From Alphaproteobacteria bacterium (GTDB lineage: Bacteria > Pseudomonadota > Alphaproteobacteria > MPNO01), in contig OZ219866.1 of NCBI GenBank assembly GCA_964291675.2, positions 1,024,001 to 1,088,000 on the forward strand: DNA of 64,000 nucleotides, read 5' to 3'. The position numbers and the translations under genes were made by a program. Below the pieces are notes generated by a model, which saw only the letters and a program-made list of their open reading frames with translations, was not told the origin of the DNA and did not search any database. Shown here piece after piece: positions 1 through 64,000 of the stretch; the stretch's first letter is position 1; the number at the start of each line of letters is the position of its first letter.

Positions 1-1
1 G

Positions 2-997
2 CTGGCCGCCCTGGTGACCGCGAACGGCGAGGCGATCGCCCGGACCGCGACCGCGCTCGCCGACACCGACGTCACCGCGGCGCTCGCCGAGCTCGCCATG
101 CAGCGGCGCTATGTCCGCCCCGTGGTCGACGACAGCCTCGACTTCGCCGTCACCGGCGCGCGCCATCCGGTGGTCGAAGCGTTTCTGGAACGCGACGCCG
201 GGGCCGCCTTCATCGCCAACGATTGCGACCTCGGACAGGGGCAGCGGCTGTGGCTGGTGACCGGACCGAACATGGCCGGCAAGTCGACCTTCCTGCGGCA
301 GAACGCGCTGCTCGCCATCCTCGCCCAGATCGGCTCCTTCGTACCGGCCGAGACGGCGCGGATCGGGGTCGTCGACCGCCTGTTCTCCCGCGTCGGCGCC
401 GCCGACGACCTCGCCCGCGGCCGCTCGACCTTCATGGTCGAGATGGTCGAGACGGCGGCGATCCTCAACCAGGCGGGTCCGCGCGCGCTGGTCGTCCTCG
501 ACGAGATCGGCCGCGGCACGGCCACCTTCGACGGGCTTTCCATCGCCTGGGCGACGCTGGAGCATTTGCACGAGGTCAACCGGGCGCGCGCGCTGTTCGC
601 GACCCATTTCCACGAGCTGACGGCGCTCAAGACCCGCCTGGACGCGCTGCGCTGCGTCACCATGCGGGTCAAGGAGTGGCAGGGCGAAATCGTCTTCCTG
701 CACGAGGTGATGCCGGGCGCCGCCAACCGGTCATACGGCGTCCACGTGGCGCGGCTGGCCGGGCTGCCGGACGGCGCGCTGGCGCGGGCCGAGGCGGTGC
801 TGGAGACGCTGGAAAAGGGCGAGCAGTCGGGCGCGCTCGCCCGCCTCGCCGACGACCTGCCGCTGTTCTCCGCCGCCGTGCCGCCGCCGCCCGCCGCGCC
901 CTCGCCGGTCGAGGAGGCGCTCGCCGCCGTCAATCCGGACGAGATCACGCCGCGCGACGCCCTCGACCTGCTGTACCGCATCCGCGCGATGCTCTGA
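2..997 (+). CDS. mutS: DNA mismatch repair protein MutS, C-terminal part (5' end outside window)
   Basis: Walker [45 protein letters not shown] and SYGVHVA motifs; frame open from window start. Confidence 0.97.
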
Positions 998-1042
998 GCC
1001 GGCCGGCCCCGATCGCACGATACGCCGTGACGGCGATCGCGT

Positions 1043-1048
1043 TATAGT
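1043..1048 (+). promoter_or_regulatory. Putative -10 hexamer (TATAGT) 6 nt upstream of the glnD ATG, possibly leaderless
   Basis: TATAGT-cggcgg-ATG with no Shine-Dalgarno. Confidence 0.4.
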
Positions 1049-1054
1049 CGGCGG

Positions 1055-3853
1055 ATGGCAGGGATCTCGCGGCAACGGGCGATCATCGATCGCGGCGCGC
1101 TCAACGCCGAGCTCGACCTTCTGCTCGACGACGGACGGGCCGCGGGCACGCCGCGCCGCGCCGCGCTCGGGATTCTCAAGCGCGCGATGGCGGAAGGCGA
1201 GGCGGAGATCCGCCGGCGGTTCGAGGCCGCGCCCGGGGGCGGTCCGCGGGCCCAGCGCGAGCGGTGCTTCCTGATCGACCAGCTCATCCGGGTCGTCTAC
1301 GACCTCGCCGCCAACCGGGTCTACCGCGCCGCCAACCCGACCGCGGGCGAACATCTCTCGGTCGTCGCCGTCGGCGGCTACGGGCGCGGCGAGCTCGCGC
1401 CTTTCTCCGACATCGACCTGTTGTTCGTACCGCCCTTCAAGCGCACCCCGCGCAACGAGCAGGTGATCGAATACGTGCTCTACATGCTGTGGGACCTCGG
1501 GCTGAAGGTCGGCCATGCCACGCGGACCGTCGAAGACTGCCTGCGGCTCTCCCGCAAGGACCTGACGATCCGCACCGCCATCCTCGAGGCCCGCTACGTA
1601 TGGGGCGAGAGGCGGCTGTTCGACCGGCTGCGCAAGGAATTCCGCGAGGAGGCGGTCAAGGGCTCCGAACGCGGCTTCGTGGAGGCCAAGCTCTCCGAGC
1701 GCGACGAACGCCATCGGCGCATGGGCGACTCGCGCTACGTTCTCGAACCCAATGTCAAGGACGGCAAGGGCGGGCTGCGCGACCTGCATACGCTGTTCTG
1801 GATCGCCAAATGCCTCTACCCGGTGCGCGGCATGGCGGATCTGGTCGAGCACGGGGTTCTGCGGGCGAGCGAGGCCGCCCGCTTCGACAAGGCGCAGCGG
1901 TTCCTCGCCACCGTCCGCTGCCGTCTCCACTACCTCTCGGGCCGCGGCGACGACCGGCTGACCTTCGACCGGCAGCCCGAGCTCGGCCGCCTGCTCGGCT
2001 ACAAGGACCATGCCGGCGCGCGCGGCGTCGAACGCTTCATGAAGCACTATTACCTGACGGTGAAGGAGGTCGGCGACCTGACCGGAATCTTCTGCGCCGC
2101 GCTCGAAATCGAGCAGTCGAGGCGCGCCCGCTTCACCCTGCCCGGGCTCGGCCTGCTGCAGCGCGCCCCCGAGGGCCTGGCGATCGAGAGCGGACGCCTC
2201 GCGCTTGCCTCCGGCGCCAGCTTCGCCGACCGCCCGGTCGACATCCTGCGGCTGTTCCACGCCTCGCAGGAGCGCGGGATCGACATCCACCCGCGGGCGC
2301 TGCGCGCGATCACGCGCAACCTCAGGCTGGTCGACGGGCTGCGCGGGGACGCCGAGGCGAACCGGCTGTTCCTCGACATGCTGACCTCGCCCAAGGACCC
2401 CGAACGGACCCTGCGGCAGCTCAACGAGGCGGGCGTGTTCGGGCGCTTCATCCCCGATTTCGGCCGGGTGGTCGCCCAGATGCAGCACGACATGTACCAC
2501 GTCTTCACGGTCGACGAGCACACCATCATGGCGATCGGCATCCTGCGGGGGATCGAGGACGGCCGGTTCGCGGATGAGATGCCGATCGCGACCGAGGCGG
2601 TGAAGACCGTGCAGTCGCGCCGCGCGCTCTACATGGCCGTCCTGCTGCACGACATCGCCAAGGGGCGCGGCGGCGATCATTCCGAAATCGGCGAGCAGGT
2701 GGCGCTCCGGCTCTGTCCGCGGATCGGGCTGACGCCGGAGGAGACCGAGACCGTCGCCTGGCTGGTGCGCCAGCACCTGGCGATGAGCAACACCGCGTTC
2801 CGGCGCGACGTCAACGATCCCAAGACGGTCAGCGACTTCGTCGAGACGGTGCGCTCGCTGGAGCGTCTGCGCCTGCTGCTGGTGCTGACGGTCGCCGACA
2901 TCCGCGCGGTCGGCCCCGGCGTGTGGACCGCCTGGAAGGCGGCGCTGCTGCGCGACCTCTACTACGCGGCCGAGGAGGCGATCGCCGGCGGCATGGCCGC
3001 GGCGGGGCGCGGCCGCCGGATCGACCGGGTCAAGCAGGGCCTCGCCGCCGCGCTCGACGATTTCCGGGCCGGCGAGATCGAGACCCATATGGAGAGCGGC
3101 TACCCCGCCTATTGGCTGTCGCACCCGGCGGAAGCCCTGGTCCGCCACGCGCGCCTGGTGCGCGCGGCGCGGCGCTCGGAGACCCCGCTGTGCATCGACA
3201 CGCGGATCGACCGCTACCGCCAGGCGACCGAGGTGACGGTCTACGCGCCCGACCATCCCGGGCTGTTCTCCCACATCGCCGGCGCCATCGCGGTTTCCGG
3301 CGCCAATATCGTCGACGCCAAGATCTTCACCATGACCGACGGCATGGCGCTCGACACCTTCTGGGTCCAGGACGGCCGCGACGAGCCGATCGAGAGCCGC
3401 GAACGGCTGGCCCGGCTGGAAGCCAATATCGAACAGGCGGTCACCGGCCGGATGCGGCCGATGCGCGAGCTCGAGGACATGATCCGCAAGCAGGGGGAAA
3501 AGCGCGACAGCGTGTTCACCGTGGAGCCGCGGGTGATCATCGACAATACCGCGAGCGCGACCCACACCGTGGTCGAGGTCAACGGCCGCGACCGCCCCGG
3601 CCTGCTCTACGCCCTGACGCGCGCCTTGAGCGGCGAGGACGTGCAGATCGGCAGCGCCCAGATCGCGACTTACGGCGAATCCGCGGTCGACGTGTTTTAC
3701 GTCAAGGACATCTTCGGGCTGAAGGTCACGCACGAGGCGAAGATCGAGAGCATCCGCAAGGCGCTGCTCGGCGCGCTGTCCTCGATCGCCGCCGTCGCCG
3801 GGGAGACGGCCGGTCCGGCCGGGCAAGAGGCCGCCGCGCCGGCCGAGCCCTGA
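1055..3853 (+). CDS. glnD: [Protein-PII] uridylyltransferase/uridylyl-removing enzyme
   Basis: GGYGRGELAPFSDIDL nucleotidyltransferase motif, EPNVKDGKGGLRD, HD domain (LLHDIAKG), two C-terminal ACT domains (DHPGLF, DRPGLL). Confidence 0.97.
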   Translation: MAGISRQRAIIDRGALNAELDLLLDDGRAAGTPRRAALGILKRAMAEGEAEIRRRFEAAPGGGPRAQRERCFLIDQLIRVVYDLAANRVYRAANPTAGEHLSVVAVGGYGRGELAPFSDIDLLFVPPFKRTPRNEQVIEYVLYMLWDLGLKVGHATRTVEDCLRLSRKDLTIRTAILEARYVWGERRLFDRLRKEFREEAVKGSERGFVEAKLSERDERHRRMGDSRYVLEPNVKDGKGGLRDLHTLFWIAKCLYPVRGMADLVEHGVLRASEAARFDKAQRFLATVRCRLHYLSGRGDDRLTFDRQPELGRLLGYKDHAGARGVERFMKHYYLTVKEVGDLTGIFCAALEIEQSRRARFTLPGLGLLQRAPEGLAIESGRLALASGASFADRPVDILRLFHASQERGIDIHPRALRAITRNLRLVDGLRGDAEANRLFLDMLTSPKDPERTLRQLNEAGVFGRFIPDFGRVVAQMQHDMYHVFTVDEHTIMAIGILRGIEDGRFADEMPIATEAVKTVQSRRALYMAVLLHDIAKGRGGDHSEIGEQVALRLCPRIGLTPEETETVAWLVRQHLAMSNTAFRRDVNDPKTVSDFVETVRSLERLRLLLVLTVADIRAVGPGVWTAWKAALLRDLYYAAEEAIAGGMAAAGRGRRIDRVKQGLAAALDDFRAGEIETHMESGYPAYWLSHPAEALVRHARLVRAARRSETPLCIDTRIDRYRQATEVTVYAPDHPGLFSHIAGAIAVSGANIVDAKIFTMTDGMALDTFWVQDGRDEPIESRERLARLEANIEQAVTGRMRPMRELEDMIRKQGEKRDSVFTVEPRVIIDNTASATHTVVEVNGRDRPGLLYALTRALSGEDVQIGSAQIATYGESAVDVFYVKDIFGLKVTHEAKIESIRKALLGALSSIAAVAGETAGPAGQEAAAPAEP

Positions 3854-3890
3854 GCCTCGACCGCCCGCGCGCGGGCCGCCCGGACGTCGC

Positions 3891-5441
3891 ATGAGACTGC
3901 TGAGCGCGATCGCCACCGTCGGCGGCTACACCCTGGCCAGCCGCGTTCTCGGCTTCGCCCGCGACATCCTGATCGCCGGGGTGCTCGGCGCGGGGCCGGT
4001 GGCGGATGCGTTTTTCGTCGCGTTCAAGCTGCCCAATTTCTTCCGGCGCCTGTTCGCCGAGGGCGCCTTCGCGGCCGCCTTCATCCCGCTCTTCACCCGC
4101 ATCCTGACCGAAGACGGCGCCGCCGCGGCCAGGCGGTTCAGCGAGAGCGTGCTTTCGGTGCTGATCGCGATCCTGCTGGTGTTCTGCACCGCGATGCAGA
4201 TCGCCATGCCGTGGGCGATGCATCTCTTCGCGCCCGGGTTCGCCGACGATCCCGAGAAATTCGATCTCGCCGTCGATCTCGCCCGCATCGCCTTTCCCTA
4301 TCTCCTGTTCATCTCGCTGGTCTCCCAGCTCGGCGGGGTGCTGAACGCGCTCGACCGGTTCGCGGCGGCCGCGGCGGCGCCGATCCTGCTCAATCTCAGC
4401 CTGATCCTGTGCCTGGTCGGGCTCGCGCCGATGCTGGAGACGCCCGGCCACGCGCTCGCCTGGGGCGTGTTCGCGGCCGGCGTCGTGCAGTTCCTGTGGA
4501 TGATCGAGGCATGCCGCCGCGCCGGCGTGGTCTTTCGCCTGCCGCGCCCGCGCCTCACGCCGCCGGTGAAGCGGCTGATGGCCAAGATCCTGCCCGGCGC
4601 CGTCGGTGCCGGGGTGCAGCAGATAAACCTGGTCATCGGGGTGGTGCTCGCCTCGCTGCTGCCGACCGGCGCGGTGTCCTATCTCTACTATGCCGACCGG
4701 GTCTATCAGCTCCCGCTCGGCGTCATCGGGATCGCGGTCGGCACGGCGCTGCTGCCGCTCTTGTCGCGCCAGCTCCGCGCGGGCGACGAGGCGGGCGGGC
4801 GGGCGAGCTTCAACCGGGCGCTGGAGTATTCCCTGCTGCTGACGCTGCCCGCCGCGGCGGCGCTGCTGACCATGCCCGGGCCCGTCGTCGCCGTGCTCTT
4901 CGAGCGCGGCGCGTTCGATGCCGGCGCCACCGCGGCGACGGCTTCGGCGCTCGCCGCGTTCGCCGTCGGGCTGCCCGCCTTCGTGCTGGTCAAGGTGCTG
5001 GCGCCCGCGTTCTTCGCCCGCGAGGACGTGGTGACCCCGGTCAAGATCGCCGGCATATCCGTCGCCGCCAATATCGGCCTCAGCGCCGCCCTGCTGGTAC
5101 CGCTCCAGCATGTCGGCCTCGCGCTCGCGACCTCGGCCGCGTCCTGGCTCAACGCCGCGCTGCTCGCTATCGTCCTGCGCCGGCGCGGCCAGCTCGGGAT
5201 CGACGCCCGGCTGCGGCGGCGGCTGCCGCGCATCGCGGTCGCGACCGTGCTCATGGCCGCTTGCCTGCTGGCCGGTGTCGAGCTGCTCGCGCCGATGTTC
5301 GCCGGCGACGAGCTGGAAAGGGTGTTGGCGCTCGTCCTTGCGATCGCCGCCGGCAAGCTGGTCTACGGCGCCTCGGCCTTTGCGCTCGGCGCCGCGGACA
5401 TGGCGGAAATCCGCCGGACTCTCGCCCGGCGGAGGGCTTGA
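3891..5441 (+). CDS. murJ: Lipid II flippase MurJ (MviN)
   Basis: [22 protein letters not shown] and [12 protein letters not shown] motifs; many transmembrane segments. Confidence 0.96.
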
Positions 5442-5505
5442 CCCTTCCGGGCGATGGGGGGATAACCCGGCCTTTCCCGCCGCACGAAGGTCCGGAGCTC
5501 CGGCC

Positions 5506-6504
5506 GTGAAGCGAATATTTTCCGGCGTCCAGCCGAGCGGCAACCTGCATCTCGGCAACTATCTCGGCGCGATCCGCAACTTCGTCCGCCTGCAGGACGA
5601 ATACGAGTGCGTCTACTGCGTGGTCGACCTGCACGCGATCACGGTCTGGCAGGACCCGGCCGAGCTGGCGCGCAACACCCGCGAATGCGCCGCGACCTTC
5701 CTGGCCGCCGGTATCGACCCCGGGCGCAGCGTCATCTTCAACCAGAGCCGGGTCGCCGCCCATGCCAGGCTGGCCTGGATCTTCAACTGCGTCGCGCGGC
5801 TGGGCTGGCTCAACCGGATGACGCAGTTCAAGGAGAAGGCGGGCAAGCAGCGCGAGAACGCGAGCGTCGGGCTCTACGTCTATCCGAGCCTGATGGCCGC
5901 CGACATACTCGCCTACAAGGCGACCCATGTGCCGGTCGGCGAGGACCAGAAGCAGCATCTGGAGCTCACCCGGGACATCGCGCAGAAGTTCAACCACGAT
6001 TTCGGCACCGAGTTCTTCCCGCTCATCGAGCCGCTGATCTTCGGCGAGGCGACCCGGGTGATGAGCCTGCGCGACGGCGCGGCGAAGATGAGCAAGTCCG
6101 ACGGCTCGGAGGCCTCGCGCATCAACCTGACCGACGACGCGGACTCGATCGCCCACAAGATACGCCGCGCGCGGACCGATCCCGAGCCCCTGCCCCGCTC
6201 GCCGGACGGGCTCGCCGGGCGAGCCGAGGCGGCGAATCTGGTGGGGATATTCGCCGCTCTCGCCGACCGGTCGGCCGAGGACGTGCTGCGGGAGTTCGGC
6301 GGGCGTGGCTTCGCCGATTTCAAGCCCGCGCTGAGCGAGCTCGCCGTCGCCGTGCTGTCGCCGATCGCCGCCGAGCTCAGGCGGCTGATGGCCGATCCCG
6401 GCTATGTCGACTCGGTCCTCGCCGCGGGCGCGGAGCGCGCCGCGGCGATCGCCGATCCGGTGCTCGACGAGGTCCACGAGATCGTCGGCCTCGCCGCCCG
6501 GTGA
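5506..6504 (+). CDS. trpS: Tryptophan--tRNA ligase
   Basis: [32 protein letters not shown]; GTG start at 5506 after ggag. Confidence 0.97.
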
Positions 6505-6524
6505 GCCGGGCAGGCTGACGCCCG

Positions 6525-7448
6525 ATGCAGATCTACCTGCCGATCGCCGAAGTCTCGGTCAATGTCGCGGTGCTGCTCGGCCTCGGCGGCGGCGTCGGCT
6601 TCCTGTCCGGGCTGTTCGGCGTCGGCGGCGGGTTCCTGATGACGCCGCTGCTGATCTTTATCGGCATACCGCCCGCGGTGGCGGTGGCGACCGAGGCCAA
6701 CCAGGTCGTCGCCGCCTCGGTGTCCGGCGCGCTCGCCCACTGGCGGCGGCGCAATGTCGACGTCAAGATGGGGCTGGTGCTGCTCGCCGGCGGCTTCGTC
6801 GGGTCGAGCCTCGGCGTCTGGCTGTTCACCCTGCTGCGCGGCATCGGCCAGATCGATTTCGTGATCTCGGTGGCCTATGTGGTGTTTCTCGGGATCATCG
6901 GCGTGCTGATGGTGGCGGAGAGCGTCCGCGCCTGGCAGCGCCAGCGCAACCCGGCGGCGCCCCGGCGCAAGCTCCACCAGCATTACTGGGTGCACGGATT
7001 GCCGCTCAAGATGCGGTTCCGCGCCTCCAAGCTCTATATCAGCGCGCTGCTGCCGTTCGCCATCGGCCTGTTCGTCGGCGTGCTGGCCGCCATCATGGGC
7101 GTGGGCGGCGGGTTCGTGATGGTGCCGGCGATGATCTACCTGCTCGGCATGCCGACCTCGATCGTGGTCGGGACGTCGCTCTTCCAGATCGTGTTCGTCA
7201 CCGCCAACGTCACCTTGCTGCAGGCGATCAACAACCAGACGGTCGACATCATCCTCGCCTTGTTCCTGCTGATCGGCGGGGTGATCGGCGCCCAGATCGG
7301 CGCCCGGTTCTCGGCCCGGCTGCGCGGCGAGCAGCTCAGGATCCTGCTCGGGCTGATCGTGCTCGCGGTGTGCCTCCGGGTCGCGTACGGGCTGGTCGCC
7401 ACGCCCGACGACTTGTTCGCGCTCGGCGTGCCGGGGGGGCGGGAATGA
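6525..7448 (+). CDS. Sulfite exporter TauE/SafE family membrane protein
   Basis: MQIYLPIAE start, duplicated GVGGGF motif, hydrophobic. Confidence 0.9.
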   Translation: MQIYLPIAEVSVNVAVLLGLGGGVGFLSGLFGVGGGFLMTPLLIFIGIPPAVAVATEANQVVAASVSGALAHWRRRNVDVKMGLVLLAGGFVGSSLGVWLFTLLRGIGQIDFVISVAYVVFLGIIGVLMVAESVRAWQRQRNPAAPRRKLHQHYWVHGLPLKMRFRASKLYISALLPFAIGLFVGVLAAIMGVGGGFVMVPAMIYLLGMPTSIVVGTSLFQIVFVTANVTLLQAINNQTVDIILALFLLIGGVIGAQIGARFSARLRGEQLRILLGLIVLAVCLRVAYGLVATPDDLFALGVPGGRE

Positions 7449-8194
7449 ACCCGGCCCGGCCGATCGCGGCGCTCTTCGCCCTGCTGCTGTGGGCCGCGCC
7501 GCCCGTCCCCGCCCTGGCGGTCGACAGGCTGACGGTGGACCTGTCCAGCGACGAGGTCGCGATCACCACCGGGTTCACCGGAACCGAGCTCCTGCTGTTC
7601 GGCGTCAAGGACGGGCCGGGCGACGTGGTGGTCGTCCTGCTGGGGCCGAACCGCGACGCGGTGGTGCGGCGCCGCGAGCGCGTCGCCGGGGTCTGGGTCA
7701 ACGGCGAGTCCGTCGTCTTTCGCGGCGTGCCGGCCTACTACCATGTCGCCTCGACCCGGCCGATCGAGAGCATCGCGCCGCCCGAGATCCTGGCCGCCAA
7801 CCGGATCGCCGCGGGCACGCTCGACCTCGCGGCCAACACCCGGCTCCCCGCGGCGAAGCGGGCGCCGTTTCGCGACGGGCTGATCCGCAACAAGACCCGC
7901 CAGGGGCTGTTCGGCTACCACCCGGGCGGGGTCACGGTGCAGGGCGAGCGCCTGTTCCGCACCACCGCCGTCTTTCCGGCCAACGTGCCGACCGGCCCCT
8001 ACCGGGTGAATGTCTACCTGTTCGACCGTGGTAAGCTGCTCGCGCGCCAGGAGACCGCGCTGATCGTAAGGAAGCACGGGTTAGGAGCGAGCGTCTTCAA
8101 TTTCGCGCATCGACAGTCGATCCTGTACGGCGTGGTCGCGATCGTCGTCGCGGTAGCTGCGGGATGGCTGGCCGGCGTCGTCTTCCGGAGTTGA
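7445..8194 (+). CDS. Conserved membrane protein (TIGR02186-like), usual partner of the TauE gene
   Basis: Signal peptide, ITTGFTGTELLLFG, C-terminal TM ending GWLAGVVFR; ATGA overlap with upstream gene. Confidence 0.85.
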   Translation: MNPARPIAALFALLLWAAPPVPALAVDRLTVDLSSDEVAITTGFTGTELLLFGVKDGPGDVVVVLLGPNRDAVVRRRERVAGVWVNGESVVFRGVPAYYHVASTRPIESIAPPEILAANRIAAGTLDLAANTRLPAAKRAPFRDGLIRNKTRQGLFGYHPGGVTVQGERLFRTTAVFPANVPTGPYRVNVYLFDRGKLLARQETALIVRKHGLGASVFNFAHRQSILYGVVAIVVAVAAGWLAGVVFRS

Positions 8195-8200
8195 CGGACC

Positions 8201-8725
8201 ATGACCGAAGCCCCGGCCTCGGGCGGCGGTTCCCCCGAACCGACGCCGGAAGACCCGCCCCAGCGGGAGCGGGTCTTCCTCTGCGTCGTCGATTCCAGCG
8301 AAGAAGTCCACGTCGCGCTGCGCTTTGCCGCGCTCCGGGCCAGGCGCTCGGGCGGCCGGGTGGCGCTGCTCTACGTCATCGAGCCCGGCGACTTTCAGCA
8401 TTGGATGTCGGTTGCCGAGAAAATGCGCGAGGAGGGCCGGGAAGAGGCCGAGCAGGTGCTCCAGGAACATGCCGCGGAGGTCGTCGCCATCACCGGCCGC
8501 ACGCCGATCCTCTATGTCCGCGAGGGCGCGCCCCGGGACGCGATCGTGCAGCTCATCGAGGAGGAGCCGGCGATCTCCATCCTGGTACTCGGCGCCGGCA
8601 CCCACAAGAAGGGTCCCGGACCGCTGGTCTCGTCGATCGCCGGCAGGCTGTCGGGCAAGTTTCCCATTCCCATCACCGTGGTGCCCGGAACGCTGAACGA
8701 CGAGCAGCTCGACGCCTTGACGTAA
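8201..8725 (+). CDS. Universal stress protein (UspA family)
   Basis: FLCVVDSSEE...ALRFAA, ILVLGA...GPGPLVS, PITVVPG. Confidence 0.9.
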   Translation: MTEAPASGGGSPEPTPEDPPQRERVFLCVVDSSEEVHVALRFAALRARRSGGRVALLYVIEPGDFQHWMSVAEKMREEGREEAEQVLQEHAAEVVAITGRTPILYVREGAPRDAIVQLIEEEPAISILVLGAGTHKKGPGPLVSSIAGRLSGKFPIPITVVPGTLNDEQLDALT

Positions 8726-8733
8726 CCAAAAAG

Positions 8734-8742
8734 TTATCCACA
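8734..8742 (+). promoter_or_regulatory. Perfect DnaA box TTATCCACA in intergenic region
   Basis: Exact match to the canonical 9-mer. Confidence 0.55.
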
Positions 8743-8826
8743 AGACTCTTGAACCAGGGGGCCGTTCGGCCCAATCTGGACAGAGAGGAAACGGTTCAAC
8801 GATAAAGGGAGACTGGACCGGGGGTC

Positions 8827-9867
8827 GTGTATGCCCGCCGGCTTCCAGCAGATAAAGGGTTGATTGGATCGCGAGGTTGGCGAGCCGTCCGCCTCGGATG
8901 GCTGGCCGGGCTGTCGGTCGCTCTGGTTCCATCGGTCGCGGTCGCGGAGACCGATACCGCGCCGGCTGGCGATGGCGGTTTCCGGCTCTCATACCTTGAA
9001 CGCTCCCCGGTCGAAAGTTGGCGCGACCTCGGTCTCGGCCGTCGCGCGCCCGGCGGGACCGTGGAAGCCCTCGAGGCGCTGTTCGCGCGTCTCGATTACC
9101 GTCTCGACCGGGTGCGCGAGCGCGGCGTGGTGCCGCGCCTTCTGGTGCGCCGGATGCCTGATGGGTTGTCCCGGATGCGCGGGACCGAGCGGCGCAAGGC
9201 GCTGTTCATCCGCATCGCGCTGCCGTTGATCCTGACCACCAACGAGGCGATCCTGCGCGACCGGAGTCGCATCGAGAGCCTGCGGGCGGCGTATGTCCGG
9301 GACGGATTTCTGCCCGCCGGCGAAGCACGCTGGCTGTGGCAAGTTTTCGCCACCTACAACGTGAAGCCGTTCGATTTCGGGGAGCTGCTGTCCCGGGTCG
9401 ACATCGTGCCGCCCTCCCTCGCCGTCGCCCAGGCGGCGGAGGAGACCGGATGGGGCACTTCGCGGTTCGTCCGGCGCGGCAACGCGATGTTCGGCGAACG
9501 GACCTGGAAGAGCCGCGACGGGATGATCCCCCGGCGCAAGCGGCCCGGGGACAAGTTCCGCGTCCGCCGTTTCAGCCAGCTGCTCGCCGCGGTGGCGGCC
9601 TATGTGTCCAACCTCAACACCCATCCCGCCTATGCGGCATTCCGGGCGCGGCGCGGCGAGATGCGCCGGGCGAACGCCGTGCTGGATGCCAGCGCGCTGG
9701 CCGGCGGGCTGGAGGCCTATTCGGTGCGCCGGAAGGCCTATATCCGGACCGTACGCGCGATCATCCGCACCAACGCGCTCGCCGACCTCGACCGCCTGGA
9801 GCTCGAATCCGGCCAGCCGCAATACGCGACCGGCCCGTTCCCTGGCACGCGCCGCCTGGCCAACTAG
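8827..9867 (+). CDS. Glucosaminidase-domain (GH73, Bax-like) periplasmic protein
   Basis: RVDIVPPSLAVAQAAEETGWGTSRF, GNAMFGERTW, NLNTHPAY; signal-like N-terminus; start uncertain. Confidence 0.88.
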   Translation: MYARRLPADKGLIGSRGWRAVRLGWLAGLSVALVPSVAVAETDTAPAGDGGFRLSYLERSPVESWRDLGLGRRAPGGTVEALEALFARLDYRLDRVRERGVVPRLLVRRMPDGLSRMRGTERRKALFIRIALPLILTTNEAILRDRSRIESLRAAYVRDGFLPAGEARWLWQVFATYNVKPFDFGELLSRVDIVPPSLAVAQAAEETGWGTSRFVRRGNAMFGERTWKSRDGMIPRRKRPGDKFRVRRFSQLLAAVAAYVSNLNTHPAYAAFRARRGEMRRANAVLDASALAGGLEAYSVRRKAYIRTVRAIIRTNALADLDRLELESGQPQYATGPFPGTRRLAN

Positions 9868-10985
9868 GGCCGCGGCACCACGAACTGGGTGCCGAACCAG
9901 CGCCAGCGGCCCTGTCTGGCCGGCATGGTGCAGTTGAGGCGCGGTCGCCCGGGCGGGAACGCCCGGTTGAACCGCAGCTCCACCCGCGCCGGCCCGATGC
10001 GTTCCAGGCGAACCTTTCCCTGACCCGAGGCGTAGCATGTGAGCAGGTCGATATAGGCCAGTGCGCGGCCGGCCACGGTGAAGCCCACATTGGGCGGATT
10101 GCGGCCCGGCCCCAAAAGGCTGTCCGCCGGGGTGATGTCGGTTACCTCCAGGGGCAGCGCATCGGCGGCGAGACGAAAGCGCTCGGCGTCGCCATGCACC
10201 TCGTTCATCGGAAACCGCGGCAGGAAATGGAAGTGCGAACCGGGATGGATCACACCCGAATGGTGTCCCAGCGCCGCCGCGAACCCGTTCTCCAGCACCA
10301 CCTCCCGCACCGCGAGCGACATCGCTCCGTACGGGTAGGCGAAGAGCTCCGGTGTTGCGCCGAGCTCCTCCTCGAAACGGCGCGACGCGCGCTTGATGTC
10401 GCGGTCGTTGCTCTCGCGCCCGAGCGTCGGCATCTGGTTGTGCGACGCCGTCTGGTTGCCGATGGTCGCCCCGCCGCGCACCACTTCGCGGATCTGTTCC
10501 CAGCTCATGTAGTGCTCGCGGCCTTCGTCGATCGCATCGGTGGAGACGAACAGGGTGACGGGCAGCTCCGCCTGCCGCAGCCTCGGCCAGGCCTCGGTGT
10601 AGAAGGACAGAAACGCGCCGTCGACGGTGAGCGCCACCGTGCGGTCGGGCAGACTCCGTCCGGCCTTGAGCGCCGCCAGTATTTCCGGCAGCGCCATCAC
10701 GTTGAGGCCGCGTTCCGCGATCACCTTCAGATGGGCCTCGAACTGATCGATGCGGATCGCCGCGGACGGCACATTCCGGTCGCCGAATCTCTGATACATG
10801 AGAACGACGGCGGAGGTGGCGGCGGCGGCTCCGGTCAGGCCGCCCCAGCCCGTCAGGACGGCCAGCCCCGCAAGCGCGCAGCACAGCGTCCGTCGCAACA
10901 GCCGGCATGCGCATCCTGCTGTCGGAAAGCGTGTCATGCGAGCCCTCACCAGGCGAAGGTTGCGCGCATTGAGCACCCGGGGCAA
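9864..10985 (-). CDS. Polysaccharide deacetylase family (CE4/NodB) protein with altered active-site motifs
   Basis: LMYQRFG, VALTVDGA, MSWEQIRE, FAYPYG, LPRFPMNE; start uncertain. Confidence 0.85.
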   Translation of the reverse strand: MPRVLNARNLRLVRARMTRFPTAGCACRLLRRTLCCALAGLAVLTGWGGLTGAAAATSAVVLMYQRFGDRNVPSAAIRIDQFEAHLKVIAERGLNVMALPEILAALKAGRSLPDRTVALTVDGAFLSFYTEAWPRLRQAELPVTLFVSTDAIDEGREHYMSWEQIREVVRGGATIGNQTASHNQMPTLGRESNDRDIKRASRRFEEELGATPELFAYPYGAMSLAVREVVLENGFAAALGHHSGVIHPGSHFHFLPRFPMNEVHGDAERFRLAADALPLEVTDITPADSLLGPGRNPPNVGFTVAGRALAYIDLLTCYASGQGKVRLERIGPARVELRFNRAFPPGRPRLNCTMPARQGRWRWFGTQFVVPRP

Positions 10986-11010
10986 GCCCGACCTCCTGCG
11001 GCGAAGGGTC

Positions 11011-11562
11011 TCACATCATCGGTTCGGGAAGATCGCCGTCGCCGCGCAGGGGGTAGGACCGGGCATCGAACAGCTGATAGTGCCACCACTCATTGCGGTA
11101 GAAGTCCCAGCCCGCGGCGGTCATCAGACCGAGCAGCACCAGGCGGTTGCGCTGCGCCTCGGCGCCGACGCCCGTGCTGCCGTGGTGGGACAGCGGCGTG
11201 AAGGCGTCGAACGCCGTCCCCATGTCGAGCGGCGTACCGTCGCCGCCCAGCAGGGTCAGGTCGACGGCGACGCCGCGGGAGTGCGGCGAGCCCTTTCGCG
11301 GATCGGCGAGGAATTCCGGATCGGGCGTGTGTTCCCACAACACCCGCTGGGCCTCGGTCGGTCGAAAGGCGTCGAAAATGCAGATACCGAGACCGATGCC
11401 GCGCGCCAGGCGCACCGTCCGACGGAGCGCTTCGGCGGCGTCGCTGTGGAGATAGCATGCCGGGCGCGCATAGACCGGCCGGCCGGTGAAGTTGCGCGCC
11501 GTCGCATAGGCGATGTCGAGCGCGACATCGAACTCTTCGGGCGCGATCTCCACGAGCGACAT
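11011..11562 (-). CDS. ddpX: D-alanyl-D-alanine dipeptidase (VanX/DdpX, M15D)
   Basis: YATARNFTG, DAFRP, SPHSRGVAVDLTL, DMGTAFD, EWWHY. Confidence 0.93.
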   Translation of the reverse strand: MSLVEIAPEEFDVALDIAYATARNFTGRPVYARPACYLHSDAAEALRRTVRLARGIGLGICIFDAFRPTEAQRVLWEHTPDPEFLADPRKGSPHSRGVAVDLTLLGGDGTPLDMGTAFDAFTPLSHHGSTGVGAEAQRNRLVLLGLMTAAGWDFYRNEWWHYQLFDARSYPLRGDGDLPEPMM

Positions 11563-11630
11563 GCCGCCCACCTTGCGATTTCGGGCACGCCACCATAGGA
11601 AGGGATCGAACCCGATACAATTCCGGCGGT

Positions 11631-12395
11631 ATGACCGACCGAACGCTGCGGCCAGAGATGCGAGCGGCCAATCCAACCCGGCAGCCGGAACCCGCCCTGC
11701 CGCTGCTGGCGATCGACAGCGCCGGCGCGGCCTGTTCGGTGGCGCTCTTGCGGGGCAGCGAGATCCGCGCCGCCCGGTCCGCCCGCATGGCGCGCGGTCA
11801 CGCCGAGGCGCTGATGCCCATGGTGGGCGAGGTGCTCGCCGAAGCCGGCACGCTCTATCGCGAGATCGGCTGCTTCGCGGTCACCGTGGGACCGGGATCG
11901 TTCACCGGCCTGCGCACCGGGATCGCCGCCGCCCGCGGTCTCGCGCTGGCGCTGTCGCGGCCGGCGATCGGCGTCACCGCGTTCGAAGCCGTCGCCCGCG
12001 CCGCGCTGCGCGCCGCGGCCGGGGACGGGGCCGACTGCCTCGTCGTCCTTGATACAAGGCGGGCCGATTTATACGCTCAACGCTTCGCGCCCGACGGCGC
12101 AGCGCTAACCGGGCCGCTTGCGATGATGCCAGAGCCGCTCGTCTCCTCGCTCGGCGCGGGGCCGCTGCTCCTCGCGGGGGATGCCGCGGCGTCCCTCCGT
12201 CCCCTGCTGGAGGCGCGGGGTATCGATTGCCGGGGCCGGACGGGCGAGGGCATCGCCGACGCCGCGGTGGTCGCCGAGATCGCCGCCGAACGCTGGCGCG
12301 CGCCGCCCGCCGGGGGGTTGCAGCCGCCACGGCCGCTCTATCTCCGCCCCCCCGATGCGATAAAGCCGCCGGGCGGCGGGCGGCTCAGGCCGTGA
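11631..12395 (+). CDS. tsaB: tRNA threonylcarbamoyladenosine biosynthesis protein TsaB
   Basis: LAIDSAGAACSVAL, GHAEALMPM, GPGSFTGLRTG, PLYLRPPDA. Confidence 0.93.
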   Translation: MTDRTLRPEMRAANPTRQPEPALPLLAIDSAGAACSVALLRGSEIRAARSARMARGHAEALMPMVGEVLAEAGTLYREIGCFAVTVGPGSFTGLRTGIAAARGLALALSRPAIGVTAFEAVARAALRAAAGDGADCLVVLDTRRADLYAQRFAPDGAALTGPLAMMPEPLVSSLGAGPLLLAGDAAASLRPLLEARGIDCRGRTGEGIADAAVVAEIAAERWRAPPAGGLQPPRPLYLRPPDAIKPPGGGRLRP

Positions 12396-12931
12396 GCGAA
12401 GCCTCCATCCAGCCGATGGCCGCGCACGACATCGAATGCGTCGCCGCCATTCACGGCGCCTGTTTCGAGGATTCATGGTCGGGCGACATGATCCGGCGCG
12501 TGCTCGGCACGGCAGGCGCATTCGGTCTTGTCGCGCGGCCGGGCGACGCCGCGCCGATTGCGGCATTCGCGCTCGGCCGGATCGTCGTCGACGAATGCGA
12601 GCTGCTGTCGCTCGGCGTCGCACCCCTCCAGCGCCGGCGGGGATTGGGCGCGGCCCTGCTCGATGCGGCGATCGCGCGTTCGGCGGCGATGCGCGTTCGG
12701 CGTTTCTTCCTCGAGGTGGGCGAGTTCAACGGCGCCGCGAGGCGGCTCTACGAAAGCCGCGGGCTGAGCATCGTCGGCCGGCGCGAGGACTACTACGCGC
12801 TTGCCGGCGGCGGCGCGATGGACGCGCTGACCATGCGATGCGAGCCGGTCCTTCCCGCCCGTCGCCACCCCGCTTCGCCGGCCGCCGAAGGCGCGCCGGG
12901 CGCATGCCCGGCTATGTCTTCGCGATCCTGA
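12392..12931 (+). CDS. rimI: RimI-like GNAT N-acetyltransferase
   Basis: DECELLSLGV...RRRGLG, FLEV...N..ARRLY, GRREDYY; GTGA overlap with tsaB. Confidence 0.85.
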   Translation: MSEASIQPMAAHDIECVAAIHGACFEDSWSGDMIRRVLGTAGAFGLVARPGDAAPIAAFALGRIVVDECELLSLGVAPLQRRRGLGAALLDAAIARSAAMRVRRFFLEVGEFNGAARRLYESRGLSIVGRREDYYALAGGGAMDALTMRCEPVLPARRHPASPAAEGAPGACPAMSSRS

Positions 12932-13181
12932 GGACCATGTCGCCGTCGCGCATCTCGCGCTCCCCCGCGATGCGGTCCCGCGCGGGGTCCTCGGCGAGCG
13001 GCCGCATCGCGGTCACAAGGTGGCCGAGCTCGGCGACCGATGCCGGCACGTTCTCGATCGGCTCGGCGCCGCGCAGGACGATCGTCGCGGTGTCTCCCGC
13101 CGCCATGCGCTCGATGAGCAGGCGCGTCCGCACGAAGGTCATCGGGCAGACATCCGCCGTAATGTCGAGAAAGTGATCCAT
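12912..13181 (-). CDS. TusA/SirA-family sulfur carrier protein
   Basis: LDITADVCPMTFVRTRL (CP motif), EPIENVP. Confidence 0.88.
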   Translation of the reverse strand: MDHFLDITADVCPMTFVRTRLLIERMAAGDTATIVLRGAEPIENVPASVAELGHLVTAMRPLAEDPARDRIAGEREMRDGDMVLRIAKT

Positions 13182-13315
13182 AGCCGCGTCACCGCCGCGC
13201 CGCGCGCCACTATATCATCTCCGCCGAGACCGGCGCATTTCCCGGCGCGACTCTACATCCACTTTGACTATGCCAGCCGAACACCCTACTCTTTCTTTCG
13301 GTGGCGGAGCGCAGC

Positions 13316-13744
13316 ATGCAATCGCGGATAGAACAACTCTGCCGTGACAAGGGCATGAAGATGACCGAGCAGCGGCGCGCCATCGCCCGCGTGCTTTCGG
13401 ATGCGGACGATCATCCGGATGTCGAGGAGCTGCACCGGCGGGTGGTCGAGATCGACCCCCGGGTCAGCATCGCCACGGTCTACCGCACGGTACGCCTGTT
13501 CGAGCAGCAGGACATCCTCGAACGGCTCGACTTCGGCGATGGGCGCTCCCGCTACGAAGAGGTTGAAGGGCGGCATCACCACCACCATCTGATCAATCTC
13601 GAAAACGGTGAAGTGATCGAGTTCGAGAACGAGGAGCTTGAGCAGCTCAAGCGGCAGATCGCACGCGACCTGGGGTTCGATCTGGTCGGAGAGCGTCTCG
13701 AACTCTACGGCGTCCCCGCGGGCAGCGGGCGGAAGAGCAACTAG
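13316..13744 (+). CDS. fur: Fur/Mur family transcriptional regulator
   Basis: MTEQRRAIARVL...DHPDVEELH, SIATVYRTVRLF, HHHLI. Confidence 0.9.
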   Translation: MQSRIEQLCRDKGMKMTEQRRAIARVLSDADDHPDVEELHRRVVEIDPRVSIATVYRTVRLFEQQDILERLDFGDGRSRYEEVEGRHHHHHLINLENGEVIEFENEELEQLKRQIARDLGFDLVGERLELYGVPAGSGRKSN

Positions 13745-13777
13745 CCCGACCCCGACAAGATCGGAGCCGGACCGCGC

Positions 13778-14629
13778 ATGCGGCATATCGAAACGGCCGG
13801 CAAGGCCGAACCGCTAACCCGTTCCGACGACGAGGCGACGCCCGGGGACGGCTTCCTCTCCCTGGTGCAGGGCGATCTGGAAGCGCGGCTGGCGTCGTCG
13901 CGGGGCGATGTGGAGGCGGCGCAGGCGCTGCGCTACCGGGTGTTCTACGAGGAGATGAAGGCCACGCCGTCGGCCGAGACCGCCGCGCTGAGGCGCGACG
14001 CCGATGCGTTCGACGCCGTGTGCGACCACCTGCTGGTGATCGATCCGGGCCGGCGCGACCTGCCGGGCGGGGTGGTCGGGACCTACCGTTTGCTGCGCCG
14101 CTGCCGGGCGCGGGCGCATGGCGGCTTCTATTCCGCCGACGAGTTTCGCATCGCGCCGTTCGAGCGCTATCCCGACGAGGTGCTGGAGCTCGGCCGGTCC
14201 TGCGTCGAGCGGGATTACCGCAACCGGCCGACGATGCAGCTCCTGTGGCGGGCGATCGCCGCCTACGTGTTCCACCACGAGATCGCGCTGATGTTCGGCT
14301 GCGCGAGCCTGCCGGGCACCGATCCCGAGTCGGTCGGGCTGCAACTCTCCTATCTCTACTACTACCATCTCGCGCCGCCGGCGCTTCGCCCGCGGGCCGT
14401 CGAGCACCGCTTCGTCGACATGAGAATACTGCCGCGCGAGGCGATCGATCCGCGCGCGGCGCTCGCCGCGATGCCGCCGCTGATCAAGGGGTATCTGCGG
14501 CTCGGCGCCTTTGTCGGCGACGGGGCCGTGGTCGACCACCAGTTCAACACCACCGACGTCTCGATCATCGTCAAGACCGATCTGGTCACCGACAAGTACG
14601 TCCGCCACTACGAGCGCGAACGGCGCTGA
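13778..14629 (+). CDS. olsB: Ornithine N-acyltransferase OlsB-like GNAT
   Basis: AQALRYRVFYEEM, DHLLVID, LELGRSCV, PPLIKGYLRLG, VDHQFNTTDV; adjacent to olsA-like gene. Confidence 0.85.
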   Translation: MRHIETAGKAEPLTRSDDEATPGDGFLSLVQGDLEARLASSRGDVEAAQALRYRVFYEEMKATPSAETAALRRDADAFDAVCDHLLVIDPGRRDLPGGVVGTYRLLRRCRARAHGGFYSADEFRIAPFERYPDEVLELGRSCVERDYRNRPTMQLLWRAIAAYVFHHEIALMFGCASLPGTDPESVGLQLSYLYYYHLAPPALRPRAVEHRFVDMRILPREAIDPRAALAAMPPLIKGYLRLGAFVGDGAVVDHQFNTTDVSIIVKTDLVTDKYVRHYERERR

Positions 14630-14632
14630 CCG

Positions 14633-15466
14633 ATGGCCGGCATGGTCTCCCCGCTGCGCGCCGTGGCGAAGATCGTCGTCTATCTCGCGGTCACCCTGCC
14701 GCTGATGCCGCTGCAGGCGGTGGCCCTGGCCTGCGGCTGGCGCCTCGCCGTCAGCCTGCCGGTCTTCTATCACGGCCTGTGCTGCCGCATCTTCGGCTTC
14801 GACGTGCGGACCCGCGGCACGCGCTCGACCGCGCAGCCCACGCTCTTCATCTCCAATCACGCCTCCTATATCGATATCGTGGTGCTCGCCTCCGTGATCC
14901 CCGGATCCTTCATCGCCAAGGCCGAGGTCGCCTCCTGGCCGCTCTTCGGCACGCTCGCCAGGCTTCAGCGCACGGTCTTCGTCGAGCGCCGGGGCCGCGC
15001 CGCCCATGCCCAGCGGGAGACCATCCGCAGCCGTCTCGAGCAGCGCGGGAATCTGGTGCTGTTCGCCGAGGGCACGACATCGGACGGGTTGCGCGTAAAG
15101 CCCTTCAAGAGCGCGCTCTTCGCCGCCGCCAGGACGGGCGGCGACGATGTGGCGGTGACCATCCAGCCGGTCTCGGTCGCCTATACGGGGCTCGACGGCA
15201 TGCCGCTCGGACGCAACCTGAAGCCGTTCGTCGCCTGGTATGGCGACATGTCGATGGCGGCGCATGCCTTCGCCCTGCTCGGGCTCGGCAGGATCACCGT
15301 CGACGTGCTGTTCCACCCCGTCGTGAGCCACGAGGCCTTCGCCACGCGGAAGGCGCTTTCCGAGCATTGCCAGTCGGTCGTCGCCGCCGGGGTATCGGCC
15401 GCGAATGCCGGGCGCGGCGACGACCGGGACGGCACCGGCGGGGCCGTGGCGGTCCCGGTTTCTTGA
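14633..15466 (+). CDS. Lysophospholipid/lyso-ornithine lipid acyltransferase (OlsA/PlsC family)
   Basis: NHASYID (HxxxxD), FIAKAEV, FAEGTTSDG. Confidence 0.88.
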   Translation: MAGMVSPLRAVAKIVVYLAVTLPLMPLQAVALACGWRLAVSLPVFYHGLCCRIFGFDVRTRGTRSTAQPTLFISNHASYIDIVVLASVIPGSFIAKAEVASWPLFGTLARLQRTVFVERRGRAAHAQRETIRSRLEQRGNLVLFAEGTTSDGLRVKPFKSALFAAARTGGDDVAVTIQPVSVAYTGLDGMPLGRNLKPFVAWYGDMSMAAHAFALLGLGRITVDVLFHPVVSHEAFATRKALSEHCQSVVAAGVSAANAGRGDDRDGTGGAVAVPVS

Positions 15467-15529
15467 CTCATCGGCGCCCCGTGCTAGCTTCGAATTCCCG
15501 CGGCGCGGCGCGGAATCGGGATTGCGTCA

Positions 15530-16917
15530 TTGGCAAGGCGGCTGTTCATCAAAAGCTACGGATGCCAGATGAACGTCTATGACGCCGGTCGGATGGCCGA
15601 TGTCATGGCGGCGGAGGGCTATGTCCGGACCGATCGCGCGGACGCCGCCGAGGTGGCGGTCCTGAACACCTGTCACATCCGCGAGAAGGCGGCCGGCAAG
15701 CTCTATTCCGATCTCGGCAGGCTGCGCGCGCGGGGCGCGGCGGGCGCCGCCCCGGTGATCGTGGTGGCCGGATGCGTCGCCCAGGCCGAAGGCGCGGAGA
15801 TCATGCGCCGCGCGCCATGGGTCGACGTGGTGGTCGGTCCGCAGACCTATCACCGCCTGCCCGAGCTGGTGCGCCGCGCGGAGGCCGGCGAGCGGGGCCT
15901 GCTCGACATCGACTTCCCGCTCGAGTCGAAATTCGACCGCCTGCCCGAGGAGGCGGCGAGCCAGGGGCCGGCGGCGTTCCTGACCATCCAGGAGGGCTGC
16001 GACAAGTTCTGCTCGTTCTGCGTGGTCCCCTACACCAGGGGTGCCGAGTATTCGCGCCCCGTGGCGGCCGTCAGGGCCGAGGCGGAACGCCTGGTCGAAC
16101 GCGGCGCGCGCGAGATCGCGTTGCTCGGGCAGAACGTCAACGCCTATCACGGCGCGGGCCCGGGCGGCGGCGCGGAATGGGGGCTCGGCCGGCTTGTCCG
16201 GGCGCTCGCCGAAATCCCCGGGCTCGCGCGGATCCGCTACACGACCTCGCATCCGCGCGACATGGACGCGGATCTGATCGCCGCGCATGGCGAGGTGCCC
16301 GCCTTGATGCCCCATCTCCATCTGCCGGTGCAGTCCGGTTCGGACAGGGTGCTCGCGGCGATGGGGCGCCGCCATACCGCGGCGGACTATCTCGATCTGG
16401 TCGACCGCCTGCGGTCGGCGCGGCCCGATATCGCCCTGTCGTCCGATTTCATCGTCGGCCATCCGGGCGAGGACGAGGCCGATTTCGAGGCCACCGTCGC
16501 CCTGGTGCGCGCGGTCGGCTACGCCCAGGCCTATTCGTTCAAGTACAGCCCGCGACCCGGGACTCCGGCGGCGACGGCCGAAGGCCGGGTCGACGAGGCG
16601 CGCAAGGCGGACAGGCTGGCGCGGCTGCAGGATCTGCTCAACGCCCAGCAGGCCGATTTCAACCGGGCGACCGTCGGCCGCGCGGTCCCGGTGCTGTTCG
16701 ACCGGCGCGGGCGCAAACCGGGCCAGGTCGCCGGGCGGACGCCCGCGATGCAGGCCGTTCACCTGTGCTGCGAAGATCCGCAGTCGCTGCTGGGCGAGAT
16801 CCGCGATGTCGTCGTCACCGAGGCGCACGCGAACTCGCTGGCGGGCGCGCTGACCGCCGGCCCGCCGCCGCGTTCTCCCAGCTTCGCCCATCGAGCGGCC
16901 GAGGACGCGCAACCGAA

Positions 16918-16921
<4 letters not shown>
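15530..16921 (+). CDS. miaB: tRNA-2-methylthio-N6-dimethylallyladenosine synthase MiaB
   Basis: [25 protein letters not shown] radical SAM motif, TRAM-like C-terminus. Confidence 0.96.
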
Positions 16922-17925
<1,004 letters not shown>

Positions 17926-17931
17926 AGTCCG

Positions 17932-18441
17932 TTGAACGCAGAGACGGGAATACAGATCCGATGCCAGGGCTGGACCGAGGCCCTCGACGACGCGCCGGCG
18001 CTGTGCCGGCGGGCGGTCGACGAGGCGTGGCGGGTCGCGGCCTCGGGTGGCGGGGACAGCTCCGCGGAGATCGGCATCGCGCTCGCCGACGATGCGGAGG
18101 CCGCGCGGCTCAACGCGCGCTACCGCGGTCTCGACCGGCCCACGGACGTGCTGTCCTTCGCCAGCGGAGAGGAGCCGCGCGGCAACCGCCGCCCCGGCGA
18201 CCCTCCGGCGATGCTGGGCGATATCGTCGTCGCCTACGAGACCAGCGCCCGCGATGCCGCGCGCGCCAACAAGCCGCTCGCCAACCACCTCCAGCATCTG
18301 GTGGTGCACGGCCTGCTGCATCTGCTGGGCTATGATCACGAGACCGACGACGACGCAAGGCGCATGGAAGCGATGGAGGTGGAGATATTGAGGCGGCTCG
18401 GCGTGGGCGATCCCTATGGCAGCGGCGCCGCCTTTCCGTGA
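17932..18441 (+). CDS. ybeY: rRNA maturation endoribonuclease YbeY
   Basis: PTDVLSF, LGDIV, HGLLHLLGYDH. Confidence 0.95.
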   Translation: MNAETGIQIRCQGWTEALDDAPALCRRAVDEAWRVAASGGGDSSAEIGIALADDAEAARLNARYRGLDRPTDVLSFASGEEPRGNRRPGDPPAMLGDIVVAYETSARDAARANKPLANHLQHLVVHGLLHLLGYDHETDDDARRMEAMEVEILRRLGVGDPYGSGAAFP

Positions 18442-18445
18442 AACG

Positions 18446-19351
18446 ATGACCGATCCATCCGAGCCTAGGAAGCCCCGTGGAAACGGGGCCAATGCGGACC
18501 GGCCGACACAGAATCGCAGGCTTCGGCCCTGGCTGAAGCGTCTGTTCGGCCATCGAAACGGCGGCGAGTCCCTGCGCGACACGATCGAGGAGCTGATCGA
18601 GCAGGAGAACACCGCCAACAGCGAGGCGGGCGAGGAAATCGTCTTCCTGCGCAATGTCCTGCAGCTTCGCGACCTCGCCGCCAACGACGTGATGGTGCCG
18701 CGCGCCGACATCGTCGGCGTCGAGATCGACACCCCGCTCGACGAGCTGGTGTCGCTGATGGGCGGCTCGGCCCATTCCCGGATGCCGGTATATCGCGAGA
18801 CCCTCGACGACGCCGTGGGCATGGTGCACGTCAAGGACGTCGTGGCCTGGCGCGGCAGCGCCGAGACCTTCACCATCGGCAAGATCATGCGCCGGATCCT
18901 GTTCGTGGCGCCGTCGATGCCGATCCTCGAGCTGCTGCTCCAGATGCGCGTCAGCCGCACCCATATGGCGCTGGTGGTCGACGAGTTCGGCGGCACCGAC
19001 GGGCTGGTCACCATCGAGGATCTCGTCGAGGAGATCGTCGGCGAGATCCAGGACGAGCACGATGCCGAAATCGCCCCGATGATGGCCGACCGGACGGACG
19101 GATCGATCGAAGCCGACGCCCGGGTGGCGATCGCGGAGTTCGAGTCCAAGATCGGCGCGGCGCTGACGCTCGCCGAGCCGCAGGCCGACATCGATACGCT
19201 CGGCGGGCTGGTGTTCACCCTGGCCGGGCGCGTCCCCTCGCGCGGCGAGGTGATCCGCCACCCCTCCGGCGCGGAATTCGAGGTTCTCGACGCGGATCCG
19301 CGGCGCATCAAGCGGCTCAGGGTATGCCCGCCGCCCGCGTCGACCGCTTGA
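18446..19351 (+). CDS. CBS/CorC-domain protein (hemolysin/CorC family)
   Basis: VMVPRADI, HSRMPVY, VVDEFGGTDGLVTIEDLVEEIVGEI, DTLGGLV. Confidence 0.92.
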   Translation: MTDPSEPRKPRGNGANADRPTQNRRLRPWLKRLFGHRNGGESLRDTIEELIEQENTANSEAGEEIVFLRNVLQLRDLAANDVMVPRADIVGVEIDTPLDELVSLMGGSAHSRMPVYRETLDDAVGMVHVKDVVAWRGSAETFTIGKIMRRILFVAPSMPILELLLQMRVSRTHMALVVDEFGGTDGLVTIEDLVEEIVGEIQDEHDAEIAPMMADRTDGSIEADARVAIAEFESKIGAALTLAEPQADIDTLGGLVFTLAGRVPSRGEVIRHPSGAEFEVLDADPRRIKRLRVCPPPASTA

Positions 19352-20925
19352 CGGAGACCGGCTCGCTGCGCCCCCATCGCCTCGCCCGCCTGGCCGCGGC
19401 GCTGGCTTCGCTGACCGGCTGGCGGCGCTGGCTGGCCGCCTGGCTTCTGGGCCTCGGTTCCGTGCTCGCCTTCCCCCCGGTCGGGTGGTGGCCCGCGCTA
19501 TTCGTCGCGCTTCCCGCGCTGGTCTGGCAGATCGACGGCACCGCCACCCGGCGGGCGGCGTTCGCCGTCGGCTGGTGGTTCGGCCTCGGTCATTTCATGG
19601 CCGGCACCTACTGGATCTCCAACTCCCTGCTGGTCGAGGCGGATCGCTTCGCCTGGCTGATCCCGCCGACGCTGGTCGGCGTCTCCGCCTATCTCGCGGT
19701 CTATCCCGCGCTCGCCTGCGGTCTCGCCCGCTGGATGCGCCCCGGCTGGCCGCGCGTCGCCGCGCTCGCGGTCGCCTGGACCGCGATGGAGATGCTGCGC
19801 GGCGTGGCTTTCACCGGCTTTCCGTGGAACCCGGCGGGCTCGATCTGGACCGCTTCCCCGGCGATGATCCAGCCGGCCGCGGCGGTCGGGGTGTACGGCC
19901 TCGGCCTGCTGACGGTCGCGCTCGCCGCGGCGCCCGCGCTGCTTGCCGCCGGCCGCCGGGAAGCGGTCGCCGCGGCGTTCGGGGTGCCGCTCGTGCTCGC
20001 CCTGGTGTGGGGGGCGGGGAGCATGCGCCTGGAGCGGGCGGAGACCGGATTCCATCCCGGCGTCGCGATCGGCATCGTCCAGCCCAACCTGCCCCAGCAC
20101 GAGAAGGTTCGGGCGGCTTTCAGGCGACGCCATTTCGCCTCGCATCTGGCGATGACCCGGGCCGAGGCGGAACGCGGCACGACCCATTTCGTCTGGCCGG
20201 AAACCGCGATCGGGTTCGCGCTCTCCCGCGTGCCCGGCGCCGCCGAGGCGGTCGCCCGGGCGCTGCCCCGCGACGGTCTGGTGATCGCCGGCGCGCTGCG
20301 CGCCGGCCCGCGCGGGGAGCGGCCGGTGCGCATCTGGAACAGCCTGGTGGCGATCGACGGCGCGGCGCGGCGCGTCGCGGTCTATGACAAGGCCCGGCTG
20401 GTCCCGTTCGGAGAATACGTCCCGCTGCGCTCGATCCTCGCGTTCACCCAGGTAACCGGCGGGCGAATCGACTTCAGCCGGGGCCCCGGGCGACGCACCC
20501 TCGCGGTGCCGGGATTGCCGCCCTTCAGCCCGCTGATCTGCTACGAGATGATCTTTTCCGGCCGGGTGGTCGATCCCGACAGACGGCCCGAATGGCTGCT
20601 CAACGTCACCAACGACGGCTGGTTCGGCGACAGCGCCGGTCCCCACCAGCACTTCGCGGCGGCGCGAATGCGGGCCGTCGAGGAAGGGCTGCCGGTGGTG
20701 CGGGCGGCGAACTCGGGCATCTCGGCGGCGATCGATCCCTATGGCCGGGTAGTCCAGCGGCTCGGTCTCGGGAAACGCGCCGTGCTCCGGGTCGCGCTGC
20801 CGACCGCGCTGTCGGAGCCCACCCCGTTCGCGCGGTTCGGCCATGCGCCGCTGTTGGCGGTCCTCGCCTTCGCCGGCGCGGGGCTCGCGATGCACGGGCG
20901 GTGGGCGCGGCCCGACCGCGCCTAG
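19348..20925 (+). CDS. lnt: Apolipoprotein N-acyltransferase
   Basis: FTGFPWN, VWPET, YDKARLVPFGEY, LICYE, NVTNDGWFG, RAANSGIS; start 19348 (TTG) or 19324. Confidence 0.95.
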   Translation: MTETGSLRPHRLARLAAALASLTGWRRWLAAWLLGLGSVLAFPPVGWWPALFVALPALVWQIDGTATRRAAFAVGWWFGLGHFMAGTYWISNSLLVEADRFAWLIPPTLVGVSAYLAVYPALACGLARWMRPGWPRVAALAVAWTAMEMLRGVAFTGFPWNPAGSIWTASPAMIQPAAAVGVYGLGLLTVALAAAPALLAAGRREAVAAAFGVPLVLALVWGAGSMRLERAETGFHPGVAIGIVQPNLPQHEKVRAAFRRRHFASHLAMTRAEAERGTTHFVWPETAIGFALSRVPGAAEAVARALPRDGLVIAGALRAGPRGERPVRIWNSLVAIDGAARRVAVYDKARLVPFGEYVPLRSILAFTQVTGGRIDFSRGPGRRTLAVPGLPPFSPLICYEMIFSGRVVDPDRRPEWLLNVTNDGWFGDSAGPHQHFAAARMRAVEEGLPVVRAANSGISAAIDPYGRVVQRLGLGKRAVLRVALPTALSEPTPFARFGHAPLLAVLAFAGAGLAMHGRWARPDRA

Positions 20926-21162
20926 CCCGCGCGCGTGGGTTGCGGCGGCACTGCGAGAATTCTCCATGCTCAACATGGACTCGTGTTTGCAATTTTAGTA
21001 TAGAACCTTCCGGTCCCCCCGCTGGCTGCCTGAACTTTTGGGGTAGCCTTGCGGCGGAAAAGTGACGATCCAAGTGTAGTTTCCAGGCATTATAGGGAAT
21101 ATGTCGTTGTCCCTAGGTTCGCGTAGTTGCGGACTCTCAGTGACTATAATCGGATTTCAGAA

Positions 21163-21648
21163 ATGGCGGATTTTCCACGGGGCGCCACGGTGCCTCCGGC
21201 GCGGGGGCGCCGCGGCCGGTCGAATTCGATCGATGTCCATGTCGGCAGCAGGGTGCGGATGAGACGCACGTTGCTGGGGCTGAGCCAGGAAAAGCTGGGC
21301 GAGGCGCTCGGCCTCACCTTCCAGCAGGTGCAGAAATACGAACGCGGCGCCAACCGAATCAGCGCCAGCCGTCTGTTCCAGATCGGCCGCGTGCTCGACG
21401 TCCCGATCTCGTTCTTCTACGACGAGATGCCGGACGAGGTACTCCGGGATGCGCAGGGGGTCATGCGGCCCGGCGGCGCCGAACCGGCGGACCAGTTCGA
21501 GCACGACCCGCTCGCCAAGCGCGAAACCCTGGAGCTGGTGCGCGCGTATTACCGCATCTCCGACCCGCGCGTTCGAAGGCGGATCTTCGAGCTCGTCAAG
21601 GCGGTCGCCCGGATCGAGAGCGACGACGACGCCGCGCTGGACAGCTGA
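21163..21648 (+). CDS. XRE-family helix-turn-helix regulator
   Basis: IDVHVGSRVRMRRTLLGLSQEKLGEALGLTFQQVQKYERGANR, typical of the alphaproteobacterial lnt-metK neighbour. Confidence 0.92.
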   Translation: MADFPRGATVPPARGRRGRSNSIDVHVGSRVRMRRTLLGLSQEKLGEALGLTFQQVQKYERGANRISASRLFQIGRVLDVPISFFYDEMPDEVLRDAQGVMRPGGAEPADQFEHDPLAKRETLELVRAYYRISDPRVRRRIFELVKAVARIESDDDAALDS

Positions 21649-21732
21649 CCTCCCGCGGCCGGTTGACGCCGCGTGGCCGCCCCTGCGACAACCTAGCCGG
21701 CCAGGCGACGCAACAGGGCAAGGGGCAGGCGC

Positions 21733-22896
21733 GTGCGAAGACAGGACTTTGTGTTCACCAGCGAATCCGTGTCCGAAGGGCATCCCGACAAGGTGAGCGA
21801 CCGGATCTCCGATGCCGTGGTCGATGCCTATCTGTCCGCCGATCCCGACTCCCGGGTGGCGTGCGAGACGCTGACCACCACCAACCGGATCGTCATCGCC
21901 GGCGAGGTCCGCGGCCCGGTCGACCCGCAGGCCATGGAGGGCGTGGCGCGCGAGGCGGTGCGCGACATCGGCTATGAGCAGGACGGGTTCCACTGGGAGA
22001 ATGCGGAGGTCGCGGTCTATCTGCACGCCCAGTCGACCGACATAGCCCAGGGCGTCGATGCCTCCGGCAACAAGGACCAGGGCGCCGGCGACCAGGGCAT
22101 CATGTTCGGCTTCGCCTGCGACGAGACGCCGTCGCTGATGCCCGCGCCGATCCACTACGCGCACGCCATCCTGCGATCAATCGCCGAGGCCAGGCATGCC
22201 GGCGGGGTGGACGGCTTCGGCCCGGACTCGAAGAGCCAGATCTCGCTGCTCTACCAGGACGGGCGCCCGGTCCGGGCGACCTCGGTCGTGGTGTCCACGC
22301 AGCACGATCCCGGCCTCGACCAGGACGCGGTGCGCGAGCTCGTCCGCCCGCATGTCCTCGACGTATTGCCGGACAGCTGGATGTGTCCGGAAGAGGAGTT
22401 TTATGTCAATCCGACGGGCCGCTTCGTGATCGGCGGGCCGGACGGCGATTGCGGGCTCACCGGCCGCAAGATCGTCGTCGACACCTATGGCGGCGCCGCG
22501 CCGCATGGCGGCGGCGCGTTCTCCGGCAAGGACCCCAGCAAGGTCGACCGTTCCGCCGCCTACGCCGCGCGCTACGTGGCAAAGAACGTGGTCGCCGCGG
22601 GGCTCGCTTCGCGCTGCACCATCCAGGTCTCCTACGCCATCGGCGTCGCCAAGCCGCTTTCGGTCTATGTCGACACGGAAGGGACGGCGACGGTCGCCGA
22701 GGAACGGGTCGCCGGCGCGATCCAGGAAGTCGTGGATCTGTCGCCGCGCGGCATCCGCGACCGGCTCCGGCTGTTGCGGCCGATCTACGCCCGCACCGCG
22801 GCCTACGGCCATTTCGGGCGCGACCCGGAGCCCGATGGCGGCTTCTCCTGGGAGAAGCTCGATCTCCTCGACGACCTGAGGAGCGCCTTGACCTAG
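21733..22896 (+). CDS. metK: S-adenosylmethionine synthase
   Basis: [35 protein letters not shown]. Confidence 0.98.
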
Positions 22897-22909
22897 ATTC
22901 GTTCCGGCG

Positions 22910-23617
22910 GTGGAAGAATCGAGGCGCATCCTCTACGGGCGGCGGCGCGGGCGAAAGCTGCGCGGCGGCCAGCAGGCCCTGCTCGACGACATCGTGCCGG
23001 GGCTGGAAATCCCGCCCGGCCCGACGTCGCATCCGGTCGATCCGGCGGCGCTGTTCGACCGCCCGGTGCGCGAGGTCTGGCTGGAGGTCGGCTTCGGCGC
23101 CGGCGAGCACCTGCTGGCCCAGGCGGCGGCCAACCGCGATGTCGGGCTGATCGGCTGCGAGCCCTATGTGACCGGCGTGGTGCGCATGGTACGCGGTCTC
23201 CGCGAAGCCCGGCTCGACAACATCCGCCTCTGGCGCGACGATGCCAGGCTGCTTGTCGACCGCCTCGCCGACGGTTCGCTTGCCCGGGTGTTCGTGCTGT
23301 TCCCCGATCCCTGGCCGAAGCGCCGCCATCACAAGCGGAGGTTCGTCTCCGCCCCGGTGCTCGAACGTCTCGCCGCGGTCATGCGGGACGACGCCGAGCT
23401 CCGCCTGGCGACCGACGACGCGGGCTATCTGGTCTGGATCCTCGCCCATCTGTGGCGTTCGCAGAGCTTCGCCTGGACCGCCAGGGCGCCGTCCGACTGG
23501 CGCCGCCGGCCGTCCGACTGGCCGGCCACGCGCTATGAGCTCAAGGCGTTGCAGCAGGGCCGGAGCTGCACCTACCTGCGCTATCGACGGCGCCCGCGCG
23601 GGGCAAAACCCCCTTGA
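22910..23617 (+). CDS. trmB: tRNA (guanine-N7)-methyltransferase
   Basis: LEVGFGAGEHL, FPDPWPKRRHHKRR, ATDD, TRYELKA. Confidence 0.95.
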   Translation: MEESRRILYGRRRGRKLRGGQQALLDDIVPGLEIPPGPTSHPVDPAALFDRPVREVWLEVGFGAGEHLLAQAAANRDVGLIGCEPYVTGVVRMVRGLREARLDNIRLWRDDARLLVDRLADGSLARVFVLFPDPWPKRRHHKRRFVSAPVLERLAAVMRDDAELRLATDDAGYLVWILAHLWRSQSFAWTARAPSDWRRRPSDWPATRYELKALQQGRSCTYLRYRRRPRGAKPP

Positions 23618-23642
23618 AACCCGGCGCGCGAGGCCGTATCTT
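23614..23642 (+). promoter_or_regulatory. Putative sigma70 promoter of the rimP-nusA-infB operon
   Basis: TTGAAA-17 nt-TATCTT. Confidence 0.6.
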
Positions 23643-23676
23643 CCGGGCGGCTGGAAAAATTGCGTGGCACAACAAG

Positions 23677-23704
23677 AAAGTGGGCTCGCCGCCCGCTTTT
23701 TTTT
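23677..23704 (+). terminator. rimP leader hairpin plus U-tract (attenuator)
   Basis: aaagtgggc-tcgcc-gcccgcttt followed by a T run, in the known position of the rimP leader. Confidence 0.75.
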
Positions 23705-23737
23705 GTCGTTGCCGCCGCGCGGAAGGTTTGCATCGCA

Positions 23738-24229
23738 TTGGAAGCGATCGGCGAGGTCGAAAGGATCGTGGGGCCGCCCATCGAGGGGCTGGGCTACGAC
23801 CTCGTTCGGGTCCGCGTGACCGGCGCGGCGACGCCGACTTTGCAGATCATGGCCGAGCGCAAGGACCGGCGCGAGATGAGCGTCGACGACTGCGCCGAAA
23901 TCTCCCGCCTGGTCTCCGCGCTGCTCGATGTCGAGGACCCGATCGCCGGGTCGTACACGCTGGAGGTCTCTTCGCCCGGTCTCGACCGGCCGCTGGTCCG
24001 CGCCGAAGACTACGAACGGTTCGCCGGTTGCGAGGTGCGCATCGAGACGCGCCGGGCGCTCCAGGGGCGCAAGCGTTTCCGCGGCCTCCTGGTCGGCCGG
24101 CGCGGCCCGGACGTGGTGGTCGCCGACGGGCAGGTCGAGCACGTCATCCCTTTCGGCGAGGTATTGCGGGGCAAGCTGATGCTGACCGACGCGGCGATCG
24201 CCGAGGCAATGAAAGGACGGGGTAGGTAG
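23738..24229 (+). CDS. rimP: Ribosome maturation factor RimP
   Basis: LQIMAER, DDCAEISR, YTLEVSSPGLDRPL, GRKRFRG; start approximate (TTG). Confidence 0.93.
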   Translation: MEAIGEVERIVGPPIEGLGYDLVRVRVTGAATPTLQIMAERKDRREMSVDDCAEISRLVSALLDVEDPIAGSYTLEVSSPGLDRPLVRAEDYERFAGCEVRIETRRALQGRKRFRGLLVGRRGPDVVVADGQVEHVIPFGEVLRGKLMLTDAAIAEAMKGRGR

Positions 24230-24234
24230 TCACC

Positions 24235-25845
<1,611 letters not shown>

Positions 25846-25869
25846 TCCCGCCGCGACGGAGACGCCGCC

Positions 25870-26472
25870 TTGACCGCGCAGCGCCACCCGCCAGAACCCG
25901 CCGGCAACACGAGGCGTTGCCTGGTGAGCCGCGAGTGCCAGCCGCGGGAGCGGATGCTGCGCTTCGTGGTCGGCCCGGATCGCGAGATCGTGCCCGATAT
26001 CGCTTGCCGCCTGCCGGGACGCGGATTGTGGCTGCAATCGCGCCGGGATATAGTCGACCGCGCCGCGGCGACCAACGCCTTCGCCAGAGCGTCCCGGTGC
26101 CACGTGACGGTGCCGGACGCGCTCGCCGATCAGGTCGAGCGCCTGCTGGCGGCGCGCTGTATCGACCTTATCGGGTTCGCGCGGCGCGCCGGCAGCGCGC
26201 TGACCGGTTTCGAGGCGGCGAGGCGCGCGCTGCAGCGGGGAGGAGCGGCGCTCCTCCTGGTGGCCGCCGACGGGTCCATGCGCCAGCGGAGCCGCTTGCC
26301 GCTGGCGCGTGTGCGTGACCGCGTGGTCGACGTGCTGCTTTCGTCCGAACTCGGCGGCGCGTTCGGCCGCGACGCGGTGACATACGCGGTGCTGGGCCAG
26401 GACCGTCTCGCCGGACGGGTCTGGACCGACGCCGGGAGGCTGGCTGGATTTCGCACGGCGCAGAAGAGTTGA
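25870..26472 (+). CDS. YlxR (DUF448)/L7Ae-like RNA-binding protein
   Basis: RRCLVS, RFVVGP, LPGRGLW; position between nusA and infB. Confidence 0.88.
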
Positions 26473-26477
26473 ACGAT

Positions 26478-29075
26478 ATGAGCGAGCAGAAAGAGACGGA
26501 ACCGGCGAAGAAGAGGCTCAGCCTGTCACGGCCCGGCCGGCTCGAACTGAAGAAGACGGTCGACGCCGGACAGGTCCGCCAGAGCTTCTCGCACGGCCGC
26601 ACCAAGGCCGTCGCGGTCGAGGTGCGCCGCAAGCGGACATTCGCTCAATCCGCCGACGGCGGGATGACGGAGGTCAAGTCCGTCCCGGCCGAGCGGGAGC
26701 CGGTGACGGCGGAGGCGGTTGCCCAACCCGAGGCCGCCGCCGCTGGCGTTGCGCCCGTCGAGGAGGGGCAGCGCGGCCAGCCGCGCGAGCTGACCGAGCA
26801 GGAGAAAGCCGCGCGTGCCCGCGCGCTCGTCGGGCTCAAGCAGGCGGAGACCGAGCGGCAGGCGGCGGAGGAGGCGCGCCGGGCGCTCGAAAGAGCGGCC
26901 GAGGAAGAGCGCCGGCAGAGGGAGCAGGAGCGGGCCGCGCGCGAGCGCGCCGAGGCCGAGGCGCGCGCCCTCGAAGCGGAGCGCGCGGCGGAAGCGGAGG
27001 TTGAGGCGAAGGCCGCGGCCCAGGCCACCGCCCCGGCGAAGCCGGAGCCCGAGCCGCCCGCCCGACCGGCCGCCAAGGCGGCCGATACGCAGGCCGAGGA
27101 GGCCGAGACCGAACGGCCGCGCGGACGCAAGTCCGGCCGTCAGGACCAGCGGCGGCTTGCCCCCAAGCGGGGAGAGCCGCGCCGGCGCGGCGGCCGTCTG
27201 ACGATCGCGCAGGCGCTCGACGACGAGGAGCGCCAGCGCAGCCTGGCGTCGCTGCGCCGGCTCCGCGAGCGCGAGAAGCGCGCGCAGCGGCGCTCGGACG
27301 AGCCGATCGCCAAGGTCGTCCGCGACGTCGTGGTGCCCGAGACCATCACCGTGCAGGATTTGGCGAGCCGCATGGCGCAGCGCGCGCCGGATGTCATCAA
27401 GACGCTCATGGGCATGGGGATCATGGCCACCATCAACCAGTCTCTGGACGCCGACACGGCCGAGCTTGTGGTCGGCGAGTACGGCCACAAGGTGAAGCGT
27501 GTCAGCGACGCCGATGTCGAGATCGGCATCAGGGGCGAGGACGACACCGACACCGAGCTGGTGCCGCGGCCGCCGGTGGTCACGGTGATGGGTCACGTCG
27601 ATCACGGCAAGACGTCGCTGCTCGATGCGCTGCGCAAGTCCAACGTCGCCGCCGGAGAGGCCGGCGGCATCACGCAGCATATCGGCGCCTATCAGGTGAC
27701 CCTCCCCGGCGGCGATCAGAAGATCACCTTCATCGACACCCCGGGCCACGCCGCGTTCACAGCGATGCGGGCCCGCGGCGCCAACGTCACCGATATCGTG
27801 ATCCTGGTGGTCGCCGCCGATGACGGGGTGATGCCGCAGACCGTCGAGGCCATCGATCACGCGCGCGCCGCCGACGTGCCGATCATCGTCGCGATCAACA
27901 AGATCGACCGGCCCAACGCCGATCCCGCGCGGGTGCGCAACGAGTTGTTGCAGCACGAGCTGGTGGCCGAGGAGTTCGGCGGCGATGTGCTCTCGGTCGA
28001 CGTGTCGGCGGTCGAGGGCACCAATCTCGACAAGCTGCTGGAGACCGTGGTTCTCCAGGCCGAGGTGCTCGAGCTCAGGGCCAACCCCGACCGTTCCGCC
28101 GACGGCGTGGTGATCGAATCCAAGCTCGAGCGGGGCCGCGGCTCGGTGGCGACGCTGCTGGTCCAGCGCGGCACGCTCAGCACGGGGGACATCTTGGTCG
28201 CCGGCAGCGAGTGGGGCCGCGTGCGGGCGATCTTCGACGACGGCGGCGAGCAGACCGCTTCGGCCGGCCCTTCGGTGCCGGTGGAAATCCTCGGCCTCAA
28301 CGGAACGCCCGCGGCGGGCGACGAGTTCTCGGTGGTCGAGAACGAGATGCGGGCCCGCGAGATCACCGAATTCCGCGTCCGCCGCGAGCGCGATGCGCGC
28401 GCCGCGCGGGCCGCGCGCGGTAGCGTCGAACAGATGTTCTCCAATATCGGACGCGAGCAGAAGAAGGAGTTCGCGCTGGTCATCAAGGCCGACGTGCAGG
28501 GCTCGGTCGAGGCGATTCAGGCCAATGCGGAGAGCTTCTCCACCGACGAGGTCGGTGTGCGCGTGCTGCATGCCGGCGTCGGCGGGATCAACGAATCCGA
28601 CGTGACCCTGGCGTCGGCGTCCGACGCCGTGATCGTCGGGTTCAACGTCCGCGCCGGACCCCAGGGGCGCCAGCTCGCCGCCCAGGATCGCGTCGAGATC
28701 CGCTACTACTCGGTAATCTACGACGTGCTCGACGACATCAAGGCGGTGCTGACCGGCATGCTGGCGCCGATGGCGCGCGAGCATTTCCTCGGCAATGCCG
28801 AGATTCTGCAGGTGTTCAACATCTCGAAGCTCGGCCGCGTCGCCGGCTGCAGGGTTTCCGAGGGGCTCGTGCGGCGGGGCTCGCGGGTGCGGCTGCTGCG
28901 CGACAACGTGGTGGTCCACGAAGGCACGCTGTCGAGCCTCAGGCGGTTCAAGGACGAGGTGCGCGAGGTCCGCGAAGGGTTCGAATGCGGCATGGCGTTC
29001 GAGAACTATCAGGATCTCAAGGAACGCGACGTCATCGAGTGCTTCGACGTCGAGGAGGTCGCCCGGACGCTGTAA
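26478..29075 (+). CDS. infB: Translation initiation factor IF-2
   Basis: [31 protein letters not shown]. Confidence 0.98.
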
Positions 29076-29113
29076 CACCGGCTCCGGGCGCCGCCCCGCA
29101 GCGGACGGGACCC

Positions 29114-29509
29114 ATGGCACGGCGCCGGCATTCGGCTCGCGGTCCATCGCAACGGCAGCTCCGGGTGGGCGAGGCCGTGCGCCACGCCCTCAGCCGCCTG
29201 TTCGAGCGCGGCGCGATCAGGGACCCGGAGCTCGCCGGCGTGCCGCTCACCATCTCCGAGGTGGCGATGAGCCCGGATCTCAGGGTGGCCACCGCCTACG
29301 TGCTGCCGCTTGGCGCCGGCGAGGCGGAGAGGGAGGCCGCGGTGGCGGCGCTCAACCGCATCGGGCCGGCGCTGCGGCGCATGCTGGCGCCGATGGTCTC
29401 GCTCAAGTTCCTGCCCGATCTCAGATTCGTCGCCGACACCCGCTTCGACCGGGCGGGACGGATCGAGGCGCTGCTGGATCGGGCCCGCGGCGCCGCCGAT
29501 GAGCCGTAG
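29114..29509 (+). CDS. rbfA: Ribosome-binding factor A
   Basis: SQRQLRVGE, EVAMSPDLRVA, KFLPDLRF..DTRFD. Confidence 0.95.
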   Translation: MARRRHSARGPSQRQLRVGEAVRHALSRLFERGAIRDPELAGVPLTISEVAMSPDLRVATAYVLPLGAGEAEREAAVAALNRIGPALRRMLAPMVSLKFLPDLRFVADTRFDRAGRIEALLDRARGAADEP

Positions 29510-30428
29510 ACGCAAGGGCCGGCCGGTCCACGGCTGGATCGTTGTCGACAAGCCGAAGGGCATGTCGTCCGCCCACGCCGTCGCCCGGGTCCGCCGTATC
29601 GCCGGCGCGGCCAAGGCCGGCCATGGCGGCACGCTGGACCCGCTGGCAACCGGCGTCCTGCCGGTCGCGCTCGGCGAGGCGACCAAGACGGCGGCCTGGG
29701 CGATGGCCGGCGACAAGACCTACCGGTTCACCCTGCGCTGGGGCGAAAGCCGAGACACCGACGACCCCGAAGGCGCGGTGACCGGGACCAGCGAGGCGCG
29801 CCCCGCCGAGGCCCGGGTGCTGGCGGTACTGGATCGCTTCACCGGCGACATTCTCCAGCGCCCGCCGCGCTATTCCGCGCTCAAGCTGGACGGGCGGCGC
29901 TCCTACGACCTCGCCCGCGCGGCGGTCGATTTCGAGCTGCCGGAACGCGTTGTTGCCGTGCGGGCGCTGGTCCTGACCGGCATGCCGGATGCCGACCGCG
30001 CGGTCTTCGAAATGCGCTGCGGCAAGGGCACCTATGTACGCAGCCTCGCGCGCGACCTCGCGCTTGCGCTCGGCACCGTCGGCCATGCCGAGGAGATCCG
30101 CCGCCTCGCGGTCGGGCCCTTCGCGGAGGCGGACTCGATTCCGCTGGATAAACTCGAGAAGCTGGTGCATAGTGCGCCGGCGCAGGATTACCTGTTGCCG
30201 ATCGAGGCCGCGCTGGACGACATCCCGGCCGTGCCCGTATCGGAAACGCAGGCTTCCTTGCTGAGGCACGGCCAACCCGTCCGCATATCCGCTCGAGAGC
30301 GGTGCGTCATCGCGGCCGAACGTGTTGCCGAGGGCGGCACTGTGGTTGCGATGGGCGAGGGCGGTGCGGTCGCGCTCGCGCGCGTCGAGGACGGGGCAAT
30401 CCGCCCGACGCGGGTGATCAACCCGTAA
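29499..30428 (+). CDS. truB: tRNA pseudouridine(55) synthase
   Basis: [38 protein letters not shown]. Confidence 0.97.
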
Positions 30429-30438
30429 CCTGGAGTCC

Positions 30439-30711
30439 ATGATGTCGATCACGTCCGCTCGCAAGGCCGAGCTCGTCAGCGAATACGGCACCGACCCGGC
30501 CGATACGGGCTCGCCCGAGGTACAGGTCGCGATCCTGTCCGAACGGATCCTCAACCTCACCGAACACCTCAAGGAACACAAGAAGGACTACCACTCGCGC
30601 CGCGGTCTGCTGATGATGGTGGGTCAAAGGCGCCGCCTGCTCGACTATCTCAAGCGCAAGGACCAGTCCCGCTACACCACGCTGATCGGGCGTCTGGGGC
30701 TGCGCCGCTAG
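30439..30711 (+). CDS. rpsO: 30S ribosomal protein S15
   Basis: [27 protein letters not shown]. Confidence 0.98.
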
Positions 30712-30878
30712 GCGCGCGCGGCCGGGCGGGCCCGAGACGGTGACGATGGGCGCATGGAGGCTCCGGCGCAGAGCCGCCCGGGCGCCGCGCGCCCGTTCCG
30801 AACGCGGGACGATTTCATTTTGAACACGCATGCATGGCGCGCCGCACAGGGCGGCGCGCCGTCAGGAAGGATGGAAGA

Positions 30879-33020
30879 ATGTTTACGATTCATCGGAAGG
30901 AACTGACCTGGGGCGGCCGCAAGCTGGTCATCGAGACCGGCCGGCTCGCCCGTCAGGCGGACGGCGCCGTGCTCGTGACCTATGGCGAGACCACCGTGCT
31001 CTGCACCGCCGTGGCTGAGAACCAGCCCCGCGCGGGCATCGATTTCTTTCCGCTCACGGTCAACTACCAGGAAAAGGCCTTTGCGGCCGGGCGCATCCCG
31101 GGCGGCTTCTTCAAGCGCGAAGGCCGCCCGTCGGAGAAGGAAACCCTGACCTCGCGGCTGATCGACCGGCCGATCCGCCCGCTGTTCGCCAGCGGCTTCC
31201 GCAACGAGACGCAGGTCATCTGCACCGTCCTCAGCCACGATCTCGAGAACGATCCCGACATCCCGGCCCTGGTCGGCAGCTCGGCCGCGCTGACCATCTC
31301 CGGGATACCCTTCCTCGGGCCGATCTTCGGCGCCCGGATCGGCTATGTCGCCGGCGAGTATGTGCTCAACCCGCGCATCGACGAGCTGGAGAACTCGACC
31401 CTCGACATGGTGGTCGCCGGTACCGCGGACGCGGTGCTGATGGTCGAGTCGGAAGCCCGGTCGCTGTCCGAGGAGGAGATGCTGGGCGCGGTGATGTTCG
31501 CCCAGAGGGAGAGCCGTCCGGTCGTCGAGGCGATCATCTCGCTCGCCGAGGACTGCGCCAAGGAGCCCTGGGATCTGGATCCGGCCGATCCGGCGCAGGC
31601 CGGGATCGAGGAGCAGGTGCGCGCGCTCGCCGAGGCGCCGCTGCGCGAGGCCTATGCCGAGCGGATCAAGCAGTCGCGGGTGGACAAGATCGCCCAGGCC
31701 AAGGCGGCGGCGCTTGAGGCGCTCGCCGAGACCCACCCGGCCGATGCCGTCGCCGGCGCGCTCAAGACGGTCGAGAAGGACATCGTCCGCAACGCGATCC
31801 TCGACACCGGCGACCGGATCGACGGGCGGGACACCAGGACCGTCAGGCCGATCGAGGCCGAGGTCGGCATCCTGCCCAGGCTGCACGGCAGCGCCCTGTT
31901 CACCCGCGGCGAGACGCAGGCGCTGGTGGTGGCGACGCTCGGCACCGGCCAGGACGAGCAGATCGTCGACGCCCTCGAAGGCGAGTACCGCGAGCATTTC
32001 ATGCTGCACTACAATTTCCCGCCCTATTCGGTCGGCGAGGCGAGCTTCCTGCGCGCCCCCGGGCGGCGCGAGATCGGCCACGGCAAGCTCGCCTGGCGCG
32101 CGGTGCGGGCGATGATGCCGTCCAAGGACGACTTCCCCTACACCGTCCGCGTGGTCTCGGAGATCACCGAATCCAACGGCTCGTCGTCGATGGCCACCGT
32201 CTGCGGCGCCTCGCTGGCGATGATGGATGCGGGCGTGCCCATCAGGGCGCCGGTCGCCGGGATCGCCATGGGCCTGATCAAGGAGGGCGAGCGCTTCGCC
32301 GTCCTGTCCGACATTCTCGGCGACGAGGACCATCTGGGCGACATGGACTTCAAGGTCGCGGGTACCCGCGACGGGGTCACCGCGCTCCAGATGGACATCA
32401 AGATCACCGGGATCACCGAGGAGATCATGCGCACCGCGCTGGAGCAGGCGCGCGACGGCCGGCTCCACATCCTCGACAACATGGACCGGGCGCTGTCGAG
32501 CGCGCGCGAGGGGATCAGCGAGCACGCGCCGCGGATCACCGCGCTGAGCATCCCGCGCGATAAGATCCGCGAGGTCATCGGCACCGGCGGCAAGGTGATC
32601 CGCGAGATCTGCGAGGTGACCGGCGCCAAGATCGACATCGAGGACGACGGGACCGTCAAGGTCGCGGCGGTCGATTCCGGGGCCGCGGACAAGGCGATCG
32701 AATGGATCCGCGGCATCGTCGCCGAGCCCGAGGTCGGCGTGATCTATGGCGGCAAGGTGGTCAAGGTGGTCGATTTCGGCGCTTTCGTGAACTTCCTCGG
32801 CGCGCGCGACGGCCTGGTGCACATCAGCGAGCTCGCGCCGCGCCGCGTCGGCAAGGTGACCGACGTGGTCAACGAGGGCGACGAGGTGAAGGTCAAGGTG
32901 CTGGGTATCGACGACCGGGGCAAGGTGCGCCTGTCGATGAAGGTCGTCGACCAGGAGACCGGCGAGGACATCTCCGACAAGCGCGCCCAGCCCAAGGAGG
33001 CGGTGCCCGGCGGCGCCTGA
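30879..33020 (+). CDS. pnp: Polyribonucleotide nucleotidyltransferase
   Basis: [45 protein letters not shown] and S1 domains. Confidence 0.98.
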
Positions 33021-33157
33021 GGGCGCCCGCCGCCGCCCGATCCCGGAGCGGACGCCGCGCCTGCGGCAATAGGCGCGGCGCGGTTTCTGCTGGCCGTCCG
33101 GGATTTCGTTCATATATTGGCTTGACGCGGCGCTTCCGGATCCCGAGGAGGCTGGAG

Positions 33158-34555
33158 CTGAGAGACCTCAAGCCCGTGACGATCTCCGGCAAGGAGGTCC
33201 CGCCGCTCGTGGAAGGCGGCAAGGGCATCGCAGTCTCCAATGGCGAGAGCTGCGGCGCCTGGGCGTCGGCGGGCGGGGTCGGCACCTTCTCCGGCGTCAA
33301 CGCCGATGCCTTCGATGCCGACGGCGCGCTGATCCCGGTCCGCTATGGCGGGCGCACGCGGCGCGACCGCCACGAGGAGCTGCTGGCCTACGCCATCCAG
33401 GGCGGCATCTCCCAGGCCCGCATCGCCCACGAGATGGCCGCCGGCCAGGGCCGCATCCACATGAACGTGCTGTGGGAGATGGCCGGCGCGGAGCGCGTGC
33501 TGCGCGGCGTGCTGACCGGCGCCAGGGGGCTGATCCACGGCGTCACCTGCGGCGCCGGCATGCCCTACCGCATCGCCGAGATCGCCGCCGAGCACAAGGT
33601 CTATTATTATCCGATCGTCTCCTCCGCGCGGGCTTTCCGCGCGCTTTGGAAGCGCGCCTATCACAAGTTCTCGCAGTGGCTGGGCGGGGTGGTCTACGAG
33701 GACCCCTGGCGGGCCGGGGGGCATAACGGGCTGTCCAACAGCGAGGACCCGAACGAGCCGCAGGAGCCCTTGCCGCGGGTCAGCGAGCTGCGTCAGACGA
33801 TGGCGCAGATGGGGCTCGACGAGACCCCGATCTTCATGGCCGGCGGGGTCTGGTATCTGCGCGAATGGGGCGACTGGTTCGACAACCCGGAAATCGGCCC
33901 CGTCGCGTTCCAGTTCGGTACCCGCCCCCTGCTCACCCGGGAGAGCCCGATCTCGCCGCAATGGAAACGCCGGCTGCTCGAGCTCAGGGAAGGCGACGTC
34001 TCGCTCAACAAGTTCAGCCCCACCGGGTTCTATTCCTCGGCGGTGTTCAACACCTTCCTCGACGAGCTGCGGGAGCGCTCGGAGCGCCAGATCAGCTTCG
34101 CCAGCGAGCCGATCGGGGCGCTCGACTGCGAGCTGCTGGTCGGGCCCCGCGCGCGGCGCATCTACGTCACCGCGAACGACAAGGCCTGCGCCGAGGCGTG
34201 GATGGGACAGGGCCACACCGAAGGTCTGCGCACCCCGGACTCGACGATCATCTTCACCACCCCCGAGAAGGCGCGCGAGATCCGCACCGACCAGGCCAAC
34301 TGCATGGGCTGCCTGTCGGCCTGCTTCTTCTCCAACTGGTCGCAGAACGAGTCCGGCACCACCGGGCGCAAGGCCGACCCCAGATCCTACTGCATCCAGA
34401 AGACGCTGCAGGACATCGCCCATGGCGGGCAGGTCGACGAGCAGCTGATGTTCGCCGGCCACAACGCCTATCGGTTCCGCGACGACCCGTTCTATTCCAA
34501 CGGCTTCGTCCCCACCGTCCGGCAGCTGGTCGACCGCCTGCTGACCGGCGACTGA
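33158..34555 (+). CDS. NAD(P)H-dependent flavin oxidoreductase (nitronate monooxygenase-like family)
   Basis: PLVEGGKGI, GAGMPY, YEDPWRAGGHNG, AFQFGTRPL, CMGCLSAC, CIQKTL; start probably CTG 33158, otherwise GTG 33176. Confidence 0.85.
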   Translation: MRDLKPVTISGKEVPPLVEGGKGIAVSNGESCGAWASAGGVGTFSGVNADAFDADGALIPVRYGGRTRRDRHEELLAYAIQGGISQARIAHEMAAGQGRIHMNVLWEMAGAERVLRGVLTGARGLIHGVTCGAGMPYRIAEIAAEHKVYYYPIVSSARAFRALWKRAYHKFSQWLGGVVYEDPWRAGGHNGLSNSEDPNEPQEPLPRVSELRQTMAQMGLDETPIFMAGGVWYLREWGDWFDNPEIGPVAFQFGTRPLLTRESPISPQWKRRLLELREGDVSLNKFSPTGFYSSAVFNTFLDELRERSERQISFASEPIGALDCELLVGPRARRIYVTANDKACAEAWMGQGHTEGLRTPDSTIIFTTPEKAREIRTDQANCMGCLSACFFSNWSQNESGTTGRKADPRSYCIQKTLQDIAHGGQVDEQLMFAGHNAYRFRDDPFYSNGFVPTVRQLVDRLLTGD

Positions 34556-34571
34556 GCCCTCCCTCCCGGTT

Positions 34572-34588
34572 ATTTGACTTGTTCCAAA
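34572..34588. promoter_or_regulatory. Irr-box (ICE)-like site upstream of irr
   Basis: ATTTGACTTGTTCCAAA, 14/17 match to TTTRGAAYNRTTCYAAA. Confidence 0.5.
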
Positions 34589-34648
34589 CTGCGGCGGTCT
34601 CTATTGTAATTGAAGTGTAATGACCGGCCCGGCATACGAGTTCCGGCG

Positions 34649-35080
34649 ATGCAACGCTCCTATACGCCGCTGATCGAGACGCTGAGGCGCCATGGCCTGC
34701 GCCCGACCCGCCAGCGCCTCGCGCTGGCCAAGCTGCTGTTCACCGGAGCCAACCGCCATGTCAGCGCCGAGCGTTTGCACGAGGAGGCGCTCGGCGCCGG
34801 GGCGAGCGTCTCGCTGGCGACCGTCTACAACACGCTGAACCAGTTCACCGCCGTCGGCCTGCTGCGCGAGGTGATCGTCGATCCCGACCGGTCCTATTTC
34901 GACACCAACACGGCCGATCATCATCACCTGTACTTCCAGGACACCGGCCGCCTCGAGGACATCGAGGCTGCGGAAGTGCGGATCGGCGAGCTGCCCGACC
35001 CACCGGCCGGGACGACGATCGCCAGGGTCGATCTGGTCATCCGCCTGACCGGCCGCCCGGACCGGCCCGGCGGTCGTTAG
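34649..35080 (+). CDS. irr: Iron response regulator Irr (Fur family)
   Basis: GLRPTRQRLAL, VSLATVYNTLNQF, YFDTNTADHHH, VDLVIRL. Confidence 0.88.
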   Translation: MQRSYTPLIETLRRHGLRPTRQRLALAKLLFTGANRHVSAERLHEEALGAGASVSLATVYNTLNQFTAVGLLREVIVDPDRSYFDTNTADHHHLYFQDTGRLEDIEAAEVRIGELPDPPAGTTIARVDLVIRLTGRPDRPGGR

Positions 35081-35092
35081 AACCATTCCAAC
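35076..35092. promoter_or_regulatory. Irr-box (ICE)-like palindrome beside the putative katG promoter
   Basis: GTTAGAA-CCA-TTCCAAC, 15/17 match to consensus; followed by TTGACC (35096) and GTAAAT/TAAATG (about 35119). Confidence 0.65.
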
Positions 35093-35164
35093 CTATTGAC
35101 CCTCATCGCCGACTCCCTGTAAATGTGCTCATCGGCGCCTGACGGCGGTGGCGCGAACGCATGA

Positions 35165-37432
<2,268 letters not shown>

Positions 37433-37463
37433 TCCCGCAGGCAGGGTACGAAGCTTCCAGTCC

Positions 37464-37499
37464 GCGGCCCGGCCGGCGATCGGCCGGGCCGCATTCTTT
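37464..37499 (+). terminator. Probable intrinsic terminator after katG
   Basis: 12-bp stem gcggcccggccg/cggccgggccgc followed by attcttt. Confidence 0.6.
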
Positions 37500-37511
37500 G
37501 GGGGATTGCCG

Positions 37512-37934
37512 ATGGCGTTCAGCGCCTATCTGTTCTTCGACGGCGATTGCCGGGAAGCGTTCGAGCTCTACCGCTCGGTGTTCGGCGGCGAGTTCCAGGT
37601 GTTGCAGACCTTCGCCGACGGGCCGCCGGATCTCGGCGTGCCGGATTCGGAGAAGGACCGGATCATGCACGTCTCCCTCGCGGTCGGATCGGCCGTGCTG
37701 ATGGGCAGCGACCACTGCTCCGCCTTCGGCCCGCCGCCGGTCCGGGGCACCGACTTCGCGATCTCCATCGCCGGCGAGAGCAGGGAACAGTGCGACGAGA
37801 TGTTCGCCAGGCTGTCGCAGGGCGGCGAGGTCAGGATGCCGATGCAGGAGACCTTCTGGGGCGCCTATTTCGGCAACTGGACCGACCGCTACGGCGTCGG
37901 CTGGATGATCAGCTACGAGCTGCCGCGGGAGTAG
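37512..37934 (+). CDS. VOC family protein (PhnB/YjdN-like)
   Basis: YLFFDGDCREAFELYRSVFGG, IMHVSL, MQETFWGAYFG..TDRYGVGWMI. Confidence 0.9.
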   Translation: MAFSAYLFFDGDCREAFELYRSVFGGEFQVLQTFADGPPDLGVPDSEKDRIMHVSLAVGSAVLMGSDHCSAFGPPPVRGTDFAISIAGESREQCDEMFARLSQGGEVRMPMQETFWGAYFGNWTDRYGVGWMISYELPRE

Positions 37935-37939
37935 CCGGG

Positions 37940-38047
37940 CGTCCCTCGATACGCCCCCTTCGGAGGCTACTCGGGGTGAGGGGGTTTCTTCCGCCGCACC
38001 AACCCACCCTCATCCTGAGCAGCGGCGAAGCCGCGTATCGCAGGACG
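37940..38047. repeat. REP-like palindromic element, family A, copy 1
   Basis: cgtccctcgatacg...ctactcggggtgag / ctcatcctgagcag...cgtatcgcaggacg inverted arms; closely similar copy at 43030-43143. Confidence 0.85.
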
Positions 38048-38071
38048 GCCGCGTCTGCGGTTTCCCCAAGC

Positions 38072-38091
38072 CGTCATGCCCGGGCATGACG
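38072..38091. repeat. Perfect 20-bp palindrome, collapsed REP family B
   Basis: cgtcatgcccgggcatgacg; arms match the ends of 42123-42217. Confidence 0.7.
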
Positions 38092-38104
38092 CGGTGAGCG
38101 TGCC

Positions 38105-38437
38105 CTAGCCGAGTATGGCGGCGAGCCGGGCGAGCACGTCGTCGATGACGTGCTCCGGCACCGTGTCGACACGTCTCCCGTTCCTGGCGCCGAGGTCGAG
38201 GGCGCGAGGCTGGTCGCAGCGGATCACGCCCGTGGTGCGCGTGCCCGCGCCTTCCAGGGAAACCGCAAAACCTCGCCTGCGTGCGAAGTTCCCGCCGGTG
38301 GTGATGGGCACGACGACGGGCGTCCCGGTCAGCCGGTTGAACGCCTCGGGCGATACGATCAGTACCGGGCGGGTGCCCTGTTGTTCATGGCCGGCGGTGG
38401 GATCCAGGCTGACGAGCCAGATGTCTCCCCGCTTCAC
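38105..38437 (-). CDS. pemK: PemK/Kid (MazF family) endoribonuclease toxin
   Basis: KRGDIWLVSLDPTAGHEQQGTRPVLIV...GGNFAR..GFAVSL...TTGVIRCDQPR, close to plasmid PemK as recalled; GTG start overlaps the antitoxin stop. Confidence 0.93.
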   Translation of the reverse strand: MKRGDIWLVSLDPTAGHEQQGTRPVLIVSPEAFNRLTGTPVVVPITTGGNFARRRGFAVSLEGAGTRTTGVIRCDQPRALDLGARNGRRVDTVPEHVIDDVLARLAAILG

Positions 38438-38691
38438 TACAACAGCTCGTTGCCGACCGGTCTGGCATCCAGCCAGGCCCGGTCGTCGTCGGAAGGAGCG
38501 CCCTCTTCGCACTGCGCCAGAAGCTCGTCGAGCGTGTAGCTCGGACGCGTCCTGGGTTCGACGATCAGGCGACCGTTCTCCACCGCGATATTCACCCTGG
38601 CCCCCACCCCAAGCTCCAGCAGATCGAGCAGCGCCGGGGGCACCGCGAGCATGACGGAACCGCCGACCCTGCGCAGATTCGTCGTATGCAT
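38437..38691 (-). CDS. pemI: PemI/Kis (AbrB/MazE family) antitoxin
   Basis: MHTTNLRRVGGSVMLAVPPALL...NGRLIVEP..RPSYTLDELLAQC. Confidence 0.93.
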   Translation of the reverse strand: MHTTNLRRVGGSVMLAVPPALLDLLELGVGARVNIAVENGRLIVEPRTRPSYTLDELLAQCEEGAPSDDDRAWLDARPVGNELL

Positions 38692-38703
38692 GGGCGCCCC
38701 CTT

Positions 38704-38721
38704 GTTTTACAAAAATATAAC
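38704..38721 (-). promoter_or_regulatory. pemIK operator/promoter (imperfect 18-bp inverted repeat)
   Basis: Minus strand reads GTTATATTTTTGTAAAAC; AT-rich, resembles kis-kid operator half-site GTTATATTT. Confidence 0.65.
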
Positions 38722-38831
38722 CGTGTCCGTCCGGTAAGGCAAATTCCCCCGGGCCATTCCGGGGCGCGGTTCGCCTGGCGGGCGAAATGCGCTAGCTTGC
38801 CGGGCTTCCGATTTCGAGGGGGAAGACGGCG

Positions 38832-39692
38832 ATGGACTGGACGAGGCGGCGCGAGCGCTACCGTGGGGTGCTCGAAGGCGGGGAGTGCATCCACCCGGGC
38901 TCGGTGTACGATCCGATCTCGGCCCGCATCGCCGAGGATCTCGGCTTCGAGGTCGGCATGTTCGCCGGCTCCATCGCCTCGATGACGGTGCTCGGCGCGC
39001 CCGACCTGATCGTCATGACGCTGAGCGAGTTCGCCGGCCAGGCCTACCGCATCTGCCGCGCCGGCGACCTCGCGCTGATGTGCGACGCCGATCACGGCTA
39101 CGGCAACGCGCTCAGCGTGATGCGCACGGTCGAGGAGCTGGAGGCCGCCGGCGTCGCCGCGTTCACCATCGAGGATACCGAGCTCCCCGCGCCCTACGCG
39201 GCCGACGGGCCGCGGCTGCTCACCCTCGACGAGGGTGTGGGCAAGATGAAGGCCGCGCTCGCCGCCCGCAGCGACAAGCGCCTGGCGATCGCCGGGCGCA
39301 CCAGCGCCGCCACCATCGCCGGCATGGACGAGGCGCTCGGCCGCATCGCGGCCTACGAGGCGGCCGGGGTCGACGCGGTGTTTCTCACCGGCATCAGAAC
39401 GAAGGCCCAGGTCGAGGCCGTCGCCGCGACCGTGGACATCCCGGTGATCCTCGGCGCGGCGGGGCCGGAGATCCAGGACCTCGACTATCTGGCGGCCAAC
39501 GGCGTGCGCATCTGCCTGCAGGGGCACCAGCCCTTCATGGCCGCCGTCCGGGCGGTGCATGCGACGCTGAAGGCGCTGCGCGCCGGCACGCCGGCCGCCG
39601 AGCTCGAGGGGGTGGCCTCGCCCGAGCTGATGCGGACCGTCACCCGCGACGGCGACTACCGGCGCTGGATCGAGGACTATCTCGGCGGATGA
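38832..39692 (+). CDS. Isocitrate lyase/PEP mutase superfamily enzyme, oxaloacetate decarboxylase-like
   Basis: SVYDPISARIAEDLGFE, DADHGYGNALSVMRTV, IEDTELP; lacks the KKCGH/KxNS loops of ICL/PEP mutase. Confidence 0.85.
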   Translation: MDWTRRRERYRGVLEGGECIHPGSVYDPISARIAEDLGFEVGMFAGSIASMTVLGAPDLIVMTLSEFAGQAYRICRAGDLALMCDADHGYGNALSVMRTVEELEAAGVAAFTIEDTELPAPYAADGPRLLTLDEGVGKMKAALAARSDKRLAIAGRTSAATIAGMDEALGRIAAYEAAGVDAVFLTGIRTKAQVEAVAATVDIPVILGAAGPEIQDLDYLAANGVRICLQGHQPFMAAVRAVHATLKALRAGTPAAELEGVASPELMRTVTRDGDYRRWIEDYLGG

Positions 39693-40879
39693 CTTCGCGC
39701 CGCCATGCCGAGATCGCGGGCGCCGGATTCGCCGGGCTGGTCGCCGCCATCGCGCTCGCCGACCGCGGCTGGACCGTCCGGGTGCATGAGCGCGCCGATG
39801 CGCTTCGCGCCTTCGGCGCCGGCATCTTCATCTGGGAGAACGGGCTCCGGGTGCTGAAGGCGATCGGCGCCTATGACGATGTGCTTGCCGGCTCGCATGA
39901 CGGCGAGGTGTACGAGGTCCGCGACCGCGACCGGGTGGTCGTCGAGACCGCGTTCAACCGCGCCATGGGCAGCCGTATGCTGACCATGACCCGCCAGACG
40001 CTGTACGCCGCGATCCTCGGCCAGGCCGAGCGCCGCGGCATCGAGATCCTGACCCGCTCCGAGGTCGTCGGCGCCGAGCCCGCGGGCGTGCTGCTGACCG
40101 CCGGTGGCGGGCGTCACGCGGCCGATCTCGTCATCGGCGCCGACGGCGTGCACTCGCGGGTGCGGGACTCGCTGGGTTTGCAGAAGGAGCGCGACACCGG
40201 CACGCTCGGCCTGGTCCGCGTGCTCGCCCCGCGCTGCCTCGACGAGCTCGGCCCCGGGCGCTGGGACCGGGTGATCGATTTCTGGAACCTGCCGCAGCGC
40301 TCGCTCCGCATCCTCTACGTGCCCTGCAACGCCGACGACCTCTATCTCGCGATGATGGCGCCGGTCGAGGACGCAGAGGCGACCGCAATTCCGGTGCGCG
40401 CCGATATCTGGGTGCCGGCCTTTCCCCAGCTCGAGCCGGCGATCCGCCTTCTGTCGGCCGAGGGGCGCTACGACGCCTACGAGACCGGCAAGCTCACGCG
40501 CTGGTCGCAGGGAAGGGTGGCGATCGTGGGCGATTCCGCGCACGCCATGGTGCCCTCGCTGGGCCAGGGGGCGGGGCTCGCGATGGCCAACGCGCTCGGC
40601 CTCGCCGTCGCGCTCGACGAGGTTCCCGACATCGCCGATGCGCTCGCCCGCTGGGAGGCGCGGGAACGGCCGCGCACCGAGCGCACCCAGGACCTGTCCG
40701 CCAGGATCGCCCGCGACCGGCTGGAGACGGCCGGGCGGATCTGGTCGGACGAGACGACTCGAACCGCTTGCAGCGTGCCGACCGGCACCGAACACCTGCC
40801 GCACGGTGTCGACGGCTTGCCAGATGCCCCACAGTCGCGGCTTGATGGCCGGGACAGGGCGATGCGGACGGGAGGGTGA
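39689..40879 (+). CDS. FAD-dependent oxygenase, MHPCO (2-methyl-3-hydroxypyridine-5-carboxylate oxygenase)-like
   Basis: AEIAGAGFAGL, LRAFGAGIFIWENGLRVL, GADG, WDRVIDFWN...RILYVPCN, GDSAHAMVPSLGQGAG; ATGA-coupled to upstream gene. Confidence 0.85.
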   Translation: MTSRRHAEIAGAGFAGLVAAIALADRGWTVRVHERADALRAFGAGIFIWENGLRVLKAIGAYDDVLAGSHDGEVYEVRDRDRVVVETAFNRAMGSRMLTMTRQTLYAAILGQAERRGIEILTRSEVVGAEPAGVLLTAGGGRHAADLVIGADGVHSRVRDSLGLQKERDTGTLGLVRVLAPRCLDELGPGRWDRVIDFWNLPQRSLRILYVPCNADDLYLAMMAPVEDAEATAIPVRADIWVPAFPQLEPAIRLLSAEGRYDAYETGKLTRWSQGRVAIVGDSAHAMVPSLGQGAGLAMANALGLAVALDEVPDIADALARWEARERPRTERTQDLSARIARDRLETAGRIWSDETTRTACSVPTGTEHLPHGVDGLPDAPQSRLDGRDRAMRTGG

Positions 40880-40882
40880 ACC

Positions 40883-42049
40883 ATGCGCCGCTACGATGCG
40901 CTGGAGGCGATCGCGCCCAGGGTGGGCGACGCCCTGGTGGTGACCAACCTCGCCAACACGGCGACCGAGTGGCGCACGCTGCGCCCGCATGACGGCAATC
41001 TCTACTTCGTCGGCATGGGGATGGTGACGCCCTACGCGCTGGGGCTCGCGCTCGCCCTGCCGCATCGCCGCGTGCTCGCCTTCGACGGCGATGGCGGCAT
41101 CCTGTTCGAGATGAGCGTGCTGGGGACGCTCGCCCAGTCGGCGCCGAAGAATCTCTGCGTCGTGGTGCTCGACAACGAGGGCTACGTCTCGACCGGCAAG
41201 TGGCAGTCGGTCGCCTCGTTGTCGGCCGGGCCGGTCGACATCGCCGGCGTCGCGCGCGCCTCGGGGCTTGCCAATGTCTCCGAGGTGTCGACGGTCGAGG
41301 CGTTCGAGGCCGAGGTCGCTTCCGGGCTCGCGCGCGAGGACGGGCCGACCGTGATCGTCGCCAAGACCAGCGTCGAGCAGGCCTTCGTCGGCACCTCGCC
41401 CTCGGACGGCAAGGAGAACAAGTACAGCTTCGTCCGCCATGTCGAGGGGCTGGAGGGCAAGGCGATCCTCAAACCGTCGGCGCGCGAGCACGGCGAGCCG
41501 CCGAGGCCCGACCCCGAGTTCAGCCCGGTGGGGGACGACGATGCGTTCGGCGAGGTGCTGTTCGACGGGCTGCGCGAGAATCTCGTCGATTTCGTGATCG
41601 GCCTGCCGTGCAGCGGCTTCGCGCACACGCTGCAGCGCTGCATGGACGACCAGTCGATGCACTACGTCGCCGTCGCCAACGAGGGCACCGGGATCGGCAT
41701 CTGCGCCGGCGCCTGGCTCGGCGGCAAGACGCCGGCTGCGGTGATCGAGAATTTCGGCGTCTTCGCCGCGACCTACCAGCTGATGCGCGGGCACTACACC
41801 TTCGGCATCCCGACGCTGCTGATGACCGAGTACCGGGGCGACGGCGGCGAGACCGAGTTCTTTGGCGATTGCGGCGACATGACCGAGCCGCTGTTGCAGG
41901 CGACGCGGATCAACTACCGCGTGGTGCGCGACATCCACCAGCTCAAGCCGGCGATCCGCGACGGGCTGAGATGGATGAATTTCGGCCTCCGCCCCTACGC
42001 CGTGCTGCCGGGCTACGACCTGTCCCGGCCCCGGCCGCCGAAGGGCTAG
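40883..42049 (+). CDS. TPP-dependent decarboxylase (sulfopyruvate/phosphonopyruvate decarboxylase-like), beta and alpha subunits fused in reversed order
   Basis: N-half has DGDGG...LDNEGY TPP motif (ComE-like); C-half has GLPCS, ANEGTGIGICAGAWLGG, YRGDGGE (ComD-like). Confidence 0.82.
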   Translation: MRRYDALEAIAPRVGDALVVTNLANTATEWRTLRPHDGNLYFVGMGMVTPYALGLALALPHRRVLAFDGDGGILFEMSVLGTLAQSAPKNLCVVVLDNEGYVSTGKWQSVASLSAGPVDIAGVARASGLANVSEVSTVEAFEAEVASGLAREDGPTVIVAKTSVEQAFVGTSPSDGKENKYSFVRHVEGLEGKAILKPSAREHGEPPRPDPEFSPVGDDDAFGEVLFDGLRENLVDFVIGLPCSGFAHTLQRCMDDQSMHYVAVANEGTGIGICAGAWLGGKTPAAVIENFGVFAATYQLMRGHYTFGIPTLLMTEYRGDGGETEFFGDCGDMTEPLLQATRINYRVVRDIHQLKPAIRDGLRWMNFGLRPYAVLPGYDLSRPRPPKG

Positions 42050-42122
42050 GTGTGTTGCGCAAGCTCCTCCGCTCGAGGTCGGCCCAATACGCGATCTCTC
42101 TGGCCACGCCCTTGCCACAACT

Positions 42123-42217
42123 CGTCATGCCCGGACTTGTTCCGGGCATCTCTCTCCGCAAGGCGCGCCCGATGCGGGGCAAGCGCGTGGATGGCCGGAA
42201 CAAGTCCGGCCATGACG
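42123..42217. repeat. REP-like palindromic element, family B
   Basis: cgtcatgcccggacttgttccgggcatc ... gatggccggaacaagtccggccatgacg; each arm self-complementary and mutually inverted. Confidence 0.85.
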
Positions 42218-42278
42218 GGTCAGGGGTCCTCGACGTACGGATCGTGACTTCTCGAACAGGCCTCCAGGGAATGCCCCG

Positions 42279-43001
42279 ATGATCTTCGAATGCCGCCGCT
42301 ATACCCTCCAGCCCGGGCGGATGGGGGATTTCATCGCGCTCCAGCACCGGCGCGGCTTCGACGGGCCGAATGCCGGGTTCATCTCTCGGGTGATCGGCTA
42401 TTTCGAGACCGTCACCGGAACGCCCGAGCAGATCGTCCACCTCTACCGCTACGACAGCCACGCCGACTGGATCGAGAAGCTGCACGGGCTCTATGCCGTC
42501 CCCGAGCTCGCCTTCTACTTCACCGAGGCGCGGGCGATGGTGGACCGCCAGGAGACCAATTTCTTCCAGCCCGCCCCGCTCGCCGAGCTCTGCCCGCTGT
42601 GGCACGGCGAGACCGACTGGCTGCCCGGGCCGGGGCGGGAGCGCTGGGATCTCGGCGACATGCCCGACCTGGTGGTCGAGGAGACCCTGGAGGCGCTTAA
42701 GCCCGGCGGGCTCGTGGCCTACTGGCAGGCGATGGAGGCGTGCGGGCTGGAGGCCACGGCGCCGCTGCGGCGCGACACCTTGGCCACCTGGTGGTCGATG
42801 ACCGGGCGGCTCCACGTGGTCGCCTCGTATCGCCTGTTCGCGTCGCTCGCCGAGCGCGAGCGCTGCCGGCGCGAGGCCGCGGACGGCGCCGCGATGGCGG
42901 CGTTCGACGCGGCGCTGCGGCCGATCCTGCGCGAGCGGACGACCACCCTGCTCCGCCCCGTGCGCGTGCCCCAGATGAGCCCGATGTTCCGCCTCGGCTG
43001 A
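42279..43001 (+). CDS. NIPSNAP family protein (tandem domains)
   Basis: IFECRRYTLQPG, IVHLYRYDS; second degenerate domain with GRLHVVASYR..ASLAERERCR. Confidence 0.8.
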   Translation: MIFECRRYTLQPGRMGDFIALQHRRGFDGPNAGFISRVIGYFETVTGTPEQIVHLYRYDSHADWIEKLHGLYAVPELAFYFTEARAMVDRQETNFFQPAPLAELCPLWHGETDWLPGPGRERWDLGDMPDLVVEETLEALKPGGLVAYWQAMEACGLEATAPLRRDTLATWWSMTGRLHVVASYRLFASLAERERCRREAADGAAMAAFDAALRPILRERTTTLLRPVRVPQMSPMFRLG

Positions 43002-43029
43002 GGCGAATTTCCCGGCAGCGCAGCCGAGG

Positions 43030-43143
43030 GCGTCCTTCGATACGCCCCCTTCGGGGGCTACTCAGGATGAGGGAGGGCTATTGCGGCCGTCCGACACCTC
43101 ACCCTCATCCTGAGTAGCGGCGAAGCCGCGTATCGAAGGACGC
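43030..43143. repeat. REP-like palindromic element, family A, copy 2
   Basis: gcgtccttcgatacg...ctactcaggatgaggg / ccctcatcctgagtag...cgtatcgaaggacgc; abuts the dctM-like stop codon. Confidence 0.88.
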
Positions 43144-44502
43144 CTACCCCATCGTCCGCGGCAGCCAGAGCACGATGCCGGGGAAGGCGAGCAGCACGCC
43201 GACGGTGATCACGTCGGCGACGAAGAACGGGCCGATGCCGCGGAACACGTCCTGCAGCGGGATGGCGAGCGAGCGGCCCTCGGCGTCGCGCAGCTCGCGC
43301 GAGACCCCCGCGACGACGAAGCAGTTGAGGCCGATCGGCGGGGTGATCAGGCAGATCTCGGCCATCTTGACGACGATGATTCCGAACCAGATCGGGTCGT
43401 AGCCGAGCGCGACGACGGCCGGGAAGACCACCGGCAATGTGAGCACCAGCATGCCGATCGCATCCATGAACATGCCGAGCACGGCATAGGCCAGCAGGAT
43501 GCAGATCATGATCAGGATCGGCGGCATGTCGAGCGTGACCACCCAATCGGCGAAGGCGCTCGGCAGCCCGGCGAAGCCGAGGAAGCGGACGAACAGGAAG
43601 ACGCCCCAGATCAGGGTGAAGATCATCACCGTGAGCTTCGCCGTCTCCATCAGCGCCTCGTGCAGCCGGCCCCGCATCTCGCCCAGCGCGCGCTCGCGCC
43701 AGGCGCGGAGCGCGTAGAAGCAGAACACCACCATGGCGCCGAGCGCGCCCGCCTCGGTCGGGGTCGCGGCGCCGGTATAGAGCGCGCCGAAGATGACGCC
43801 GACGACGATGAAGATGGGGAGCGTCCCGGGCAGGCTCGCGAAGCGCTGCCGCCAGGTGAAGCCGGCGATCGGCCGGCCGAGCTCCGGGCGGAGCCTGCAC
43901 ATGCCGACGATCAGCGCCGCATAGATCAGCGCGGACACGATGCCCGGCAGGAAGCCGGCGAGCAGCAGCCGGCCCACCGATTCCTCGACGATGATGGCAT
44001 AGACGACGAGGATCGCGGACGGAGGGATCAGCGATGCCAGGGTCCCGCCGGCGGCGATCACGCCGGCGGTCAGCCGCCGGTCGTAGGCGTTGCGCAGCAT
44101 GTCCGGGATGGCGACGCGGGAGAACACCGCGGCCGTCGCCGTCGAGGCGCCGGACACCGCGGCGAAGCCGGCGGTGGCGAACACGGTCGCCACCGCGAGC
44201 CCGCCCGGCACCCAGCCGAACCAGCGCCGCGCCGCCTCGAACAGCCGCGAGGTGAGCCCGGCATAGAAAGCGAGGAAGCCGATCAGGATGAACAGCGGCA
44301 GCACCGAGAGCGGGTAGGTGACGGTCTTGGAATGCGGGATGGTGCCGGCGATGGCGCCCGCGATGTCCCAGTTCTTGAGCGCCAGCAGACCCAGGAAACC
44401 GGTCAGCGCGGCGGCGACGAAGACGCGGACCCCGATGACCACCATGACAATCAGCAGGCAGACGCCCAGAATGCCGATGGAGAAGTTGTCGAGGCCGAGC
44501 AT
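43144..44502 (-). CDS. TRAP transporter large permease (DctM family)
   Basis: PLFILIG, AVSGASTA, GGTLASLIPPS, TPTEAGALG, ITPPIGLN. Confidence 0.95.
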   Translation of the reverse strand: MLGLDNFSIGILGVCLLIVMVVIGVRVFVAAALTGFLGLLALKNWDIAGAIAGTIPHSKTVTYPLSVLPLFILIGFLAFYAGLTSRLFEAARRWFGWVPGGLAVATVFATAGFAAVSGASTATAAVFSRVAIPDMLRNAYDRRLTAGVIAAGGTLASLIPPSAILVVYAIIVEESVGRLLLAGFLPGIVSALIYAALIVGMCRLRPELGRPIAGFTWRQRFASLPGTLPIFIVVGVIFGALYTGAATPTEAGALGAMVVFCFYALRAWRERALGEMRGRLHEALMETAKLTVMIFTLIWGVFLFVRFLGFAGLPSAFADWVVTLDMPPILIMICILLAYAVLGMFMDAIGMLVLTLPVVFPAVVALGYDPIWFGIIVVKMAEICLITPPIGLNCFVVAGVSRELRDAEGRSLAIPLQDVFRGIGPFFVADVITVGVLLAFPGIVLWLPRTMG

Positions 44503-44504
44503 CG

Positions 44505-45104
44505 CTAGCGGCCCCCTTCGCGCGCCTGGCCGATCTCCTCGGCCGCCGCCTGCTCCACGTCCTTCAGCAGCGGCACCGCCACCGGCTCGCTACCGGGACG
44601 AGCTGCGAGCCGGAGATAGCCCGCCATCTGTACCGCGAGCCGGACCAGCAATACGGCAAGCGCGACCGGAACCACCAGCTTGGCCGGCCAGGTGACGATC
44701 TCGATGTCGATGGTGGAATCGCCGAAATCGAAGGCGCGTTCGAAATGGCGGTAAGAGTAGGGGATCAGCACCGCGACGATGAACATGGCGAGCGCCGTGC
44801 CCACCGCCTCGGCGATCCAGAGCGCGCGTCCCCGGAAGCGGGCGACGACGAGCTCCATGCGCACATGACCGCCGACCCGCTGGACGAAGGCGATGGCGAG
44901 CACGGCGAAACCCACCATCGACACCTCGACGATGTCGATATAGCCGAAGATCGGGCTGCGGAAGACGGTGCGCAGCACGATCTGCGCGACGCCGAGCAGC
45001 ATCAGCGCGAAGATCAGCAGCCCGGCCAGCAGGTTGAGCCGGTTCTCCACCCGGCCGAGCCACAGATCGGCCCGCGCGAGGGCGCGGCCAAGGGCATCGC
45101 TCAT
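44505..45104 (-). CDS. TRAP transporter small permease (DctQ family)
   Basis: Four TM segments, GGHVRMELV, position in operon. Confidence 0.92.
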   Translation of the reverse strand: MSDALGRALARADLWLGRVENRLNLLAGLLIFALMLLGVAQIVLRTVFRSPIFGYIDIVEVSMVGFAVLAIAFVQRVGGHVRMELVVARFRGRALWIAEAVGTALAMFIVAVLIPYSYRHFERAFDFGDSTIDIEIVTWPAKLVVPVALAVLLVRLAVQMAGYLRLAARPGSEPVAVPLLKDVEQAAAEEIGQAREGGR

Positions 45105-45114
45105 GACACGGATC

Positions 45115-45160
45115 CGCTCGGGGCCCCGGGCCCGGTGCCGGACCCGGGGTCTTCGCGAGC
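45115..45160 (-). terminator. Intercistronic GC-rich stem-loop between dctP and dctQ
   Basis: cgctcg-gggccccggg...cccggggtct-tcg-cgagcg imperfect inverted repeat. Confidence 0.45.
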
Positions 45161-45162
45161 GT

Positions 45163-46194
45163 CTAGTAGGTCTTGCCTACCGCCTTGAAGATGGTCTGGA
45201 TCACGCCCCGGGCGTCGAACTTGCCCTGGTTGTCCTCGATCCAGGCCTCGATCACCGGCTTGCCCCCGGCGGCGCGGAACCTGGCGAGCTGATCCTCGGA
45301 GTAGCGGACTTCCTTTAGCTTCTTCTTCAGCATCGGCAGGTTCTTCTTGTCCATCGTGACATAGGCCCGGATCTGGGTCTCGATCACGTCCTCCTTCGCG
45401 TCGTCCAGCAGCTTCCTGTACTGCGCGGGCAGCGCTTCATAGGCCTTGATCGAAAACGCCAGCGGGCAGTCCGACGTGCCGGGCGAGAGGTTGGCGGTGT
45501 ACCAGTCGGCCACCTCGTGGATCTTGTAGGCGACATGCGCGTAGGTGAAGGGAAAGGATGCGGCGTCCATCGTCCCCTGCTGCACGCCGGTATAGACCTC
45601 GGTGGCGGTCGAGGTCGTCGGCGTTGCGCCGAGCACCTTCATCGCGCGGGCGACGCCGCCGCCGGCGCGCACCGTCAGCCCCTTCCAGTCGGCGAGCGTC
45701 GCCGGCGGCTTGCCCTTGCCCAGGAACTCGTATTGCGGCAGGTAGGACGACACGTAGGTCATCGCGTTCCACCTGGCGAGCTCCTTCTTCACCGCCGGGT
45801 GGGCGTAGACCGCGTCGCGGATCTTGCGGTTGTTGCCCCAGTCGCCCATCGGCAGGAACGGCATGGTGAGCGACATCAGCGCCGGGTTCTTCTTCGGGTG
45901 GTAGAAGTTGCAGAACATCGCCGCCTGGAACGCATCCACCGAGAGCCCGTCGAGGTTCTCGCGCGATTTCGACAGCGCCCCGCCATAGTGCAGCTTGATG
46001 GTCCAGTTGCCGCCGGTCTTCTCGGCGACCAGCGCGGACAGCCGCTCGACGCCGGCCGTGAACGCGCGCTTCTTGCCCCAGAGCGAGACATCCCAGTTGA
46101 GCTTCGGCCCGTCCACCTCGGCCGCCTTGGCTCCGGCCGCGGCGAAGCCGATCGCGGCGAGCAAAGCGAGCCCCGTTGCACCGATTCTCCTCAT
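45163..46194 (-). CDS. TRAP transporter substrate-binding protein (DctP family)
   Basis: Signal peptide, ADWKGLTVRA, LGATP...EVYTGVQQGTMD. Confidence 0.92.
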   Translation of the reverse strand: MRRIGATGLALLAAIGFAAAGAKAAEVDGPKLNWDVSLWGKKRAFTAGVERLSALVAEKTGGNWTIKLHYGGALSKSRENLDGLSVDAFQAAMFCNFYHPKKNPALMSLTMPFLPMGDWGNNRKIRDAVYAHPAVKKELARWNAMTYVSSYLPQYEFLGKGKPPATLADWKGLTVRAGGGVARAMKVLGATPTTSTATEVYTGVQQGTMDAASFPFTYAHVAYKIHEVADWYTANLSPGTSDCPLAFSIKAYEALPAQYRKLLDDAKEDVIETQIRAYVTMDKKNLPMLKKKLKEVRYSEDQLARFRAAGGKPVIEAWIEDNQGKFDARGVIQTIFKAVGKTY

Positions 46195-46317
46195 GGCACC
46201 TGATCTCCCTTGTCCATTGACCCCCAATTTAGACCGTTTCACCGGGAAGTCGACTGCCAGCCCGCATTGTCGGCCGGACAGCGCCGCGCAGGCCATGACA
46301 GTGGCGGGAAATGCGGG

Positions 46318-47325
46318 CTAGGCGAGCGCCGGCATCACGTGGCGGGCGAACAGCTCGACCGAGCGCGTGGTCTCCTCGCGCGTCAGGTCGCCGAACGCCA
46401 TCTGGCCCACCATGTAGTTGGCCTCGGCGACCGCCATGCGCTCGGCGAGGACGGCGGCGACGGTATCCGGGCTTCCCGCCACCGCGCGGCCCTGGCCCGC
46501 CATCTCGTCGAAGCTCGGCGGGCGCCGGTGTTTGGGCAGCGGCGCGTCGTGAAGCACGAACAGATAGTTGAAGCTGCGGTGCCAGACCGGATAGGCGCGG
46601 CGCGCGGACGCCAACGCTTCCGCATCGCTCTCGCCCACCACCACGAACATGCCGAGCCCGACGAGGCCGGGCGCGCTGTCCGCGCCATGCGCCTCGGCCC
46701 AGGTCGACCGGTAGCTGCGCGCGAAGGCGCCGGTCTCCTCGGCGGTATCCAGGCTCACGATATGGCTCCCCATGCGCGCCGCCCGCGCCGCGCTGTCGGT
46801 GGCATGCACGCCGTACCAGAGCGGCGGGTGGGGCTTCTGGTAGGGCTCGACGAAGAGCGGGGTGTCGTCGAAGCTCGCGTATTTTCCGCGGTGGTGGAGC
46901 CTGCCGTTGGCGAGCCCGTCGAGCACGATGTCGAGATACTCGCGGTAGATCGGCTCGGCCTCCGCGTGGTCGTTGCCGAAATAGGACGCCTCGATGGGTG
47001 ATGCGCCGCGGCCGAAGCCGATCTCCAGCCTTCCGCCGCTCATCTGGTCGAGCATGCAGATCTCCTGCACCAGGCGGAGCGGGTGGTAGAGCGGCAGCGC
47101 GTAGACCAGCGGGCCGAAGCGGAGCCGCTCGGTGCGCATCGCCACCGCGCTGAGGAACAGATTGGGCGACGGCGCCATGCCGAGCGGCGTCGAGTGGTGC
47201 TCGGCCACGTGGTAGCTGCGGAAGCCCGAGCGCTCGAACAGCCCGATCAGCGCCAGACGGTCGGCGTAGTATTCGTCGAGCGGCTGGCCGGTCGCGTCGA
47301 GATGGTCGAAGATGCCGAATTCCAC
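46318..47325 (-). CDS. LLM-class (luciferase-like) flavin-dependent oxidoreductase
   Basis: FGIFDH, YHVAEHHSTPLG, LDQMSGGRLEIGFGRG, PYQKPHPPLW. Confidence 0.92.
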   Translation of the reverse strand: MEFGIFDHLDATGQPLDEYYADRLALIGLFERSGFRSYHVAEHHSTPLGMAPSPNLFLSAVAMRTERLRFGPLVYALPLYHPLRLVQEICMLDQMSGGRLEIGFGRGASPIEASYFGNDHAEAEPIYREYLDIVLDGLANGRLHHRGKYASFDDTPLFVEPYQKPHPPLWYGVHATDSAARAARMGSHIVSLDTAEETGAFARSYRSTWAEAHGADSAPGLVGLGMFVVVGESDAEALASARRAYPVWHRSFNYLFVLHDAPLPKHRRPPSFDEMAGQGRAVAGSPDTVAAVLAERMAVAEANYMVGQMAFGDLTREETTRSVELFARHVMPALA

Positions 47326-47412
47326 GCGTTTTCCCTTCCCGCCCCCGCAGCCGCCGGGGATTGTTGCAGGCGGCCGCGCAACCATCAATCATGGCGCGAC
47401 GGAGGATCCGAC

Positions 47413-47922
47413 ATGGCACCCGCACCGAGCATACGCCGCATCGTCACCGGCCACGGCGAGGACCGCATCGCCCGGGCGATGCTGGACAGCCCGGCGACCA
47501 ACGCCAAGCAGGCCGGCAACGGCGCCGTCTCGACGCTGATCTGGTCGACCGACCGGATGCCGGCCGACATCGCCATCGGCGCCGGCTTCGAGGACATGGG
47601 CGCGCGCATCCTCGGCACCCAGCCGCCGCCCTCGGGCACCCGCTTCGCGGTGATCGAGTTTCCGCCCGGCGCGCCGACCGCGATGCACCGGACCGAATCG
47701 ATCGACTATGTGATTTGCATCGCCGGCGAGATCGACATGGACATGGACGACTCGACCGTCACCATGCGGGCGGGCGACGTGATGGTCCAGCGCGGCACCA
47801 ACCACGCATGGGTCAACCGCTCGGCCGATCCGGCCCGGCTCGCCTTCGTGCTGATCGACGCCGAGCCGCTCGGCATCGGCGAGCCCGTGGCGCATGGGCA
47901 GAGCGTGGGAGGCAAAGAATGA
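47413..47922 (+). CDS. Cupin domain protein
   Basis: RRIVTGH, MHRTESIDY, GDVMVQRGTNHAW. Confidence 0.92.
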   Translation: MAPAPSIRRIVTGHGEDRIARAMLDSPATNAKQAGNGAVSTLIWSTDRMPADIAIGAGFEDMGARILGTQPPPSGTRFAVIEFPPGAPTAMHRTESIDYVICIAGEIDMDMDDSTVTMRAGDVMVQRGTNHAWVNRSADPARLAFVLIDAEPLGIGEPVAHGQSVGGKE

Positions 47923-48473
47923 AACCGCAGAGAATCCCCGATCTCACCCCCGACGAGATGGACCGGCGCCAGCGCGCGCTGTTCGAGGCCATCGCCGGGC
48001 CGCGCGGCGGCGTGGTGCGGGGCCCGTTCGCGATCTGGTTGCGCCACCCGGACCTGGTGGAGAAGGCGAACGCGCTCGGCAACCATCTGCGCGACGCGAC
48101 GTCGCTGGCCACGCACCTCTCCGAGCTTGCGATCCTGGTCACCGCGCGGTTCTGGGGCGCGAGCTACGAATGGTACGCGCATGAAGGCCTCGCCGCCGCC
48201 GCGGGCGTCGACCGGGCGGTCATCGAGGCGATCCGCGACGACCGCGAGCCCGACTTCGACGACCCCGAGTCCGCCATCGTCTACCGGGTCAGCCGCGCGC
48301 TCTACCGGGTCAAGGAGATCCCCGACGAGACCTACCGCGAGGCGATCGGGATCCTCGGCCAGGAACGGACCGTCGACCTGGTTGCGGTGCTCGGCTTCTA
48401 CACCATGGTGGCGATGACGCTGAACGCCTTCAACGCGCCGCTGCCCGAGGGCGCGGCCGACCCCTTCGCGTGA
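47919..48473 (+). CDS. Carboxymuconolactone decarboxylase/AhpD-like family protein
   Basis: GPRGG...GPFAIWL..P, ELAILVTA, YEWYAH, LGFYTMVAMTLNAF. Confidence 0.88.
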   Translation: MKPQRIPDLTPDEMDRRQRALFEAIAGPRGGVVRGPFAIWLRHPDLVEKANALGNHLRDATSLATHLSELAILVTARFWGASYEWYAHEGLAAAAGVDRAVIEAIRDDREPDFDDPESAIVYRVSRALYRVKEIPDETYREAIGILGQERTVDLVAVLGFYTMVAMTLNAFNAPLPEGAADPFA

Positions 48474-48482
48474 GGCCGGTGG

Positions 48483-49847
48483 ATGACAGGCTACGACCCG
48501 AAGACACATTCCCTTATCACCTTCCACGACCGCGTGGCCGCGTTCCGCGACGGCGCGGACACGCCGCGCGACCTGCTTGAGCGCTGCATCGCCGCCATCG
48601 AGGCGCGCGAGGACGAGATCATGGCCTGGGCCCATCTCGATCTCGACGGTGCGCGCAGGGCGGCGGATGCGGCGGGCGCGCGCTACCGGGAAGGCAGGCC
48701 GCTGTCGCCCGTCGACGGGCTGCCCATCGGCATCAAGGATTTGATCGACACCGTCGACATGCCGACCGAGTACGGCTCGACCCTGTTCGCCGGCCACCGC
48801 CCGAAGCAGGATGCGGCGGCCGTGCTCGCGCTAAAGCAGGGTGGGGCAGTCATTCTCGGCAAGACGGTGACGATCGCCTTCGGCGGCGGCGACCCGGCCA
48901 GGACCCGCAACCCGCACGACACGCGCCGCACGCCGGGCGGCTCGTCGAGCGGGTCCGCCGCCGCGGTCGGCGCGGCCACCGTCCCGGCCGCCATCGGCAC
49001 CCACGCGCGCGGCTCGACCGTCCGGCCTGCGAGCTTCTGCGGCGCCTTCGCGCTCAAGCCGAGCTTCGGGGCGATCAACCGCCAGGGCGTGTTCTCCGCC
49101 GCCGACAGCATGGACCATCTCGGCACCTTCGCAGGCTCGCTCCGCGATGTCTGGATCGTCGCCCGCCACATGGCGCGGCTCGCCGGCGGCGACCCCGGCC
49201 ATCCCGGGCTCTACGGCGGCGCCGCGCCGCCCGCGCCGCAGAAGCCGATGCGCCTGGTGCGGCTGGGGATGGCGGGCTGGGCCGAGACCGACGATGCGAC
49301 CAAGACGGCCTTCGAGGAGATCGTGGCGGGCCTCGCCGCGTCGGGGGTCGAGATCTTCGCCAAGGGCGACGATCCGGCGATCGACGACTACGAGGCCCGG
49401 CTCGCGGCGATGCCGGAGCTGTGGCGCGACCTCTACCGCTTCGAGATGCGCTGGCCGATGCTGCAATATCTCGCGCTCTACCCCGACGACGTGCCGCCCA
49501 GGCTCAAGCGCGGGCTGGAGGAGGGGGCGGGGCTCACCCAGGAGACCTACCGCGCGGCGCTAGTGCAACGGGCCCATGTCAGGAACCTGCACGGCGAGCT
49601 CGCCAACCGGGCCGACGGCTTCGTGACGCTCGCCTCGCCCGGCCCCGGCCCGGTCGGGATGGACCAGGGCAGCGCGGTGTTCAACGAGCCGTCCTCGGTG
49701 CTCGGCGCCCCGGCCGTGTCGCTCCCCTTGATGGCGGTCGACGGCGCGCCGGTCGGGCTCCAGCTCATGGGCCGCATCGGCGGCGACGAGGCGCTCGCCG
49801 CCTGCGGCCTGTGGGTGGCCGAGCGGGTGCTCGGGCGGGGGGTCTAG
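48483..49847 (+). CDS. Amidase signature family enzyme
   Basis: GLPIGIKD, GKTVT, TPGGSSSGSAAAV, GTHARGSTVRPASFCG. Confidence 0.92.
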   Translation: MTGYDPKTHSLITFHDRVAAFRDGADTPRDLLERCIAAIEAREDEIMAWAHLDLDGARRAADAAGARYREGRPLSPVDGLPIGIKDLIDTVDMPTEYGSTLFAGHRPKQDAAAVLALKQGGAVILGKTVTIAFGGGDPARTRNPHDTRRTPGGSSSGSAAAVGAATVPAAIGTHARGSTVRPASFCGAFALKPSFGAINRQGVFSAADSMDHLGTFAGSLRDVWIVARHMARLAGGDPGHPGLYGGAAPPAPQKPMRLVRLGMAGWAETDDATKTAFEEIVAGLAASGVEIFAKGDDPAIDDYEARLAAMPELWRDLYRFEMRWPMLQYLALYPDDVPPRLKRGLEEGAGLTQETYRAALVQRAHVRNLHGELANRADGFVTLASPGPGPVGMDQGSAVFNEPSSVLGAPAVSLPLMAVDGAPVGLQLMGRIGGDEALAACGLWVAERVLGRGV

Positions 49848-50062
49848 GGCGCGTTCGTCCCCCACCTCGTCATATAGACGGAGCCGGCAGGAGGCCCGCG
49901 AAGCTGAGATGTCAGGAGCCCATACCCCATTTGCCGATAACGAAGAGGCGTGGACTACAGGGCGAAGTTCGGTCGACCGGGCCGCCCAAATCCTCGCTGC
50001 CGGGCTTGTCATGCCAAAGCCGAGCCACCACTATATCTAGCTGGATAGGGGAGGACTGTCCC

Positions 50063-50395
50063 GTGCAGTTCCATGTACCCACGGTCCTGGGTTTCTTCGG
50101 CGCCTGGGCGTCTGTTGTCGCGCCGCTTGGGGGGCTCAGCCTGTGGTTGGCCGATCGAGAGCAACATTCGACGCTGGCTGCGGAGCGCCGTCTGCAAGAA
50201 CAGATAAAGCAAGTCGAGGGGCAGCTACGGCAAGTCGAGGGTCGCTTGCAGGCAGAGGTGCGGGACGCACAAGAAAGCGTTACCTCGCTCAGCTTTCGTC
50301 TCTCTGGCGTCGCCGAAGACGCCGCCTTCATCAAGGGCTATCTGCGGATGACCCGGGCTCCGGATGCTCCCGCCGCTACAAAAGACGATCGCTAA
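50063..50395 (+). CDS. Small hypothetical protein with N-terminal membrane anchor and coiled coil
   Basis: GGGGAGG RBS before GTG; hydrophobic N-terminus then heptads QVEGQLR/QVEGRLQ; lower GC than flanks. Confidence 0.6.
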   Translation: MQFHVPTVLGFFGAWASVVAPLGGLSLWLADREQHSTLAAERRLQEQIKQVEGQLRQVEGRLQAEVRDAQESVTSLSFRLSGVAEDAAFIKGYLRMTRAPDAPAATKDDR

Positions 50396-50439
50396 CCTCT
50401 CCCCGCACCGTCCTATAGCGGCTCGGCTGCGGGCGCGGC

Positions 50440-50973
50440 TCAGGTAATGGTCGGCGCGATCTCGGCGCGCCATTCCTCGACCGGGCAGAACGACTCTTCG
50501 GCGCCGAACCGGGCCCTGGTGGTCGCGTGGATCTCCTCGTCCGACAACGAGAAGTCGAGCACCTCGCGCTGCGGCTGCTGCACGTACCACGGCGTGTCCA
50601 TGAACACTTCGAGCCGGTTGCCCTCGGGGTCGCGGAAGTAGATCGACCAGGCGTTGCCGTGATCGGTCGGGTCGAAGCCGTCCACGCCTTCCGCCACAAG
50701 CGCGTCGTGATAGACCCGGAGGTCGGCGAGCGAGGCGACCTTGAACGAGATCTGGTTGATCACATTGTAGGATTCCTCGGGCCGGCCGGTGATGAACACG
50801 ATCTGATGGTGGTGCCCGGCGTCGCGGCTGAGGAACGCCATCCGGGCCTTCCCGAACGCGCCGCCGTCGGTGATCCTGAAGCCGAGCACCCGGCGGTAGA
50901 AATCGGTCATCCTGTCGATGTCGGTGACGTAGACGCCGATATGGCCCATCTCGAATCTGGGGGCATCCGTCAT
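50440..50973 (-). CDS. VOC family protein (glyoxalase/extradiol dioxygenase-like)
   Basis: GHIGVYVTD, FYRRVLGF, HHQIV, DHGNAWSIYFRDPEGNRLEVF. Confidence 0.9.
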   Translation of the reverse strand: MTDAPRFEMGHIGVYVTDIDRMTDFYRRVLGFRITDGGAFGKARMAFLSRDAGHHHQIVFITGRPEESYNVINQISFKVASLADLRVYHDALVAEGVDGFDPTDHGNAWSIYFRDPEGNRLEVFMDTPWYVQQPQREVLDFSLSDEEIHATTRARFGAEESFCPVEEWRAEIAPTIT

Positions 50974-51101
50974 CCCGGTCTCCTCCCTGTCGCGCCGACG
51001 GTCCACGAGCTTGTCTTAACCGACCGCGGCACAAAAGACAAAGGCGTTGGGCGGGCTCCGCGCGCCGGTTCGCGGCATCTCCGGCCGTACGACGACAACC
51101 C

Positions 51102-51944
51102 CTACGCCCCCGGGCTGGTGGCGGTCAGGCCGCCGTCGACGACGAGGCACTGGCCGGTGATGTAGGCGGCGTCGTCGCTGGCGAGGAACAGCGCCGCCCT
51201 GGCGACGTCCCAGGCATCGCCCATGCGGCGCATCGGCACGGTCGCCGAGCGGGCCGCGTGGTAGTCCTCGGGCGTCGCGTAGCCCTTGCGGATGTGGTTG
51301 GGCACGCCGTCCTTCTCGCGCAGGATGAACGGGGTCTTCATCAGCCCGGGCGCTATGCAGTTGGCGCGGATGTTCCTCGCCGCGTACTGGATGGCGATGT
51401 TCTTCGTCAGCTCGTTGAGCGCCCCCTTGGCCGCCGAGTAGGATGTGGACGGCACGCCGATATGGGTGAGGCCGGCGATCGAGGAGATGTTGACGATCGC
51501 CCCGCCGCCGTGGGCCTCCATGTGCGGGATGGCGGCCTTCATGGCGAGGAAGGCGCCGGTGACGTTGCGCGCGAGCGTGTCGTTCCAGTCCTCCAGCGCC
51601 ACGTCCATCAGCGCCGCGCCGGGGCCGGAGCCGCCGACATTGTTGTGCAATATGTCGATCCGCCCGAACGCGTCCACGCAGGCCGCGACCATGGCGGCGA
51701 TGTCGCGCTCGCCGGTCACGTCCGCCCGCCATGCGAGCGCGGTTCCGCCCTCCGATAGGACGATGTCGCGGGTCTCTTCGGCGGCGTCGAGACGGCGGTC
51801 GACGCAGAGCACCTTCGCCCCCTCGCGCGCGTAGAGCACCGCGGCGGCCTTGCCGTTGCCCCAGCCGGGTCCGATCGAGCCCGCACCGGTGACCAGCGCG
51901 ACCCTGCCGGCGACGCGTCCGGGCGCGGTGCCTTCTTCCGTCAC
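51102..51944 (-). CDS. SDR family oxidoreductase
   Basis: TGAGSIGPGWGNG, NNVG, NISS, YSAAK. Confidence 0.93.
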   Translation of the reverse strand: MTEEGTAPGRVAGRVALVTGAGSIGPGWGNGKAAAVLYAREGAKVLCVDRRLDAAEETRDIVLSEGGTALAWRADVTGERDIAAMVAACVDAFGRIDILHNNVGGSGPGAALMDVALEDWNDTLARNVTGAFLAMKAAIPHMEAHGGGAIVNISSIAGLTHIGVPSTSYSAAKGALNELTKNIAIQYAARNIRANCIAPGLMKTPFILREKDGVPNHIRKGYATPEDYHAARSATVPMRRMGDAWDVARAALFLASDDAAYITGQCLVVDGGLTATSPGA

Positions 51945-53194
51945 GCGGCGGCGGCGAGCTCGGGAAGCAGCGGCGAGTCCGCGTCGTAGCGGACGCCGTC
52001 CTTGAGCGCGAAGCGGGGCACGATCGCCTGTTCCGCCCGCATTGTCTCGCCCGAATTGTCGCGCAGCTCCCAGGGCCCGGGCACCATATCGACCACGCTG
52101 ACATCGGCCGCGCGGCCCTTGGCAAGCGAGCCGATCTCGTCCGCCATGCCGATCGCCTCGGCGGCGTTCGACGTGACTGTCGCGACCACGTCCTCCAGCG
52201 CCATGCCGAGCGCCAGCAGCTCGGTCATCGCGTGGCACAGCCCGAAGGGGGCGCGGTCGTTGGCCGGCAGCCCGAGCTCGCCCGCCCGCGCCTCGGGCAC
52301 GGCGATCGAGTAGCCGTGCAGATCGGCGCCGAGTGAGAACGGCCGGATGCCCTGCTCCAGCGCGGCGCGCGCCATTTTGAAGCTGAAATGGGCGCCGTGC
52401 CCGACATCGACGCGCACGCCGCGCGCGACCGCCTTCTTCACCGCGGGGTGGAGCCTGCCGGTCTTCTCCGAGATGAAGCCGCCCGGATGGCGGGTGAAGG
52501 GGTGGGCGAGGATGTCGCCCTTGCGCATCAAGGGCACCATCTCGCGCACCACCGCGTCGGGGTCGACATCCACCCCCTCGGTGGGCCAGAGCTGGCCGAG
52601 ATGGACATAGACCGGGATTCTGGCCTTGCTCGCGATCTCGCGCGCCCGCTCCAGCACCTGGCAGCCCCAGCGCGAGGCGCCGCCGATCTCGGCATGCGCC
52701 TTGATGCCCTTGACGATGTCGCGGTTGGCGATGGCGATCTCGGCGGTGCGCTTCACATCGACCTGCTCGGGGCCGTAGAGCGAGGGGTAGCGATGGCCCT
52801 CCAGCCCGCCGACCATGTAGGTCGACAGGAAGCACAGCACCCGGGTCTTCGCCGGCTCGGCGATGAACTCGCGGAACCCGGGCAGCGTCATCAGGCTCGG
52901 CCCGCCCTGGTCGACCACGGTGGTGACGCCCGAGCGCACGCCGCAGAGATCGGCATCCAGCCCGAACGCGCCGGTGACGTGGCGATAGACATGGGCGTGG
53001 GTGTCGATCAGCCCGGGCAGCACCAGCGCCCCGCTCACGTCGATGACCCGTTTGGTTCCCTTGATCCCCGCCTTGACCGCCGCGATGCGCCCGTCGGCGA
53101 TCCCGACATCGGCCTTGCGGTTGCGTCCCGAGGCGGGGTCGATCACCCGGCCGCCGCGGAGGATCAGGTCGTAGCGCTTGGTCCGGCTCGCCAT
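51941..53194 (-). CDS. Amidohydrolase/deacetylase family metallohydrolase (dihydroorotase-like)
   Basis: GGRVIDP, PGLIDTHAH, GIKAH, DVGHG, ADLHG. Confidence 0.9.
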   Translation of the reverse strand: MASRTKRYDLILRGGRVIDPASGRNRKADVGIADGRIAAVKAGIKGTKRVIDVSGALVLPGLIDTHAHVYRHVTGAFGLDADLCGVRSGVTTVVDQGGPSLMTLPGFREFIAEPAKTRVLCFLSTYMVGGLEGHRYPSLYGPEQVDVKRTAEIAIANRDIVKGIKAHAEIGGASRWGCQVLERAREIASKARIPVYVHLGQLWPTEGVDVDPDAVVREMVPLMRKGDILAHPFTRHPGGFISEKTGRLHPAVKKAVARGVRVDVGHGAHFSFKMARAALEQGIRPFSLGADLHGYSIAVPEARAGELGLPANDRAPFGLCHAMTELLALGMALEDVVATVTSNAAEAIGMADEIGSLAKGRAADVSVVDMVPGPWELRDNSGETMRAEQAIVPRFALKDGVRYDADSPLLPELAAAA

Positions 53195-53207
53195 TGCCGC
53201 CTCCCGT

Positions 53208-54439
53208 TCAGCGCCGCGCGTAGTGGGACTCCACATACTCGTCGACCAGCTTCTGGAACTCCCGCGCGATGCCCTTGCCGCGCAGGGTAACCGCCTTCTT
53301 GCCGTCGATGAAGACCGGGGCGGCGGGCTCCTCGCCGGTGCCGGGCAGGCTGATCCCGATATTGGCGTGCTTGCTCTCGCCCGGTCCGTTGACGATGCAG
53401 CCCATCACCGCGACGTTCATCGTCTCGACCCCGACATGGGACTTGCTCCAATCCGGCATGCGCCCGCGCACATAGTCCTGGATCTCCTCGGCGAGCTCCT
53501 GGAAGACGGTGCTGGTGGTCCGCCGCAGCCCGGGCAGGCCGCGACCAGCGGCACGAAGGCGCGCAGCCCCATGGTCTGCAAAATCTCCTGCGCGACGACC
53601 ACCTCGCGGGTGCGGTCGCCGCCGGGCTCCGGCGTCAGCGAGATGCGGATGGTATCGCCGATCCCCTCCTGCAGCAGCACCGCCAGCGCCGCCGTGGAAG
53701 CGACGATTCCCTTCGAGCCCATCCCCGCCTCGGTGAGGCCGAGATGGAGCGCGTAGTCGCATTGCCGGGCGAGCTCGCGGTAGACCGCGATCAGGTCCTG
53801 CACCGCCGAGACCTTGCAGGAGAGCACGATCTTGTCGGCGCCGAGACCGAGCTCGCGGGCGCGTTCGGCGCTGCCGATCGCCGATGCCACCAGCGCGTCC
53901 CGCGTGACCGCGGCGGCGTCCTTGGGCTCTTCGCGGCGCGCGTTCTCGTCCATCATCCCGGACAGCAGCTCCTGGTCGAGGCTGCCCCAGTTGACCCCGA
54001 TGCGGACCGGGCGGTCGTATTTCAGCGCGACCTCGATCATGGTCGCGAACTGGGTGTCGCGCTTGGCGCGGAAGCCGACATTGCCCGGGTTGATGCGGTA
54101 CTTGGCGAGCGCCTCGGCGCAGGCCGGGTGGTCGGTCAGCAGCTTGTGGCCGATATAGTGGAAGTCGCCGACCAGCGGCACGCCGACGCCTTGCGCATCC
54201 AGCGCATCCCGGATGCGCGGCACCGCGGCTGCGGCCTCTTCGCGGTCGACGGTGATGCGGACGATCTCCGACCCGGCGCGGGCGAGCGCCGCGGCCTGGG
54301 CCGTCGTCCCCTCCACGTCGGCGGTGTCGGTGTTGGTCATCGACTGGACGACGATCGGGCGAGCGCCGCCGATCGGCACCTCGCCCACATATACGGGGAC
54401 CGACTTGCGGCGCGGCGCCGGCAGGTCTGCTCGGGACAT
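53208..54439 (-). pseudogene. ispG: (E)-4-hydroxy-3-methylbut-2-enyl-diphosphate synthase IspG with a 1-nt frameshift near 53522 (real lesion or sequencing error)
   Basis: [41 protein letters not shown] in one frame; [23 protein letters not shown] in another. Confidence 0.85.
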
Positions 54440-54577
54440 CGACTGGCCTCGCGGCGGTTGAGCGGCACGCCTAAGGTTGTCGCCGCGCGGCTCCGGGTCA
54501 AGCGCACAGGCACGGGGCTGGGCGCGGCGCAGCGTTTCGGCTACCAACGGGTTCCGAACCGCAGGAAGGCGCAGCGC

Positions 54578-56659
54578 ATGTCCGACAGAGACCCTCCCGA
54601 GGCCGCGCGAAAACCCGTCGCGTCCACCCTGCACGGCATAACCCGGCGGGACGAATACGCCTGGCTCAAGGACCCGGGCTGGCAGCGGGTGATGCGCGAC
54701 CCCGTCGTGCTCGACCCCGCGATCCGCGCCTATCTGGAGGCGGAGAACGCCTACAAGGACGCCTTCCTCGCGCCTCATGCCGGGCTGCGCCGGGCGCTCT
54801 ACGACGAGATGCGCGGACGCATCGAGGAGGACGACAGCACCGTGCCTGCGCCCGACGGGGGCTGGCTCTACTTCGTCCGCCATGTCGAGGGCGGCGAGCA
54901 CCCGGTCTGGTGCCGCGCCAGGCGAAGCACGGAAGAGGCCGCGGAAGTGCTGCTCGACGGCAACCGGGAGTCGGCGGGCGAGAGCTATTTCCGCATCGCC
55001 GCCTGCCGGCACAGCCCGGACCACCGCCGCCTGGCTTACGCGAGCGACGTCAACGGCTCGGAGCGCTACCGCATCTTCGTCCGCGACATCGCGACCGGGG
55101 AGACCGTCGACGGGCCGATCGGCGATGCCCGCGGCGACCTGGTCTGGGCCAATGACGGCGAGACCCTGTTCTACACCGCGATCGACGACAGCCACCGGCC
55201 CTTCCAGGTGCGCCGCCACCGCATCGGCGACGGCCGCGCCGACCCGGTGGTCTACGAGGAGTCCGATCCCGGCTTCTTCGTCGGCATCGGCAAGTCGGAG
55301 AGCGGGCGCTTCGCGATCGTCTCGGCGCACGACCACACGACCTCGGAGGTGCGGCTGATCGACGCGGACGCGCCGGAGACCCCGCCCCGCCTGGTCGCCG
55401 CGCGCGCGGCGGGGGTCGAGTACGACGTCGCCGATCGCGGCGAGAGGCTGTACATCCGCACCAATGACGGCGGCGCGGTCGATTTCAAGATCGTCACCGC
55501 GCCGCTCGATGCGCCCGAGCGGGCGGGCTGGAGCGACTGGCTCGCCCAACGGCCCGGGGTCTATGTGCGCGGCCAGCACCTGTTCGCCGGCCACCACGTC
55601 CGGCTCGAGCGCGCCGGCGGGCTGCCCCGCATCGTGGTCACCGATCTGGCGAGCGGGGAGGCGCACGCGATCGAATTCGACGAGGAGGCCTACGACCTCG
55701 CGCTGCTGCCGGGCTACGAATTCGACACCGCGACGCTCCGCTTCGCCTACAGCTCGATGACCACGCCGGCGCAGACCTTCGACTACGACATGCACACCCG
55801 AGAGCGGCGCCTGCGCAAGACCCAGGAGGTGCCGAGCGGGCACGACCCGGCCGACTACGTCACCCGCCGGCTCGTGGCAACCGGCCATGACGGGGCGCAA
55901 ATTCCGGTCTCCGTGCTCTACCGCCGGACCACCCCGCTCGACGGCGCCGCGCCGCTGCTGCTCTACGGCTACGGCGCCTACGGCCATGCGATCCCAGCCG
56001 CGTTCTCGACCAACCGGCTGAGCCTGGTCGACCGCGGCTTCGTCTACGCCATCGCGCATATCAGGGGCGGCGCCGATCTCGGCTATGGCTGGTATCTGGA
56101 CGGCAAGCGCGAGAACAAGCCCAACAGCTTCGCCGACTTCATCGCCGCGGCGGAGCGCCTGATCGCCGGCGGCTACACGGCGAAGGGGCGGATCGCCGCC
56201 CATGGCGGCAGCGCCGGCGGGATGCTGATGGGCGCGGTCGCCAATCTCAGGCCCGACCTGTTCGCCGCCATCCTCGCCGAGGTGCCGTTCGTCGACGTGC
56301 TCAACACCATGTGCGACGCCGATTTGCCGCTGACCCCGCCGGAATGGCCGGAATGGGGCAACCCGATCGAGGACGCGGCGGCCTACCGGCTGATCGCGTC
56401 GTATTCGCCCTACGACAACGTGGCGGCGCAGGACTACCCGGCGATCTTCGCGACCGGCGGGCTGACCGATCCCAGGGTGACCTATTGGGAGCCCGCCAAG
56501 TGGGTGGCGCGGCTCCGCCGGCGCAACACGGGCGACAGCCCGGTGCTGCTGCACACCAACATGGAGGCCGGGCATGGCGGCGCGTCGGGCCGGTTCGACC
56601 GGCTGGTCGAGGTCGCGATGGTCTATGCCTTCGCCATCGCTGTCGCCGGGCTCGCCTGA
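54578..56659 (+). CDS. ptrB: S9 family peptidase, oligopeptidase B
   Basis: [44 protein letters not shown]. Confidence 0.93.
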
Positions 56660-57352
56660 TCAGCGCGACGCGACGACCGCGAGCAGCGCCAGCAGCTCGG
56701 CGAGCGCGAGCACGGCGGGAAGCGCCGCCGTCCCGGCGCCGGGGCGGCGCGCGGCGTAAACGATGCCGCCGGTCACCGCGCCGGCGAGGATGACCGCGGC
56801 GAGCCAGCCCTCGGCCATGACGATCAGGGAGATCGCCGCGGCGACGCCGAGCGCGATTCCGACCGGGCCGAGCGTGGGCTTGGCGTCCCCGTCCCCGTCG
56901 GGCGCGCCGTGCAGCGCGGCGATCTGGCAGGCATAGGCGATCGCGGAGCTGCCGATCAGGATGCCGCCCACCGGGCCGGCATCGGCCGCCTGCGCGATCG
57001 CGGCGGCCTCGAGCACGACGACCAAGGCGAGAACGATGGCGCTCCACTCGGCGGCGGAGGCCGGAGCCAGCGACCCGGCGGCGCGGGCGAGCGCGCGCTC
57101 GGGCGCGGCGCCGGTGATGGCGAACGAGGCGGCGAGCGCGACCACCGCCGCCACCGCGGGCGCCAGCCCCAGCTCCTCCGCCGCCAGAAAGGCGACCGCC
57201 GCCGCCCCGCCGATCCCCGCGCCCACCAGCGAATACGCCCAGCACGACTCGGCGAAGGGGCGGCCCTCCTCCGCCGCGTCTTGCGGCAGCTTCAGCCAGG
57301 TCAGCCGCCTCAGGCAGATGGCGATGTCGACGAGATATTGCGCGAACGGCAT
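56660..57352 (-). CDS. CobS-like membrane protein lacking the catalytic motifs
   Basis: N-terminus D...CLRRLTWL.LP...WAYSLVGAGIG resembles CobS, but TGAAPERALA replaces TGxLHxDGLxD. Confidence 0.6.
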   Translation of the reverse strand: MPFAQYLVDIAICLRRLTWLKLPQDAAEEGRPFAESCWAYSLVGAGIGGAAAVAFLAAEELGLAPAVAAVVALAASFAITGAAPERALARAAGSLAPASAAEWSAIVLALVVVLEAAAIAQAADAGPVGGILIGSSAIAYACQIAALHGAPDGDGDAKPTLGPVGIALGVAAAISLIVMAEGWLAAVILAGAVTGGIVYAARRPGAGTAALPAVLALAELLALLAVVASR

Positions 57353-57474
57353 GTCGCTTCGAGCCCCGGCTGACACGCCCGGATGATAGTTCGATCGGAG
57401 CGGGCGCGACAGATTCATGCGAAATCGTGAAGCCGTCGCTTCGCCCGGGCGCGCCAATGCACTAGCTTCCGGCG

Positions 57475-58128
57475 GTGACACGGAACATCGATCTCGTACT
57501 CGACGGCGCCGTGGCGACCGTCCAGCTCGACCGGCCGCGGCGCTTCAACGCGCTGGCGCGGGCGGACTGGGAGGTGCTGGAGGCGCGGATCGCCGAGATC
57601 GAGGCGGTGCCCGGGATCGGCTGCGTGATCGTCCGCGGCGCGGGCGGGCGCGCCTTCTCGACCGGTCTCGACATGTCGCGCTTCGCCGACGAGCGCCGTG
57701 ACCCGCGATCCGCCAGGGCCTATAGCGAGGCGACCGAACGGGCGTGCGCGCGCCTCGGCGCGCTCCCGATGCCGACGATCGCGATGATCGAGGGGTTCTG
57801 CATGGGGAGCGGGGTCGACATCGCCTGCCGCTGCGATCTCAGGATCGCCGCTTCCGACGCCCGGTTCCGGGTCTCGCCGCGCAGCATCGGGCTGTTCCTG
57901 GATACCGGCTTCGTCGCCGCCATGCTGGCGGTGATCGGCCGCGCGCGCACCCTGGAGCTGGTGCTCGAAGGCCGCACCTACGATGCCGGGGCGGCGCTGG
58001 CGATGGGGCTGGTGGGGCGCGTCGTGGCGGCCGATGCGCTGGAGGACGAGACCCGCGCGCTCGGCCAACGCCTGGCCGAGACCTACGCCGCGATCAGCTC
58101 GAACCGGTCGACATCGACCAGCCCGTGA
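57475..58128 (+). CDS. Enoyl-CoA hydratase/isomerase family protein, C-terminally truncated
   Basis: LDRPRRFNAL, AFSTGLDM, PTIAMIEGFCMGSG, CDLRIA; 217 aa, last codons run antisense into ade. Confidence 0.82.
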   Translation: MTRNIDLVLDGAVATVQLDRPRRFNALARADWEVLEARIAEIEAVPGIGCVIVRGAGGRAFSTGLDMSRFADERRDPRSARAYSEATERACARLGALPMPTIAMIEGFCMGSGVDIACRCDLRIAASDARFRVSPRSIGLFLDTGFVAAMLAVIGRARTLELVLEGRTYDAGAALAMGLVGRVVAADALEDETRALGQRLAETYAAISSNRSTSTSP

Positions 58129-59795
58129 TCGGTGATCTTGAGATGCGGGATCACCGGCAGCGGCAGGAAGGCGAGCTGTAGCAACGGCTCCGCCAGCGGG
58201 CATCCGAGCGCCCTGACCCCCCGGCGCAGCGTCCGCAGCCCGTCCCGCACCTCCTCGAAGGGCCGGTCGCTCATCAGGCCTGCCACCGGCAGCGGCAGCT
58301 CGGCCACCACGCCCCCGTCGGCGACGGCGACGAACCCGCCCTGGATCTCGATCAGCCGGTTGACCGCCGCCGCCATGTCGGCGTCGCTGCAGCCGACGGC
58401 GATCACGTTGTGGCTGTCATGGCCGACGCTGGAGGCGAGCGCGCCGCGCCCGAGCCCGAAACCCTGCACGAAGCCGCGCCCGACATTGCGGTTCTTGCCG
58501 TGCCGCGAGAACACGCAGACCTTGAGCACGTCGGCGTCGAGGTCGCGCTCGCGCAGCCCCGCCGCGTAGGGCAGGGTGAGGGTGAGATGCTCGGTCAGCA
58601 CGGTGCCGGGGACGAGGCCGATCACCGGGCCGGTGGGGCCGGACGAGGGAATGGCGAAGACGCTCTCGTCGACCGGATCGAGCTTCACCGAGCCGTAACC
58701 TACGGGGCTGGGCACTCGCGCCCGGTCCGGGAACGTGTTCCCGGTGACCGGCGCGCCCGAGCGGATCACGCTCCTGACCGCGCAGGTTTCCAGGTCGTCG
58801 AGCAGGACGAGGTCGGCGCGGTAGCCCGGCGCGACGAGGCCGCGGTCGTTCAGCCCGAACCCCTTCGCGGCCGACCAGGTGGCCGCGCGGTAGGCAGCGG
58901 CGACCGGCGCGCCGGCGGCGATCGCGGCGCGGATCACATGGTCGAGATGGCCCTCCTCGGCGATGTCGAGCGGGTTGCGGTCATCGGTGCAGAACGCGAT
59001 GAACGGCGCGCTCGCGTCGTCGAGCAGCGGCGCCAGCGTGGCCACGTCCTTGCACGCGCTGCCGTCGCGGATCAGCACCTGAAAACCCTTCTTCAGCTTC
59101 TCCGCCGCCTCGGCGACGTTGGTGCTCTCGTGGCAGTTGTGGATGCCGCAGGCGGCGTAGGCGTTGAGCCGGTAGCCCGAGAGCAGCGGCGCGTGGCCGT
59201 CGATATGGGCGCCCTCGAAGGCGATCAGCTTGTCCAGCGTCGGGCCGTCATGGGCGAAGATGTCGCCGAAGCTCATGAACTCGGCGAGGCCGATCACCGG
59301 TTCGCGGTCGCGGTAGCGGACGAGGTCGGCGGCCTCCAGCCGGGCGCCCGCGGTCTCCAGCCCCGTCGAGGGCACGCAGCTCGAAAGCTGGACCCTGAGG
59401 TCCATCGCCAGCTCGCCCGCAGAGTCGAGGAAGTATTCGAGACCCTGCGTGCCGAGCACGTTGACGATCTCGTGCGGATCGCAGATCGCGGTCGTGGTGC
59501 CCCGGGGCAGCACGCAGCGGTCGAACTCGGCCGGGGTGACGACGCTGCTCTCGACATGGACGTGGGTGTCGATGAAGCCCGGCACCGCCACGGCGCCCCG
59601 CCCGTCGACGACCACCGCGCCGTCATAGGCTTCGTGGGTGCCGACGATCGTCTCGCCGGCGATCGCCACATCGCCGTCTTCCAGCGCGCCGGTCGCCAGG
59701 TTGAGGATGCGCGCGCCCTTGATCACCAGGTCGGCCGGCCGGCGGCCGAGCGCCTGGTCGATGCGCGCGGCGAGCGATTCCCTGGTCAGAGTCAT
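58083..59795 (-). CDS. ade: Adenine deaminase
   Basis: PGFIDTHVHVESS, DPHEI, DGHAP, HES, CTDDR, SVGHDSHN, LPVIPHLKITD. Confidence 0.95.
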   Translation of the reverse strand: MTLTRESLAARIDQALGRRPADLVIKGARILNLATGALEDGDVAIAGETIVGTHEAYDGAVVVDGRGAVAVPGFIDTHVHVESSVVTPAEFDRCVLPRGTTTAICDPHEIVNVLGTQGLEYFLDSAGELAMDLRVQLSSCVPSTGLETAGARLEAADLVRYRDREPVIGLAEFMSFGDIFAHDGPTLDKLIAFEGAHIDGHAPLLSGYRLNAYAACGIHNCHESTNVAEAAEKLKKGFQVLIRDGSACKDVATLAPLLDDASAPFIAFCTDDRNPLDIAEEGHLDHVIRAAIAAGAPVAAAYRAATWSAAKGFGLNDRGLVAPGYRADLVLLDDLETCAVRSVIRSGAPVTGNTFPDRARVPSPVGYGSVKLDPVDESVFAIPSSGPTGPVIGLVPGTVLTEHLTLTLPYAAGLRERDLDADVLKVCVFSRHGKNRNVGRGFVQGFGLGRGALASSVGHDSHNVIAVGCSDADMAAAVNRLIEIQGGFVAVADGGVVAELPLPVAGLMSDRPFEEVRDGLRTLRRGVRALGCPLAEPLLQLAFLPLPVIPHLKITDHGLVDVDRFELIAA

Positions 59796-59808
59796 GCGCG
59801 GTCCCCGT

Positions 59809-60279
59809 TTAGTAGCGCAGCTTGTCGGGCTTTTCCTCCCATTCGCGGAACGCCGCCGCCGCCGGCTCGGCCAGCATCCGGGTCATCGGCACCGAACGGC
59901 GGTCGGGCGGAAGCGCGATCTCGCGGTAGATGTGATCGTCGTCGAAGCCGATGCGGGCGGCGTCCTCGCGGGTATTGGCATAGAAGATCCGCCCGATCCG
60001 CGCCCAGTAGATCGCGGCCAGGCACATCGGGCAGGGCTCGCAGGAGGTGTAGATGTCGCAGCCTTCGAGCGAGAAGCTGCCGAGCGCGGCGCAGGCCGCG
60101 CGGATCGCGGTGATCTCGGCATGGGCGGTCGGGTCGTTGTCCGAGGTGACCCGGTTGAAGCCCTCGGCGACGACCTCCCCGTGCTTGACGATCACCGCGC
60201 CGAACGGCCCGCCCCGGTTGGCCCGCATCATGGCGACGGAGAGCGCGATGGCGCGCCGCATGTGGTCTTCGCCGGCCAA
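59809..60279 (-). CDS. Nucleoside deaminase, cytidine-deaminase-fold guanine deaminase-like
   Basis: GGPFGAVIV, DPTAHAEI, CEPCPMC, GFDD. Confidence 0.9.
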   Translation of the reverse strand: MAGEDHMRRAIALSVAMMRANRGGPFGAVIVKHGEVVAEGFNRVTSDNDPTAHAEITAIRAACAALGSFSLEGCDIYTSCEPCPMCLAAIYWARIGRIFYANTREDAARIGFDDDHIYREIALPPDRRSVPMTRMLAEPAAAAFREWEEKPDKLRY

Positions 60280-60302
60280 CCCCCGACCTTTCGCGGCGCT
60301 GG

Positions 60303-60962
60303 CTAGCGCGGCTGCGGCACGATGCGGAGATAGGGTCTCGGCGCCTCCCAGCCGCCGGGGAACTTCTCCCTGGCGTCCTCGTCCGAGACCGCCGGCAGGA
60401 TGATGCAGTCATCGCCGTCCTTCCAGTTGACCGGCGTCGCCACCGCGTGCTTCGCGGTAAGCTGGATCGAATCCAGCAGGCGCAGCACCTCGTCGAAATT
60501 GCGCCCCGTGCTCATCGGATAGGTCAGCATCGCCTTGATCTTCTTGTCGGGGCCGATCACGAAGACCGACCGGACGGTCGCGTTGTCCGCCGCGGTGCGG
60601 CCCTCGGAGGTGTCGCCCGCGCCCTCCGGCAGCATGTCGTAGAGCTTGGCGACGTCGAGCCCGGGATCGCCGACCAGCGGATAGGTCACGGCGTGGCCCT
60701 GGGTCTCCTCGATGTCCTTGAACCACTCGCGGTGGCTGCCGACCGGATCGACGCTGAGCCCGAGGATCTTGGTGTTGCGCGCGGCGAAATCCGACGCCAG
60801 CCCGGCCATGTAGCCCAGCTCGGTCGTGCACACCGGGGTGAAGTCCTTGGGGTGCGAGAACAGGATCGCCCAGCCGTCGCCGATCCAGTCGTGGAAATCG
60901 ATCCTGCCCTCGGTGGTCTCGGCCGTGAAATTCGGGGCCTCGGCATTGATTCGCAGCGTCAT
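60303..60962 (-). CDS. 1-Cys peroxiredoxin (Prx6 type)
   Basis: FSHPKDFTPVCTTE, YPMSTGRNFDE, ATPVNW. Confidence 0.95.
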   Translation of the reverse strand: MTLRINAEAPNFTAETTEGRIDFHDWIGDGWAILFSHPKDFTPVCTTELGYMAGLASDFAARNTKILGLSVDPVGSHREWFKDIEETQGHAVTYPLVGDPGLDVAKLYDMLPEGAGDTSEGRTAADNATVRSVFVIGPDKKIKAMLTYPMSTGRNFDEVLRLLDSIQLTAKHAVATPVNWKDGDDCIILPAVSDEDAREKFPGGWEAPRPYLRIVPQPR

Positions 60963-61217
60963 GAATTCCTCCTTCGATCCGGTCCGGGCGGCGCGGCCTT
61001 CCCCGCTGGCCGCCCGGCCTTGCAAACGCTCGTGCTCTACTTAGTACGCCGGGCCGCCGGGGACCATATCCGCCCGCGCGATCGGGCGAAGTTCTACCCG
61101 GCGCCGGGACGGCCCGGACAATCAAGAAAACGTGCGCGCCAAGACAATCTAGATTTATTGGCTATAGTGGGCGGGACATCGCCTCACTACATACCCTGCA
61201 GGAAGCGTCCTAGGGAC

Positions 61218-62177
61218 ATGACGGCAGAGCCCGCCACGATCGAAGCCGCCGCGCTCGCCGGCGGCAAGTTCCGCGACCCGGACCTCACCGCGGACGGCGG
61301 ACGGCGCGCCGCGGTGGCGCTGGCCGCGCTCAGGACGCTTTGGTTCAACACCGGCACGCTGTGCAACCTCACCTGCCGCAACTGCTACATCGAATCGAGC
61401 CCGACCAACGACCGCCTGGTCTACATGCCGCTCGCCGACGTGACGCGCTTCCTCGACGAGATCGCAGACGCCGGGCTGCCGACGCGGGAAATCGGCCTCA
61501 CCGGCGGCGAGCCCTTCATGAACCCGGAGATCGCGCCGATCGTCGGGACCTGCCTCGAGCGCGGGTTCTCGGTCCTGGTGCTGACCAACGCGATGCGCCC
61601 GATGATGAAACGGGCCGGGGATCTGCTGCGGCTGAAGGAGGTCCATGGCGACCGGCTCGCGATCCGGATCTCGCTCGACCATTACGGCCAGGCGCTGCAC
61701 GAGATGGAGCGCGGCGAACGGACCTGGAAGCCCGCCCTCGCCGGCTTCGCCTGGCTGGTGGAGAACGGCTTCAACGTCCATGTCTGCGGCCGCACCTGCT
61801 GGGACGAGCCGGAGGACTCGCTCCGCGCCGGGTTCGCGCGGCTGTTCGCCCGCCACGGCATCGACTTCGACGCCGCGGATCCGGTCAGGCTCACCCTGCT
61901 GCCCGAGATGGACGAGGCCGTCGACGTGCCGGAGATCACCGAGCAGTGCTGGGACATTCTCGGCGTCTCGCCGGATACGATGATGTGCGCGAGCCAGCGC
62001 ATGGTGGTCAAGCGCAAGGGCGAGCCGGCCAGCGTGGTCTCCTGCACGCTGCTGCCCTACGACATGCAGTTCGATCTCGGCCGCAGCCTCGCCGAGGCGG
62101 CCGGCGAGGTGAAGCTCAACCACCCCCACTGCGCGCGCTTCTGCGTGCTCGGCGGCGGGGCCTGCAGCCGCGGCTGA
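61218..62177 (+). CDS. Radical SAM protein with C-terminal Cys cluster
   Basis: CNLTCRNC, TGGEP, TEQCW, MMCASQRM, SCTL, HPHCARFCVLGGGAC. Confidence 0.9.
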   Translation: MTAEPATIEAAALAGGKFRDPDLTADGGRRAAVALAALRTLWFNTGTLCNLTCRNCYIESSPTNDRLVYMPLADVTRFLDEIADAGLPTREIGLTGGEPFMNPEIAPIVGTCLERGFSVLVLTNAMRPMMKRAGDLLRLKEVHGDRLAIRISLDHYGQALHEMERGERTWKPALAGFAWLVENGFNVHVCGRTCWDEPEDSLRAGFARLFARHGIDFDAADPVRLTLLPEMDEAVDVPEITEQCWDILGVSPDTMMCASQRMVVKRKGEPASVVSCTLLPYDMQFDLGRSLAEAAGEVKLNHPHCARFCVLGGGACSRG

Positions 62178-62240
62178 CTCCTTGCGGCCCCGCCCGGGGC
62201 GTGATTTGCTTGCGCGTCCGCCCGCGGGAGGGAAGCCGCC

Positions 62241-62549
62241 ATGCCGATCGCCGACGTCGACCGAACCCTGCCGTCGAACCGCATGATCTTCGAGGTTCGC
62301 CGCGACATGCGGCTGTTCCGCCGCTTCCGCCAGGACATGGAGACCGTGTTCGAGGAGTACGGGCTGAGCGAGACCGAGAAGGACGCGTTCCGCAATATCG
62401 ACATCCGCAAGCTCGCCGAGCTCGGCGTCCACCCCTATTTCCTGCCCCAGGTGAGCCGCTTCTTCCACGGCGGCGCCTATAACCACAACGACAGCGAAGC
62501 GGCCCGGACCTACGCCCGCAACATGGTGCCGGGCGCGCAAGGCGGCTGA
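62241..62549 (+). CDS. Small LigA-like protein (small-subunit fold of LigAB extradiol dioxygenases)
   Basis: F..D...FEEYGLSETEK.AF...D...L..LGVHPYFL pattern; GGAGGG RBS. Confidence 0.6.
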   Translation: MPIADVDRTLPSNRMIFEVRRDMRLFRRFRQDMETVFEEYGLSETEKDAFRNIDIRKLAELGVHPYFLPQVSRFFHGGAYNHNDSEAARTYARNMVPGAQGG

Positions 62550-62563
62550 CCCGGCCGGCGCTC

Positions 62564-63436
62564 ATGCCGACCGACTACTCGATCTGGGCCTTCGCCTATA
62601 CGCGCTCCAACATGCCGCGCGATTTCTTCGGCGGCACGCTGGTGGAGAGCAACCGGGGCACGATCCGCAACCCGATGGTCTACACCGCGCTCCATGGCGG
62701 GGAGGACGGCGGCAAGCCGCGCCTCGCTTTGGTCGATACCGGGATGAAGGGCGGCTGGTCGCCGAGCGGCAAGAGCTACGAGGGGGTCGAGCACCCGGAG
62801 ACCACGCTGGCCAAGATCGGTTTCGCGCCGGAGGAGGTGGAGGACGTCATCCTGACCCACCTCCATTTCGACCACGCCGGCAATCTCGACCGCTTCCCCA
62901 ACGCCCGCTTCCACGTCCAGCGCGCCGAATACGATGGCTGGAAGCGGGTCTTTGCGATGCCCGACGGTCTCGGATCGGACACGCGGAAATGGCCGCTGTC
63001 GTCGATCGACCCGCGCGACTTCGACCTGCTCGACGGGCTGATCGCCGACGGGCGGGTGCGGTTCCAGGACGGCGACGGCGAGGTCCTGCCCGGCGTGTCC
63101 GCCCATCTCGCGCGCGACTCGCACACCTTCGGCTCGCAGTGGCTGGAGGTCGCGACGCGGTCCGGCCCCTATGTGGTGGCGGGGGACTGCGTCTACTGGT
63201 ACGCCAATGTCGAGCGCATGTGGCCGCCCGCCTATGTCCAGGGCGATTCGTGGAACCTGATCGAGTGCTACCGCCGCATCCGCGCGGCGGTGGGCGGCGA
63301 CCTCGACCGCATCGTCCCGGGCCACGACCCGCTGCTGTTCGAGCGCCACCGGAGCTGGACCGCGGGGATCAACCCGACCGCCGAGATCCACCTCGCCGCG
63401 GGCGAGCGGTCGCGCGCCGGAGACGGCGGATGCTGA
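62564..63436 (+). CDS. Metallo-beta-lactamase-fold hydrolase, N-acyl homoserine lactonase family
   Basis: LVDTG, THLHFDHAGN, SHTFGSQ, AGDC, PGHD. Confidence 0.9.
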   Translation: MPTDYSIWAFAYTRSNMPRDFFGGTLVESNRGTIRNPMVYTALHGGEDGGKPRLALVDTGMKGGWSPSGKSYEGVEHPETTLAKIGFAPEEVEDVILTHLHFDHAGNLDRFPNARFHVQRAEYDGWKRVFAMPDGLGSDTRKWPLSSIDPRDFDLLDGLIADGRVRFQDGDGEVLPGVSAHLARDSHTFGSQWLEVATRSGPYVVAGDCVYWYANVERMWPPAYVQGDSWNLIECYRRIRAAVGGDLDRIVPGHDPLLFERHRSWTAGINPTAEIHLAAGERSRAGDGGC

Positions 63437-64000
63437 GGGCGGCCGACGGCGCGCGCGGGATGGTCGTGGCGCCGCACGGCCTCGCGTCGCAGGCCGGGCT
63501 CGCGGTGCTGCGCGAAGGCGGCAACGCGATCGAGGCGACGGTCGCCGCCGCCGCCGCCGTCGCCGTGGTCTACCCGCACATGAACGGGCTCGGCGGGGAC
63601 GGTTTCTGGCTGATCGCCGCGCCGGGGGCGGAGCCCGTCGGGATCGACGCCTGCGGCGCGACCGGAGCGGCTGCGACTCCGGCCCTGTATTCCGGAGCGG
63701 CGGCGATCCCGGCGCGCGGGCCGCTCGCCGCCAATACGGTGGCGGGCACCGTCTCGGGATGGGGCGAGGCGCTGCAACTGGCCGCCGAATGGGGCGGGCG
63801 GATGAAGCTCGCGCGACTGCTGGAGGATGCCATATGGCTCGCCGATAACGGGTTCCCGGCGAGCGACAACCAGGCCGCGACCACGGCGGCCAAGGCGGCC
63901 GAGCTCGCCCCGGTTCCGGGTTTTTCGGCGACCTTCCTGTCGGACGGCGCCGCGCCCGCGCCGGGCAGCGCGTTCCGCAACGCTGCGCTCGCCGAAACCC
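63430..64000 (+). CDS. Gamma-glutamyltransferase family protein (runs off the window)
   Basis: MLRAADGARGMVVAPHGLASQAGLAVLREGGNAIEA...YPHMNGLGGDGFWLI, read directly because it is absent from the ORF track. Confidence 0.9.
   Translation, partial: MLRAADGARGMVVAPHGLASQAGLAVLREGGNAIEATVAAAAAVAVVYPHMNGLGGDGFWLIAAPGAEPVGIDACGATGAAATPALYSGAAAIPARGPLAANTVAGTVSGWGEALQLAAEWGGRMKLARLLEDAIWLADNGFPASDNQAATTAAKAAELAPVPGFSATFLSDGAAPAPGSAFRNAALAET

Follow-up and report, generated by a model that had tools for sequence, protein, structure and literature searches.

Do the tightly packed genes at 38832-42049 of the window (the whole 64,000-nt stretch of DNA analysed here) serve a single catabolic pathway and, if so, in which order might their products act? 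The sequence-only reading took them for a coupled three-gene operon in which ring cleavage of a hydroxypyridine or other heteroaromatic would be followed by two decarboxylations. The ORFs, all on the plus strand, are gene 1 (38832-39692, 286 aa), encoding a PA4872-like protein (P0001), gene 2 (39689-40879, ATG at 39689, 396 aa), encoding a putative MHPCO-type group A flavoprotein oxygenase (P0002), and gene 3 (40883-42049, 388 aa), encoding a putative small ThDP-dependent decarboxylase (P0003). Their tight coupling is as described: the gene 2 start codon (ATG, 39689-39691) overlaps the gene 1 stop codon (TGA, 39690-39692) in an ATGA at 39689-39692, and only 3 nt (acc, 40880-40882) part the gene 2 stop from the gene 3 ATG, ahead of which lies a GGGAGGG run (40870-40876). 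The gene number needs revision, as a fourth plus-strand gene, encoding a two-domain NIPSNAP protein of 240 aa (42279-43001; Pfam NIPSNAP 2.9e-20, two stretches), belongs to the block. We read the unit as a lineage-restricted, putative four-gene operon: PA4872-like, MHPCO-type oxygenase, ThDP decarboxylase and NIPSNAP. As noted earlier, the three genes sit between a MazF/MazE-type toxin-antitoxin pair upstream (38105-38691, minus strand) and a dispersed palindromic repeat downstream (42085-42235, assigned to neither strand), the latter recognised from its inverted repeat and genome copies.

The NIPSNAP gene lies directly 3' of the ThDP gene in all ten genus loci with downstream sequence and in locus L015, and only in this genome does a repeat element part the two. 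Its inverted-repeat arms (42120-42150 and 42190-42220) are 31 nt each and 90 % complementary, and the stretch 42085-42235 returned 62 matches at E≤1e-5 in its own genome (self and reverse-strand matches counted), and is therefore a dispersed REP/MITE-like element. The gap between the ThDP and NIPSNAP genes in relatives is about 0-36 nt by tblastn coordinates, and contigs of runs X1 and X2 join position 42037/42042 straight to 42275 without the repeat; a REP/MITE-like element has inserted between the two genes in this genome. RNA-library contigs of related strains that span the ThDP-NIPSNAP junction are the one hint of co-transcription, though such libraries can contain DNA.

The flanks are less constant. 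The PemK/MazF-type gene (38105-38512, minus strand, Pfam 2.7e-31) and the MazE-type gene (38437-38691, minus strand, Pfam) form a variable upstream neighbour, absent from some genus loci in which KatG lies directly upstream, and the pair is outside the unit. Downstream, on the minus strand and convergent to the block, Pfam identified TRAP transporter genes (DctM, 43144-44502; DctQ, 44505-45104; DctP, 45163-46296) and a luciferase-like monooxygenase (LLM) gene (46318-47388). These TRAP/LLM genes (43144-47388) adjoin the block in three of the ten genus loci with downstream sequence (L002, L007 and L008) and in L134, and genome G412 carries a DctPQM-ThDP-cyclase-LLM gene row on one strand; they may be associated with the block, though not in a fixed way.

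The three family assignments made earlier (PA4872-like lyase/decarboxylase, close MHPCO homologue, and ThDP enzyme with PP before PYR) were borne out. The gene 1 product (Pfam PEP_mutase, 5.1e-36) is of the PA4872 type rather than a PEP mutase, matching PDB 3b8i at 4e-70 (residues 7-284), with the next PDB entry at 1.7e-27 and the best PEP mutase at 2e-23. It fell below the cut-off of every NCBIfam equivalog; PEP mutase itself was rejected at 73.4 bits (TIGR02320, cut-off 319.55). By homology it is probably an oxaloacetate-type β-decarboxylase or lyase, PA4872 being described as an oxaloacetate decarboxylase (PMC8100219). Because 62 of the order's 78 genomes have the gene in single copy, mostly without the oxygenase and the ThDP gene, it is probably a resident general gene and unlikely to be pathway-specific. 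G410 has a frameshifted copy, and none turned up in G409, G412 or G413, three genomes that keep the oxygenase.

The gene 2 product (Pfam FAD_binding_3, 6.3e-23) contains GAGFAG, GADG and GDSAH, corresponding to the GXGXXG, DG and GD motifs given as defining group A FAD-monooxygenases (PMC9838390). As proposed from the sequence, it follows MHPCO along its length (PDB 3alj, 2.2e-102, residues 4-354), its last ~42 residues forming a non-conserved tail. It scored 346 bits against 3alj versus 93.5 bits (1e-25) against the next family, NicC (5eow), and is the nearest to MHPCO of three genome paralogues (346 bits versus 245 and 212). MHPCO is its nearest characterised relative, with NicC, HpxO and others well apart, and the oxygenase orthogroup forms a single clade in the tree (support 100). 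Positions equivalent to MHPCO Tyr82, Arg181, Arg211, Tyr223 and Tyr270 are all kept; we take Arg181, Arg211 and Tyr270 to be substrate-handling residues. Across 119 orthogroup sequences, the last four positions are invariant and the first is Tyr in 114 and His in 5; in the four more distant paralogues examined, the Tyr82 position is Arg, Arg, Asn and Trp, and the Tyr270 position is Phe in three. Tyr82 and Tyr223 are reported to ensure substrate deprotonation in MHPCO, which also accepts 5-hydroxynicotinate (PMC6180312). An identity to MHPCO of ~45-55 % (about half of the aligned positions, by eye) is no guarantee that the protein opens a ring; KnmB1 and CaeB6 are described as plain pyridine hydroxylases, both without the MHPCO catalytic residues (PMC9838390).

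In the gene 3 product, Pfam assigns residues 39-159 to TPP_enzyme_C and residues 222-296 to TPP_enzyme_N, and residues 1-186 align with positions 171-359 of the model for phosphonopyruvate decarboxylase, consistent with the permuted ThDP enzyme originally suggested: a PP (β-like) part (residues 1-186), then a PYR (α-like) part (222-375), with no middle domain. No variation was seen at G69-D70-G71-G72, D97-N98 or E267 across 118 family sequences, and the protein keeps what are, on alignment, the cofactor-binding and cofactor-activating residues. The best fold matches of its AF2 model (pLDDT 91.1, pTM 0.93) are the AzcB/AzcC α-imino acid decarboxylase (TM to target 0.87-0.89) and RhiEF. Two candidate identities were rejected: Ppd at 144.7 bits (TIGR03297, cut-off 312.5), and sulfopyruvate decarboxylase at 115.4 (TIGR03846, β; cut-off 221.5) and 74.8 (TIGR03845; cut-off 147.95). 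The family comprises 226 clusters at 90 % identity, and among the best 150 library matches only about ten 50 %-identity clusters are collinear with the full-length protein. Its neighbours elsewhere are carboxylate transporters (TctC in 6 of 14 loci) together with oxygenases or hydrolases, and include TauD, LigB, Mo-hydroxylase, flavin monooxygenases and arylformamidase-like cyclases.

That none of the usual B6 partners is adjacent holds at this locus, but orthologues of the oxygenase elsewhere do adjoin one. Of 22 metagenome loci whose oxygenase is 60-75 % identical, 13 carry a class II aldolase (Mlr6791/HMPDdc-like) gene matching PDB 2z7b (1.2e-48), a structure described as HMPDdc (PMC11841055). 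A VOC gene is present in 15 of these loci, an α/β hydrolase gene in 8 and the ThDP gene in none. In the tree, the ThDP-linked rows (the genus and G413) are nested inside aldolase/VOC-linked rows; on this phylogeny, the family containing this genome branches from within HMPDdc-like/VOC/hydrolase-linked lineages.

Our preferred reading, which we advance tentatively and at a little below an even chance, is that the module breaks down a 3-hydroxypyridine carboxylate and that the ThDP decarboxylase replaced the HMPDdc-like decarboxylase partner. This lineage would have swapped that partner for a small ThDP decarboxylase, which might take off the carboxyl adjoining the C=N of the ring in a hydroxypyridine dicarboxylate or, alternatively, a carboxyl of an α-imino/2-oxo acid formed after ring opening. 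The flavoprotein, with NAD(P)H and O2, would then hydroxylate and open the ring of a 5-hydroxynicotinate/MHPC-like acid to give an (acylamino)methylene-succinate, and an amidase or hydrolase encoded elsewhere would complete the route to succinic semialdehyde. The PA4872-like gene would be a resident general oxaloacetate-type decarboxylase that heads the operon by chance, its product contributing at most a β-decarboxylation. Possible precedents for the ThDP step, by analogy, are LumK/LumL, a two-subunit enzyme of riboflavin breakdown reported to decarboxylate a quinoxaline carboxylic acid (PMC12746152), and AzcB/AzcC, a TPP-dependent α-imino acid decarboxylase according to the title of PDB 9U8Q, both acting on C=N-adjacent carboxylates. 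The substrates and activities named here are predictions from sequence. The evidence fits a decarboxylase acting before the oxygenase at least as well as ring cleavage followed by two decarboxylations. In agreement with the earlier claim of novelty, we found no described operon with the trio in full-text literature on 5-hydroxynicotinate/MHPC with thiamine pyrophosphate and gene cluster.

How far the genes travel together bears on whether a pathway exists at all. The block is fixed in one genus (12/12 genomes), with the three genes contiguous in all 11 other genus genomes, and the expected co-occurrence of the trio is upheld within that genus but not beyond it. With the ThDP enzyme as seed, 11 of 25 loci held the trio, all at ≥89 % ThDP-enzyme identity; with the oxygenase as seed, the figure was 2 of 80 metagenome loci, each ≥86 % identical. 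The other 78 oxygenase loci, which are more distant, all lacked the ThDP gene, and 13 more distant ThDP loci all lacked the oxygenase, many of these contigs being short. Sister genera have only fragments of the block. G413, from another genus, keeps the oxygenase-ThDP adjacency, and in G410 and G412 the two genes are present but widely separated. In five genomes the oxygenase orthologue occurs and the ThDP gene does not; in five others the situation is the reverse. The linkage may go back to one ancestral event within a single family, and it decays.

This distribution leaves some room, although we think it rather unlikely, for there being no shared pathway, the block being a positional accident of one lineage that brought together a general oxaloacetate decarboxylase, a lone oxygenase acting on a hydroxypyridine acid and a separate ThDP and NIPSNAP organic-acid module. 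Each gene is found alone in other contexts, the ThDP and NIPSNAP genes occur without the oxygenase in G410 (L015/L129), the ThDP gene of G412 lies in the TRAP/cyclase/LLM row, and no linkage was seen beyond the family. An accident would, however, have to account for the ATGA overlap and short gaps kept in 12/12 genus genomes while the flanks (MazEF, downstream genes) vary, for the adjacency in G413, and for the regular decarboxylase partner of the oxygenase orthogroup elsewhere.

Improbable, in our estimate, is the order closest to the original suggestion, in which ring opening by the oxygenase comes first, after which the PA4872-like enzyme removes the β-carboxyl of an oxaloacetate-type product and the ThDP enzyme then removes the α-carboxyl of a 2-oxo/α-imino acid. 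An example of such a product would be an oxalosuccinate-like acid from a 6-carboxy substrate. The chemistry matches the family activities (PA4872 for oxaloacetate, PMC8100219; small ThDP enzymes for 2-oxo and α-imino acids), and the trio is translationally coupled throughout the genus. Against this, the PA4872-like gene is mostly present in the order without the other two genes and is frameshifted or not found in four genomes that keep the oxygenase, and the operon encodes no deacylating hydrolase for the ring-opened product. The products of the known MHPCO reactions, moreover, carry to our knowledge no 2-oxo acid group.

Genuine vitamin B6 (MHPC) degradation with the remaining pathway genes scattered in the genome is very unlikely, even though, among the genome's paralogues, the oxygenase is the nearest to M. 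loti MHPCO and retains the active-site residues of that enzyme. No HMPDdc-type decarboxylase or AAMS hydrolase was found among the ORFs Pfam-scanned from 29.3 to 56.7 kb of the window. Searched with L153 reference proteins, the genome returned only one HMPDdc-like match (C2:1169564-1170331), 105 kb from the cluster and outside the window, and its best α/β hydrolase matches to those references (26-29 % identity) also lie outside the window. In the genome as a whole no close α/β hydrolase partner was found, the best matches being 29-33 % identical. The HMPDdc-like family is present in 77 of the 78 order genomes irrespective of the oxygenase and so does not track it. Last, the pairing of the PEP-mutase and phosphonopyruvate-decarboxylase families is a hallmark of phosphonate biosynthesis, and TauD-type and SsuA/NMT1-type genes occur in some ThDP-family loci, but phosphonate/sulfonate metabolism by a PEP-mutase-family enzyme and a phosphonopyruvate/sulfopyruvate-decarboxylase-like enzyme is extremely unlikely given that gene 1 is far closer to PA4872 and misses the PEP mutase cut-off (73.4 versus 319.55 bits), gene 3 misses those of Ppd and sulfopyruvate β, and the TauD and LLM neighbours fall below the taurine/alkanesulfonate equivalog cut-offs.

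In sum, the families, the coupling and the missing adjacent B6 partner stand from the sequence-only reading, and general co-occurrence of the trio gives way to one genus; the putative operon may plausibly be a variant of a breakdown pathway of known type. Going by the two sources for LumK/LumL (PMC12746152) and AzcB/AzcC (PDB 9U8Q), the first reports of ThDP-dependent decarboxylation at a C=N carbon date from 2025-2026, and conserved translational coupling of this ThDP class with a putative pyridine ring-opening oxygenase raises the question of whether such chemistry also serves pyridine catabolism. A wider form of the idea, which we consider unlikely as it stands, is that the PP-then-PYR family are heteroaromatic/α-imino carboxylate decarboxylases and that this one, by removing the carboxyl beside the ring nitrogen of a hydroxypyridine dicarboxylate, feeds an MHPCO-type ring opener, a new pyridine-dicarboxylate route in one genus of Alphaproteobacteria related to Defluviicoccus. 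If ThDP chemistry of this kind does serve pyridine catabolism, a ThDP family now carrying automatic names only would gain a function; if not, what remains is a commonplace reshuffling of catabolic genes in one lineage.

Each gene has a characterised counterpart. Tyr212 and His235 of PA4872 (Pseudomonas aeruginosa, PDB 3B8I) are presumably active-site residues; the gene 1 product aligns with it full-length and keeps DADHGYGN, IEDT and the His235 position, but has Ala at the Tyr212 position, where all 22 order orthologues examined have Gly, Ala, Ser or Thr and never Tyr. PA4872 is described as a widely kept single-copy gene in pseudomonads (PMC8100219), as the gene 1 family is in the host order; unlike PA4872, gene 1 heads an operon with an oxygenase, a genus-specific arrangement. 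The oxygenase resembles MHPCO of Mesorhizobium loti (mlr6788; PDB 3ALJ/3GMB) over its full length, with FAD motifs and five residue positions kept, and differs in carrying 42 additional residues at its C terminus. In sequence and fold, the ThDP enzyme comes closest to the small two-part ThDP decarboxylases, although it misses all curated cut-offs. ComDE (sulfopyruvate), Ppd/RhiEF (phosphonopyruvate; PDB 9IZ3), LumK/LumL and AzcB/AzcC likewise have PP and PYR parts only, and share the GDG...DN metal motif and activating Glu. Ppd has the order PYR (α) then PP (β), whereas here the two are fused in reverse, an order shared with transketolases, which align over 425-550 columns. Compared with the lower vitamin B6 degradation module (HMPDdc, MHPCO and AAMS hydrolase), to which oxygenase orthologues elsewhere come close in adjoining HMPDdc-like and α/β hydrolase genes, this locus has, in place of an adjacent HMPDdc or hydrolase, a putative ThDP decarboxylase, a NIPSNAP protein and a PA4872-like gene.

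The three genes lie on the forward strand and were read as ORFs encoding a PA4872-like protein (38832–39692), an oxygenase of the MHPCO (2-methyl-3-hydroxypyridine-5-carboxylate oxygenase) type (39689–40879) and a ThDP enzyme (40883–42049). The stop of the first overlaps the start of the second in an ATGA (39689–39692), and three bases separate the stop of the second from the start of the third, with a GGGAGGG run at 40870–40876. A MazF/MazE-type pair lies 5′ of the block on the opposite strand, while an inverted repeat with 31-nt arms (42120–42150 and 42190–42220) lies 3′ of the ThDP gene. The 151 nt around this repeat have 62 matches in the 4.8-Mb source genome (self and reverse-strand matches included), and the repeat is therefore a dispersed REP/MITE-like element. 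The layout proposed in the sequence-only reading, namely three forward-strand ORFs coupled by an overlap and a 3-nt gap between a toxin–antitoxin module and a REP, was thus borne out. Scanning 38000–43300 for promoters and terminators gave a single promoter-like site, which lies on the reverse strand and belongs to MazE, plus two terminator-like sites of weak score, a yield not above that of shuffled controls. Genes for a Fur-family regulator and a KatG catalase-peroxidase (34610–37432) lie directly 5′ of the block on the same strand, and most genomes of the genus preserve this synteny.

Conservation of the trio was assessed in fetched loci, where genes were called by ORF and third-position GC heuristics that may have missed small or atypical genes. 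In a first survey of 25 loci from species-representative genomes, seeded with the ThDP enzyme, 11 carried all three genes (ThDP enzyme identity 89–98 %; their MAGs bear the title Defluviicoccus sp. or Alphaproteobacteria bacterium). One locus (ThDP enzyme identity 78 %) carried the oxygenase and ThDP genes only, one (81 %) the ThDP and NIPSNAP genes, and the remaining 12 the ThDP gene without other genes of the block. All three genes were present in 12/12 genomes of the genus in a survey of 78 genomes of the order, and contiguous in the 11 other than the source, a set that overlaps largely with the 11 trio loci. The predicted co-occurrence of the trio therefore holds throughout one genus; beyond it, it was seen neither among the ThDP-seeded loci nor among 80 oxygenase-seeded metagenome loci, of which only the two at 86–91 % identity carried ThDP, PA4872-like or NIPSNAP genes; many contigs of the more distant loci are short.

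The arrangement varies in other genomes. The oxygenase and ThDP genes are adjacent in genome G413 and 1.3 Mb apart in G412. In G410, a PA4872-like gene spanning two frames (locus L082, 7373–8231; a frameshift or an assembly error) is followed by an opposite-strand binding-protein gene, the oxygenase gene and two DDE transposase genes (10623–12960), and the ThDP–NIPSNAP pair sits on a separate contig; this arrangement fits a block broken up by mobile elements. In five genomes (G408, G409, G411, G474 and G475) an oxygenase orthologue is present but the ThDP gene missing, and in another five (G309, G465, G467, G468 and G473) the reverse holds. Of a further 400 genomes drawn from the class, one had the ThDP enzyme and 10 an MHPCO-like gene (E≤1e-40).

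The candidate unit comprises four genes rather than three, the fourth encoding a two-domain NIPSNAP protein (42279–43001) 229 nt 3′ of the ThDP gene. It was present in 10/10 trio loci having downstream sequence. The ThDP–NIPSNAP spacing in relatives is roughly 0–36 nt (tblastn coordinates), and contigs of RNA library X1 and of sequencing run X2 fuse 42037/42042 straight to 42275, representing a repeat-free form; the repeat is therefore read as an insertion into a candidate operon. None of the RNA-library contigs among the matches listed bridged the junctions between genes 1 and 2 or 2 and 3; these runs are available as contigs, in which coverage gaps and depth carry no meaning. Querying a protein atlas with the NIPSNAP protein matched NIPSNAP clusters only and gave no lead to function.

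The first gene product falls within the superfamily of PEP mutase and isocitrate lyase, and among proteins of solved structure the PA4872 oxaloacetate decarboxylase is much the nearest to it (4e-70, residues 7–284). It scores below every curated NCBIfam cut-off, PEP mutase included, and the ThDP enzyme likewise scores below all curated cut-offs; a phosphonate reading of the two as PepM plus Ppd was rejected on these scores. In the 22 orthologues examined, the position of PA4872 Tyr212 is never Tyr and that of His235 always His, the two being active-site residues of PA4872. The gene occurs once per genome in 62/78 genomes of the order (19/24 genera), next to differing neighbours (CDP-alcohol phosphatidyltransferase/YdjC/ABC-F, DHDPS-family genes, or a Rieske/hydrolase/GMC set). 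Within the family of the source genome it is frameshifted in G410 and was not found in G409, G412, G413 or G408 (the last only 64 % complete). By its distribution it is a putative resident gene, and this pattern of widespread single-copy presence, varied neighbours and frameshift or non-detection counts against a pathway-specific role. The proposal of a catabolic pathway encoded by the trio is partly supported: sequence comparison upholds its gene family assignments, and the part it gave to the PA4872-like gene is made less likely.

In the ThDP enzyme, the PP domain (residues 1–186) precedes the PYR domain (about 222–375), the reverse of the order in phosphonopyruvate decarboxylase; transketolases also have PP before PYR and align over 425–550 columns. 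Its GDGG motif, Asp97-Asn98 and Glu267 are invariant across 118 relatives. AlphaFold, run with an alignment, gave a model of high confidence (pLDDT 91.1, pTM 0.93), and its best fold matches are subunits of RhiEF and of AzcB/AzcC, a TPP-dependent alpha-imino acid decarboxylase (TM to target 0.87–0.89). The two-subunit enzyme LumK/LumL, of the same class, is described in PMC12746152 as decarboxylating a quinoxaline carboxylic acid. The 383–400 aa architecture recurs in 226 clusters (90 % identity level) at 58–94 % identity, bearing automatic names only. A 50 %-identity library held 45 proteins at E≤1e-30; among its best 150 matches, around 10 clusters show full-length collinearity, and the others are stand-alone beta-like proteins or alpha-then-beta fusions.

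In 14 loci outside the genus, the ThDP gene neighbours carboxylate transporters (TctC in 6), oxygenases and hydrolases. An MFS–TauD–ThDP row occurs in G309 and, in G412, a single-strand row of DctP, DctQ, DctM, the ThDP enzyme, an arylformamidase-like cyclase and a luciferase-like monooxygenase (LLM) (G412:C1:1642085–1655242, 4134–10238). A sulfonate role for the family, suggested by the TauD, LLM and SsuA-like genes near its members, has a low probability, however, as these neighbours all miss equivalog cut-offs. The G412 row adjoins a Rieske protein gene, and its TRAP and LLM families also occur in the window, convergent to the block.

The small ThDP enzyme class is expanded in the source genome. 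At C2:1169564–1172593 (locus L220, 9565–12593), beyond the window, a gene for an HMPDdc-like class II aldolase adjoins a divergent LysR gene. Next come a small ThDP enzyme in two parts and then an enolase-superfamily gene; of the ThDP enzyme, the alpha-like part (172 aa) matches the PYR domain of our enzyme (BLASTP 2e-14) and the beta-like part lies at C2:1170904–1171449. Further paralogues lie at C2:3400467–3401571 and C2:1159412–1159852, and one pair, in the usual alpha-then-beta order, matches the halves of our enzyme at 32 % and 36 % identity.

The oxygenase matches Mesorhizobium loti MHPCO at 2.2e-102 (residues 4–354; next family 1e-25) and is the nearest to it of three paralogues in the genome (346 bits versus 245 and 212). 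Five MHPCO positions (Tyr82, Arg181, Arg211, Tyr223 and Tyr270) are kept in 119 orthogroup sequences, the Tyr82 position being Tyr in 114 and His in 5; paralogues at a greater distance have other residues in place of Tyr82 and, for the most part, of Tyr270. MHPCO acts on MHPC and 5-hydroxynicotinate, with Tyr223 and Tyr82 ensuring substrate deprotonation (PMC6180312). The two other paralogues (C2:1642010–1643011, 49 % identity; C2:1728717–1729712, 42 %) adjoin molybdenum hydroxylase, 2OG oxygenase, cupin and amidohydrolase genes, lack Tyr82 and Tyr270 equivalents, and likely belong to other N-heterocycle clusters.

In 22 metagenome loci with the oxygenase at 60–75 % identity, neighbours comprised class II aldolase (13), two-domain VOC (15), alpha/beta hydrolase (8), LysR (4) and NMT1-type binding-protein (7) genes. 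The aldolase-family protein matches PDB 2z7b (Mlr6791) at 1.2e-48, given in PMC11841055 as the Mn-dependent 3-hydroxy-2-methylpyridine-4,5-dicarboxylate decarboxylase. A quick maximum-likelihood tree of 96 sequences (LG+G4), with SH-aLRT as its only support measure and a root on distant paralogues not falling cleanly on one side, recovered the orthogroup as one clade (support 100), with the clade of the source genome's family nested inside aldolase/VOC-linked rows. Two assignments were rejected: that of AAMS hydrolase to the alpha/beta hydrolase adjoining the G411 oxygenase, whose 35 PDB matches (E≤1e-10) were meta-cleavage-product hydrolases and similar, AAMS hydrolase being absent; and that of dedicated hidden partner to the HMPDdc-like homologue of the source genome, its family occurring in 77/78 genomes of the order.

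From these comparisons we tentatively propose an exchange of partners, at slightly less than even probability, in which the ThDP decarboxylase stands in for the usual decarboxylase partner of the oxygenase. The usual set-up of the orthogroup would be one decarboxylase preparing the substrate and one hydrolase processing the product; here the place beside the oxygenase would have gone to a small ThDP decarboxylase together with NIPSNAP. The ThDP enzyme may precede the oxygenase, with a ring carboxyl adjacent to N as its target, or follow it, with an alpha-imino or 2-oxo acid as substrate. The main interest of the locus lies in this uncharacterised, rearranged ThDP family and in how readily it can be tested. 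A recurrent soil cluster (loci L142–L157, L207 and L212; e.g. L153, 3427–9199) encodes LysR, an alpha/beta hydrolase, an HMPDdc-like decarboxylase and a two-domain VOC protein, followed in divergent orientation by the orthologue of MHPCO and a binding protein of NMT1 type. Set against the described lower vitamin B6 degradation module (HMPDdc, MHPCO and AAMS hydrolase), this cluster looks lower-B6-type and carries an extra VOC enzyme outside the described pathway.
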